DNA of 61,100 nt, filler included, from Bipalium vagum (GCA_037834085.1; 3 parts of 3 records of this genome joined end to end with filler, not necessarily neighbours in it); one strand, 5' to 3'. Shown: positions 1 to 61,100, numbered from the whole stretch's first letter. Program-made: numbers and translations. Notes: generated by a model from the letters alone, not told the origin.

Positions 1-73
1 AATAGTTTAGAAATTTTTTAATTTATTAACAATTATTTAGAATTTTAGGGTGCTTTTTACTTTTTTCCATGAG

Positions 74-280
74 TATAGACATAAAAGCGGAAATGTCTTC
101 TTTCTTCATCAGTAAACATGTTGCATTCTATCAAGATGGTATTACCCAATTGCAAAACCGTTGGCACAAATCGAAACAATGCGACCGACACTGTTTCGAT
201 GAATAAATAAATATCGAATAGACTGTTGACCTTAATATTCATTCAAAAAGTGGTTAAAACTTAATTGCACTTCATAGTGC
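74..280 (+). mobile_element. mariner transposase C-terminal remnant and 3' end
   Basis: The + frame reads DIKAEMSSFFISKHVAFYQDGITQLQNRWHKSKQCDRHCFDE*, matching the mariner C-terminal pattern FFxSKxxxFYxxGIxxLxxRW. A TIR-like tail follows. Confidence 0.7.
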
Positions 281-1654
281 TCTAAGGTGTTATCGATGAA
301 TTTTCCCAATTTGGTGAAAAAGCACGTGTCACAAATACATCCAGATTATTTAAACAAATAAAGCGAGACCGTAACTTATTCAAAAATGCTTCATCAAATC
401 AAATCACACATGCTTCTGTTTTTACCGTTTGAAAAAGCGCCAAACGAAAAGTCTAAAATGTTAAATCAAGTGATACATTAAAACAATTATTGAAATGAAA
501 TTTGTTTAATGATGTAGCCCTAGTGATGATTATTGCAGAGCTCGAGGATCGAAATATTTATGTACAGCCCCAGGCAGACTTTCCTTAATAAATTATATTC
601 CAATATTCATAATTATTGATAAACATGGCGAAAGGAGAAACGGAGAAATGAAAATTTGACAGCCACATCCGCCTTTGTACGAACATATTCCGCTTGAGCC
701 ACTGTTCAAGATAACCGGGCTCCGTTGCCACTCTCGACGCGCGGAGCACGCTCATGTCGCTGATTCTTTCTGCGAAAGAGTTCAAACGTCGAACGAAATG
801 ATTTATGGAAGCAGTTCAACATTTGAGACATAAATGACGGCTTCGTTCTCACTAATTAATAAGGAAGTGGTTAATTACTGCAAAGAACGACTTGAAACGT
901 TTCCATTTCATTTTTCAACTGAAATTGATTGTACTAAATAATATTATGTTACAACATCAAGCTGTCTTCATCCCTTGGGAAATTACTTAAATCTTTAAAC
1001 GCTCAACATTTTCGGATGAAAGTTTTCTCATTAAATATTTCTTGTTTTAATAAATCCAAAATAAATATGTAAACAATTTAATTTGTTATTTTAATGAGCG
1101 AAAATAATCTTACTATCGATTTCATCGTTATTATTTTTTTTATTATTATTACTTTATTTTTATTATTATTATTAGGATCATACCAATATTATTATTATAT
1201 TATTAATATTACTATTATTATTAATAATATAATTATTATTGCTATTACTAATATTCTCAAATAGGATACATTTTCAACTTTACCGTTTGAAGGGGGGCTG
1301 TTATACCATGGGAATTTAGTATTTTAAATCATTTTAAATAGATTTTTATGAAATATCTCAATAAATAAAATTAAAATTTTTTGTGTAATAATAAACATTG
1401 ATTATATATAATTTTAGCCAATTAAAGTAATGTTCACCAAGCCTAAGTTAACGTATGGGTATTATCGGTGATATTAAACTACTAACCTTTACATCAAAAC
1501 ATGAAAAAATTTGTACAATATTATGAATCATGCAAACAAGGACTGTGTAAAATGAAAACACGACATGATTGATAATTTCCGGATTGTTTTGCTTACCTTA
1601 GCTTAATTGGAAGATGGAATATCCTTATAGAAATCGATGATTCAAAAAATCGAT

Positions 1655-2020
1655 GTTTACTGCATGATGACCCATCTTTTAATAACTCGATAATCGTAAG
1701 CAGTTTTCTGACTGAAAAAGAGTTATGGTGATCAATCATCCAACATATTCACCGAATTTAGTTCCAGTAAATTTCATGCTATTCCCAAAGCTAAAACCCA
1801 TACTTAAAGAAAGAAAGAGTCAATATATTGAGGATATTCAGACGAATGTTACAAGCGAACTGAAATGTATTGCAAAAGAGGACTTTAATAAAGTTCTGCG
1901 CTTTGTATAAAAGATGTACTAAGTGTATTCAAGTCAATGGTGACTACTTTGAGTAATGAAATATGATTAATTGTTGCCTTATATATCTTTGTTTTTGTAC
2001 AGCTTAAGTCCTGAAATATA
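1655..2020 (+). mobile_element. mariner (DD34D-type) transposase 3' remnant
   Basis: LLHDD...HPTYSPNLVPVNFMLFPKLK...CIQVNGDYFE* is a degenerate HPPYSPDLAPxDF motif and C-terminus (ORF 1725-1910). Confidence 0.85.
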
Positions 2021-3489
2021 TATAATATTGTTCAATATTTAGAGTATCAAATTTAAACCTGACTCCAATTTTAGGTGGTACAAAAATTTTAAAAAATCAA
2101 TAAATTGTATTTATATCATAATAAATCACACTGATAACAATTACAATAATTGTCAACAAAAGTGGATCACAATAATAACTGAAATGTCTGAAAATGTCTT
2201 GGGTAATCAATCAAACACAGAATGTTCAATAAAAGTCTAAAAATTAAAATAAAAAAAATACTTAAGGTTTAAGAAATCAATAATCAAACTTGAATAATAA
2301 ATAATAATAAATAATGTTATAAAAAATTGATTAAGATTAAAAAAAATAAAACGATCTTATGGAGTCGCTTGCTCAAGTTTCCCGAACTGTCAGCTGAGCC
2401 TTTATAGTTGCTCAGAGATAACCCTCTGGGAGTACTTAAACATGATCCTAAATATATTATCGATATATTTACTTCAAATTCTTCTTCGAAAGAAATATTG
2501 GAAAATCTAGAACAATTTTTATAAATAGTCTCCTTTATAATAAATAATCTTTAATATCTTCTGTTCTTCCTGTAATACTAATCATCAATCTTCAAAATGA
2601 GCAATTGTCTTATTTTACATAGAACAACGATTGAAACGATCACCTCAAATGTTTCAGATCGAAAATGGGGTGTATTTGAGAAGTGCTAATTTGGTCACCT
2701 TGATGGAAAGTACGTTTCTCACTGAAATTAAACGTTCGCAAAGATTTCCTTGACTGGAAAAACATCTCATAATGAAGAACCAATTGTTTGATTTATTTAA
2801 TTAAAAAATAATTAAATATTAAATGATTCCGCCTTGATTATTTAACGAATGAAAATTTAGAATTGATAACGTCTTACCAAATTATTATTATTATTAATAA
2901 TTATAATTGTCAAGTATTATTAAATAGAATATAATTATAACTATTGTTAATTGCAAAAAACGCGACTGCGCACAAGACCTGACCTAACCATCATTGATGA
3001 AAGAAAGATTTGATTATTTTAATTGACTTCTTCAAAGGTCACATTAGCCGAGGTAATGTTTGTTTAAATCAATGAATAAAAAGAAGAAATATTATGTTTG
3101 TTGTTGTCTATTATGCTGAGAGTGAAGTAGACTTATCATTGATATATTACACTGGACTTGTGATGTTATAATCAATTTTATTTTATTATTTTATTATTAT
3201 TTTCCATTGAAGAAAAGCACTGTCGTTGGAAACGAAATGTTTTAATGGATTTAATTCATTATACTTTTTCCCACCGGATGCAATTTAAATAGCGTTACGA
3301 TTGAATGGTGTTTGTTAATTAAATAAATTATTTTTAATATTACAAAATGATTTGGATTTTTTAATTGACAACTTGACTGATTAAAACAATTAAATTATTT
3401 TGTTTACAAAGTATGGAAAATAAAAATCGAAACAATATTGAACACGAAATAATCTGAACAAAATACGATTAGAGTGTTAAATATTTATT

Positions 3490-4560
3490 ACATTAATTAA
3501 AACAATTACTTTTGTCGAAAAGTTTAAGAAAATATTTCAGGATTTATTTGTTTTAATAAATATTTAAAAAATATTTAATTAGAAAAAATATTTTTATTAA
3601 ATCTTTTTTATTTATAATCATGGAAATTAAAAGAAAACTAAATTTTATACAATTAAAAAAATTTTAATTAAAAAATTGAAATTATTTTTATTTATTAATT
3701 AAACAATTACTAAAATAAATTAAATTATAAGAAAATATTTAATTAAAAAAATTTTTCGTGTAATATGTATATGACAAAAAATTAAAAATTTTTATAATAA
3801 TTAAAATAATTTTATTAAAAACAAAAAGTGTTTATTTAATTTTTAAAAAATAAATGTATAATTTAAAAAAGATTTGTAATTTTTTTTAAATTATTTAAAT
3901 AATAAGGAAATTTAAAAATTAAAACAAAATTGATAAATTAATTATTTCTTTAAAAATAAATTTTTATTTTCAAAAAATGAAAATAATTTATGTGAATTTT
4001 TTAATTTAAATAATAATCTAATAATTATTCTAATTCGAATAAGAAAATAAAAAAAAATTTTAAAAATTATTAGAAAAATTAAAACAGCTTAATCAAGGAA
4101 AATAAATAAAATTAAAAAATATTTTGATAAATTAATTGTGAATAAATAAAATAAAATAAAAAAATAAAAAATTATTTTAAAATTTTACTGAACTTTAAAA
4201 TGTGAAAATTAATTGCAAAAAGTTTTCAAAAATAATTCTGAAAATTAAAACAAATTAATTTAAATATTGAAAACATTTCAATTTAATTGATTTTGAGAAA
4301 CAATTCGAAATTTTAATTCTCGTAGAAATAGGAAAAATTAAAAAAAATAATTAAATAATAAAAAATTTTAAAAAATAAAAAATATTCATAAAAAAAATTT
4401 AAAACAAGGAGAACTTTTAGCAAAATCTTTCAAAAAATTAAAACAAATTAACCGAAAGACTGAAAAATATCGAAATTTAATTTATTTTTTCAAACCAATT
4501 CGTAAAGTCAATTTTCGATGAAATAATAAAAAAATTAAAATATTAATGTAATAATAAAAA
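3490..4560. repeat. degenerate AT-rich tandem repeat region
   Basis: The core AAAATTAAAACAAATTAA and variants recur near 3497, 3697, 3914, 4074, 4241 and 4433. The 4241 and 4433 units align over more than 100 bp. Confidence 0.5.
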
Positions 4561-6553
4561 ATAATTTTAATAGATTTTCTCTTAATCAAAATCTGATCTC
4601 ACGTGAAAATGCCCCTAAAGTTTTTGATTAAAATCAATATTGTATCTTACGAAAAGAATTTGTTAATTAAACGTGGTACTCACAAAGAGACAAATGGGAT
4701 TAATTATTATTTATTTTTCAATATTTGAAAATTAAAAAAATTCTCTTCTAATATAATAATTATTATTTTTATTTTCTGTTTATTTAATTTAAAATTTTAA
4801 CTACTAAATATAAAAAAAAAATAAAATTTATTTATATTTTATAATTTAAATAAATTTAACTTTTATTATTTAAAATATTTTTTATCGAATTATTTTTTTT
4901 AATTTATATAAATAATAATTATTTTTTATTATTAAAAAAATAAGATAAAATTTAATCAAAATTCTTAAATAAATAATACAAAAAAACTAAAATTATAAAA
5001 TTAAAATTATTTTTAAAATTTTATTTTTCCACATTTAATTATATAATTACTTAATTAATTAATTTTCCTATAATAATTATTTAAAAATTAAAAAAATATA
5101 TAATACAAATTTTTTTAATTTTATTAAATATATAGAAAATAATTTTTGAAAGATTTGGGTGTATTTATATTATTTTCATTAATATTTTTCTGTGCTCATT
5201 TCGCAACTGAAGATGTTGCTCTACTTTTCCCGGGTATTGTCATTATTATTTATTTATTTTCCTTTGTTATGAGTCAGAAAGTATTCTCTGTTAAATATGA
5301 AAATCAGTGAAGGTCAAAGCCATGATAATTCGGTGTTGTCAGAGTAACGCCTTTCAACGATGATTCTCATTAGTCCGTTTGTCTGTGTGTTCGCAAAGCT
5401 CCTTCCGTTGTTTGTGGAGGACGATGTCACAGGCCTCTTTTTGGGAACTTGAATTTATCCTTTGGTACAGGTTTTCTTTTTCTGAACTTTCCTTTTTAAG
5501 ATAAATTAAAATGTTATCCTTAAATTTTTCCTGATTTAAATTTATCCTGGTATAATAGTGTATAAGGCTGATTGATCAGCACTAAACGAAGTAAATCAAT
5601 TAATAAGACAAATATACTCTGAGATGTATCTCGAAACATGTATAGTATTCATATAAGTCAGAAGTTAAATCCGTCAGGAGTCAAATTATAGAGTAGTTAG
5701 TAGGGTTTACAGGGAATGGTCTCATCCCAATGACCACAACGTTATCGTATTAGAAAACGTTAAGATCAATGAAGACACAGTAAAGCCGAGTCATCAGATA
5801 TCATGACTCCTTCAACAAAGTAACCAGGCAGAATTAAATTTGGTTACAGAATATCAATCATCTTATGAGGCTGCTAAACAAACATTTTTTGATGAATCCC
5901 TTTCTAAAATGATAGAGCCTGAAAGTTTTAGAACATATTACATCATATTGTCCTTTCCTTCAAAGAAGTCCCAGTCATTGAGTCACATTTATGATATCGT
6001 ATTTTTATCAATCGCTGAAGCACCTTTTATGTGCTATTTAGGAAAGAGGCTTTCGTGACTGGTATCTAATGATTCAAAACCATAAAAACAAACAAATAGT
6101 AACCCCAGCCAAAGAAAAAGTCAAACAGTTCCAAATCAGATGAATATGGTGCTTCGTTTATATTTTTCCTGTAAATCATGAATAATGAAGGCAGTGTGAG
6201 ACGAGTAACAGCTCATGATTTACAAATAATATTTCATATTTATTGTTTGACAGGCAGTAGTGGCCAAACCACAAGAGTCACAAAAACGATCAACATGGGA
6301 CACCTTTGACGAACTCTTTGGTTTCGATTCGTTTCTATTATGTCATTGACTTTCTTGTCGACTTGTTCCTGCAGAGTACCGGTATATCCATATTTTATTA
6401 GCGACAATAATAATCGCTATAGAAAGAATTTATTGAGCGACAAGAACGCACCCCTGTTTATGCGAAATATTTAAATGCTTCTCCGCAAACAATTTTACAG
6501 CAATTTTACAAAAATTTTCAAACAATATATCATTAACGAAATAAAAAATATTA

Positions 6554-7760
6554 TTAAGGGATATATTTCCATTTGGCCAATTTAAGCAACTGAAGCCGTT
6601 TGGGTAGGCTATATGAAAGTCTCTGACAATGTTCTGTATTAATGATTTTCCATTCTTTCTCGACTGCTTTCCACAGTTGGTCAGGAGTATTGAAATTTTT
6701 CCCGGCTAGTTTTGCCTTTATGTATGCCCATAATTTCTCAATGAGATTAAGATCTGGCAATTGTCCAGGCCGAAACATAACCGGTAAACCTTTTTTCTTC
6801 AACCATGCTTTTGTTGTTTTTGCTGTGTGCGCCGTTACATTTTCCTGTTGGAAAATAACATATTGTCTTTCATTTTCCGTGCATTCTTTCTCGATGTTTG
6901 AAAGCAATTCAATATCTAATATCCTTTGGTACTCTTTGTCATTAATTGACCCAGTACATCGTATAAGCTCACCAACTCCAGATGCTGAGAATATTTCCCA
7001 AACGATAATTCCCCCAGCGCCATGGTTTTTTTGAGGTGGAAATACATTCCATTACATATTTTTCAGTTGATCTTCGAAGACAGCATTCAATGGCATCACT
7101 ATGAAGTTCAAATCGACATTCATCACTCGAGAACACAAATTGGAACCACTGAGAATCATACATACCGTAAAGATTATAAAAATTTAATCTGTCCTTAATA
7201 TTCTTTTTTGAATAAAATGGTTTCCTTATACAACGCATAGATGCAAATCCCAATTCTTTGACTCGTCTTGCAATTGTTTTTCGAGAAACTGTTTTATTAT
7301 TTCCATTTTTGAATTCCTCACCTAATTTTTTAATAGTTTTCTTACGATCTTTAATGACCTCAGATTTCAGTCTATTGTTATGTCGACTTGTAGTTTTTTT
7401 GGGTTTTCCTGAGCCTGTTTTTCTTTTTACAGAACCTGTTGTCTTGAACTGGTAGCCAATTCTTTTTATTGTGGATAATGGAATTTGAATACCACATTTC
7501 TTCAAAATATTCTGCATTTCATGATATGACAGTTTTGTGTAACAAAGGCCTCATATCCGATTTTTTATTTCGACATTTAAATGTTTCTTAGTCATTTTAT
7601 TTATTACTTGAATTATTAAAACAAACAGAACAAAATACCAAATTACATACATATTACGGGCAATAGCTTAAATATTAAAAATGTAATTAATGTTAACCAA
7701 TTTAAACATTTTTATTAAAATGTTTTATTTTGTGTAAGCCTCATTTTTTGTCCAGCTGTG
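6554..7760 (-). mobile_element. Tc1-like (DD34E) element, near full-length, inactivated
   Basis: Transposase runs from ATG 7595 to stop 6554 with a stop and frameshifts. Motifs: KTGSGKP, FSSDECRF, FQQE...34 aa...DLNLIEKLW. The 5' TIR TA-CACAGCTGGACAAAAAATGAGG ends at 7760. No 3' TIR was found. Confidence 0.92.
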
Positions 7761-8190
7761 TATGTCCACCAAATTTTTCAATTTTTCAATGTATTCATCA
7801 TCAATTGATGTGGAAGGTCTTCCAGAAAGTCGGTCATTTTTCACGGATTTCCTGCCTTCTAGAAACAAACTTGATACGTTTATAAATCTGTACTCTGGAA
7901 ATGCAATAATGATGAAACATTTCCGCATCCTTTATCATTGTTTTGGAACATCGTTCCACTCAAAAAAAAACAATACAAATCGTTGATCTTCAAACATCAG
8001 ATTTGAAAAAACGCCGGTTAGTTTTTATGCAATTATTTAAACAAGGATATTTCTTTAAATAATGATGTAAACTTTGGACTTATTTTCACGGCGCTTCAGT
8101 AAATCTATCGAAAAAAGGCTTGGCTAACATTCATTTGTCGGGAAATTTTGAAAGAGCATTTCTCGGAACATTTCAAACATTAGTAGTAGA
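7761..8190 (-). mobile_element. mariner 5' remnant interrupted by the Tc1 element
   Basis: GRKSVKNDRLSGRPSTS (mariner linker motif) reads directly into the TA + Tc1 TIR. A TIR-like end lies near 8165-8190. Confidence 0.8.
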
Positions 8191-8219
8191 GTTTGGTTTA
8201 CCTTTAACTTACTCTACTA

Positions 8220-9263
8220 ATAATGTTCGAAAAGTGATGAAAATGGTCAATTTCATAAATCTCGGCCGTTGAAGTCCAAATTTTCCAGTTGCTCTGCAAG
8301 AATGTGGATTCTCTTTTATAGATTCTCATTTCACAGACATAAAATGGTTATCGAAAGGAAAGTTGTTATCTTGCGTAATTGAGCTTCCAGAAGAGCTTTT
8401 TTTGTGAAAAAGGAAGAGATTGATAGATTTTGTAAAGTTCTTAAATATGAGTCGTGGATGTCCAAAGTAGAGTGCTTAAGTGAGATATTTGGACATTTCA
8501 ACAGTCTGAGTAGCAATAGGCAAGGCAGAAATGAAAATATTCTTTTGGCAACGGATAAATTAGTTACTTTAAGAAAAAAATGCAATATGGAAGAAAAGAA
8601 TGATGGTAAAGATTTGAGTATGTTTTCCATCAGTTTGCAAAACCTGCGTTACCGAGATGATTCTCATTATTAGTGAGCACTTGACAATTTTGGAAATGAA
8701 ATCGAAGAATGTACTCCTCAATCAGCACTAGAGAATTTGATTAGATTCGTAATCCTTTCCCATATTTATCGGTCATTAATCTTTCCAATTTAGAGTTATG
8801 TAAAGAGGAAGAACTAGCGAGTCTTACCAGTGATCGGGGACTCAAATTGAAGTGCGCTCAACTGCCATTAGAAGCTTTTTCGATTTCATTTATGAAAGAG
8901 TACCTAACTCTTAGTAAAAAGGTAATCAAAGTCTTACTACAATTTTAAACCTCGTTCTTATGTTAACTGGGATTTTCTGACCTAAACAACATTAAAAATA
9001 AAAACCTCGAAAGACTTAAAACATTTGAAGAACAGTTAAGAGTATTTCTTTTTCATATTTGTCCACAAATGCAGCAGTAGTAAAAAAGCACCAGGCACAA
9101 CGCTCTCACTGATATTCACCATTATTATTCTATACTCGATACTGTATTTATGACATAAATGTGATGTGAATAAAATTCTCCTTATAAGATCTTCTTTGTT
9201 ATATATTTTATATATTTTAGAGCTCAATAGTGTGCACGACATAAAAAGGGTTGGGAACCACTG
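8220..9263 (+). mobile_element. hAT (Buster/Charlie-type) transposase 3' remnant with 3' TIR
   Basis: Degenerate motifs VNFI-SRPL, KWLSKGK, LSEIFGHFNSL...QG, IRNPF, EYxxLSKKVIKVLLxF-TSFLCxLGFS. Ends AAGGGTTGGGAACCACTG (9263), followed by GGTTAAAG, which fits the Buster NNNTANNN target site. Confidence 0.88.
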
Positions 9264-9604
9264 GGTTAAAGAGTGATGATATGTTTATTGAAGAGGCTGA
9301 CAAAAGACCGTTTCATGTCAATATCAATGTCACGGTCTTTGACAGGCCTAACATTGGCCATAAGAGAGAATAGAGGACAGAGACAAAACTAAATTTCTTT
9401 TTATAATTATATTTATAATTCGATCAATAATAGATAATATTTATTATTTTATTTTTTATTAAAAATAATTGAACAAATTAAAATTATGATGGGTCCAAGT
9501 ATTATTTTTTATTATTAATTTATTTAAAATACTTTTTATTTTTAATTTATCACACGGTGATGTGGTTTCAATGATTATCACTTGTAAAAGTACATCTACA
9601 AAGA

Positions 9605-9617
9605 TGACCTTTGACCT
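9605..9617 (-). promoter_or_regulatory. perfect DR1 nuclear-receptor motif upstream of the TAL gene
   Basis: TGACCT-T-TGACCT (reverse AGGTCA-A-AGGTCA), about 400 bp 5' of the TAL ATG. The motif is seen; function is untested. Confidence 0.35.
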
Positions 9618-10013
9618 GCCCAATACGTTACGGTCGCCAGTAAGACAGACCTATAATGGATTTTCCTTGGCCAGAATTCCATCTGAAGATTCCCTCGGTT
9701 TCTGTTGACAAATTTAATCAATGACCAAATGATGAGTTTGACATTGGTTCTCTATGAACTTATTTATGTTGGTAAGGGTCTTGGTAGATGACAATAGCGA
9801 TATTATGGCATTGTCAAACAATCAATGCTCAGTCAACAATAAATGCAAGGCATGCAAGGCTTTTTGTTATCATTGACGTGCTATGGTCGTAACGGTGAAA
9901 TATCTACCAAGGTTTTTGTCTGGCACAAGCCTGTACCTAGAAGTGAGTAGGCTGTGTTGGTCATATTTAATTAACAAGATCACCAGTTTCACAGTCACAA
10001 TCCAAACTTGACA

Positions 10014-10842
10014 ATGTCTGGTAAATATGAAGACGATGACCATCGGATGATGCTGGAGCTGTTTTATGAGATCGATGCTAATAATAACGGTAGGTTTCTC
10101 TATCAAAGTCTCTAGCAAGGTCTCACCCCGCATCGTTTCATTCGTTTCAGGAGAGATCAGCCACAAAGAGTTGAGTGATTATATGAAGAAACGTGGATAC
10201 ACCGATGCTGACGTTGAAGTAAGTTTAATGGATCCTGTATTGTTTGACGTTGACTGTTATGTTGGTCAACCCCTGTAGAAGTACATGAAGCACTTCGATG
10301 AGAATCAAGACGGCAAAATTACCATGGAAGAATTCGTCAGTAAACTTGATTTACATGACGATTTCTTGTAAGCTTTGATAGACAATGTTGTTTGGGGGTT
10401 TTAATTGTGTTTTCAACATTAAGTGAACGTCCCACGGAACACGACAAGGACATTGAGTGCATTAATGTTGCCAGCACTTCTTTCAATAGACAATACATAA
10501 TGGTCAACGCTGTTCGACGTGCTGTAGCCAAGGGTAAAGATGATAAAAAGGTTAATATTTGATAGTTACTCTTTTTCCTATCATACTCCGTTGATAACTA
10601 CTTCAATGTCTTTTATTCTGTGTCCAATAAACCCTGATGATCTTCATGATTTGTTCTTTGCCTTTACTCAGGAAGTGGCCAAACTTATTAAAAACCAACT
10701 GGACAGCCAGCTCGACAAGTTGTGGCACTGTCTTATGATCAAGGGACAGTACTGGGCGTTCTACTCCCATGAGCCTGAGAATAGCATGGTTTTCAAATTC
10801 CAAAACACCGTCTACATTCTGTTTAGAACACCCTCAATGTAA
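10014..10842 (+). CDS. TAL: tegument-allergen-like protein (2 EF-hands + dynein-light-chain-like domain), 176 aa, 5 exons
   Basis: Exons 10014-10089, 10151-10218, 10279-10367, 10424-10550, 10672-10842. All introns are GT-AG (61, 60, 56, 121 nt) and the frame is preserved. Protein: MSGKYEDDDHRMMLELFYEIDANNNGEISHKELSDYMKKRGYTDADVEKYMKHFDENQDGKITMEEFVSKL...EVAKLIKNQLDSQLDKLWHCLMIKGQYWAFYSHEPENSMVFKFQNTVYILFRTPSM. The C-terminus matches the TAL DLC-like pattern LDxxxxxxWHxxxxxGxYWxxYSHEP. Confidence 0.93.
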
Positions 10843-11671
10843 CGGCTTAGAAACGATCATAACAAATTGACAAATAGTGAAAAATGATTTTATTATTGTT
10901 ATTATTGAAATGATTTAAATTACAATTTTTCGTTTTTGATTTTATTTCATGAAAGAAATTTAAAAGGACATTATTTTCTTTTCAAAAAAATGCCGAGACA
11001 AGTAATTGATGAAAGTAGATCAGTAAAACAAAATGTCAAGGTCATAAATACTTTTTTGTTGAAATTGTTTCCAGTGAATATTTATTTCACAAAACCATGA
11101 GTTTTTTGAAAAATATTATAATAAATACAAAATTATAATTAAATGTGATTAAATATAATTAAATAAAAATTATTATAAATTTTTGGGGAAATTAATTTTA
11201 AAAAATTTTTCAAAAAATAAATTAATAAGAAAAAAAGACAAATTTTCTAAATCTGGTTTAGAATGTTTTTTTTTTCAAGTAGTACATCGAAAAATATTTT
11301 CTAAATAAATAATTAATTTAATTAATAATAAAATGAAATAAAATAATTACAATTTTAATTTAATTAATTTTAATTTTACTTAATAATTTTATTAGTTATT
11401 ATTATTAATTTATAATTAAAAATAATGCCAAATAGTTCCTGTTAGTGAATAAAAGTAAATTTATTTATTTAAGTGTATGATTCTTGAAATTTACAATTTT
11501 GGCAAAGCTTTATGTTAAATATTTGTTTGCAGTCACCTTTCATTGTAAAAATTATGTAAACTTACTCTTGCTTTTATGTGAATACCATAAGTATATACAC
11601 TCACACTATTATTTATATTATTCATATATACTAATTATTAACAAAATCATTCGTATTGTTATTAAAATTTA

Positions 11672-11695
11672 TTATTATCATTATCATTATTATTA

Positions 11696-11735
<40 letters not shown>
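11672..11735. repeat. (TAT)n microsatellite
   Basis: Direct observation. It explains the poly-Y/poly-L end of spurious ORF 11484-11738. Confidence 0.95.
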
Positions 11736-11736
<1 letters not shown>

Positions 11737-11899
11737 GAAAAAAATATATAATAAAAAAGCTTTTGCAATTTGATTATGATACTGAAATCCAATTGTTTTT
11801 TCAGCAGTCTAAGCTAATTCATAAAATTAGGTATCCATATATATAACACAAGGTATATCCCATTTGTACCCCACATTTTTTTATAAAAAAACAGGCCTA

Positions 11900-13000
11900 A
11901 AAATATATTCGACAAAATATTCATAAATAAAAAAACACTAAAAGTATAAATTTAATAAGTGTAAATACTTCTATAATTTTAAAAATTCCACTGTTTTTAC
12001 TTCTTTTTAACATTTACTTAATTATAACATTTAAAACAAATATGAAAATAAAAACCATTAAATTGGAAGTTTGATCACAATAATAACTATCGGTTTTATG
12101 TTTTATTACAGGTTCTTATAGTTTTTTCTCTTCTTTTTGCATACTGAATACGTTTTCTTATCTTTACTTAAATATTGTAGTCAATGAATACATTTATAAG
12201 AATATACATCTTCAAAATGACTCAATCTTGGAATTCCAATTTCTTGATTATTTATCATAGACAAATATTTCTGTACAATTGTCGTACATTAAAAAGGAAA
12301 CATTTTTAAAAGCCTTGTCTCACGAGAATTTCGTTCAAATTTTCTATAATGATTGTCATCATCTTCACCTTAATCTTCATCTTCAACAATTTCTGACTTG
12401 TTTACTGTTTCTGGTATGATTAAATTTTTTTAAAAAATTCTATAAATGAAGAACCTTTTACTACTATCTTAACATCTGTTAAATAATAATAAAACATTTG
12501 AATTTTTTAAAAAAATTTTTGGAAGTTTTACTTCAAAGAACATTGTTTGTATTATTTTTTATTTTCTCATCATGCCATCGTTTAAATAATTTTTTACGCT
12601 CATATAATTATAACTATAAAGTTCTAAATTTTGATACTTGTCAATATAATTTCGATTTTTATTGAAATAATATGGGAAAATATCATTTTTTACCTTTAAA
12701 AACAAATGTAATTGGAAAAGCATTTAATGGACAAAGTAAACTTTATAGAATCAACAAATCTTATATTAAAATGTTTAATTTGCAAATGTGATTTTATTTC
12801 CAGTGATTTTTTTTCAACTGACAGTTAATTTTAAATTAACCAACCAAATATTGGGTGGCTATCATATCCTGTAGCATAATGTGCTATAAAAGTATATTGT
12901 ATAAAATCTTTGAATGAAAAATTTTTTTAAAAAGTATCAGCTAAAGAAATTGAGTGAGTATGTTTAATTATTATTTCATTTATTATTTGAGTATTATTAG
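11900..13000 (-). pseudogene. Polinton/Maverick-type protein-primed DNA polymerase B remnant
   Basis: Minus-strand translation across frameshifts gives YTFIAHYATGYDSHPIFGWL (ExoII-type, about 12840-12897), GNKI, FNIRFVDSIKF, PLNAFPITF..KK*YFP-YFN, FKRWHDEK, then YSYKCIH*LQYL...IQYAK. The order fits Polinton pPolB. Polymerase catalytic motifs were not found. Confidence 0.8.
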
Positions 13001-14839
13001 ATATATTATCAATTTTTAAGTCCTCTACAGTATATTTCCAGTTTTAAGTTTAAAAACATTTTTGTATTATTTTGATTTTTATAAAATATATTCCTTTCAT
13101 TATCAATTGAAGTAATTGAATTAAAATGGTGATTTTTTTATCATAATAAATAAATTGTTTTTTGCATTATTCAATAAAGTTTTATCGTGATTGTTTTGAT
13201 TCAATTAGGGTGCGGATAAATTATTATTGTGGAAGTTTTTTTCAAATCGAGTTTAACTTTGTGCAGCGGCAATAGGAAAACGAAATTATTTCTGTAAAAA
13301 GTCCTATTTATTTATTCACACACCTAATAAATTTAAAATTATGATTATTATTTTATTTATTTTTTTAAATTTCTAAAATAATTGTACCACATTATTTTAT
13401 TATTATACCAAAAATAACAATTCCATCATTTTTATATACATGTTTATCTGCAAAAATTATTATTAAAAATTGATTTTTTTGATTAAATCTTACCAGGGTA
13501 AAAATGCAGTTGTATCTACAGTGATTTTTAAATTTTATAAAACTAATAAATTCAGTTTTATCGATTTCCAAGTTGTTTCCCAATCAAATGGTTTTATTTT
13601 TCATAATTTCTTTTATAATCATTATTATTATTATTTATATATTTCTGAAATTTTTTCTTTGTTATTTTTATAAAAGAAATATGTAAAATTTTGTAAATAT
13701 TTTCAATTGTTTTAAAATTTTTTGAATTTGTATTTTTAAATTCAATTTGCCAAATTTTGAGAGACTCAAGAAATGATAAGAATCAATTATGAAATTTATA
13801 ATATTTTAGTACTATATTTTTTTCAATTTATCTTTTTTTGGACTTTCTTTAAGTTTATTTTATAAAATTTCTTTTTCAATTATTTTTAGATTAGTTAATG
13901 TTTTCTTTATTACTTTTTATATACTTTTAGTTGTTTTTGAATGATAAATAAAAGAGAATTTTTCCAGTTTACCATTCTATTTACATTAACTTCGTTTAAT
14001 AAATATAGTTTTTAAACATTGCTTAATATATTTTAAATTTATAACATCATTACCATTTCTCGTTTATATTTTATTTTATTACTATTCATGTTTATGATTC
14101 CATCCGTTTTATCACCTGTATCTTTTAAGATGATTGCTTAATTTATTTTCAGATTCACGTGATAAAGTTTCAAACTGTAAAGTTAAAAATTTTAATTAAA
14201 ATAATTTCTACTTTTACTTTATTTTCTTCATCATTATCTTGTTAAAGAGATGGATCATAAACAGTTTCAATTTCCATTTTTATTTAACTATCCACCATAA
14301 GATAAATTAGTTTCAGACTGAAAATCTATTTAATAATATTCTTTTAAATCAGGTTCCAATTTATCTAATATGCTAAACCATAAGAATCAAAATAAATATT
14401 TTTAAAATATCCAAATTCCTTTTGCATTTAAATTTTGATAATTGCTTGATAATTATATTTCTGTTTTTATTTCTTTCTGTTTGTTTCTCTGTAACTTCAT
14501 CACGAATTAAAAATTTTTCCATTTCTAAATCTTCAGTAATATTTATTTATTCAAAATTTGATGTTGTACTAATTTAATATGTATATAATAAGATACAGAC
14601 CTAACATGTTCTCGATAAGTATGAAAGAAAAATTCAGAAAAAGTTAACGAGTTTGAAAATATAAAGATATAAAGACTTTCTATAATATTGTATTTGTATG
14701 TGTTTCTAATTTAATTCTATGATATATAAAAATGATAAAAAAAAACTATTTAATTATTTTTTTATGTTTAATGTATAATAAATCTTTATTGATTAATTAT
14801 TATTATTTTATTTATTATTTTATTGTAATATTTGAAAAT

Positions 14840-15557
14840 GTTCCGCGGGACTGAATTTTTCTATTTTTAAATTTAATATTTATAAAATAAATTTTCAACA
14901 AAATATTATTTGCATCATAATGGAAATAAAAATTATAAAAATCTAAAATAGAATTTTATCCAACACCGTTACTTTTTTGTAAATATAAGAAAGAAATAAT
15001 AAAAGAATTGTAATTAAGGTTCTTTAATGAGTTTGAAATATTTACAATAAAATTTAACCTTACAGAAGATAAAAGAGTGAGATGTGATATAATTAAAATT
15101 TTAATCATAAAATTTTCAAATCAAAGATATATATCGTTTTGAATAATTATTCCCCTTCTTTTGATTAAATTGGGAAGAGCCAAAACTTTTAAAACTTTGA
15201 AAATATGTAAAAAAATATAATAAAAAAATTTTTTTAAAAAATATTATTATTAAAAAATTATAATTTCATTTTACATTTCAGATCATAATTGCAATTCAAA
15301 ACTTACATTTAATTCATTACTTTTAATTATCAAATAAGTATTTGTTTAAATAACCTATTTATGTATAAATTTCAAAATCACACTTTCATTGAAAGTTTAA
15401 CCAAAATTTCCAATAAAGTTCTACGTCAGTTAATTTTCCCAAAGATGTTCTTTATAATCCAGTATAGGAAATCGATCAAAATTTAACCATTTCATTTTTC
15501 AATCTATTTGATATCTACTGTAAAGGAGACAAACTGAAAATTATTTTAAATTTCTAG
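14840..15557 (+). pseudogene. possible Polinton minor capsid (penton) remnant
   Basis: The 3' part reads PKDVLYNPV*EIDQNLTISFFNLFDIYCKGDKLKIILNF*, resembling the penton C-terminal pattern PxxxxYxPV...IxIxxxxxxxIxxxGxxxxIxLxF. It sits between the pPolB and MCP remnants and is heavily decayed. Confidence 0.4.
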
Positions 15558-15870
15558 CAAAAATCAGCATTTTATATCTATTTAAATTTTAAAACATCCT
15601 ACAAAAATTACTTTTGAAGGACCTTGAAATTTTTTCAGGCTTCAGTTTGTCAAAGAAACTGACATAAATCCTCGATGACAACATCGCTACGATGGCGACA
15701 AAAATTCATTAAAGAAGTTAGCATCATCAACTTCGTTGACTTGTGCGAATCGAAATTTAATTATAATGGGTAACATTTAATTAATTATTGTTTTTATGAA
15801 TAAAAATTGTGTAATTATGGGTTAACATGAGTAGGTCATGATATTGTGATTTTAACTGAATTTTGTTTTA

Positions 15871-16350
15871 TTAAGTGTGTAAAATAATTCGGTCTGTTTT
15901 TAAAAGATAGCTTCGGCTATAATAAATCTAATAATTATAGCTTAGTTCAGTTGATTCAAAGAGATTAAAAAACTGAATAATTTTCAATTGAATTAAGATT
16001 TTCTAACAAAACGACATTGTCTTACAGGCAAGAAAGGTTTATAAGCATTAGTTGATGAAGATTCCAATCAATAAAAGAGCTCGTCGAATCTATAGGAGTT
16101 AAAAAAGGAGTAGTTTCCATAAGATTGAAATCGATGGCTGTTATACACAAGCAAGGAAACTAGGTGCCTCATAAACTAAAACCGATATTTCTCTTGAGAC
16201 CTGTTGCTTAAAAGGCAACAAAGAAAGGGTTTCTTAAATTTACTCAGGGTTTAAAAAATGAATATCTTTTTCCAACACCTGAAATGGAAAAAAATCTACT
16301 GTAGTCTCGGAAAGTCAACATCAACAACCAAATATTACACAGTAAAAACT
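15871..16350 (+). mobile_element. mariner 5' remnant
   Basis: TIR-like TTAAGTGTGTAAAATAATTC, then ALVDEDS..., SIRLKSMAVIHKQGN*VPHKLK (WVPHEL motif). Confidence 0.8.
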
Positions 16351-16689
16351 TCGCCTAACGAATATTTACTTTTGTATTTATTTTAACATTAAATATTTAT
16401 TTTATGTGGTTTATTTCTGTTTTATGATACTGATTTGTTATCGGTATTTGATTATTTTCGTTATCCATTCCTTCCGACCCATCAAATACAAAACTAAATG
16501 CAGTTAATATTGATTGCATTAAAATAATTGAACCAGAAAAATAATTACGCTACACAATTGACAAAATAATAATTTTTTAGTTTACGTAGACAGGTAATCT
16601 AAAATATGATCTGGCCTGAAATTTTCTGTAACTGAAATTAACTTTTATACTATGATAAAGTTCTAATTTCAAATAACCAAATTGTATTT

Positions 16690-17660
16690 ATTCAAATTTC
16701 TATGTCATGTTTTGAGATTTGGCGGGAAATGTTTGCAGTATGCCTCATAAGTATGCCCTAATCTTCGTCAACTTCACTGGCAATTTTTTCCATACTCTCT
16801 TCAATGCGGTGAGTCCTTTCGGAAAATATTTTCTCTCTGAATATCTGATTTTTACAGATGACCAAAAATTGACCCAATTGGACGTGTTGGAGGCTAATTC
16901 GGCGGGTTTTTGGGTACAGATGTGATGTTTTGGTTCTTCAGATACTCGGTGATCAACGCTCATATTGCGCAGGCATCAGGCTTTATATTTGTTGATAAAT
17001 CGTATCAACCTTTCTTAATTCATTCATTTAAGTTGATTTCCTGACGTATACCTCATTCTGAAATATAGGCCTCAGAAACATTTCCATATTGATCCATTGC
17101 TTTCCAAACTAAATATTTCTTGAAAGATTTAGTTTTTTAAAATTTTTTGCAATAATTCACATCTGCAGGATCGGAGTAATGAAAAAATGTACTTCTCGGC
17201 ACATCATTTGGTTTTACTAGTATATAAGTTTCGTTGTCTATAATTAGACAATGTTGTTTCATTTTTCGTAGAACATAATACGCTCCAGATTTTGCATGAG
17301 TCCTCTGATTCTTAACAAATCTTGGAACCACTTTTTGTTCTAGCTTATTTGACTTTTATGTCTGACAAAGTAGACCGGGCTACTTTGAATTTCTTACTCA
17401 ACTTTCGTACTGAAGGAGAAGTATCATTTTTGCAAGAATTTCAGCATTGGCTGTGTAGCTAACTTTACGACCGGATATATGTTGATATTCCGCAGATCAT
17501 GTTGCCTCATATGACCGAATTGCATTATAAATTGTTGATATGGGAATACCTTCCTTAGAAAAATGATTAACGGTTGAATTTCAGTTGAAATTTATTTGCT
17601 CACAATAAAATTTAATAATCATCTTTGCACGCATTTCACTTTCTCTTCTTTTCATTTTAA
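16690..17660 (-). mobile_element. DD37E-like Tc1/mariner remnant
   Basis: CLIIDNETY, KKYLVWKAMDQYGNVSE, FVPKNPPN*PPTRPI. This is the same motif set as the element at 24814-26086. Confidence 0.75.
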
Positions 17661-17699
17661 ATATTATCTAAAATTAAAAGGGTAGAATTAATGTATTAA

Positions 17700-18260
17700 T
17701 ACGACGGTCAGTCAAAAGTAAACTTAACAAATTTATTTATTTAAACATTAATTCACATTTGAGCGTTAATGTCACTTTTCAATATAGTCTCCTACATGTT
17801 CAATACACATACTACACTGCTTAATTAGATTCCGAATCCATGGGAGAAGAAATCTTTTGTCTGACTACGAATCCACTGATGCACTGATTTTTTGAGCTCT
17901 ATATCTTGAGTGGTCAAGAAAATCATCACCATCTGTTTAATAACGATAAAAGAGCATTTGACAGATGTCCATCCGGTGGACATTCATCTCGTGAGTAAGC
18001 TGAGTTGGAACACACCTGGCAGACATTTTAACACATTGTGAATGATGTAATGGACTGAACCGTGACATCACTTTATGGGCTACTTCATCATTGTTATCCG
18101 CCTGTTTTCACATAAGATATGATCAATTTTGGAAATGCTCTTTGGTATTTCAGTTGAATTGAGTCTCCTAGATCAGGTGCATCGCTCAGATTTGTTAATC
18201 CGCTTTGGAAATTATTATGCCATTCATATACCTGTTGAAGTGATAAACAGGCATTCCCAT
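17700..18260 (-). mobile_element. internally deleted mariner remnant
   Basis: TIR TACGACGGTCAGTCAAAAGT at 17700. The minus strand gives RCVPTQLTHEM (WVPxxL) and a C-terminal CIEHVGDYIEK*. Confidence 0.75.
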
Positions 18261-18264
18261 ACCT

Positions 18265-19725
18265 TGATTATGAGAATGCTAATCAGACCTGAGGAATTTT
18301 TAATTATTTATTTTAAAATATTTAAAAAGTATGAATGAAATTTTAAAAATAAAATTATTTTTTAAATGTAATAAAAAAGAAGAAACTTTCAGGTCTGAGA
18401 AAATTTGTTTAAATATTATTTGTTATATCACTGAATAAAATATATTCAAAAAATGTCTTCTTATTCTGACTACAAACCAATTGATATTAACATGACATCC
18501 ATCACCGACTCGGATCCGATCACTGAACGTTTCCAACCAAAAACGTTCTGTAAGGGTGACGATCAAGAAGGGAAACCTTGATCTATTGCCTATTAGACTT
18601 AGATTTAGTGGAGAAGTATGAAAGCACGGCCGGAAAAGTTAGTGGATTCGAAGAAAGATTACGATTGGCCTTTTTCAAACCAAAAGATATGATAAATGAT
18701 TTGGAAAAGTTAATTAACTATCGAAAGCCTCTTGAAAAGCACTAATGAGATGTATAAACGATCCAGAAATTGAGACGGAGATCGAACTGAGAAAGTTAGG
18801 AAGTATTGAAGAAATGGAAGATCGAATTAAATTAATGGATGGAATTCTACAGAAACAATCTGATCATGTCAATACCATCAGGACCTACAGAGACGTAATG
18901 AGGAACGGTAGATATCAAAACGTACGGAGATATGAAGCAGGATATAAGAATAGACTTGTTGTAGAACAAGTCAGACCAGAATCACGTGTTTCTAGACCGT
19001 TTACAAGAATGGCAAACGATGGCCAACAAGAAGACAAATAGAATGTTGGACGTGTAAAAAAGTTGGACATATAAGCCAAGACTGTCCCGAGAAGAGAATT
19101 CCTACATACGTTGGAATTATACAGTTTACAAATGTCAAAGGTGTGGAAAAAATGGACACCAAGCCTCGGATTGCTACTCAAATTTAAATAGAGGTCAGAG
19201 AAGAAACGGGAATTTTTAAAAAGGTTATCAGGAATGAATAGAAGTAAGAGAATTAATGTGATTAGTGAAAATATTGATGTGATATGGGAAGGAGATTGCG
19301 TGAGAAAAGAATATGAGAATGCATCCTTGACCACAAAAGATGAGGCACCACTAGTAGGGGACCTAGTGGGAGCCATATAATAGAAATCAAAAATGATTAT
19401 TCCCAAAGGATTGAGACTGAGGAAGGAGTGACACGACCAGCAGAGAAAGTGTACAGATTTTTAAAGAAGCAGTTTGAGTTTGAAGATTGTAAGCTAGTTA
19501 ATGCATTTGCAGAAAGTGAAGAGACAGTTATCTCGTATGACAGAATTCATGGACGTCCAAGTGTAAGAATGAAAGTGCAGGTTTTGGAATTGGATATTCT
19601 TTTGGATACAGGAGCAGGAGTCAATGTAATGAGTACGAAGATAGCTCAAAGACTGACAGATGTTATGGTGAAAAACCTAGATGTGCAAACGATAGTTTTG
19701 AAGCAACAATATGAAAGTAAAACCA
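18265..19725 (+). mobile_element. Ty3/gypsy-like LTR retrotransposon 5' fragment (LTR, gag, protease)
   Basis: LTR-like segment 18265-18492 (TG...AACA, contains AATAAA) has a second copy at 26393-26619. Two CCHC knuckles (CWTCKKVGHISQDC, CQRCGKNGHQASDC) and the aspartic protease motif LLDTGAGVNVMS are present. Truncated before RT. Confidence 0.88.
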
Positions 19726-19726
19726 A

Positions 19727-19985
19727 GATAAAATAAAATCTTTAAGAATACAAGTAAATAATTTTTACTATCCTTTAAACCCTTTTCAATTTGAGAAAGG
19801 AAAAAATAATAGAACTTATTAGAATTATAAAAAAGCTTGCAAATATTTTTCAAATTTATTCAAAAATGTTAGCTAATTTCAAGAGAAAGATGATTTTGAT
19901 TATTTGTATGATTTTCATATGAAAGAAAAATATAATCATATTTTTATAAATTTACAAAATGAAAAAATATTACCTTCAATTTTTA
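19727..19985 (+). pseudogene. Polinton capsid C-terminal fragment, possibly joined to a packaging-ATPase tail
   Basis: IKSLRIQVNNFYYPLNPFQFEKGKNNRTY*NYKKACKYF resembles the MCP xxYP...YxxY segment. The following FDYLYDFHMKEKYNHIFINLQ resembles packaging ATPase C-termini. Confidence 0.45.
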
Positions 19986-20039
19986 TATCAACTTGTACAA
20001 ATTTTTAAAAAAAAATTTAAAAATCAATTTTTTCAAAAA

Positions 20040-20795
20040 ATGAGTATCAATTTTAACTTAGATAAAAATACATATCATCAAGATTTAACAGTAAAAATGT
20101 GATTATTTATAAATTTGTTTATATCCTACATTAGCAACAAATTTAAATAAAAATGGAAATTTAACTTTAGTTTATTACAAACAGTAAATGCTTTGAATTT
20201 ATCAGAAGCAATTTTAGTTTTTGAAATTGAAATAACAAATATAAAAGCACATGAAAACACCAAATTACAGAATAACTTTTTTCCTTATGTTTTTCTAAAG
20301 CAATTTTAAAATTAGGATCAACAGAAGTAGAAACAATTGAATATTTAGGAACTTCAAAATCTCTAACAAATTTTGTATTAATTGATAAAAATTATGATGG
20401 AGAAATTTTTGGATGGATTCCTGATAAAAGTAAAGAAGATCCAAATAAAGATAATAAATAATTTAAAACAAAAAAAATTATATTCAAATAAAAAAATTAA
20501 TGGTGAATTTCCTTTAAAATCAAACGCTAGCGAAGCTCTAGGAAACTATTCTTCCAATCCTCAATTATCTTTATTAGAATTCCAAAATTTATATTCTATA
20601 TTTTGTTTTAATTTGAAAGATCAACCAGAAAATTTATGTTTAAATGGAACAGTTATAACTTTACATATTTTAAAAGATAAAGATTTTAGAGGAAAAATAA
20701 ACGTTGTTTTATTGCAAGAGCAATTTATGGAAATAAAGTTAAAAGAACGAAAATTATTTAATACTGAAACAAAAGTAAAAAGTAATTTGAAATAG
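20040..20795 (+). pseudogene. Polinton/Maverick major capsid protein (double jelly-roll) with large internal deletion
   Basis: From ATG 20040 across frameshifts: YPTLATNLNKNGN..LNLSEAILVFEIEI..LQNNFFPYVFSKAILKLGSTEVETIEYLG..GW, then directly the C-terminal SSNPQLSLLEFQNLYSIFCFNLKDQPENL..*. Both blocks match Polinton MCP patterns. Confidence 0.75.
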
Positions 20796-21223
20796 ATTTT
20801 TTGAAATCTTTTTCAATTTTATATTTAAAAAATTGGTTAAAATTATTAAATCATATAGTAATTATTCAATTTTTATAACATTTTTTATTGCCCCTTTTAC
20901 GATATATTTTTAATAATCTTTATAAAGTTTATATTTTCTTAATTTTATAAATTTTATCTTTTTTTATTTTTTAATTTTAGTATAGGTATACTAAGAAATA
21001 TTTTTTAAATTCTCAAGTTGTTAGGTTGGGGATTAATTTTTTTTAATATTTTTTATAATTTTCATTCATTTTTTGTTACCAAAAATTCAGAAATTTTAGA
21101 AAAAAAAGTTTTTTCATTTATTACAGTATCTGGCCATTGAAATAGGCTCAAACAAAAAGTTTCGTGTTTTAGTCGTAAATTCAATTTCTAAAATATTTTT
21201 TTTACGTAATTCATTATTAAATG

Positions 21224-21323
21224 NNNNNNNNNNNNNNNNNNNNNNNNNNNNNNNNNNNNNNNNNNNNTTAATTAATTAANNNNNNNNNNNNNNNNNNNNN
21301 NNNNNNNNNNNNNNNNNNNNNNN
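21224..21323. other. assembly gap with artificial linker
   Basis: 44 N + TTAATTAATTAA + 44 N = 100 nt. Confidence 0.97.
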
Positions 21324-22092
21324 GAAAGATTTACATTTATATAATAAAAAATAAAAAAGCTATACTTGTTTTTCTTCTTTCATTTTATTTCCGAAAATAT
21401 TGCACGCACCCTGTATATTGTGAGCATTAAAGTATTAAGAATATATTTTTGTATCCAATAACTTATGATATCAATATAATATCAATATTTCAATACAATA
21501 ATTTTTTAAATATTTGTTAATTATTTCCTCGATATTTTAAAATATGAACATCGAAAAAATGAATTTACGGTCTGTCACTAACATTAGAGCAACGTGGAAA
21601 AACATTATGAACATTTACTTAGATGCTACTTCTTCTCTTCGATCCATTAAAGACAGTTTGTAAGATTTATTGATATGAACTTTAGCTTAGAATTCCATGA
21701 AAAAACAACTGGCTTTAAGCAATCGAAAAGAAAGATTTTCACTAAGATAATGCCAGAGATTGCGAAAACTGCAAGGATTTGAATAAGAATTTGAGTGGTA
21801 AGACGTTTAATTTTGATAAAGCTGTCGGATCCTATTTTGTAGACTTTTTTCCAAGGAAGACCAAGAAATATCTATAAACATAGGTTAGAAAAGCTTGTAC
21901 AACTTGTAAAGAGAAATGATGATTTTGTAATTAATTATTAAAGTTATTTTATTCAATTTTAGTCTTTAATTTCTTTTAATCAGGCTATAACTTTTGCAAT
22001 GATCTAATATTTGTAAACAAATGACAAAAATTTTAAAGAATGACAATGTGTATTTTAGTTTAAATATTTTCTGTAAAAATCTCCATAAAATG

Positions 22093-23160
22093 TTAGGGTG
22101 GTCTGGAAGTCTTTAGACTATTTATTGGTAACTTTGTTTTGCTACTTTTTATTGATGCATTAACAAATTATAAGTATTATATCAAATTAAAGGAATATTT
22201 ACGGAATATTGATTCTAAGATTTTATTTAAATCCTTTGTATTTTTCATAGAGGAAATGAAAACTAACAATTAACTTTTAACTATCGTTAACATTTACTGT
22301 ACGAGTTCCAGTTAGGCCATAATATCACAGTTGCGATCCAAAATATCCGTAAAGCAAAAAGCGATGGCGCTGTTAAGCGTGCAACAGTTTTTAACCGGTA
22401 TAAAAAATTTTAAAATGTTCGATTTTATCTCGATTACCAACCATGTACCGGACGTTCGTTATCAATTGCTTGCGAGTTCATACGTTAACCTGTAAAAAAA
22501 ACCATTACAAGTAAACGAAAGACTTTCAGGAAAACTAAAGTTGGCCAAATCAACAGTCCATGATCATTTGCATATGCTGAAAAAAGATATCAAAGGGTGT
22601 AGGGAAATTCCTCATGAATTAACCTATAAGCAATAAAAAGGAAGGATCGAAAATTGTCAAAAATTGTTATGTAATCCATGTCATGAACCGTTTTTTAAAA
22701 TTAAACTTCACTTCTGACGAAAAACAGATTTATTTTACCATCTATAACAGGCAAATTCAGTGGCTCGACTCAAATCAACAAGCTCTTGTAGTACCAAAAA
22801 GAGAACGCTTTGCAAAAAAGGTTCATTTCTGCGTTTGGTGGAATTACGAGAAAATAGTGCAGTTTGATCTTCTCCCTTATCCAGCCTACACTCTAGACCT
22901 ATCGCCTTCTGATTACCACCTATTCAGGTCAATGGGACATTTCCTACCGGGACCTTTCTTTTCTTTGGTTGACGAGGTCAAAAATGCCTGCCGAGAATCT
23001 TTCGCTTCCAAAGATAGTGCATGATATGCCAGAGGAATCAATCAGCTTGTGGGAATATGGCTGAAGACTATTGAGCACAATGGACTATATTTAAATATAT
23101 ATATTTTATGAATTTTTTGGATTTACCTTAAATTAGTCTAGAGAATTTTCAACCAATATA
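22093..23160 (+). mobile_element. mariner element with internal deletion
   Basis: TIR-like start TTAGGGTGGTCTGGAAG. Motifs EIPHEL, TSDEK and CVWWN are joined directly to YTLDLSPSDYHLFRSM, so the second catalytic D region is missing. Confidence 0.88.
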
Positions 23161-23667
23161 TAAAAATAATAATTTTTAAAATTACATTTAATAAATAAAT
23201 AAACAACCGTGATACATAATTAAAGGAAATATGTAAATGTAACAGGTAATTGTTTCATTATTTTCCTCTCCTTTTGTCCTAAATTATTTTAATTAAATTT
23301 TTTTAATAATGAAGAATATTCTCTCTTTAAAAAAAACAATACTCCAAACAAATATTTACATTCTTACAGACTTATTAATTTTTTTTAAAAATGATAATAA
23401 TTGAAGTCATTCTAAGTTTCATGATTTCGTTATAATAATAAGTTATCTTTCATGATATCATTCGAAACAGGATATTTTAATCACCAGATAATGATATATA
23501 AACAGGATTTATTAAAATAATTAATTTATTAATCAACTAAAGAAAAACTTTTCAATTATTCCCCGATAATCACTAAGTTTGTTTTCTTTACTAATAAAAT
23601 AAGTAAATAACAAAAAATTGAAGTACATCGAGATAAGCGAAAGAAAATTATGGATTAACAATTTTAG

Positions 23668-26600
23668 ACTCCTTTTGTAGCGGCTTTTGCTCAAGCAAAT
23701 CTCGGCGATGTTTCCCCTAATACTGCTGGTCCGAGATGTATTGATTCTGGGAAACCATGTGAAATATACACCAGTACATGCAATGGCCGAGTAAGTTTTA
23801 ATTTTTATTTATTTTCATAATTATAAGTTTTTAAAGTAAATGTATATCGACTTGAATTTAGTCAAAATTAGATAAAACTGTTTTTTCATTTATTGGCTTT
23901 TTTGATTGATTTACTGCATCTTGCATGTTTCCCTTTTATCATGTCACATAAAAAGTTTGTTTTTTCAATTGTTATTGTATAAGGACATCGACTAATATTT
24001 GAATTTACTCTTCGGTTTAAATTTTGATAAGGATGAGGATGAATATTTATATTGGGTTGGCAAGAAAGTTATTGCGACTGTTTTGAAGAAACAAAATATT
24101 TTTACTAAATTATGGATTTTCGTTATTGTTAAGGAGCTGTTGCCATCTCCATGAAGAATAAACATATTTCCTTCATATAACCTTGGGTTTATCTGTAAAA
24201 TACTTTAACAAAGTATGTTTAACGTCATTATCATTGTAAAAGTTTTACCATTCAAAAAGTTTCATTCATAGAGTGAATCAAATGGTAATCGGTAAGAGTT
24301 ATATTATGGATGTGGTAATATGTTTCAACCAAGGTTCAATCTTTTTTACAGGGTGACCAAAGAAATGTGTGGTTTTGCATTGTCATGGTGAGAAACATAG
24401 ATTTTACGGTTTATCAATTTTTTGTTTTTTACTTGGATTTCCGTGGAAAAAATTGCCAACTGATCAATATCAATATTAGAATCAATCCTTTTTCTGCATA
24501 AGAGGTTTTCGAAGAATATCATTCCTTGATAAAATTCAAAATAGAAAAGATATTAAAGTGGAAGTTAGTAAGTTTTTCGCCTCAAAAGGGTCTAAATTTA
24601 ATAAAGAGGATATTTATAAACTTGTTTCTCGTTGGAAAGGTGTGTTTGATTGTGATGGTGATTATCTTAATGAATAACATTTAATTTATATCCTTTTATT
24701 AATCTTATTTGATTTTTTAATATAGTCATACAAAAACCAGTACGAACTTTCTTGGTTACCTGATATATTCGTTAAGTAAAATACCAGATGTACTTAAACA
24801 TTTTGTCAATATAAGGAGTGGTCCATATATAGATGCTGCCACTTCTAACAATTAGTATGAAAGATTATGGTACATAGTAACTAAAAACAAAGACATTTTT
24901 GAAAATGTATTATATTGATCTTTTTATTGAATAATTTATTTAGTGATAATCCCGTAGATGAAGAGACAGCAACACGAATTTAACGCCAAGGCAATTATTG
25001 CTTTTTTTCACGAAAATTCAGAAAATAAACTGGCTACGGTTAATCACTTTCGGCAGCAAAATATTAAAGAAAGAACAATTCGGAATGTGATATCACGCTT
25101 TCTGAGGATTGGAGTAACAGATTAAAAGTCAATACCAGGTCGTAAACCAGTTGTAAACACTCCCAGAACCCAAAGAAAAGTGTTGAAGCACGCGAAAATC
25201 AACAGATCACTGTCAGAGCGCGTGTATCAAAGCGGTTGCATCTGAGTCGTAGTACCTATCAGAGAGTGAAAGAAGCAGAGGAAGCCTAAGTATAATAAAG
25301 GTCAAATACAGCGTTCAATTAATTGGTCAGCTAAGCTTTACAAGGATAGTCTTCCAAGTGGCAAGAATTACTTCTTTGTTTTTGGATGACGAAACATATA
25401 TGCCACTAGATCAGACTCAAGTGACTGGTAACCAATATTATTTGTCGGATGATGAAGAGGAGACACCAGTTGAAGAGCATGTAGTTCAAACCGGTAAATT
25501 TGAAAAACGGTTTATGATCTGTCAAGCGTTGGCAGAAGATGGATCTGTTTCAGAGCGGTTGTGACTAATGGTACTGTTAATGGTGAAATTTATCTAAAAA
25601 GAATGTATTGAAAAGCGTCTTTTGCCGTTTTTACAAAAGTTGAATGTCCAAAGGCCAAGTTTATTTTGGCCTGATCTGGTAACTTCGCATTATTTTAATA
25701 TTGTGACGGCCAAACTCAAAGAAGAGGGCGTCAACTTTGTTTCTAAAAAACAGAACTCACCGAATTTGCCATAGTTACGCCCAATTGAAAAAATTTGGGC
25801 ACTTTGTAAGCACAGATATTACATACTGAATAAACCAGTTGACAGTATACCAAAATGAAAAGAATCTGGACACGCATCTCTAAAATAATTGCAGCTGAGT
25901 CTGGAAAAACCTTTCGACAAAAATTACTCACTTGTTCCGAAAAAGGACTACTTTCTATTTAAATTTTGTATAAAAATGTTCTTGAATATAAATGTTATTC
26001 GTTCTAAAAGTTTACTTATGTTTATGTTTGCTCGTTTACCAAATGTAAAGGTTTGATTGCTCGGTATCTGTATATGGGCCACTCTATATTTTTATATATG
26101 ATTCTTACTTTAAATATTTATTTTTATTTTTTTATAAAGATAAGCATTTTTTCATTTTATATAAGCATATTACAAATAAATATTTTTTTATAATATGGAG
26201 AATATTTTCGTTTGATATATTTTATCCTGTTATTCAACCATGAATCGAGGGTTCATTTTTTTCATTTATTATATAATTATTAAAATTTTGTATATTTTTA
26301 ATTTTAAAATAAAATAACGAATTCGAAATAATTGAAAAATTTACACTTAATAAAAAGAAATTTTTATTTATTGTTTAAAATTAAATTTTAGTCGTTAATA
26401 TCAATCGGTTTGTAATCAGAATTAGAAAACTTTTTTAATAGATTTTATTAAGTGATAAAACAAATAATATTTAAACAAATTTTCTCAGACCTGGTAATTC
26501 CTGTTTTTATTAAATTTTTAAAATAAGTTAATTTATAAATAGTTTACTTTTAAAATAATTAAAATATTTAAAATAAATAATTAAAAAATTCCCTAGGTCT

Positions 26601-29600
26601 GATTAGCCTCCTGATAATATTATTTATTATGATTATACAATATATAAATTTATTTAAGTTGAAATTATAATTTACGAAAATATATAAATGGATTATAAAA
26701 GAACTAATGGGAATATGTAAGTATTTTCTCAAAAATCCATAACCAAGAAACTTTTTAAAACATTTGAGTTAATATAAAATACTTAGTCTTTAATTTAAAA
26801 GAAATTTTATATAAAAATAAATTTTTATAAGTAAAAAATATTAATTTTTTATGTTTGAATTAATAAATAATTTAAATATTATAAACAAAGTGAATTTAAT
26901 ATTTAAATAATTTCAATTTTTCATAAAATATTATTATCTATGATAATTTTCATGTTTCTGAAAACTTGTTTTGTTTTTGGAAATATTAATTTAATTAAAT
27001 AAAATAATAATAATGCATTAAAATTATTTTAATTAAAGATACATTTCATTATGTACGTGTTGTAATTTTTTTCTAAGTGCAATAATGAAATTTTTTTAAG
27101 AAATCCATTTTGTAAAATAAATATATATTAAATATAAATAATTCAAATAATGCAAAGATTTATTTCTAAATTTTTATAAAATAAACCATAAATAATTTTA
27201 ATTATTAAAATATTTACTTTTATATATAATATTATTGAAGTCAATTTTTTTTAAAATTATAACATGATATTTTATTTGATAATGTTACTTCCTAAACCAT
27301 CTTTAAAACTGAATTAAAACTTTTATATCTATTTATCTTGAAATTGTTATTTCTTAAAATTTACAATTATTTTTTTATGTATTTTCTTTGTCAGATATCA
27401 CACCAAAATTAATTAATTTATAATATATTTTTATCTATTATAGATTTTTATTTATTATTTTAATTTCTTTTCCTTAAGTTTTCTCAAAATTACATGACAT
27501 TAACTTATTTAATTCTGATTAATTAACATTTTTCTTTAAAATAGTAATCATTATTATATTGATTTTATTATTTATAAATTTGATAATATTAATAATTAAA
27601 ATATTATACGATGAAAAATTTGTTTCGAAAAATATCAATTCAACCATATAAATGAAATTAAAATTATTAGATAAAAGTTATTAATTAATTAATTTTTTTG
27701 CCTAAATTAATAGGTTATTCAATGAACCAAAAAGAATTAGCTAATACGATTATCATTTTATAAAAAAGTCTAATTATTTTTATTAGTCAAGAATTGTTCC
27801 AAAATGTTTTTGAATAGGAATAATTTCCTAATTTTATCAATAAAACAAATTCAAAATAATTATATTTTTTAATTTAAAATATAATTTAGTTCATTTGATA
27901 AATAAATTATTTAGGAAAAAATTAAATCAAATTTAGATTCATCATTTTGAATTGATGTTTTTATTTATTAAAATAAAATACTTACTCCATTCCATAAAAC
28001 CCAATTTTTTATTTCATAAAATAGGTAATCATTGTTATTTGTTTATCTGTATTAAATTGATTTTAGAATTGATGTTTTTATTTTATTTTTTGAAATAAAA
28101 TATATAATTATTATATTTTTTAGTAAACATAACTGAACTAAAAATATCCGCTGTTGGATTACCTTTCCTCATCTTTCTGGTAACTGCAAAATTCTTTTTG
28201 ATTACATAACCTTGTAACTTTGTAAAGTTTTCAAATGAGTTTTTAATATTTAAGCTGTTCAAAGGTGGTTAGTGCAAGATGTCTGAGAACAAATATCAGC
28301 TAAGCTGTAGAATAATTTAACATACAAAGAAATTGCACCAATTCTTTTAGTTTTACTTATAATAAAATTTTCTTTTCTAATATCAAATACAATGTATTAC
28401 TTGCTTAAGAATTAAAGTGGCTTTTAACGGTACTTAAAGTAAGTACTTATAATTTAAGCCATGGTTCACCTTATTTAAAATGTTCATACACAAACCATTT
28501 TTAATCATACCTAAGCCTCCGATCTCTTTAGTTGCTTTAACTTATCTTATTCAATTAAGTGGAACATGATTTTTTTCGCTATAAATCAATTTGAATTTCG
28601 GAACTTGTTATGAAAGCGTTATTTTATCATTACTTAGAATGAAAAATGCATTGCATTTGGACCGGGCAGAGATATGTTCGAAAGTACAAAAATCATAGGA
28701 GAACGTCAGTTACAAAAGGCTTTACAATTATATGGGAATGCAACAACAGAAATCAACGGTCCTCTTCAATATAAGCATCAGTTTAAACAAATGACAAATG
28801 TAACTGTTTTGACCACGGATGGCAACTGGAAAACAACTTGTTTGCCGGCAATGGGGTACAGTTTTGCAGCTGGAACCACTGATGGACCGGGAGCCTTTGA
28901 CTTTTCTCAAGGTATTTTCTTTAATGTCCGATGTCATTTCACACATTAAAATATTTTAAATCCTTATTTCTTAAAACAATTAAATACTTATTTATTATTT
29001 CAGTTTTCCCTCTTTCTAGATGACTTGTTATTTTCTTTGAAAAGACTGATATCTTCAAATTATTCCATTGTACTTTAAAAGTGAAATCAAAATAATAAAA
29101 TTTCAAAGTGTGTTTTAAAAATGATGTCAAGCAACTAAGTATCTCTAGGAAAACTTAATATTTTTCTATATTAAATGAATAAGTTATACTTGAAGGAACT
29201 TGAAGAAACTAAGTTTTGAGATCCCCTTTTCTATCCTCTATCACTGTAATGCCAATGACTAAATTAGAAAAAAATCCAGAACTAGGTGCAGTTTGATAAA
29301 CGATGCATTAATCAAAAGAAGAAAAGCGGATTGAGGTGATATTTTTACTAAAAAATATTTTAATCTGAATTCTACATTCTAAAGAACAACTGAAATGAGT
29401 CACATAGAATTGACATTTTGTAGAAAAAATTATAGGAATAAACTTTATCAGACAGTCCAGAACAGAACTTAGTGAAGGAGAAAGAACACAATACGATAAA
29501 GATGAGTACAGAATAGGGCAAAAAGTTCTAGTAAAAATGTAAAACGTTTGACAAAAAAGAGACTTTATGATGAACCCTGTGAAATCATTTAGGTAATTTA

Positions 29601-32600
29601 TGGCCTGAACAACAAGTTTTTATTCTCAAAAATATTTACATTAAAAGTAGATTAAATATTTCCTTTTATTTAACCTAATATCTAATTAAACATCAATTTA
29701 TTATTTTTGTTATGTATTTTTGAAATTTATTATCACACTACTTACAGAGTTTACAGTGTACATTAACGATTGTTTTAAGTTTTTTTAAAAACGAACGAAG
29801 GTTTTACAAATAAAAATAAAAATAAGAAAAGATATGAGCCCACTACTCGTCAAACAATAATAAGAAAAATTCAAAATGTAAAGGAGGAACCGCGAATAAT
29901 TAGCCCTGAACTGGAAATAAATGAAAGTCCGGTAGCTTCAGTTAAAATCGTTAATTTAAGTTTAAAATCATGTTTAATGAGTAAATTTAATATTTCTGCA
30001 GACTTTTTTATGTAAAATTTTTGAGTAGATGTTTATATAATAGGTACACGTTATTTTTCAATTTCGTATCTTCAACAAGTAAACTTAATATTCCATTTGT
30101 CTATCATAGGTACTAATACTTCAAACCCATTTTGGAATTTTATTCGGGATTTCATTAAAACTCCGAGCGAAGAACTCGTTGAATGCCAAGCTCCTAAGCC
30201 TATCTTATTAGCAACTGGAGAGGTGAGATAATCTAAAAAATATTTATATAAGGTTTCACTTCATTAAAACAAGATCAATTTTCCACATTTGTGGCAACCA
30301 CAAATTGTTGAGACTCAAGTTCTTCGAATCGGTAGTTTAGTAATTGCAGCAATACCCGGAGAGTTCACCACAATGTCTGGTAGAAGAATGCGAGATGCAA
30401 TTGGAAAAGTAGATATATATTCGTTTATATTTTGAAATTTAAGATGTCAAGGTTATGAAAAAAGAGAGTCAAAATTCAAATGTTACCGTAGTTATTGCTG
30501 GGTTGTCGAATACTTATTCTGATTACATTACAACATTTGAAGAATATCAGGTTTTAGTTTTATGAAAAATGGATATGAATACTGTTTTTAACAGAGACAG
30601 CGATATGAAGCTGCATCAACTATATATGGTCCCCACACATTGGAGGCCTATATTTCTCAATACTCAAACCTCACCAGAAGCATGATAAATGTATGAATAC
30701 ATTATTCTTTATATTTATCTTGTCAAATTTGTATTGTATAATATTTAAGCGGTTTTTTATTAAAATAATATATCGAAAACTTCTACTAAAAATATATTAC
30801 GTTGTAAAAATATAAATGATTGTTTTTAACATTAAACTTCAGATGAACAAATCACAGCTTAATCAAAATAGAAACCATTATACTGTACAAATTTCTCCCA
30901 ACGAGTCACACACTTATTTTCCCGATTCGATAAAAATCTGGAGTTCTGGATGTTACAAAATTTTCACAGCATCATCATTGGGAAAGGTTCTTTTGCTGAA
31001 GAGCTTGTCCAAATGTTTGAATAAATAATAATAGCTAGGCGAGAGGTCTGGTGAGTAGGCCAATTGAGACAAAATTTCAATATCAAGCTGGTTCAATTTT
31101 TGTACGGTAGATTATGCGACGTGTGGTCTGGTGTTATCATGGAGAAACAATGGGCCTTTTCTTAAGACCAAGGCTGGGTAGATGCCTTTACAGTTTTTCA
31201 TAGATTTCTTCGATTTCCACACAAAACTTTTTAGCGGCAGTTCTTTGATCACATTTCAAGAATTTATAATGGGTCGTCAAAACAATAACCAAAATTCTCC
31301 GTCGGTGCAACTTAGGTTTAAGAAAAGGTTTAGGAGGTTCATGTTGATATAACCACTGCTGAGAGCATCGGTGGTTGTCATACAGGATCCATTTCTCATC
31401 AAATGTCACAATGCAATCGAAGAAAGGCTCCTTTTTGTTGCGCAAAAGAAGTGCTGACCACACCTCAAAACGACATAATTTTTACTTTTCTGCCAAAGAT
31501 GTTTTACCTAATCTGCCTTATTCACCAGATATTGGTCCGAGTGACTATCATATGTTTCGATTGATGACACACGTACTTTTGAAGCATAAATTCAATGATT
31601 ACGAAGAAATAGAAAATTGGTTCAATTTAAGGATCACTTTGAAAGACGAGTCTTTTTTCGGTCAAAAATTACAAAAACTGTTTTTAAAACTTATATTGTA
31701 ATCAGTGTGAGAAAAATAATATCAAACGATGGAAAATCTCTCAATTAGTGTATAATACTTGTTTTTTTTTAATAGCTTTCTTGTATTAAAAAAAACTTAC
31801 CGAATTAATTCATATACTTAATATTTTTACAGTAAAAATTTTAAAGACAAGTATAATTTTTTAGGTAGCATGCCATAAAGTGGGGTCCCATTTGTTTTAA
31901 AGCATCAATAAATTTTTTGAAGGTCACAAATTCATTCATAATGTTAATCAAATTTTTTTCTATAATTCAATAACTTTTTTATAATTTAATAATGAAAAAG
32001 CGATAGAATTTATACGACAAAGTCAATTGGTATATTTCTCTCCAAAATGTCCTTCATGCTCTAGTGACATAATTTTGGCATTAAAAATGCAACCGATAAA
32101 TGTAATGTTTTATTAACTATTAATAAAATTTGTTGACTTTCTATACCGATTTTGTCTGCTAAAATAACCTAAATAAAAATAATTTTAAAAATTACTATGT
32201 TACAAAAATACAAAACAATGAAGACCCCACTTTATGGCATACTACCAATTTTTATAATAAATTAAATCTTATACAATACTGAATTAATCTTTTGTTTGAA
32301 AGTTAAAAGTCACTTAGTAAAATGATCTTAAATATATCAAAAAATGAAATAACATAAATAATAATGATAATAATATAACGAATAATCATATTTAATTATA
32401 ATTATTAAAAATAGAAAAATCGAAAAACTTCAAATGTACTTGCTAAATATTTTTAAGGAGACGATTTACGCTGGTAATAGCGGTGTGCTTGAATTAGTAT
32501 GAATTTAAATAATGATCCCGAATAATTAAAATTCATTTCTTTTTGTTTTACATTTGGTAAATAATTTAATTACAAATATATTGATTTCGTCTCAGCAAAA

Positions 32601-33448
32601 AAAATTTGACATCTTCAGATCCACTTTTAAAATGAAACCGAAATGGAAATTGATACTTTATATTTTCTTTAATCAATGTTTTTAGAATCTATTTTCATAT
32701 TTTAAATTAATTTCTTTCCACTTGGTAATTTCCTTATATAGAGAATATTATAAAATTAATAAAATTAATTCAATAATCAAATAAATTCAAAATATTGGTT
32801 TTAACCAATTGAAATTTATATTTAAATTTAATTTTGTAATTAAGAAATTCTTGAAATGATAAATATGTTTTTGACAGTTAATAAAATAAATTCAGTTCTA
32901 ATTAAAAAAAAATTTCTTTGTTTACGAAATTTTAAAGATTTTAATGTTTTAAAAAATGTGTAATATTACATTATAGTATTATTACATTTTCAAAATTACC
33001 ATGGATATTAAATTAAGAATCAAAACTCAGTAGTTATGTATTTTATTTATATTTCAAAAAAAATAAAAATGTAAAATTATTTCTAAATAAATAAAAATTA
33101 ATTTTATATTTATTTTATCTTCGATTTAATATATTAAATTATACAATTCAAACAATTTTTAAAATAAAAAAATGTATAAGAAATAGTTAATAAAAAATCG
33201 GCAATTTCATATGTGACAACCAATTAATATAACTTTTTCAAAATAATCACAGCTTATCATATTTTTTTAAATAAATATGTAAATAATTTAAAAAAATACT
33301 TTTTTAGAATGAAACTATTCCAAGAGGACCTTTCCCACCGTTTCAAGAAGATACAGTGTCATTTGTAATTCCTGTAATTTTTGACAATCCTGGCATTAAT
33401 CAAAGGTTTGGACAAGTCCTTCAAAATTCTCCTCCTTCTGTGTCGAGG

Positions 33449-33485
<37 letters not shown>

Positions 33486-33734
33486 TGTCATTATTTTTTT
33501 AATTTGAAAGTTATACATTCTAAGATTTATCTTACCTAGAATTAATTAAAATATTAAATATTCTTACGATCTATTGTCTGTATAATTGTAATTTGTATTA
33601 TCTTTTAAATACTTATATTTTTTAGGAGAACAATTAAGATTTTCAATAAATTTATTAGGCCTAAGTTTATATATTAAATATAATTTATAAGACCACATAA
33701 TATAAAATTCTCTTAAAAAATATTAATGGATAAA

Positions 33735-33782
<48 letters not shown>

Positions 33783-34358
33783 TCAATAAAATTATTAAAA
33801 ATATGCCTAAGTATTCCATCATTGATAAGAATTTATAAATCAAACATTTTACCTTGTGCATTTACCTCTGAAATTGTATTTAATTGGTAGTAATGATAAG
33901 AGTTCATTAATAAATGTAAGAGACAAACACTATAATCTTAGTATATCCCATACAAGAAAAATCTATAATAACTATTAATTATTTTAGAATTCTACTGTGA
34001 AAGTAACCTTCGTTGGAGCGAACCCCAGAAATCTTCCTTACTTGATTCCTTCGTTTCTGTATGTTGAAAGATATGTGAACTCCACATGGTCAGTCGAATA
34101 CACGGATGCTGATTGGGAAACAAAGTAGTTTTGGTGGTTTGTAATAAACATTAATAAAAAAATTTCTACAGATTTATTTGGATTCGGAAAAATATAATTG
34201 CGATTTTATTCGGTGAAAGTGAGGTTACAATTGAATGGGATATTCCTAGTACACAAATCCCTGGAACCTATAGGATTCGGTATATTGGCATATCGAAAAC
34301 ACTGTTTTCCAAATATTCCAATTTTCAGGGATGTTCAGACAATTTTGAAGTTGTCTAA
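23668..34358 (+). CDS. ASAH2: neutral ceramidase, 3' nine exons (5' part absent from window)
   Basis: Exons 23668-23790, 28638-28911, 30110-30222, 30274-30408, 30452-30550, 30595-30690, 33308-33448, 33988-34124, 34172-34358. All GT-AG with consistent phases and no stops. Family motifs: NLGDVSPN, AMGYSFAAGTTDGPG, PGEFTTMSGRR, YITTFEEYQRQRYEAASTIYGPHTL, GANPRN, TDADWET, PGTYRIRY. Confidence 0.95.
24050..24765. mobile_element. two back-to-back mariner 3' halves (minus 24050-24530, plus 24545-24765)
   Basis: Minus: HHDNAKPH...LPHP...DYHL, ending in TIR TATTGGGTTGGCAAGAAAGTT. Plus: FFASKG...LVSRWKGVFDCDGDYLNE*, ending GAACTTTCTTGGTTACCTGATA. Confidence 0.8.
24814..26086 (+). mobile_element. full-length, decayed DD37E Tc1/mariner-superfamily element
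   Basis: LDDETY ... FWPD + 37 residues + E in LRPIEKIW (counted). Imperfect TIRs: GGAGTGGTCCATATATAGAT at the left and TATCTGTATATGGGCCACTCT at the right. Confidence 0.88.
26393..26619 (-). mobile_element. solo LTR related to the LTR at 18265-18492
   Basis: The reverse complement shares the blocks GCTAATCAGACCT, CAGGTCTGAGAAAATTTGTTTAAATATTATTTG and TACAAACC-ATTGATATTAAC with the gypsy LTR. Confidence 0.8.
28130..28215 (-). mobile_element. short mariner C-terminal fragment
   Basis: The minus strand reads ILQLPER*GKVIQ (LPERW motif). Confidence 0.55.
28250..28610 (-). mobile_element. possible non-LTR retrotransposon remnant
   Basis: The minus strand reads KATKEIGGLGM, resembling the post-RT GGLG motif. 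The rest is very decayed. Confidence 0.35.
29440..29610 (+). mobile_element. gypsy integrase C-terminal (GPY/F-like) remnant
   Basis: YRIGQKVLVK...LYDEPCEII resembles the GxxVLVK...YxGPYxII module. Confidence 0.5.
30746..31822. mobile_element. two back-to-back mariner remnants (minus 30746-31480, plus 31495-31822)
   Basis: Minus: LLLRNKKEPFFDCIVTFDEKWILYDN, DNTRPHV, YSPDLSPSYY (Hsmar1-like). Plus: LPYSPDIGPSDYHMFRLMTH (Mos1-like) with a TIR-like end. Confidence 0.88.
31864..32246 (+). mobile_element. non-autonomous Merlin-type element (MITE-sized)
   Basis: TIRs GGTAGCATGCCATAAAGTGGGGTC / GACCCCACTTTATGGCATACTACC match at 23 of 24 positions. Flanks AATTTTTTA / AATTTTTA suggest an 8-9 bp TSD. 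The internal peptide NEKAIEFIRQSQLVYFSPKCPSCS resembles a Merlin N-terminal zinc ribbon. Confidence 0.8.
33736..33782. repeat. (ATT)n microsatellite (another at 33449-33497)
   Basis: Direct observation, inside a ceramidase intron. Confidence 0.9.
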
Positions 34359-35964
34359 CTTTAATTCGAAAGACTTTTATTGATTTTGAAAATAGAACCT
34401 TCCATTAATGTATTAAAAAAATATTTCTTTTGATAATTCTGATTTATCTTAGTTTAAGTTTGTTTAGTAATTGCGATATCATCAGACAAAAAAATTTTTA
34501 TAACTTTTATTTGTATCGCAGTTTCTATTTTCTTATCGAATCCACCGCTTGATTTTCTGATATTAAAAAATTTCTTTCTGAAGATGTTTTTATTGATTTT
34601 TAATTGTTTAATTAATTATTGTTCTTTTTAATATTATCTTGAAAAATTCTTTTAACAACTTTTATTTACTTTTTAAATTACACTTATATTTTTTTAATGA
34701 AAATTTTAGGCAGTTAAGATTAGTATTAAAGACCTTATTTCAGATATTTTGTTTTAATCATTGGTACATTCGATGATCGTAAATTCTATTCTTTTCTTTT
34801 TTTCTTTCCTTTTCATATTTACGTTAAATGTTTATTATTAGTTATTTTAATCTTTCTTCATTTATTTTCAACTTTGATTAAATTTTTTAATTAAATTTTG
34901 TTTTATTAATTTATCTAAAATATTCAACTTTATTCGAATAGTTTATAGTTTTTCTATACTCTTTAACTCATTTTTATTGAGTTAAGTAGTCTTCGAATTT
35001 TTAAGAAAAATTCAGTCGATTTATTATTATAAAAAATTTTATTCAACAATATATGCACCATTTAAATTAACTACTTTTCATTCATTTAGACTTTCATTAA
35101 TTTTTATTTACGTTAATACAAAATAATGAAAGGACTTTACTCAACCCAATATATTAGATTACGATTTTGTATGAAGATATTCAATTTTTATTTTAAATTT
35201 CCTTAAATTAAATCGATTGTCGAAAAAAATTTTATAATTGAAGATTTTCCTCGGTAACTTCTATAAATAATTATCCAAAATAAAAGTTAGAGACATATAA
35301 ATTTATGTAGGAAATATTTTTGCATAATATAATTTTTGTTTCAAGTATATCGCAAAGTTAATGAATGTTTCATTTTTTGATGGAAATCCTGAGAATATAA
35401 AAAATAAAGAAGATCGATGAGGAAGATATAAAAGATACAATAATATATTTAACTTATCTCTAATATGATTTTACTATTTTTATTTTACTTTTACTCTTCG
35501 GTATATTATTAAATAATATTCCTTTTAAAAATTATGAATATTTATTTTCCTCACTGAAAAAGAATAATTTATGGTAGAATAGGTCAGAATAGAATTTTAT
35601 CTTTGAAGGTTTAGAAATTTAAAATTAATGCGAATATCTCAATCATTAATATGAAAAAATGATATAACACCACCAAAACTTTAAACAGTTTGTAATTCAA
35701 GAGCATAATAATTATACATATGTAGCCTACATTACTTATTAAATGTAAATTATTTTTATTTATAAAATGTAAAATTTAATTATTGTTTTCTTTAAAAATT
35801 AATGTTTCAATTATTCATAAACCAAAATTACGGTTCCATTATTATATATACCAATTATATTATGTTACATAATATTTATAGATTATATATGTTGGGTTAA
35901 GTGATTGCGAGTTGCTGTAGTTTTGATAACTGTCACCAACTCAACAAAATGACTCAAGATATAA

Positions 35965-36450
35965 AAATAATGAACAAGTTTTATGCAAAAACCCATTGTT
36001 GCTCACCTAATGCTCGACTTTTTCGATATTTGTTTTTGACCAGTAATGATTCATCACCAATTCTGTTCTCAATCTCAACAAAATAAAAAAATAGCTAAAC
36101 CCCGAAATCTAAGGTACAACATTGTTGTAGCTGATTCAGGGATAGGTATTCGAAAGCTTTTTTTTAATTGGAGTTTCAAACTCAATTCATACATTAAAAA
36201 AAGAATGGCGTCGATACCAATACTTGAATTAGAAAAAATTGTATTACTAAACAAACTTATTTTTATTCTGCAATTTCTTTTTTTACATCTAAACATCTTT
36301 TATTCAGCATAGTAATGCATTTTTTTCTCCACATAAATGACATTACATGTCAATTGTCAATAGTCCATGGGCTTGGCACCATTCCATTGCGCTGTCATAG
36401 TTACTTATTTTCTGTATTAAATCTTTTCTTCTAATTTCCTTTATTTCTTC
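35965..36450 (-). mobile_element. Merlin (IS1595/ISXO2-like) transposase remnant
   Basis: AMEWCQAHGLLTIDM*CHLCGE, FRCKKRNCRIKISLFSNTIFSNS, then DESLLVKNKYRKSRALGEQQWVF (the DES..KY..R...WVFG catalytic block). Confidence 0.82.
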
Positions 36451-37439
36451 CTAAAATATACATAAAAATAAGTTTAATACATAAATTAAGTTATATTTTA
36501 AATTTATATACTTAGAAGTTGATAAATAATAATAATTATATATAAAGTTAATACATAAAATAAGCTATATTTTAACATTAATATTTTAAATGTATATACC
36601 TTTAATTTTATTTAATTAGTCAGTTTAAACAATTGGAGTCTAAAGATTGTTTTTAACTAATTTTACTTAATTAGTTACTGGATTTTAAAATGTACCTTCT
36701 TAAGGATTTAGAAAGGATTTAGAAAAAATGAAATAACAAATTGTTGGCAATAAATGAATATTTCGTTGATTGACGCTTTTGTCTTATTGGTTTGTCTGAG
36801 TTACTGTGTTTGCCTTAGGTTTCATATTTTTTAGCCCTTTGCTAGTAAACTCTTAAGGTTTTATAGTTCTTTATTTCAACTTTATTTTAAATTGGTAAAA
36901 ATTGTTACCAGATTTAATTGTTTAATTCTTTATTTTTATGTTTTAGAATTTTCGTCTTCATTAGATCCTTAAGATTTCGATATGATCAATATGATGATAT
37001 CCCTTCTATGAAACAATATTGTGAAATTAATTAAAAATTAGTCGGTGATGTAGATCAGCGGTGAGAGCAGTCCATACATATATGAAAGATCAATTTGTTT
37101 TGTTCGTTCGAATCCCGGTATCCGATTAATTTTCAACTAAAAAAATATTTCATACACCATCATTGTACGCAAAATACAGCGCACAAGTATTTTGAACTTT
37201 TTCGGTATTGCAAATATCTCTTTAGAATTAACATCATTGAACGAAATAATAGAATTATAATTTTGCATTTATCCAGCATAAGTCATAGAATAACACTGCA
37301 GAATAACGTTTTTTAAAGAAAAAGTGTTCCTTTTTATTTTATTATTATGCATTTATGATTGGCTAAAGCAATCTGAACGGAGCATCCTTCATATGTTTCA
37401 ATAGTAAATAATATATTGATATATTAATACATTTATAAT

Positions 37440-37915
37440 AGGGGATTCTTTTAATTTTGAAATTTCTCGAAGTGCCCCTTACACCGAATGTGCGCCTTAG
37501 GGAAAGATATATCACAAAATCCAAAATATTTATTAATTATTTTATTCAACACACATATAATCAGTTATTTTCTTTTGTAATTTCATTCTTTTATTAAAAT
37601 TTGGAATAAAACTTTCTTCTGAATTCGTAAAATTCTTGTACAGACTCTGGACAAGTCATCGAAATATTTGATTGAATAAAGCTGATTGATTCATATAACT
37701 TTCGTTTTAATTCCAATAGATTCTCAGCTATTGAAAACTCTATTTCAGGCGAATTTTCAACTTCTTCATCAGTTTCACTTTTCATCGAATTTTCTACTGA
37801 ATCCTCCACTTCATTCTCAAGTAATTCTTCCTCAACAATATAGCTGACGCTGTTGTCCACTATAGTAACATCAAAAATATTTTCATGTTTTTCTATGATT
37901 CCATCGTCGATTTCA
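37440..37915 (-). mobile_element. probable pogo/Tc2-like 3' end with acidic tail
   Basis: Acidic ORF 37594-37860 is followed by the subterminal repeats TAAGGCGCAC / TAAGGGGCAC seen in pogo-like ends. No catalytic motif is visible. Confidence 0.4.
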
Positions 37916-37920
37916 AGGAT

Positions 37921-37952
<32 letters not shown>

Positions 37953-37989
37953 ATTTTGCTTAAAATAAAACTAATTTTTAAAAAATTTT

Positions 37990-38620
37990 AAATGACACGA
38001 ATTATATGAAGTAATTAAACACAGAATAGTGTCTTTCTATAAAAATATACAATATATTTAGTTCTGATGAGGAAAAATGTATTTTCAGACAATCTAAGAA
38101 TATTATTCCAATGTGAAACATGGAGGCGGTGTTATGCTTTGAGGTTGTATGAGTGCATCTGGGGTAGGAGGAGATGTAAAGAATGAAGGGGTTATGATTC
38201 CCCTGAAGTATGTTAAAAGGAAATGTAATAAAGTGTGGAGAAATTATGTATTGCCAAATGTTACTTGTTCTAATAGGAAAATGATCTGAAACAAACTGAT
38301 AAATAACCAAGGAATTTTTTTCTAAATAAATCCAGAAATATATTAGTTACTCCACAATAATCTCCAGATATTAACCCTATAAAAATTGTGATCGCATTTG
38401 GAGAAAAATAATTCGCCAAAGATTTTTATTCGGAAAAGAACTTTATAAGTGTTTGATGAAATCATGATCGGATATAACATTTGAAACTACAAAACCGTTG
38501 GTGGAATCAGTGCCCAGAAGACTCCAATCAATAATTAAGAATAATGAACGGCATAAAAGTATTAGATAAGATGTTGGTGTCGAAAATCAACTTTCTTTCA
38601 AAAGTAGGTGTACAAGTATA
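37990..38620 (+). mobile_element. Tc1-like (DD34E) remnant
   Basis: FSSDE, KHGGG-VML*GCMSASGVG, SPDINPI, LVESVPRRLQSIIKN, across frameshifts. Confidence 0.82.
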
Positions 38621-38742
38621 TTTCAGAAAATAAAGTTTACATTTATTCCCTATATTTCTGCAATTGAAATATTGATAATTTATTGATAAGTCCTATAGAT
38701 ATATTAACGAATTTCATAACCATTATAATTTTCAGTTTTATA

Positions 38743-41700
38743 ATGAAGAAATCAAAACCAAACTACCTAACAATTCAAAATCTACACCAACTGCCACGTG
38801 CAGGCATCATATACGCCATCAGGTCTGAGGATATTATAACAATTAATCGCAATGTTCCGTCAAAGCTTTCTATTCAGAAATTGAATTCCAACAATAATAA
38901 GGTTATCAGTCATCATATTTCCGACAACTCATTGTGCTCTTCCGATGTTGAAGAAACTCAGATTTCATCGTCATTTCGATCTTCTGATAAGTCATTGATT
39001 TATAAAGATAACAGCAACCTTTCTACGTCTTCTGAAAACGTGATCAAACACCTTTTTATTGAAAAGAACAGTAAAGAGGTCCGCCAAACTAGAAAATGTA
39101 TCAATTCCAATCAGAACTCATTAATAGTTCAAAGAGGATCTTTTGATACAAATGTATATTCAGATAGTTCAAATAGTAATGATAAACTATTGATAGATAC
39201 AATTGAAAAAGTGAAAAAGAAAAAGGATAAAAAAATGTTGATACACAAAAAACACAGAAAACCAACTTCAATTAAGACAAACAGGCTTAAGTCTCAGGAT
39301 CAAGAGAAAATGATGAGGTCTTATAAGATTGATTTAGAAACTAACGACTTGATTACAGTACAAGGTCAGTTGGAATTGAAAGAAGAAAATATTAATCAAA
39401 TAGAAAATCACAAAGATAAAACCAATGTTAAATCTATTTCTCAAAGTTTTTTAAAACCTGAGCTCGAACCAAAATCAGTCAAAGAAGAGTCCCGTGGACC
39501 TGTATCGGAAGTAATTAATAAAACAAAGTCCCAAAATCAACTGGAAAAGGTGGAAGATAAAGAAATTATCAGACGGAAAGAATTTAATGAGAAAGAGAAA
39601 CCCTACAATGACCTTTATCAATTTTCTGAAAGCAGACATGTTCAAAATCTCGTCAAAAATCATCAGCTGAACATAGAAACATCAAGTAAACAGCAAGGCC
39701 AGAACCAGCAGAAAATTATAGATGAAAAAGAAAGTCAGAAAAGACAGAGTATTGAAAGTAATTCCAAACCGACTTCAACTAAAGATGAAAGAATAACACC
39801 AAAAAATCACATTGACGATAATCTGGAAAGCTTCAATAAATCGAAGCCTCAACACATTTTTGAGAGTTCTGAAGATAAAGAAAATATTGTCCAGCACGAA
39901 TACAAAGATAAAATTGGATCATCTTCTGAACTTGTATTACCTACAAGAATAAGTTATGGAAATAAAAAAGAAGTCAGTCGAGAAAAACAAATTAGTTTAA
40001 AGGAACAAAATCATTTAGACCTTTTTGAGAAAAGGGAGAGTCACAAGAGAAAGAGTTATGAAGACGATTTACCCTCATCAAGCTTTCAAGGTCATTTCAA
40101 TTATGTGGATGAAGAAGACATAGTTAAGAAAAATGGTGATAAAGTTGACACCCCTCATTTCAAGAAATCGAAACCAAGAAACCATTTCGAAATTGCTAAT
40201 AATAAAGAAAACAATAAACAGAAGTTTTATAACATCGACTTCGAAACATATAACAGATTAAGGGTACCAAATAGTTTCAAATTGATGGAGGAGTACAATT
40301 TCAGCAAAAGAGACTCTCAAAGTAGTAATAAGTCAGGATTTCGTATAGTGAAGCCGGAAACAGAACCGTCTCGGTTGATGCCGGATGCGAAGACCCACTC
40401 GACAAAACTGAAAGAAAATGAGTGCTCTGGAGACAGTGATTCTTCGATGCTGCTCTGTCAGAGAGCAGATGATGAATTACTGGGACGATACCAGGACGTC
40501 AGTATGGAACTGAGTCGGTTAAAAGTGAAATACAACGAATTGGTACTGGAAAACAGTTCCATTAAACAACTGACGGAAAACCTCAAATGTGAAATTGATA
40601 ATCTGAAATATGAGAATTCCAATGTCCGGATTAGAAATGAGACTCTGGCCGCCAGGAATTTGGAAAATCAGAATTTAACGCGAATTATAGAAAACCTAAA
40701 TCGAAAAACACGAGACCTTGGGTTCGAAATCGAATTTTTCCAAACTAAAGATTGTGATAAGACCAGACGTTTGTTGGAACTCGAGAAAAATATCATTGAA
40801 CTCAATGAGAAATCTTCTGCCACTGCTCTTGAAATGGAACATCTGCGACATCAGCTGGCTGTGAAGGATTCCGAGATAAAACGTTTGACAAGCAGTCAAC
40901 ATGTTGACGGTGAAAAGGACTTGAAGATGAAACTGATTCACAACGAACTGATTGAGCTGAAAGGAAATATCCGTGTGATATGTCGAATTAAACCCGAATC
41001 CAGTAACTTGATACAAATCATTAACAACGAGACCGTTCAATTGCCATCGTCACGCTCCAAAACCCTTTGCAACATTTACAATTTCAATCGAGTCTTCAAA
41101 TCGACCTCCAGTCAAAGTGAAGTTTTCGCTGAACTGAGACCTCTCATAACCTCATTTGTTGATGGATACAATGTGAACATGATTACATATGGCCAATCTG
41201 GAAGCGGAAAGACATTTACGATGATTGGAACGAGGGATGAGCCGGGAATAGTCACTCATTCTATTAAAGAGGTATTCAAATTGTGCAAGGAACGTTCAAC
41301 TTGGAATTATAGAATCTGTCTGAGTGTCTTGGAAATTTACAACGAAACCATTTTCGATTTGTTATCGATCAGCGATGCCATTAAGCCGATCTGGAGGAGA
41401 AAAACCCAAATCCACGATGATGGCAAATGCATTCACATTAAGGGATTGTCGGAAATCGAAATAAAACACGAAGACGAATTGTTGGCCTATGTTACGAAGA
41501 GCAGTAAAAATCGGACTTCATGTGTAACGACTCAAAACCCCGATAGTTCCAGGTCTCATTTTATCATTATGCTAAGGATAATTGGTCGTAATACATTTCA
41601 AAATTATACGACCCAAGGTGTATTGATGTTATGTGATTTGGCCGGTTCCGAGAACTGTACTTGTAGTATTTCAGAGAGTTCAATGACTGAATCGAAATAC

Positions 41701-41961
41701 ATAAGTAAATCCTTAACCGTCCTGGGAAGAGTATTTGAAGCTCTGTACAACAAGCTTGTTGTAATACCTTTTCGAGATTCAAAATTGACACATATTTTAA
41801 AACCGTCATTATCGGGAGACGGAAAATTTGCTTTCATCGTAACCGTGTCTGGGAAAACAGAAAATCTGAGCAATACTGTTCGGCTCTTGAATCTGGCAAA
41901 GAAGGTGGCTCAGATTAGCCTAGGCCAACCCCGTAAGAATACAGTTAACAATTTTAATTAA
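38743..41961 (+). CDS. kinesin-14 family C-terminal motor protein (KIFC3/KIF25-like), single coding exon, 1072 aa from first ATG
   Basis: Uninterrupted ORF with a low-complexity N-terminus and a coiled coil. Neck ELKGNIRVICRIKP, P-loop GQSGSGKT, switch I SSRSH, switch II DLAGSE, PFRDSKLTHIL. The first ATG (38743) is 7 nt after a TTTTCAG acceptor, so an upstream exon is possible. Confidence 0.93.
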   Translation: MKKSKPNYLTIQNLHQLPRAGIIYAIRSEDIITINRNVPSKLSIQKLNSNNNKVISHHISDNSLCSSDVEETQISSSFRSSDKSLIYKDNSNLSTSSENVIKHLFIEKNSKEVRQTRKCINSNQNSLIVQRGSFDTNVYSDSSNSNDKLLIDTIEKVKKKKDKKMLIHKKHRKPTSIKTNRLKSQDQEKMMRSYKIDLETNDLITVQGQLELKEENINQIENHKDKTNVKSISQSFLKPELEPKSVKEESRGPVSEVINKTKSQNQLEKVEDKEIIRRKEFNEKEKPYNDLYQFSESRHVQNLVKNHQLNIETSSKQQGQNQQKIIDEKESQKRQSIESNSKPTSTKDERITPKNHIDDNLESFNKSKPQHIFESSEDKENIVQHEYKDKIGSSSELVLPTRISYGNKKEVSREKQISLKEQNHLDLFEKRESHKRKSYEDDLPSSSFQGHFNYVDEEDIVKKNGDKVDTPHFKKSKPRNHFEIANNKENNKQKFYNIDFETYNRLRVPNSFKLMEEYNFSKRDSQSSNKSGFRIVKPETEPSRLMPDAKTHSTKLKENECSGDSDSSMLLCQRADDELLGRYQDVSMELSRLKVKYNELVLENSSIKQLTENLKCEIDNLKYENSNVRIRNETLAARNLENQNLTRIIENLNRKTRDLGFEIEFFQTKDCDKTRRLLELEKNIIELNEKSSATALEMEHLRHQLAVKDSEIKRLTSSQHVDGEKDLKMKLIHNELIELKGNIRVICRIKPESSNLIQIINNETVQLPSSRSKTLCNIYNFNRVFKSTSSQSEVFAELRPLITSFVDGYNVNMITYGQSGSGKTFTMIGTRDEPGIVTHSIKEVFKLCKERSTWNYRICLSVLEIYNETIFDLLSISDAIKPIWRRKTQIHDDGKCIHIKGLSEIEIKHEDELLAYVTKSSKNRTSCVTTQNPDSSRSHFIIMLRIIGRNTFQNYTTQGVLMLCDLAGSENCTCSISESSMTESKYISKSLTVLGRVFEALYNKLVVIPFRDSKLTHILKPSLSGDGKFAFIVTVSGKTENLSNTVRLLNLAKKVAQISLGQPRKNTVNNFN

Positions 41962-42144
41962 ATAATGGGAAGGTTCAACTATTTTATGAATCTGGTTTAT
42001 ATAGGTTGGTCAAGATAAAGTAAATAAGAAATCGTGTGGTTTAAACTATTTATTCCTTATTATTAATATGAAATAATGATATATATATAAATGTGCTCAA
42101 ATATATTTCTGAATACTCATCTTAAGATAAAAATAAATTATATG

Positions 42145-43270
42145 ATTACCGTAAACCGTTGAAACAAAACATTATTATTTTGTTTAAATGAACTAAAAAT
42201 CAAATAATAATGACCGAGTAGTGTCGCGCTATTTTCGTGTTAAGTTTAAACAAATACTGGTGAAATAGAGACCCGTTCATTTATGATTTGTTATTTGATT
42301 TCCAAATAACCTCTTTAGGTAACTCTTTGTTAAAAGCTCGTTGCATCTTGAACTTTCCCATAACGACTGGTTTAAATTCTCTCCAGTCGCTGAAACTAAG
42401 AAGCAGATCGTTACACTTTCCTTTGCAAGTTTTCCATCTTTTGATGGTTTGACTCTGACTATGAGATATTTATGTAAAAGTCCCCGCCAGTTTCGTCGAT
42501 TACCAAATATCAACAAATTGATATCCTCGTAGGATATTATTGACTATGTTTACATTTTTGTACAATTTGATGAACCATTCTGGCACTTTATCCGGAAAAA
42601 TTTCGAAAAGAAATGTTGTCTTTTCCGAAATTAATTTAACATTTGACGATTCCACTTCTGAATGACAAGACGCCAAAGAACTTTTCGTTGGTTTTAAATC
42701 TCTAAAACTTTGGGTCTTCAATATTTCAAATAATACATATTTTGCTTTGTCTTGTAATATTGCCCCCCAAAAATTGGAATATGGTACGAGCGAGCAGATG
42801 AAAACCAGTTATAAATTGTTTCATCTAAAAGGGCTTTATTTCCAGATGGTCTACATTTTTCTAACGGGATTGACTGATTCGTTTTATATTTCTCTATTTT
42901 TAAATGTTTTCGAGCAGTTTGAAACTGCCGATTGAAACATTATATTTTGTGATATTTCACATACACTTTTCCAAATACACATATCTAATAATGATTTAGG
43001 CTTATCACCGAGACTTGCTTCGTTGGATTTTCCTTTTGATCTAAATTAGTGTTTGTTTTCCATTATATTAATAAGTTAGAAATATCTTAACACAAATACT
43101 CATTAAAATACTCAATGTTAAAGGTTAAAATCCATTAGTATTATTGTACAAAAAATTTAATGTGTTCAATGTTTAAGGTAAAGAGATATTTCAGTCAGAA
43201 AAGGTGATTTGCTATATAAATGTGCCGACTACGTATTTATAAGTGTTCAAAGAAACAGGTTTCTCTGTGC
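42145..43270 (-). mobile_element. pogo/Tigger-like remnant
   Basis: GKLAKESVTICFLVSATGE (KxxKERxT...AxG motif) and a TIR-like CAGAGAAACCTG at the 5' end. Confidence 0.7.
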
Positions 43271-43289
43271 TTGAAACACTTTTTATAAT

Positions 43290-43680
43290 AATTGTTCGTT
43301 TCAACTTAAATAGCTTATTTTTTGTGATCGAGATGAAGAGCGTACTTTTTAAAGGTGTACTTTTCATATGCTGGTGGGACATTTGATGCCAAGCTCTACT
43401 GTGAGAAACTCAACTGTGTTCATGAGAAATTGAACGGTGATCACCCTAATTTCATTAAAAGAAAGCTTTAATTGATGTACCAACTTTTAATGCACTAGCT
43501 CATCCAAAGAAACTGATACAGAAAAATAAGATCTGGAGGGAGTGGGGTTCTGCAACATTCTCCTTACAGTCCTGACTGTACCCCATTCGATTATGGCTTG
43601 TTCCGGCTAATGCAGTACTTCTTATGGAGGAAGCGCTTGAACAATGTTGAGCAAGTCGATATGGCGTTTTGTCACTTCAA
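43290..43680 (+). mobile_element. mariner catalytic-region remnant
   Basis: CWWDI ... LQHSPYSPDCTPFDYGLFRLMQ. Confidence 0.8.
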
Positions 43681-44640
43681 TAATTATCATTTATCTGGAT
43701 TAATAAATAAATTACAGAAAAAATAATCTTATAAATTAAATGTTTAAATTTATGAAAAAAGTAAAAAGATATTTAAGGAAATTAAATATTTTGAAATGAA
43801 GATTTCTTCAGTAAATTTAATTAGCTTATTCAAAAATATTTTTATTGAAATTTCATTTCTTTTTTTTTTAAAAAAATTTAATATAAAAACAAGCCCTTGA
43901 AAAAATAACAAAGGTATGTTTTGTAAGAGCATTTGAGTAAGATTATGAAACATTAAAATTTTTAAAACATTAATTAATAAAAATAATATATATAAATCGC
44001 TTTTATATTATAAATTACTTCAGCTAAGTAAAAGAGAAAAAAATAATTTTTATCTACTTATAATTGTCACTAGATGATTTAATTAAAATATTAATAAAAA
44101 TCTTTTTTTGACAATTAAAATTTTTGTTTTCTTGAATATTTTTCCTAATCTGATTTTTAATTTACAATTTTCAAATATTTCTCAGTTCACTGAAATCGAT
44201 TGAGATCATCGAATATTGATCATCAAATAACTAAAATGACTCGAAGTCTGTTTTCTAAACATTTTATTTATTTTCTTTATTTAATTTAATAATAATTAAT
44301 TAATTTTGTTTTAAAATTTCATTCTTCCACAACCATTTGTAATTCTGATAACAAAAATCACACGGGTTTGTTCAGATTTAAACTATAAATATGAATAGAA
44401 TCGAGACATAAAATAAATATTTATTATTTGTCTACATTCATTCTGTCTTCTTCATCCATCATAATCAGGAACCAAGGTTTACGAAATATCACTGGAATCA
44501 TAAAATAACTCTCTCTAGACCACGTTTTCTTTGCGATTTATATTAAATTAAAATTTAAGTAAACCTTTAAAAAAATTTTGTATTAATGCACATAATATTT
44601 ATAAATAATAACAAGTTTTGTGTTATTATTTAATTGATTA

Positions 44641-44644
<4 letters not shown>

Positions 44645-44709
<65 letters not shown>
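44645..44709. repeat. (TAT)n microsatellite running into a gap
   Basis: Direct observation. Confidence 0.95.
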
Positions 44710-44809
44710 NNNNNNNNNNNNNNNNNNNNNNNNNNNNNNNNNNNNNNNNNNNNTTAATTAATTAANNNNNNNNNNNNNNNNNNNNNNNNNNNNNNNNNNN
44801 NNNNNNNNN
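44710..44809. other. assembly gap with artificial linker
   Basis: 44 N + TTAATTAATTAA + 44 N. Confidence 0.97.
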
Positions 44810-45599
44810 AAATCTAAGAATTTCGATATCTCTAGGATTAAGATGAATTAAATAAAATTTGACCATGAAGTGTGTTGAAGCGTAATACTTAAATTTTAAT
44901 TGTTCGACGTTTTAAAGTTTCTAAAAAGAATTTAATAATATTTCTGTAAAAGATGAAAAAAAGAAGGAATTTTAACTGAAGTTTTCTTTTTAAGTTCAGT
45001 CTGAGAATTAGGATTAAATTAATTAGCATTGACTTAGAAAAAAGATTATTCATGATTTTTTCGATGACAGCTTATCAGCAAAACAAAGCAAGACCGAATA
45101 TAAACATCTTTTTTAATTATAATGATTTTAATAACTGAGAATATTATAATATTAATATTAAGGTCTTTTTAATCAGTAAATATTTCGGTAAGGGGTAAAT
45201 ATAAAGTATGACCTACCTTGATATATTTGAATAAAAATATTTTTTATTTTATTTTAAAATTTATTTCCAGTGGTAAAGATTATTTTTATTTATTCCTCTC
45301 TTATAAATCTTGCCTTAATTAAAACAAAATACATGCTCAAATTTTACATTAAAAAAATTCCCGGAAAAATCATCATTGATTTCAATGTTCTTAGCGGTCA
45401 TTGCGTAGATCATATTAAAGAGCACATTGGCAATAAGAAGAATGTAAAATTGTAACAATATCAATTAGTAAAGTAAAGTAGTATAAAAATAATTAGTAAA
45501 AGTATTTTTTCAACATTTTACACCCAGTAATTATTATAATATTAAAACGTTTCAGGTGATAAATGGATATCTAATCAATTGTATGTCTTCTATTTTTAT

Positions 45600-46270
45600 A
45601 TCACATATCAAAATTGTTTGAGAATCTTGCCTACCCACTTTCTAGTGTTTTTAAAATATACTCATTTCTCGTCACAAGTTATAATTCTTTTAATTACAGT
45701 CTGATATCTGTTCCATATTAATAGTAATAAAGAAGACCAAATGAATAAACACTGATTTTTGAAGCTTCTCAACTTTTCCGATTTGCGAAAATAGTCAAGA
45801 ATTGTGGTATTGCAACATCAAATAGTTCTGCAAGTTGAATTTTTAAAATAAGATTCTAATCTCTGCCACGAAGATTCTCTTACTATGAAAATTATTATTT
45901 ATTGTGTGATGAGTTCTTATCTTAATTTTGGTTGTCGAAACAATTTAGATTTTACATTTTGAAGCTCAGATTACTGGATCTAACTCCACTTGATTTCTCC
46001 CTTATGAGACACCTGAGAACCCCAGTATATTGAAGAAAACAAAAAGATAAACAAGACCTGAAAGATATTATTCAAATAGTGGCAGCCGTATTATTTCCAG
46101 AAATATCTCAAAGTGTTATGAATCAGTTTTATAATCTCTTACATATGTGTAATAAAGTTAAAGGTCATTCTGTAGAAAACTTAAAAAATTTTAATAAAAA
46201 GTTGCAGTTTTCTGTCAAATATACCAGGCTGTGTAAATGTAGTCTCGGTTTTCTGAAAAATAGTTTAAAG
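45600..46270. mobile_element. minus-strand mariner fragment adjoining a plus-strand rosa/DD41D-like 3' remnant
   Basis: Plus, from about 45978: DLTPLDFSL..HL...DLKDIIQ...MCNKVKGHSVEN. Minus, 45600-45900: degenerate IITCDEK region. Confidence 0.6.
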
Positions 46271-47676
46271 GAATATTAATCGACACAAACTTTGAGTTAA
46301 TGAAATAATTTTTATCTATTAATAATTATAATATATATATACAATTATTACCTATTATAATTTAATATTTAATTGAAATTCAATTAAGATTCTTAGTTCA
46401 TTTTGTTTTACCACTTTAAATTACTTAATTATTATTATAAGCAAATTTGCAATGACCACGACTTCTGAGCAAATTAGGATATGTATATTTTATGAATTCA
46501 AGCTGAACCAATTAGAGCTGCTTCGGGTCAACCCCTTAAAATCATGAAGCATATTTATATTTATGGTATTACATTTTAAAATCGAATAATTACTTTACAC
46601 ACTCTGTATTTGAATTAGATTCAGAATTTGATAGAAAAAGAATGTCAAGATACACTATCAGAATGACAAAACTGCCTAACAATATCAATTAATGTTTAAT
46701 AATTTGTGAAGATAATTAACATCTAAAGAGGACACTTAAAAAGCAAAGAAATTACGGTTTCAAGACTCAGGGTTGTTCTACAAATTCACAAATTCAACAA
46801 ATCTTTGAGACTTCACAATACTTCAAAAAACAATAATAGTCTAAAAGCATGAAAATCTACAGACTCTCGTTGCGTGACATCTCATTTTATTAAGTAATAC
46901 AATTTTCTTTTTAAGTCTCGATATAGATATATATTTGACATTATTTTTTTCATCATTTTTCGTTGTTGTCCATATTTTATATAATAATTTTTACATAATC
47001 TCAACGAAAGTACAATATCCGAAATATCTCATTTCCATAACAGACAGTGAAGATTGTAAAATTCCAAAGATTTCTATCAACATTTTCATATAACAAACAA
47101 AGCAGAAATTGGATAAAAAAATCGAAAATTATTTTATTTATTTTTGGTTCAATTGAGAAAAAAATCTCGATTTTTCATTTTTGTGTTTGAAAATTATTTT
47201 CTCAAAATAAAATGGTGAAAAATTTAATTCATTCTGATTTGATTCATTCATTTATTAAACATTTTTTATTATATTAATACATTAATCAGCAAATGATTAT
47301 TCTGTTCTCCCGATAAACCTTGATCCATTAGCATTTGCATTAGGGATACTACTTCATTCAACATGCTTTTCTAATCATCCTTTTACCAATTAGCTTAAAT
47401 GGAAAGGGCTTAGGAAAATATTATGAAGAAATTCATTATGCTCAAAATATCTGTAAGGAAAAATGAGGATTATAAAAATACATTTTGAAGGAAAAGCCCT
47501 ATTCTCCTTAGACGATATTTGTATTATTGTTGAGATCCTTTTAAAAGTTACATTAAAATATTAAAAATATAATATATTCATTTTTAAATCCTACTAATTT
47601 ATATTTTTTATATTTAGAGATTTTCTTGTCTCATTTATTTATTAAATTAAATCCATTTGATAGGTGAAAATTGTTT

Positions 47677-47878
47677 NNNNNNNNNNNNNNNNNNNNNNNN
47701 NNNNNNNNNNNNNNNNNNNNNNNNNNNNNNNNNNNNNNNNNNNNNNNNNNNNNNNNNNNNNNNNNNNNNNNNNNNNNNNNNNNNNNNNNNNNNNNNNNNN
47801 NNNNNNNNNNNNNNNNNNNNNNNNNNNNNNNNNNNNNNNNNNNNNNNNNNNNNNNNNNNNNNNNNNNNNNNNNNNNNN
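47677..47878. other. assembly gap
   Basis: Run of N. Confidence 0.98.
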
Positions 47879-47989
47879 ATACATACATAAATCAATAGAT
47901 AAATAAATATATAGTTAAATAAATCAATAAATCAATACATAAAAAAATAAATTAAAATAAATAAATGTGTTAATCTTTCTGAGGTGCAA

Positions 47990-48147
47990 AACTTTTATTA
48001 CAATTTTGTTGGTTGGCGGTGAAACACAATGTTCTTTAACGTATAGCATGGGCGTAGACGCTATATTTTTTATCAATAGTAACTGAATGACCAAGATCTG
48101 ATAATTTTCTTGCCTCTTCAGTAGTGAATTGCATATTGAAATCAAAA
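47990..48147 (-). mobile_element. mariner fragment
   Basis: ISICNSLLKRQEN, the mariner helix preceding the first catalytic D. Confidence 0.65.
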
Positions 48148-49025
48148 TACGTGGTATGGCTAAAAAGTACTTAAACTCTACCAGAAATAAAGAATATATT
48201 TAAGTAAACTTTTGCACATAAAATAATAGGCATGAAATACATGACTTGTTTAAATATGAATTCAAAAAAATGTTGAATTCTGAAATTTAATCCGGGTTTT
48301 ATTACCAAACAGGAAATTATGAATGAGCTGAAAAAGATATAAGTCGAAGAAACCCCATGTATGGCAACCATCTACACGGTGCGCCAAAAGTTACTTCCTC
48401 ACTAAAAATGATCATAACTTTTTGTAATTTAAATAATTTTCACATTTTATTTTTTAGATAAATTATATGAACAATGCAAAAATATATATTGGAAGAAAGA
48501 ATCAAGATATTGATATTTTATTTGGAAAATCAGAGAAACATTTATAAGACTCAATTAGAATTTCGGAAATTTTATAATGTGAAGAAATCACCTTCTGGTG
48601 CAACTATTGGGTCAATATTTTGTAAATTTGAAAGTTATGGACCAGTTGCAGATAGCAGTAGATCTGGTAGACCACCATATTCAACAATGTTAAAAAATGA
48701 TATTAAAGAAGAAATAACGGCTATAACTCAAACAATCTTGGTATCGGCAATGAAAAATGTTTTAAAAAGAGCTGAAATTTGTAAACGCTCTGGCAAACAT
48801 CATTTAAAAGACATAATCTTTAAAAAGTAAACCAAAAGATTATGGTTCTATTGAAATATATTGTATTAATAACAGTTTTTATTTATGTATTACGTTTTGA
48901 CTTCTATTTTAATTAAATGGGTAGGAAGGGACTTTTGGCGCAGCCTGTATAACTGGATCCGCGATTTTTCATCTGGCTGTAAAAGTGTTTATAAAGCATT
49001 CGAAAGTGGGAGACCTGGCAGAATG
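48148..49025 (+). mobile_element. mariner 5' remnant hosting a nested insertion
   Basis: TIR-like TACGTGGTATGGCTAAAAAGT. ETPCMATI-Y-NWIRDFSSGCKSVYKAFESGRP becomes contiguous when 48375-48947 and one TA are removed. Confidence 0.8.
48375..48947 (+). mobile_element. internally deleted rosa/DD41D-like element with intact ends and an open 118-aa ORF (48474-48830)
   Basis: TA duplication at 48373-74 and 48948-49. TIRs CACGGTGCGCCAAAAGTTACTTCCT / AGGAAGGGACTTTTGGCGCAGCCTG. The ORF joins the N-terminal HTH (to RSGRP) in frame to the C-terminal helices (HLKDIIFKK). Confidence 0.88.
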
Positions 49026-49485
49026 TACTCAGATGATTTTATATATGGCGTAGAGTATAATTGGAATAACTACGATTTCCCTAATGGTATAGGATGAATT
49101 CTGATTGATGATTATTTGAGATCACTTGAATCAGTCTCACAAATAATCGATCGGGTCGGATTATGTCATTTATATTGAATTTTTTGGATTATGCTTTTTC
49201 GTATTGCATAACCTCTATCTACACTACACACTTGTCTGGGTCTCCGTTACTCACTTAACAAAGCAATATAATACCTGTTTTAAAAAAAAAATACATACCG
49301 GTTTTTAAGTAATATAACAAAGTAAAACAAGTAAAAAAGTAAGTAATATATAAAAAGTAATAGTTTTTTTAAACCTATAATATTACCATAAGTTTTGTAC
49401 ACAACAACTCAAAAAAAACTTGTGGAAAAAGTGTGAAAAACCCACTAGATATAAGTGAATGTTAAAATGATTAAAAAAATAAAAA

Positions 49486-49831
49486 TACACAATAGTAGCA
49501 AAAAGTAGCGCACCAAAAACGTAATAAGAAAATTTATTTGTTTAAGTGCATCAAATTATTACAATTTGACGAGGTGTGATTAAATTTATTGTCAATTACA
49601 TTTGACTTTATATCTATCTTTTATATGAAAGATACTATGGCATTATCAACTAGGTGAACTTGTATTGATGGTACCACAAATAGATCTATGGGTGACAGAT
49701 TTAATCAGACTCATCCTGATCATTTATAACATATTATGTTATATTTGATTTTATAAGTATAACATATTTTTTGTTAATAATTTATCATACGAAATTTTTG
49801 TTTTGGTGCGCTACTTTTTGACCACCCTGTA
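49486..49831. mobile_element. Tc1/mariner-type MITE
   Basis: Inverted repeat CAAAAAGTAGCGCACCAAAA / TTTTGGTGCGCTACTTTTTG. The right end finishes ACCACCCTG-TA. No ORF. Confidence 0.8.
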
Positions 49832-49879
49832 TAAATCAAAATTTTAATATTTAAATTTAATTATAAATTAATGATAAAA

Positions 49880-50068
49880 ATATTACTATTACTACTATTA
49901 TTATTACTATTATTATAATAAAATTATTATTATTATAAAAATTATTATTATTATTATTATAAAAATTAAAAAAATTATTATTATTATAAAATTATTATTA
50001 TTATAAAAATTATTATTATTATTATTATTATAAAAATTATTATTATTATAAAAATTATTATTATTATG
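49880..50068. repeat. compound (ATT)n-AAAA minisatellite
   Basis: Repeated units of (ATT)n separated by ATAAAA. Confidence 0.9.
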
Positions 50069-51294
50069 ATCATCCTTTATGATACATCTGGTTAGTTCTG
50101 TTTATAACTTTATCAAACTCGTGTTTATTATACAAAATTCTACATGTAAAGGAAATGGAGATGTTCATAGGGAGTTTATGAGCACAAATTTCAATGGGAA
50201 ACTTCAAAATATAATTAATTGTAAAAATGTTCTCAAAATAACTTGAGTGGATCGACTTGCATAATCAATTACTTTCATCCTTTTAATTTTAGGCAATTTC
50301 ATTTTTATACAAAATTGAAAATTTTCAAACATTATACAAAATAAAATTTCCGAATTTTTCATTGTATAATTTTTCTTTTATAATATATTAAAAATAAATA
50401 ATATTTTCCGAATTTCCATTTTTATTATTTAATAATAAAAATATAAATTACATTCTTTTTTTTTAATTTCAAAAAACATTTTAAAGATCTTTCCATTAAC
50501 TTGTCTAAGCTTAAACTTAGTTGGTTTAAAACAAAAATTAAATCTAATTAATTAATAATTATTATCAATTAAAATTCAGAATAAAAATTGATATTTGATC
50601 TCTTGGAAAAAATTCCACAAACAATCCAAATTGGTATTTCCACAATAAAATTTATTGTTGAATAATTTAATTAATTAATTCCCTTTGTTATCGTATGATT
50701 CGTAAAGTTATTTTCCAAATTCTTTGATTTGGTTATTTTGTTTGAATCAATTGTATTGTTGAAATCTTATAACAATAGATATCCGGGAATCAGGTATCTT
50801 TTCAACAATGGAGTTCAATTCACAGATAGCGAAACGTTTCGGGGAATAATATATTGGAATGATTATGTTTTTGTTACTGGAATATATCAATGATTAATAT
50901 CATTATTTTATCAATTTATCAATTTCAACAAAAGACTGCCAAAATTTTCGTTCTTTGTTTTAATGAAAAGCCGAAATATTTTTTAATGAAATGAAAAACA
51001 GTTTAACTCTGCGTACCTTTTTTTGTGATTAGACGTAAATAATTTTATATGTTGATATATTTAGAAACCAAATTTTATTTTTTTTAATTAAAAAATAAAT
51101 AATACATTTTTCTGTCTGTTTTTGAAACCGGTGTATTTCAAAAGTAAATTCTAGTTTCAAAAGATTTTTATGGGTGATTGATAAACCGTTGATACATCTA
51201 TAAATATCTATTTTTGTTTAGCTGCACTATTGTCTATAATAGTTTTTTTATAATTTAAATTTTTTAATATAGTTATATATTATATTATATATAT

Positions 51295-51855
51295 GCGTAT
51301 GAACACTGTCCAAAACAGGATTTACATCCGAAATAGTGGTATACATTTTTTCGTTTCTAAAACAGAGTAAAACTATTATTTGCGAAAAATATTGTTCCGA
51401 AATTTAAATAATGCATTGAAAAATTATACATTAAATGATCGTCACTGATCAATAGAAAATGATTCACCCTGTTGCATGACAATGTACGACCACGTTTGGT
51501 GAAGAAGACGTTCCAGAGCTGCTTAAAAAACGACTTAAACATTGAAATTTTACCACATCCTCTTTATTCAGCAAACATGTCACTGACCGATTGCCATTTT
51601 TGAAGCATTTGGGTAATTTCTTGGTTTAAAGAATCAACGCTGATCAGCGTAATGTCGAAATCGCCAAATCCGAATTCCAGGACTCCGGAAAATCAGATTT
51701 TTATGCAAATGGAATTCTGAAATTACTCTCCGGATGGGAAATGTGTGGAATATAATGGTGAATATTTTAGTTAAATAAAAATATATTATTGGACTTTTTA
51801 ATATTTTATTGTTTATTGTGTAATCGGATATTTCGTATGTGACAACTTAGTATTA
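51295..51855 (+). mobile_element. mariner 3' remnant
   Basis: PKQDLHPK, LLHDNVRPR, ILPHPLYS, DFYANGILKLLSGWE, TIR-like end. Confidence 0.82.
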
Positions 51856-51949
51856 TTTGTAGTGATAAATTAAGCAATAAAAAATAATATCGATTGGACT
51901 TTATTTCATTTCGAAAAAGATGAGAACCAGAAAACTGAATATTAAAAAA

Positions 51950-52800
51950 AATTTTTGCATGGTTTTAACAAATTTTCTTCAGCCAACTCGATGTCCTTTA
52001 AGCAGGTTGCCTCAATTTCGAAAAAAATCGAAATCGAAGATGAATCATTAGTTCACAACCAAAATCATACCGTTTTTCATCAACACTATAGGACATGCAT
52101 TATATTTAAGGCTTCACCTAAAAGTTGTACATTGCCTTATAATCAGTTCACGTTGAAAAAATTAAAAAAACTATTCAAAAATATTTATTCAAATAAAACA
52201 ATTCAATTTCCCCAGGAATATCACCATAAGCACCAATAGCCTTAAATGCATTTGTGTACAGTTTCAATACCTTTATAAATTGTGGTCCAAGTCTTTCCTG
52301 TTTTGTGATGAAGATATCATTAAATGCGAATGTTTTATCCATGTATCCTAATCGCTGTGCAAGGCGAACACAACTGGTACTGACACTGTTCCACAAATTA
52401 TTCGCCCATGTGATGACCTCTTTTAGACCTAGATTCACGAAGTTTCCATGTTTGTTTTTTGCATTCTGTTTTCGATGTATCATTTATGTTGTCACGCAAG
52501 CGGTCTTTAAAAGATTTATAAATCATATAATCAATAGAATCAACCATTCCGTTTAATAGTAAATTAACTAACTGACATAACAAAGTAATAAAGTCATGCC
52601 ATACTACACAAAATCAATAGATGCCTTATAACAGATGTCTTTTAAAAAGGGAAACACGATAATATCTCTTTTTGTTAACTTATCTGTGTGTCAATCTCAT
52701 GATATTCCAATTACTCCCATATCTTTCACAGGCAGTAAAATATATTTTTGTGTCATGTTTAATGCACCAGTCAATTTAAATCGTATGTGGTAGTATCCAA
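51950..52800 (-). mobile_element. pogo-like transposase 3' remnant
   Basis: GMT...DYMIYKSFKDRLR and HGNF...VITWANNLWNSVS resemble the pogo D..KPFK / GN..WVxxAW region. Confidence 0.55.
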
Positions 52801-53199
52801 CAAATAAAATTTGCAATTAGAAGGTTGTTGAATGTGAAATGACGATTTTTGAATCTTATGTTTAAACAATCATCAGTTTTTAATAAGAATTTATTTTAAA
52901 AAAGTAATTACCATAAATTAAAAATCAGTACCTTTTTGTTTAAATAAGTTTAGATATGGTATTAACATAAAATTTGGGAATCGATGGAATGCTGAACAGC
53001 ATTTTCAAAGGACTCTTGTTTGGTAAAATTTTTCACTTAATTCAGATTCTTAAAAAATGAAGGTCAGTTGTCGACAAATCTGATGAATGTGATGGATTAG
53101 TCAAGCCTTCGGTACTCAACCTCTCCATGTTTTTAACGTTAAACGTGAGACATAGAGTCAAAATAGATAGAGACAAAACATAGAGACAAATCCGATTAA

Positions 53200-54040
53200 T
53201 TAAAGACGAGCGTTTTCATACAATTTTGTTTGCATTTCGTGGAATTTAGTTCAATATTTTTCTGCTTTAATAGTTCGACCGCGTTTCAAAAAGTTACAAC
53301 GAATTACTCCAATTTTTGATAACTGAATAGTCATCATTGTCTTCTTTGGATGCAAACTTAATTTTCAAACTCTTCTTTTTCCAGCCGTTGTGCTGATCTA
53401 TGACGGTATACATTTTTAGTCGCATGTGATTATTCGACCAAGAAATGGTTGATTTCGATTTCGTAAAAATAATGACGAAAACGATATTATTTATGATTAT
53501 CGTTCAGTTCATGAGGAATCCATTTATCCAGTTTTAATTCTCTTCAATGGATCTCGAATGATTTCAAACTATTAAAAGACCTAATCCCAGATTAGTTCCA
53601 ATCTCTTGAACTGTTGAACGCGAATTTTGTTAAACTAATTATTTCAAATATTCATTTTTGACGATGCTAGTTGACCTATCACGTTCATCATTGCACAGAT
53701 TTGTATGTTCCTCTTTGAACTTTTTAAATCATCATTGAGATGTGTGTACTTCACAAGCATTATTTCCAAGAGATCCTCTAAGTTATTGGTATTTTGTTTT
53801 AGCCAAGTTTAAATTTATATAGTAAAAATCGCACTTATTCATCATATTCTGCAAAAATTATAAAATAATATAAATATCAACATATCTTACAAGGAACATT
53901 AGTTTTAAAGAAGCCATAAAACAATCAAATTAATGAATGCCTTGACAATTAGAACTAGCTTAAACAAAACAAATCATAATCAACAACATTTTATATTGTA
54001 AAACCTGATGTGTATTTCCAAATTATGTTGGTCTAACATA
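53200..54040 (-). mobile_element. mariner 5' remnant
   Basis: LDKWIPHELNDN (WVPHEL motif) and a TIR-like end near 54040. Confidence 0.8.
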
Positions 54041-55248
54041 GTTTTGTTCTTAATATAAAAAATTACCAAAATCTGGTTTACATGTCGAAATCAATTAATG
54101 TAAGCTTCTACAAGACTGCGGACTGCTTCCTCAGCAGTTGTCTTGGCAACATGATTTCCCGAAAAGGTTGCTATTTTGGATATGGCAATATTTTCAAATT
54201 GATGTATTATTTAAACATGAACGATTTAATCAATAAAGATAATCAATGATACTTTTAAAAATATTTATTAGATGATGTCTGATTTTAAGAATCCATACAA
54301 TCAAAAAGTCAAATACATAAACGTATTTTGGTAATTTTTATTTTAATATTTTGAAAAGAAATAATGAAATAAAATTAATAAAAGCTTTTAAAGTTACATA
54401 AATTATTTTATGATAATAATTTTAATTTTATTTTATAAAAAAATTATAAATGCAAATTATATTATAAATATACACAATGAATAATATTGAAAATATATTT
54501 ACTGAGGTGAAAATATTATTTATTTATTTAATTTAATTATAGAATTACTTTCAATCGATAAATGTTCCACAATCTTTTACTAAATAATTGTCCATCTTCA
54601 TATTATAAAGTCATTACCTCACAATTAATTTCATTGCTTTAAACAAAAAAAACCTGTGTATGTTATTAGTAATTAAATTGAGATAATTTTATAACCTTTG
54701 CTTATTCAAGCCACGGGGATTGATTATTATAATTAGAAAAAATATTTGCAGAAAATTATTATTAGTACTTTTGTAATAATTATCATTATTTCTTATGAAT
54801 TAATTAAGAATAATTTCATAATTGAAGTAAACATTCCTAAATCAAAATAATTAATTTATGGTTAAAATATTATTCAGTTTAATTCATATATTTGCTTCTT
54901 GTGAATATTTAATTATATATTTTTAATTTTTAGTAAAAATAATAGTACTGAAATTTATTTTATTCGATATTATTTTTATTAAAATTATTTAAAGTTAATT
55001 TATAAAATTTTTATTTTTATATTATCTTTTATGCTTATTATAATTATTTCGCTTAAATATTGTTAATACCTAAATTTAATAATTATTAACTTTAACTCTT
55101 TAATTATAAATTCCTTTAATAATATTATATTTATCTAACTATTTAATTAATACTTAATAGTTTATTTAACTTTACATAAATGAATCATAATTTCCATTTT
55201 GTTTTATTTTACTTAAATATAAACTGATTTAACACATAAAGCACATAA

Positions 55249-55660
55249 TACTAGGCTGTCCGAAAAGTTACTGGCTTTGACCATTAATAACAAGATTAAG
55301 TAAAAGTTTATATGCTTATTTTAAAGAACAATCTTCTAAATTAATGAATATAAAATGTTATTGATTTCGTAAATTATTTCGTTTTATGCAATCAATTTAA
55401 ATGCTTATAATAGCTGCATTTTTGAAAATGGACAAAAACAAATTTAAGATATTAATGAAACATTATTTTATGAAAAGGAAAAACCCAACAGAAACCAAAG
55501 CAAGTTTGGACAAGCATTGTGGGCAATCAGCACCGTCGTATTACACTATTAAAAATTGATAATCAGATTTCAAACGAGGTTACACACACACTAAAGATAA
55601 ATGTCGTAGTGGCCGTCCAATTGAGGAAACAACTGACCCACATATCGAGCTAATACAAAA
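55249..55660 (+). mobile_element. Himar1-like mariner 5' remnant
   Basis: TIR TACTAGGCTGTCCGAAAAGT; MDKNKFKILMKHYFMKRKNPTETKASLDKHCGQSAPS...FKRG...RSGRP. Confidence 0.85.
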
Positions 55661-56038
55661 AGGATAGTATATTATAAAATATTTCTCTTATTATTTTTTA
55701 AGTAAAATAAATTATAATATTAAAAAGCAGAGACAAAAATCTCATTTATTTTTATTTTCACTTTTTCAATAATTCACACAATTAATTATTACATGACCGT
55801 TTTCAGTTTGAGTATGTTTTGATAAAAAATTATTCACCTAAATAATTGTTTGAGATAAGATTTGACGTGTAAAAATTGTTTTTATTTATTTTTATATTTT
55901 AAAATATTTTTAAGTAAATATGATTAAATATTTTTTTTATTTGATCTTTTTTTTTAATTTCGTTTATTTTTAAATATTTTTCTTAAATGTATTAAAATGA
56001 TTATCAAATGTGACCATTAATTCTTCAATATACACAGT

Positions 56039-56212
56039 NNNNNNNNNNNNNNNNNNNNNNNNNNNNNNNNNNNNNNNNNNNNNNNNNNNNNNNNNNNNNN
56101 NNNNNNNNNNNNNNNNNNNNNNNNNNNNNNNNNNNNNNNNNNNNNNNNNNNNNNNNNNNNNNNNNNNNNNNNNNNNNNNNNNNNNNNNNNNNNNNNNNNN
56201 NNNNNNNNNNNN
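56039..56212. other. assembly gap
   Basis: Run of N. Confidence 0.98.
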
Positions 56213-56329
56213 CTGATAATCATCCAACAGTTGATGAGGTCATGCTTTTTATATTACGTTATTATATTCCATGAGATTCAGAATTTTGTTAGGTATAAAA
56301 GGTAGTTGAAAAGAATGGAATCATACCAA

Positions 56330-57050
56330 AAACGGAGTGAAGAAAAGAAAAGAATACTAATAAAAAATTTATGTAAGGTTCTGTGAGATATTTAATAAAA
56401 TGCTGATTTTTCTATTAATCTACCTACTTAAATTTTTCTCACCCTACTGAAGGATTAAGCAATCAATTATTTATTATGACTCGGACGACCATTAATGGTT
56501 CCTCAACAATTCCTCATATTGGAAATCCAGAAGATTGATATCTAGTAATGATGGAGGTCACATCTCTTTGTTCCAGAAATGATCAAAATTCTCTTTGCAC
56601 CACTGTTGCGCACGTTTTGCTCCCGGTGCGGTGCACCACCATACGTGAAAGAGACTTCCACTTGATGAAACAGAGATTGGATCCAAAGTAACACTTTTTC
56701 TCTTAAAAAATTCAGATAAGGTGATTGACTGATTTTAACTCAATCAATAATACAAAAAACGGAACATTTTTTTCCATTTGATGCCAATGCTGCCAAAAGC
56801 ACAATTGAGGGCACTGATTTGCTCATAATCGAAAGGACATTTTACAAAGATGCAACCCTCTTATCTCATTTTATGTGAAGCTCATCTCAGACCAAGGAGA
56901 AGCAAGAAAATAATATTTAAATGACAGTAGAACATTAAAGTGTACATATTACATAATCAATAATACTCCCAGATCTGGCTGATCCTTCCATTCAGATGGC
57001 TGCCTTTAAAACCTCCGTCTCATTGATCATAGTTTTTAAAGATATTTTTC
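56330..57050 (-). mobile_element. maT/DD37D-like remnant
   Basis: Across frameshifts: GAP-H...QQWCKENFDHFWNKEM*PPSLLDINLLDF (the WPPxSPDLNPLDF motif). Confidence 0.72.
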
Positions 57051-60000
57051 CAGAACTTTTAATTACATCGTAACAAAAATGTATATTGATATCAATGAAT
57101 TTTTATATTTCTTTTATATTTTATTATTTAATATTGGTTGCGGAAAATTATCACTTTAACAATCAAATCTTGATTAAATTGTCCAGGCATTATTTTATCT
57201 CAAGTTGCATTTCTCATATTTTCGACTATTATTTATAATTAATCATTTTATTATTACTTATTATTTATTATTTATTTACAATATTAATAATAATATCAGC
57301 TCATTTTATTGACAATAATTTTAAAAATGTACACGTTATTTTCTAAATAATTTTATTGTAACCCTAAAAAAGTAATTAAAAAAGTAATAATTATTGTATT
57401 TTATTATTTTTTATTATTTTATTTATTTATTATTATTTTATATTAAACAGAAAAAAAATTTAAACATAAATAATAAATTAAATATAAATAAATAAATAAA
57501 TAAATTTATTAAAAAATATAATTCGATGTAAATTATTTAAACCTAAATAAATTAAAATTAAATTAAAAATATTTCTTAAAAAAAATAAGTTATTTATTTA
57601 AATAATAATATAATAATAAGAAAGTTTGTTTGTTATATTAACGACATTTAAGATGTTTCCGTTTTTAAATTAAAATTAATCGAAAAAGCTAATGATAAAA
57701 TTTTATTATTTATTATTTATTAATATTGGCCGATAACTACAAAAGTAAACAAGGTGATTTTTGACATTTTCCAAATAAAATAATATTTTTTGTGACATTC
57801 CTCATTTATGTAAAGATAATTTTCGTAAATTGTAATTTATTTTTATCAGTATTTTTTAATCTGGAGAAAAAGCACACCTTTGTTTTTACTAATGCAAGAT
57901 AAGATTTTAAACAAACATTTTTTGATAACGGAAAAATTTATGAAGAAAATAATTTTTGAGGATTGCATTCAACTCGAAGGAAGAGAGAGGGACAAGGTGG
58001 TGAAAGGAGATTCTGAATGTAACCATTTTGCAAATTTAGTGATGGGTGGAAATAATTGGAAAAAATAATTAAAGTATTTCTTATTTTATTAATAAATAAT
58101 ATTAAAAACTGTCTGATTATGTCGAGATCTTATCAAATGAAAAGGTTTAACTTGTCCAATAATAATGAAAGAATCAATAATAATATTTCATATTATATAA
58201 CGGTAATTTATTTGAAAATTATTCAATAATATAAAAAAATTTGTTTTAATGATATTGATAAAAGTGCATCAAATATTAAGTTCATACATATAAATATATT
58301 TATAGTGTATTTAAAAATATAAAGCATTTTTATAAAAAAAATCCAAAAATTAATATAATTAATAAAATAAAAAAATACATATAAAAATAAAAATAAAAAA
58401 TATAATAAACTTTAGGGAATAAATAATAATAAAAAAATAATAAAATAGAATAAAACATAAAAAATAAATTTAAAGATATATTTATAAAACAGAAATATAT
58501 TAAGTGTATATATTTAAATCATAAAATATTAAGGTATTTATAAAATTTGTTTAAAATAATATATTTTTAATGTAACTTTAGTAAGTATAAATAAAAAATA
58601 TTATTATTTTCTTTTATATTAATAATAAGAAAAGTAATAAAAATAAGTAAATCAAAAGTATCTTAAGTTATTATTATTTCTCATAATTCACTTTAAATAA
58701 ATTCTTCATATAATAAATTTTATTTCTAATTTCTTTTGGTTTTTATATAAATGACCTAAAATGATTAAAAGTGATAATATCGATAATAATAATTAATTAT
58801 AATGTTTAGTAAAATGATTATAATATTTATTTTCTGCTTTTTATTTTAATAAATTAACTTTGTAGTACAAATGTTTTCATTGTAAATATTTTTGTTTTAA
58901 ATCTATTTCTTATTGAAAATGAAAATTCATTTTATTTATTTTCTTTTTTTTTTAAAATAATAAATTTTTAATAATAAAAAACGATGTCAAGAAAAATAAA
59001 AATTTTTCAAACTTGAAATAGTTTCATTACAATTATTTAGTATCACAAGTTTATATTGGATTAAAATTTGTTTTAATCTAATTCTATAAAAATTAATTTT
59101 CCTAGTTTATATAAATAATCATCAAGAAATTACCTTGAGAGAAATTGAATATCAAGTCAATAAAGGTAAGCAATTAAGGTTGTGCAACGAAGATCGAACA
59201 ATCGACCAAACTTGTGTAAAAATTAGAAAAATAATTATTTTTCCAAGTTTAAATAAACAAAATATTAATAATTATTTTAATTACTTTTAAAAGAATTTTA
59301 AAATTATGTTTATTTAATCCTGGAAATTATATTTTAAGTATAATTAAAAAAATTAAATAATTCATTGAAATTAATTTAGAAAGGAGTGGTGAAATATTTT
59401 CAACATTATTTTAGTTTTCCGTAATGTATTGATTCAACATTTGAAAATTAATTTAAAATTTTTTATTTATATTTTAATTATTTTTTTTCTATATATTTAA
59501 TTATCATTATGGTGATATGAAACAAGTACACAATAACTAGCAGATCATTACATTTTATTCGTGTAATGAAAACATGAATATTATAAAAACTATTTATTAA
59601 CATTTTAAAATTAAATTTTCTCTAATAAAAGGGCGCATAAATGTAACACATTGAGAAATTTATCCGAATTACGGGATAATTGAAAAATGTATTAATAAAA
59701 ATCTTTGAAACTGGAACATTACATGTGCAATGCCTTAATGCAGAATTTACACAGAATAAGTATAATTTAAACAATTATACACAAGAATGAAAAATAAAGG
59801 TCTAAATATTTGATCTGGAAAATTTCATTCTGCTAAAGAATTAAATATTAGAAATTATAGAAATAATATTATATTTTTTAGAAATAAATAAATAAAAATA
59901 AAAGATATATACTTTATTCAAGCGGAACATAAATAATTTATAAATTTTAATTTTATAATTTTATAGTTAAATTTAATTTATATTTTCAAAAAAAGTTTAA

Positions 60001-60619
60001 AAAAGTTTTTTTCTTATAATTGATTTTAAAATTTAATATTACAAGGTTGAGAAAGTTTAGGAAGTGGGTTACTTTAAGTGATTATTGCGTTTCATAAGTG
60101 ACATAATCATAAAATCGATATTGAGTAAATCTAAATCAAAGACTTTAGAAAATATGGTTCAAAAATTATCTTTCAATGAGTTACTATGATTTTGAATGAC
60201 TAAAAGAAAAGAACGATTCAGTTATAAGCTTTTTTTTTAAAAAGCTTTTTTTTTAAAAGTGAATAATTGAGGATTTGCTTTATTCCAGGAAGAAGTTTAA
60301 TTTTAGTTGAATTTTAATATTACTTTGATTTTATCGATATTCTTTTTTTTTAAATTGATTATGTGTATAATAAGAAATAAATGCACAGACATTAATTGAT
60401 TTTAAAATAATTATTTTTAATATTTATATAAACTTATTATAACTTATACCTATACTTAATAATTTTTAAAAAACAAATTTTGGGATACCTTATGTAAATC
60501 CTGGTTAGAATCAACCTTAGAGTGCCACTTGTTTTATTTACCTATTTTAATGGTTTTATTTTCATATATTGCCTTATTTAAACTACATTTAAAAATAAAT
60601 TTATATTTTAGATTACAGG

Positions 60620-60950
60620 TTTATGCAGAAATATATAGAAAAATATTCAATATATATAGAAAATTATTCAGAAATATATAAAAAAAATCAGAAAATAATC
60701 AGAAAAAAGAAATACTTGAAAAACTATTACACAAAAAGTTATCACAAAGAAAATTTGCTGCGAAACATGGTGTTACCAAGACAGCTATACAGAACATATG
60801 ATCTGAAAAAGATTTGATTAATTTGCAAAACATAAGTTAGGGAAAAGGTAACAGGTTAATAGAAAGATAATTATGATGCTGGACAATTGCAGTTCTTATA
60901 TTGGCATAGAGTTATCTAATGTCAAATTGATATTTTTACCTTTAATCAAA
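60620..60950 (+). mobile_element. Tigger/jerky-like remnant with internal deletion
   Basis: LSQRKFAAKHGVTKTAIQNI (psq-type HTH) followed by IIMMLDNCSS..ELSNVKLIFLP (DDE_1 motif). Confidence 0.72.
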
Positions 60951-61100
60951 GTTATTATGGGGAGAGATTATTAATTAACAAAAAAGTAATGTCGTTGTTT
61001 TTAGGGATATTATACAAAAAATAATAATAGATATTAATAATTACTAAAATTAGAAAATAATAAAAATAAAATTATACAGGTTACTAAAAATAGATTTTAG

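What the first reader, a model, noticed from the sequence alone, without database searches (positions are those of the whole stretch)
11900..20795. Fragmented Polinton/Maverick-like endogenous virus
The ORF track shows almost none of this. Manual translation gives a protein-primed PolB remnant on the minus strand (11.9-13.0 kb), a possible penton (14.8-15.6 kb) and double-jelly-roll capsid remnants on the plus strand (19.7-20.8 kb). Replication and morphogenesis genes diverge, a layout compatible with one element. Capsid plus pPolB implies a once virion-forming DNA element in this lineage. Unassigned decayed coding-like DNA at 13.3-14.6 kb may hold lineage-specific viral genes. No integrase or TIRs were found.
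Basis: partly seen in the sequence, partly recalled or inferred. Interest (0 to 1): 0.7.

Follow-up and report, generated by a model that had tools for sequence, protein, structure and literature searches.

The report
Decayed Polinton relic with scrambled capsid
Broken pieces of capsid, protease and DNA-polymerase genes of a Polinton-like (virus-like) DNA element lie here, likely from one old insertion in what is likely a flatworm genome; such relics are ordinary, and Polintons are already reported from flatworms.

Summary
The core observation holds. Double-jelly-roll capsid (MCP) pieces at 19721-20795 (+) and a protein-primed PolB remnant at 11859-13034 (-) are real. New here: a Polinton-type maturation protease at 14224-14614 (-) and a probable ATPase C-terminal scrap at 19836-19988 (+). 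The polymerase remnant holds only the exonuclease and a VSR-like insert; no catalytic core was found. The capsid pieces are out of order (residues 291-335, then about 1-158, then 325-412 of its closest relative), and about 130 residues are missing. The penton call is not supported, and no integrase or terminal repeat was found. About 4 kb of transposon DNA splits the relic. Over 2,000 contig records of one public run lie on the capsid stretch, so it belongs to a many-copy family. The polymerase is of a different class from those beside the capsid's relatives, so either a module-swapped element (a described pattern) or two elements left these pieces. A neighbouring gene points to a flatworm host, where 748 Polinton polymerases are already tabulated. 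Verdict: real, dead, ordinary; interest 0.22.

The parts
11859..12285 (-). VSR-like endonuclease insert of a protein-primed PolB (decayed); the polymerase palm that should follow was not found
   Evidence: End-to-end frameshift-aware profile score 23.9, z=7.4, 0 of 150 shuffles and 0 of 100 AT-matched controls reach it; the local version was not significant (22 bits, 21 of 246 controls as high)
12438..13034 (-). 3'-5' exonuclease domain (Exo I-III) of a PF03175-type (Alpha / group-2) protein-primed PolB, with stops and frame changes
   Evidence: 83 of 120 pPolBs hit by tblastn; local profile 72 bits against a control maximum of 43 (22 blocks), with 5 frame changes and 2 stops in the alignment; z=17.8 with the PF03175-type profile against z=4.1 (score -23) with the divergent-type profile
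13050..14220 (.). Unassigned AT-rich DNA; by position and length likely the decayed N-terminal (terminal protein, vOTU) part of the same pPolB (inferred)
   Evidence: AT skew -0.18 on +, beyond the range -0.11 to +0.14 of 11 AT-matched windows and like a minus-strand Polinton gene; vOTU profiles not significant (z 1.3 and 0.9); none of 91 ORFs of related loci matched convincingly
14224..14614 (-). Polinton-type (adenain-like) maturation cysteine protease, decayed, near full length
   Evidence: hmmsearch iE 1.3e-4, reversed-window control best 0.0098; end-to-end z=9.9 and 10.2, 0 of 100 and 0 of 150 shuffles, 0 of 120 and 0 of 100 genomic controls; opposite strand z=-1.6. Profile of 3 ORFs from L003, L013, L016; the name 'protease' rests on recalled motifs and synteny, Pfam gave no family for these three
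14620..15650 (.).
   Evidence: No penton signal; no strand skew (+0.02); no convincing match among 91 ORFs
15650..18266 (.). Inserted DNA of higher GC: a Tc1/mariner-like transposase remnant at about 16780-17661 (-) and two stretches with mariner-like motifs seen by eye only
   Evidence: GC rises to 25-39%; 17655-17509 matches a second remnant at 24958-25122 (43%, E 2e-6); Pfam named none of these pieces, so the family label is recalled from motifs
18267..18491 (.). Short dispersed repeat; second, inverted copy at 26394-26618 (82% identical); not a terminal repeat of the relic
   Evidence: Self-BLAST E 6e-54; the two copies flank an N gap and host ceramidase exons
18492..19715 (+). LTR-retrotransposon gag-protease remnant abutting the capsid pieces
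   Evidence: zf-CCHC E 1.9e-4, above Pfam cut-off; aspartic protease E 0.0024, below cut-off; GC 34-39%
19721..19855 (+). Capsid piece A: residues 291-335 of P0001, lying upstream of the gene's own start
   Evidence: tblastn 67% over 45 aa, E 9e-13; one stop
19836..19988 (+). Probable C-terminal scrap of an A32-type packaging ATPase
   Evidence: Best ATPase hit in the window but weak (iE 0.07); end-to-end z=5.3-5.6, 0 of 100 and 0 of 150 shuffles, 0 of 100 AT-matched controls, but 27 of 120 unmatched genomic controls score as high
20040..20514 (+). Capsid piece B: N-terminal part, about residues 1-158 of P0001
   Evidence: tblastn residues 6-134, E 3e-12; profile positions 13-183 of 430; 104 bits with 2 frame changes and 1 stop against a control maximum of 36; the last 25 residues are read by eye
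20523..20795 (+). Capsid piece C: C-terminal part, residues 325-412 of P0001, stop-free to the stop codon
   Evidence: tblastn 49% over 88 aa, E 1e-21; sister to P0001 in a tree of 24 rows, support 97/94

Best explanation
The stretch holds decayed capsid, protease and polymerase gene pieces of a Polinton-like DNA element, likely left by one old insertion into a likely flatworm genome, and it can no longer encode an intact capsid or polymerase. How it arose (inferred): an element of the usual Polinton plan (protein-primed PolB copying a linear genome, retroviral-type integrase, ATPase, protease, double-jelly-roll capsid) integrated next to a host calcium-binding/dynein-light-chain gene. It would have joined a PF03175-type, VSR-bearing polymerase to a capsid-protease module whose relatives mostly sit beside the divergent polymerase class. 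It then decayed neutrally: stops and frame changes (shown), loss of the polymerase core, integrase and ends (shown as absence from the window), about 4 kb of transposon insertions (shown), and a local rearrangement that put a 0.7-kb block (ATPase end plus capsid start) between two capsid pieces that follow each other in other copies (order shown; a copy-specific DNA repair or recombination event is inferred). Today it most likely does nothing; it is one of many diverged copies in the host genome.
For: Capsid identity. pPolB exonuclease and VSR. Protease and ATPase scrap match ORFs from loci fetched by the capsid, so three genes point to one family. Same gene order and strands as L003: pPolB(-), protease(-), capsid(+). 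Uniform 18-22% GC of the pieces against 25-39% for the inserts. 2146 contig records of run X1 lie on 19560-20800 (118 at 99%+, 379 at 95-99, 740 at 90-95, 909 under 90), and 6 of the 15 joint rows shown (8 contigs; 65 rows not shown) go from piece A straight to piece C. Alpha PolB with Beta virion modules is described (PMC8502044). Host: neighbouring DLC domain is closest to fluke calcium-binding proteins (E 1.5e-9 against 4e-4 for ordinary light chains).
Against: The polymerase class differs from that in 2 of 2 capsid-relative loci that hold a pPolB (L003 41 bits, L016 no hit on PF03175, against 151-173 bits for the window's relatives). No locus with this polymerase class and this capsid family together was found. 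2.2 kb inside the relic stay unassigned, the penton and vOTU tests failed, and 4 kb of foreign DNA separate the protease from the capsid. No integrase, terminal repeat or target duplication marks the ends. No listed record spans the rearranged capsid stretch, so an assembly join of two copies is not excluded. Regions for the end-to-end tests were chosen after seeing first hits, and the protease, ATPase and divergent-PolB profiles rest on only 3, 5 and 2 sequences.
Confidence: 0.6

Rival explanations
1. Two different Polinton-like elements left the pieces: a PF03175-type polymerase fragment from one, and protease, ATPase and capsid from another that inserted next to or into it in a repeat-rich graveyard.
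For: Polymerase class mismatch with 2 of 2 capsid-relative loci; 1.2 kb of unassigned DNA between exonuclease and protease; the region collects insertions.
Against: Order and strands equal L003; the 1.2-kb gap has the size expected for the pPolB N-terminus (exonuclease starts at residue about 440-490 in L023 and L021) and minus-strand skew; polymerase-capsid swaps are common in this group.
Confidence: 0.27
2. An integrase-less Polinton-like (MELD) virus was captured passively by host DNA repair, so there never were an integrase or target duplication.
For: No integrase, terminal repeat or duplication found; L021, the first pPolB that matched, shows no integrase-like ORF among those printed (read by eye).
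Against: Capsid relative L001 and locus L002 carry rve integrase; the best pPolB matches lie on contigs of 0.35-1 Mb; the many diverged copies fit repeated integration; the relic is truncated, so absence says little.
Confidence: 0.08
3. The scrambled capsid order is an assembly artefact that joined two diverged copies of a high-copy repeat; the genes are real but this arrangement is not.
For: High-copy family; N gap 0.4 kb downstream; no listed record spans the stretch, and contigs show the normal order.
Against: All 30 bins are covered in X1 and 118 records are 99%+ alike; the listing shows only 16 of 2325 pieces, so missing bridges prove nothing. This rival concerns only the order, not the origin.
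Confidence: 0.04
4. Chance resemblance in AT-rich host DNA.
For: Pfam and PDB sequence searches on the window's own frames found nothing; two word-based searches found no relatives.
Against: E 4e-19 against 1.84 billion proteins; 83 of 120 against 0 of 120; z of 7 to 18 for three segments.
Confidence: 0.01

Closest known systems
Polintons/Mavericks (Polintoviricetes), as described in PMC4028283 (passages) and PMC6431247 (passages)
   Same: Double-jelly-roll capsid, protein-primed PolB, adenovirus-like protease and probably the packaging ATPase, embedded in an animal genome.
   Different: All genes broken; no integrase, terminal repeats, penton signal or polymerase core in the window; capsid pieces out of order.
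Adintoviruses with Alpha (pfam03175-type) PolB and a virion module of the other class; and the degraded adintovirus relic on human chromosome 7 (PMC8502044, Results parts 1-2 of 3)
   Same: Strong-PF03175 polymerase beside a capsid family whose fetched relatives have the divergent polymerase; pseudogenes recognised only by alignment to intact relatives.
   Different: No named Mayetiola or Terrapene reference was on hand, so the class of the virion module is inferred from neighbouring polymerases only; L001/L002 also carry a PLA2 domain, which that paper ties to Alpha modules.
Flatworm Polintons tabulated by Jeong et al. (PMC10748475, supplement rows): 748 integrase-linked pPolB1 in 8 of 73 platyhelminth genomes; VSR-bearing pPolB2 of molluscs and a marine nematode (bioRxiv 10.1101/2023.08.22.554363, passages)
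   Same: Group-2 type pPolB in a likely flatworm; a VSR-like insert.
   Different: Whether this remnant is pPolB1 or pPolB2 was not tested; all tabulated flatworm copies are pPolB1, while the passages read describe VSR for pPolB2.
Unnamed metagenomic relatives P0001 and loci L001, L003, L004
   Same: Capsid 49-67% identical to P0001 over two pieces and sister to it; L003 has the same gene order.
   Different: They are intact; L003 has the divergent polymerase class and a clear penton on the minus strand.

Membership tests
Polinton/Maverick | Double-jelly-roll major capsid protein | tested here: met
   As three fragments; fold of closest relative
Polinton/Maverick | [quoted passage not shown] | tested here: met
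   Exonuclease and VSR-like parts only; no palm-region match above controls
Polinton/Maverick | Adenovirus-like cysteine protease | tested here: met
   14224-14614 (-); small profile, name from recalled motifs and synteny
Polinton/Maverick | A32/FtsK-type packaging ATPase | tested here: inconclusive
   Only about 50 C-terminal codons; z 5.3-5.6 but 27 of 120 unmatched controls as high
Polinton/Maverick | Penton (single jelly-roll minor capsid protein) | tested here: inconclusive
   No signal with a 6-sequence profile from capsid-relative loci; other penton classes were not on hand
Polinton/Maverick | Retroviral-like (rve) integrase | tested here: not met
   No match above controls. The relic is therefore filed as Polinton-derived, not as a complete member
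Polinton/Maverick | Terminal inverted repeats | tested here: not met
   Only low-complexity AT pairs; the 225-bp inverted pair spans host exons
   Ends are lost; no whole genome held
Alpha adintovirus PolB (pfam03175 type, PMC8502044) | PolB of the archetypal pfam03175 class | tested here: met
   Relatives score 151-173 bits on PF03175; window fits that profile, z 17.8 against 4.1
Alpha adintovirus PolB (pfam03175 type, PMC8502044) | N-terminal OTU (vOTU) domain | tested here: inconclusive
   z 1.3, 16 of 150 shuffles as high
Beta (Terrapene-class) virion module | Hexon and penton cluster with Terrapene cognates; GasderminX or cupiennin genes | not testable with these tools
   No named reference sequences could be fetched; the pX-like profile gave no match in the window

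The most novel reading that the evidence does not exclude
A flatworm-resident Polinton family that swapped modules, joining a VSR-bearing PF03175-type polymerase to a capsid-protease-ATPase module otherwise seen with the divergent polymerase class, spread to hundreds of copies, is shared with a second organism, and still has intact, virion-competent members; the unassigned 14.6-15.6 kb would be a penton too divergent for present profiles.
Probability: 0.2. Interest if true: 0.4.

Novelty: new member of a known kind. Interest (0 to 1): 0.22.

Why it matters
Little by itself: it is one dead copy of a widespread kind of endogenous virus-like element. It is useful as bait. Its capsid belongs to a family whose fetched relatives are all unnamed, so tying that family to an animal host, and checking whether it really travels with a PF03175-type polymerase, would add a host record and one more case of polymerase-capsid swapping. 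It also shows that Pfam alone misses such relics.

Tried and rejected
No whole genome is held, so copies, ends and intact members could not be searched. Pfam on six frames of 11.4-21.2 kb: no PolB or capsid. Word-based homologue searches with the capsid frame and the exonuclease frame: none of 498 and none of 522 candidates passed. PDB by sequence: nothing useful. The ESM Atlas gave no answer. Scans for loci: capsid alignment in viral contigs 0 of 43 stretches and in prokaryote genomes 0 of 223; penton 0 of 18; pPolB scans gave only L021/L022 and L023. Penton at 14.8-15.6 kb: rejected for now; only the penton run was complete (120 target and 162 control frames), the ATPase and protease runs were cut by time and are not used. 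vOTU at 13.05-13.7 kb: motif-like by eye, not significant. 91 ORFs of related loci against the two unassigned regions: best 22 bits, at shared compositional hot spots; 120 of 364 tests exceeded a weak 8-shuffle maximum, none convincingly. Integrase, pX-like, PW-like and divergent-PolB profiles: no match above controls. The 18267-18491 / 26394-26618 pair as terminal repeats: rejected, it encloses a gap and host exons. Mariner-like motifs at about 15.9-16.4 and 17.8-18.3 kb: not confirmed by Pfam or in-window tblastn. A target-site duplication around the 0.7-kb capsid block: only short AT-rich likeness, not called. Reads were laid only on 19560-20800, so copy spread and linkage of the polymerase-protease part remain open. 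No RNA holder listed. Summed depth is not used as a copy number; X1 may be the window's own source and is not independent. Ceramidase profile positions 1-240 were not found among 89 stop-free pieces tested, and no ceramidase exon lies in the relic. Earlier findings: three look-ups returned nothing. Literature searches gave no paper on flatworm Polintons in their listings, but the supplement tabulates them; supplements of bioRxiv preprints could not be seen. My note 2 had the Alpha/Beta labels reversed; note 3 corrects it.
Full report
Setting. The window is AT-rich eukaryotic DNA with four N gaps; no whole genome is held. Host genes flank the finding: a dynein-light-chain-domain exon ending at 10842 (PF01221, E 1.6e-10), neutral ceramidase exons from 23668 on, beyond the gap at 21224-21323 (closest solved structure 4wgk), and a kinesin ORF at 38668-41961. 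The light-chain domain is closest to calcium-binding proteins 5fwz, 5fx0 and 9voa (E 1.5e-9 to 7e-8) and far less to ordinary light chains (E 4e-4 or worse). EF-hand/light-chain proteins are described as confined to parasitic flatworms (PMC4300400, PMC12347358; search listing with start of abstract); that the three PDB entries are fluke proteins is partly recalled. A flatworm host is therefore likely, not proven.

Capsid. Pfam on all six frames of 11.4-21.2 kb saw no capsid or polymerase. The stop-free frame 20382-20792 found 19 relatives among 1.84 billion representatives, best P0001 at E 4e-19. All 9 tested carry PF21738; none has an informative name. An AlphaFold model of P0001 (pLDDT 78, pTM 0.83) matches the capsids of Singapore grouper iridovirus, PBCV-1, mavirus, Sputnik and PRD1 (E 7e-15 to 4e-11). 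Mapped back, P0001 residues 291-335 lie at 19721-19855, 6-134 at 20055-20428 and 325-412 at 20523-20786; an 8-sequence profile gives 104, 74 and 46 bits against a control maximum of 36 (20 blocks). So the pieces are out of order, and about residues 159-290 are absent; in the model these hold five strands and three helices, so no intact double jelly roll can be made (inference). The C-terminal piece is sister to P0001 (97/94) in a 24-row tree whose bootstrap had not fully settled.

Copies and the scrambled order. One search listed two runs for 11800-15700: X1 with 0.88 of the words and X2 with 0.06. Laid on 19560-20800 at 80% likeness, X1 gave 2146 contig records (118 at 99%+, 379, 740, 909 in the lower bands) and X2, another organism, 80 (5, 12, 19, 44), covering 30 and 29 of 30 bins. 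This shows many diverged copies, not a number, and X1 may be the window's own source. Six of 15 joint rows shown (8 contigs, best side 42 letters; 65 rows not shown) go from the end of piece A to the start of piece C, so other copies have the normal order. In the window a 0.7-kb block sits between them; it holds the capsid start and, upstream of it, a stretch that fits the end of an A32-type ATPase (z 5.3-5.6; 0 of 100 AT-matched but 27 of 120 unmatched controls as high). No listed record spans the stretch, so an assembly join is not excluded.

The capsid's family. A metagenome scan gave 20 loci from 171 pattern matches. They carry ATPase (PF04665), rve integrase, PLA2, pX-like proteins, and penton-like and protease-like ORFs named from recalled motifs. 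The penton profile found nothing at 14.8-15.6 kb by four methods, and the integrase profile nothing above controls.

Polymerase. None of the ORFs of those 20 loci, two pPolBs included, hit 11.9-13.0 kb. A motif scan fetched L021, whose pPolB hit three colinear frames (E 3e-5). Of 120 listed relatives of it (239 found), 83 hit 11-21.5 kb and none hit elsewhere. End-to-end, the exonuclease (13034-12438) scores z 17.8 and a VSR-like segment (12285-11859) z 7.4, both above 150 shuffles and 100 AT-matched controls; locally the VSR piece was not significant (21 of 246 controls as high), and its label comes from motif likeness to P0154-type proteins and recall. No palm match rose above controls; microsatellite and host-like DNA follow. 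The vOTU test failed, although 13050-14220 has the length and the minus-strand skew expected of the pPolB N-terminus (TP-vOTU-EXO-PALM order from PMC11161782, passages).

Class mismatch. The window's pPolB relatives score 151-173 bits on PF03175; L003 scores 41 and L016 nothing. By the definitions in PMC8502044 (passages and Results parts 1-2 of 3) the first are Alpha and the second, by inference, Beta. That paper reports Alpha PolB with Beta virion modules; polymerase swaps are also shown for nematode Polintons (bioRxiv 10.1101/2023.08.22.554363: abstract, Results part 2 of 3, passages) and called frequent in 10.64898/2026.10.13.758929 (abstract and one section). The mismatch thus fits either one swapped element or two elements. 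Gene order and strands equal to L003 and uniform 18-22% GC favour one (0.60 against 0.27).

Insertions and ends. GC rises at about 15.6 kb and falls at 19.7 kb. Inside lie a transposase-like remnant matching a second one at 24958, a 225-bp repeat with an inverted copy at 26394-26618, and a gag-protease remnant with zinc knuckle and aspartic protease that abuts capsid piece A. Without these 4 kb the relic is about 5 kb. No terminal repeats were found.

How it works. Shown: four gene remnants, their breaks, order and absences, the insertions, and many copies. Inferred: integration by an rve integrase, protein-primed replication and virion formation by the ancestor (from gene content; PMC4028283 and PMC6431247, passages), a module swap, and neutral decay with a local rearrangement. 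Nothing suggests present function: the longest stop-free capsid frame is 137 codons and is a mosaic.

Novelty. Integrase and terminal repeats were tested and not met, so this is filed as a Polinton-derived relic, not a complete member. Such relics are described, even in human. Polintons are tabulated for flatworms: 748 integrase-linked pPolB1 in 8 of 73 genomes (PMC10748475, two supplement rows seen). Listings of searches showed no paper devoted to them, and the supplement of PMC8502044 had no flatworm terms; preprint supplements were not seen. Earlier scan notes held nothing. Verdict: observation partly confirmed, interpretation partly supported, new member of a known kind, interest 0.22.

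Noticed in passing
window 10051-10842 (+): Dynein-light-chain-domain exon closest to fluke calcium-binding proteins, with an EF-hand-like stretch near 10.2 kb seen by eye (Pfam did not name it): likely a TAL-family gene.
   Followed up: partly
window 23668-34355 (+): Six neutral-ceramidase exons (PF04734 positions 241-455, PF17048); positions 1-240 not found among 89 pieces tested, perhaps lost in the gap at 21224-21323.
   Followed up: partly
window 38668-41961 (+): Uninterrupted 1097-codon ORF with a C-terminal kinesin motor (E 2e-79) and a long low-complexity N-terminus, in a genome whose other genes have introns.
   Followed up: no
window 6557-7550 (-), 22291-23021 (+), 48471-48827 (+): Tc1-like (DDE_3, HTH_Tnp_Tc3_2), Mos1-like (HTH_48, Transposase_1) and DUF4817 transposase remnants.
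   Followed up: no
window 12310-12420: Short acidic low-complexity stretch between the exonuclease and VSR-like segments of the pPolB remnant; it draws spurious profile hits.
   Followed up: no
window 21224-21323 and 44710-44809: Two gaps written as 44 N, a 12-base palindromic spacer, 44 N: an assembly convention, not biology.
   Followed up: no
L001:5191-6606: PLA2-like domain fused in one ORF to an rve integrase in a capsid relative.
   Followed up: no
L018:7718-10825: Two double-jelly-roll genes in tandem in one element.
   Followed up: no
L023:1443-10368: PF03175-type pPolB with a VSR-like segment, integrase-like ORFs, ATPase and a 560-aa capsid-like ORF without a Pfam match.
   Followed up: partly
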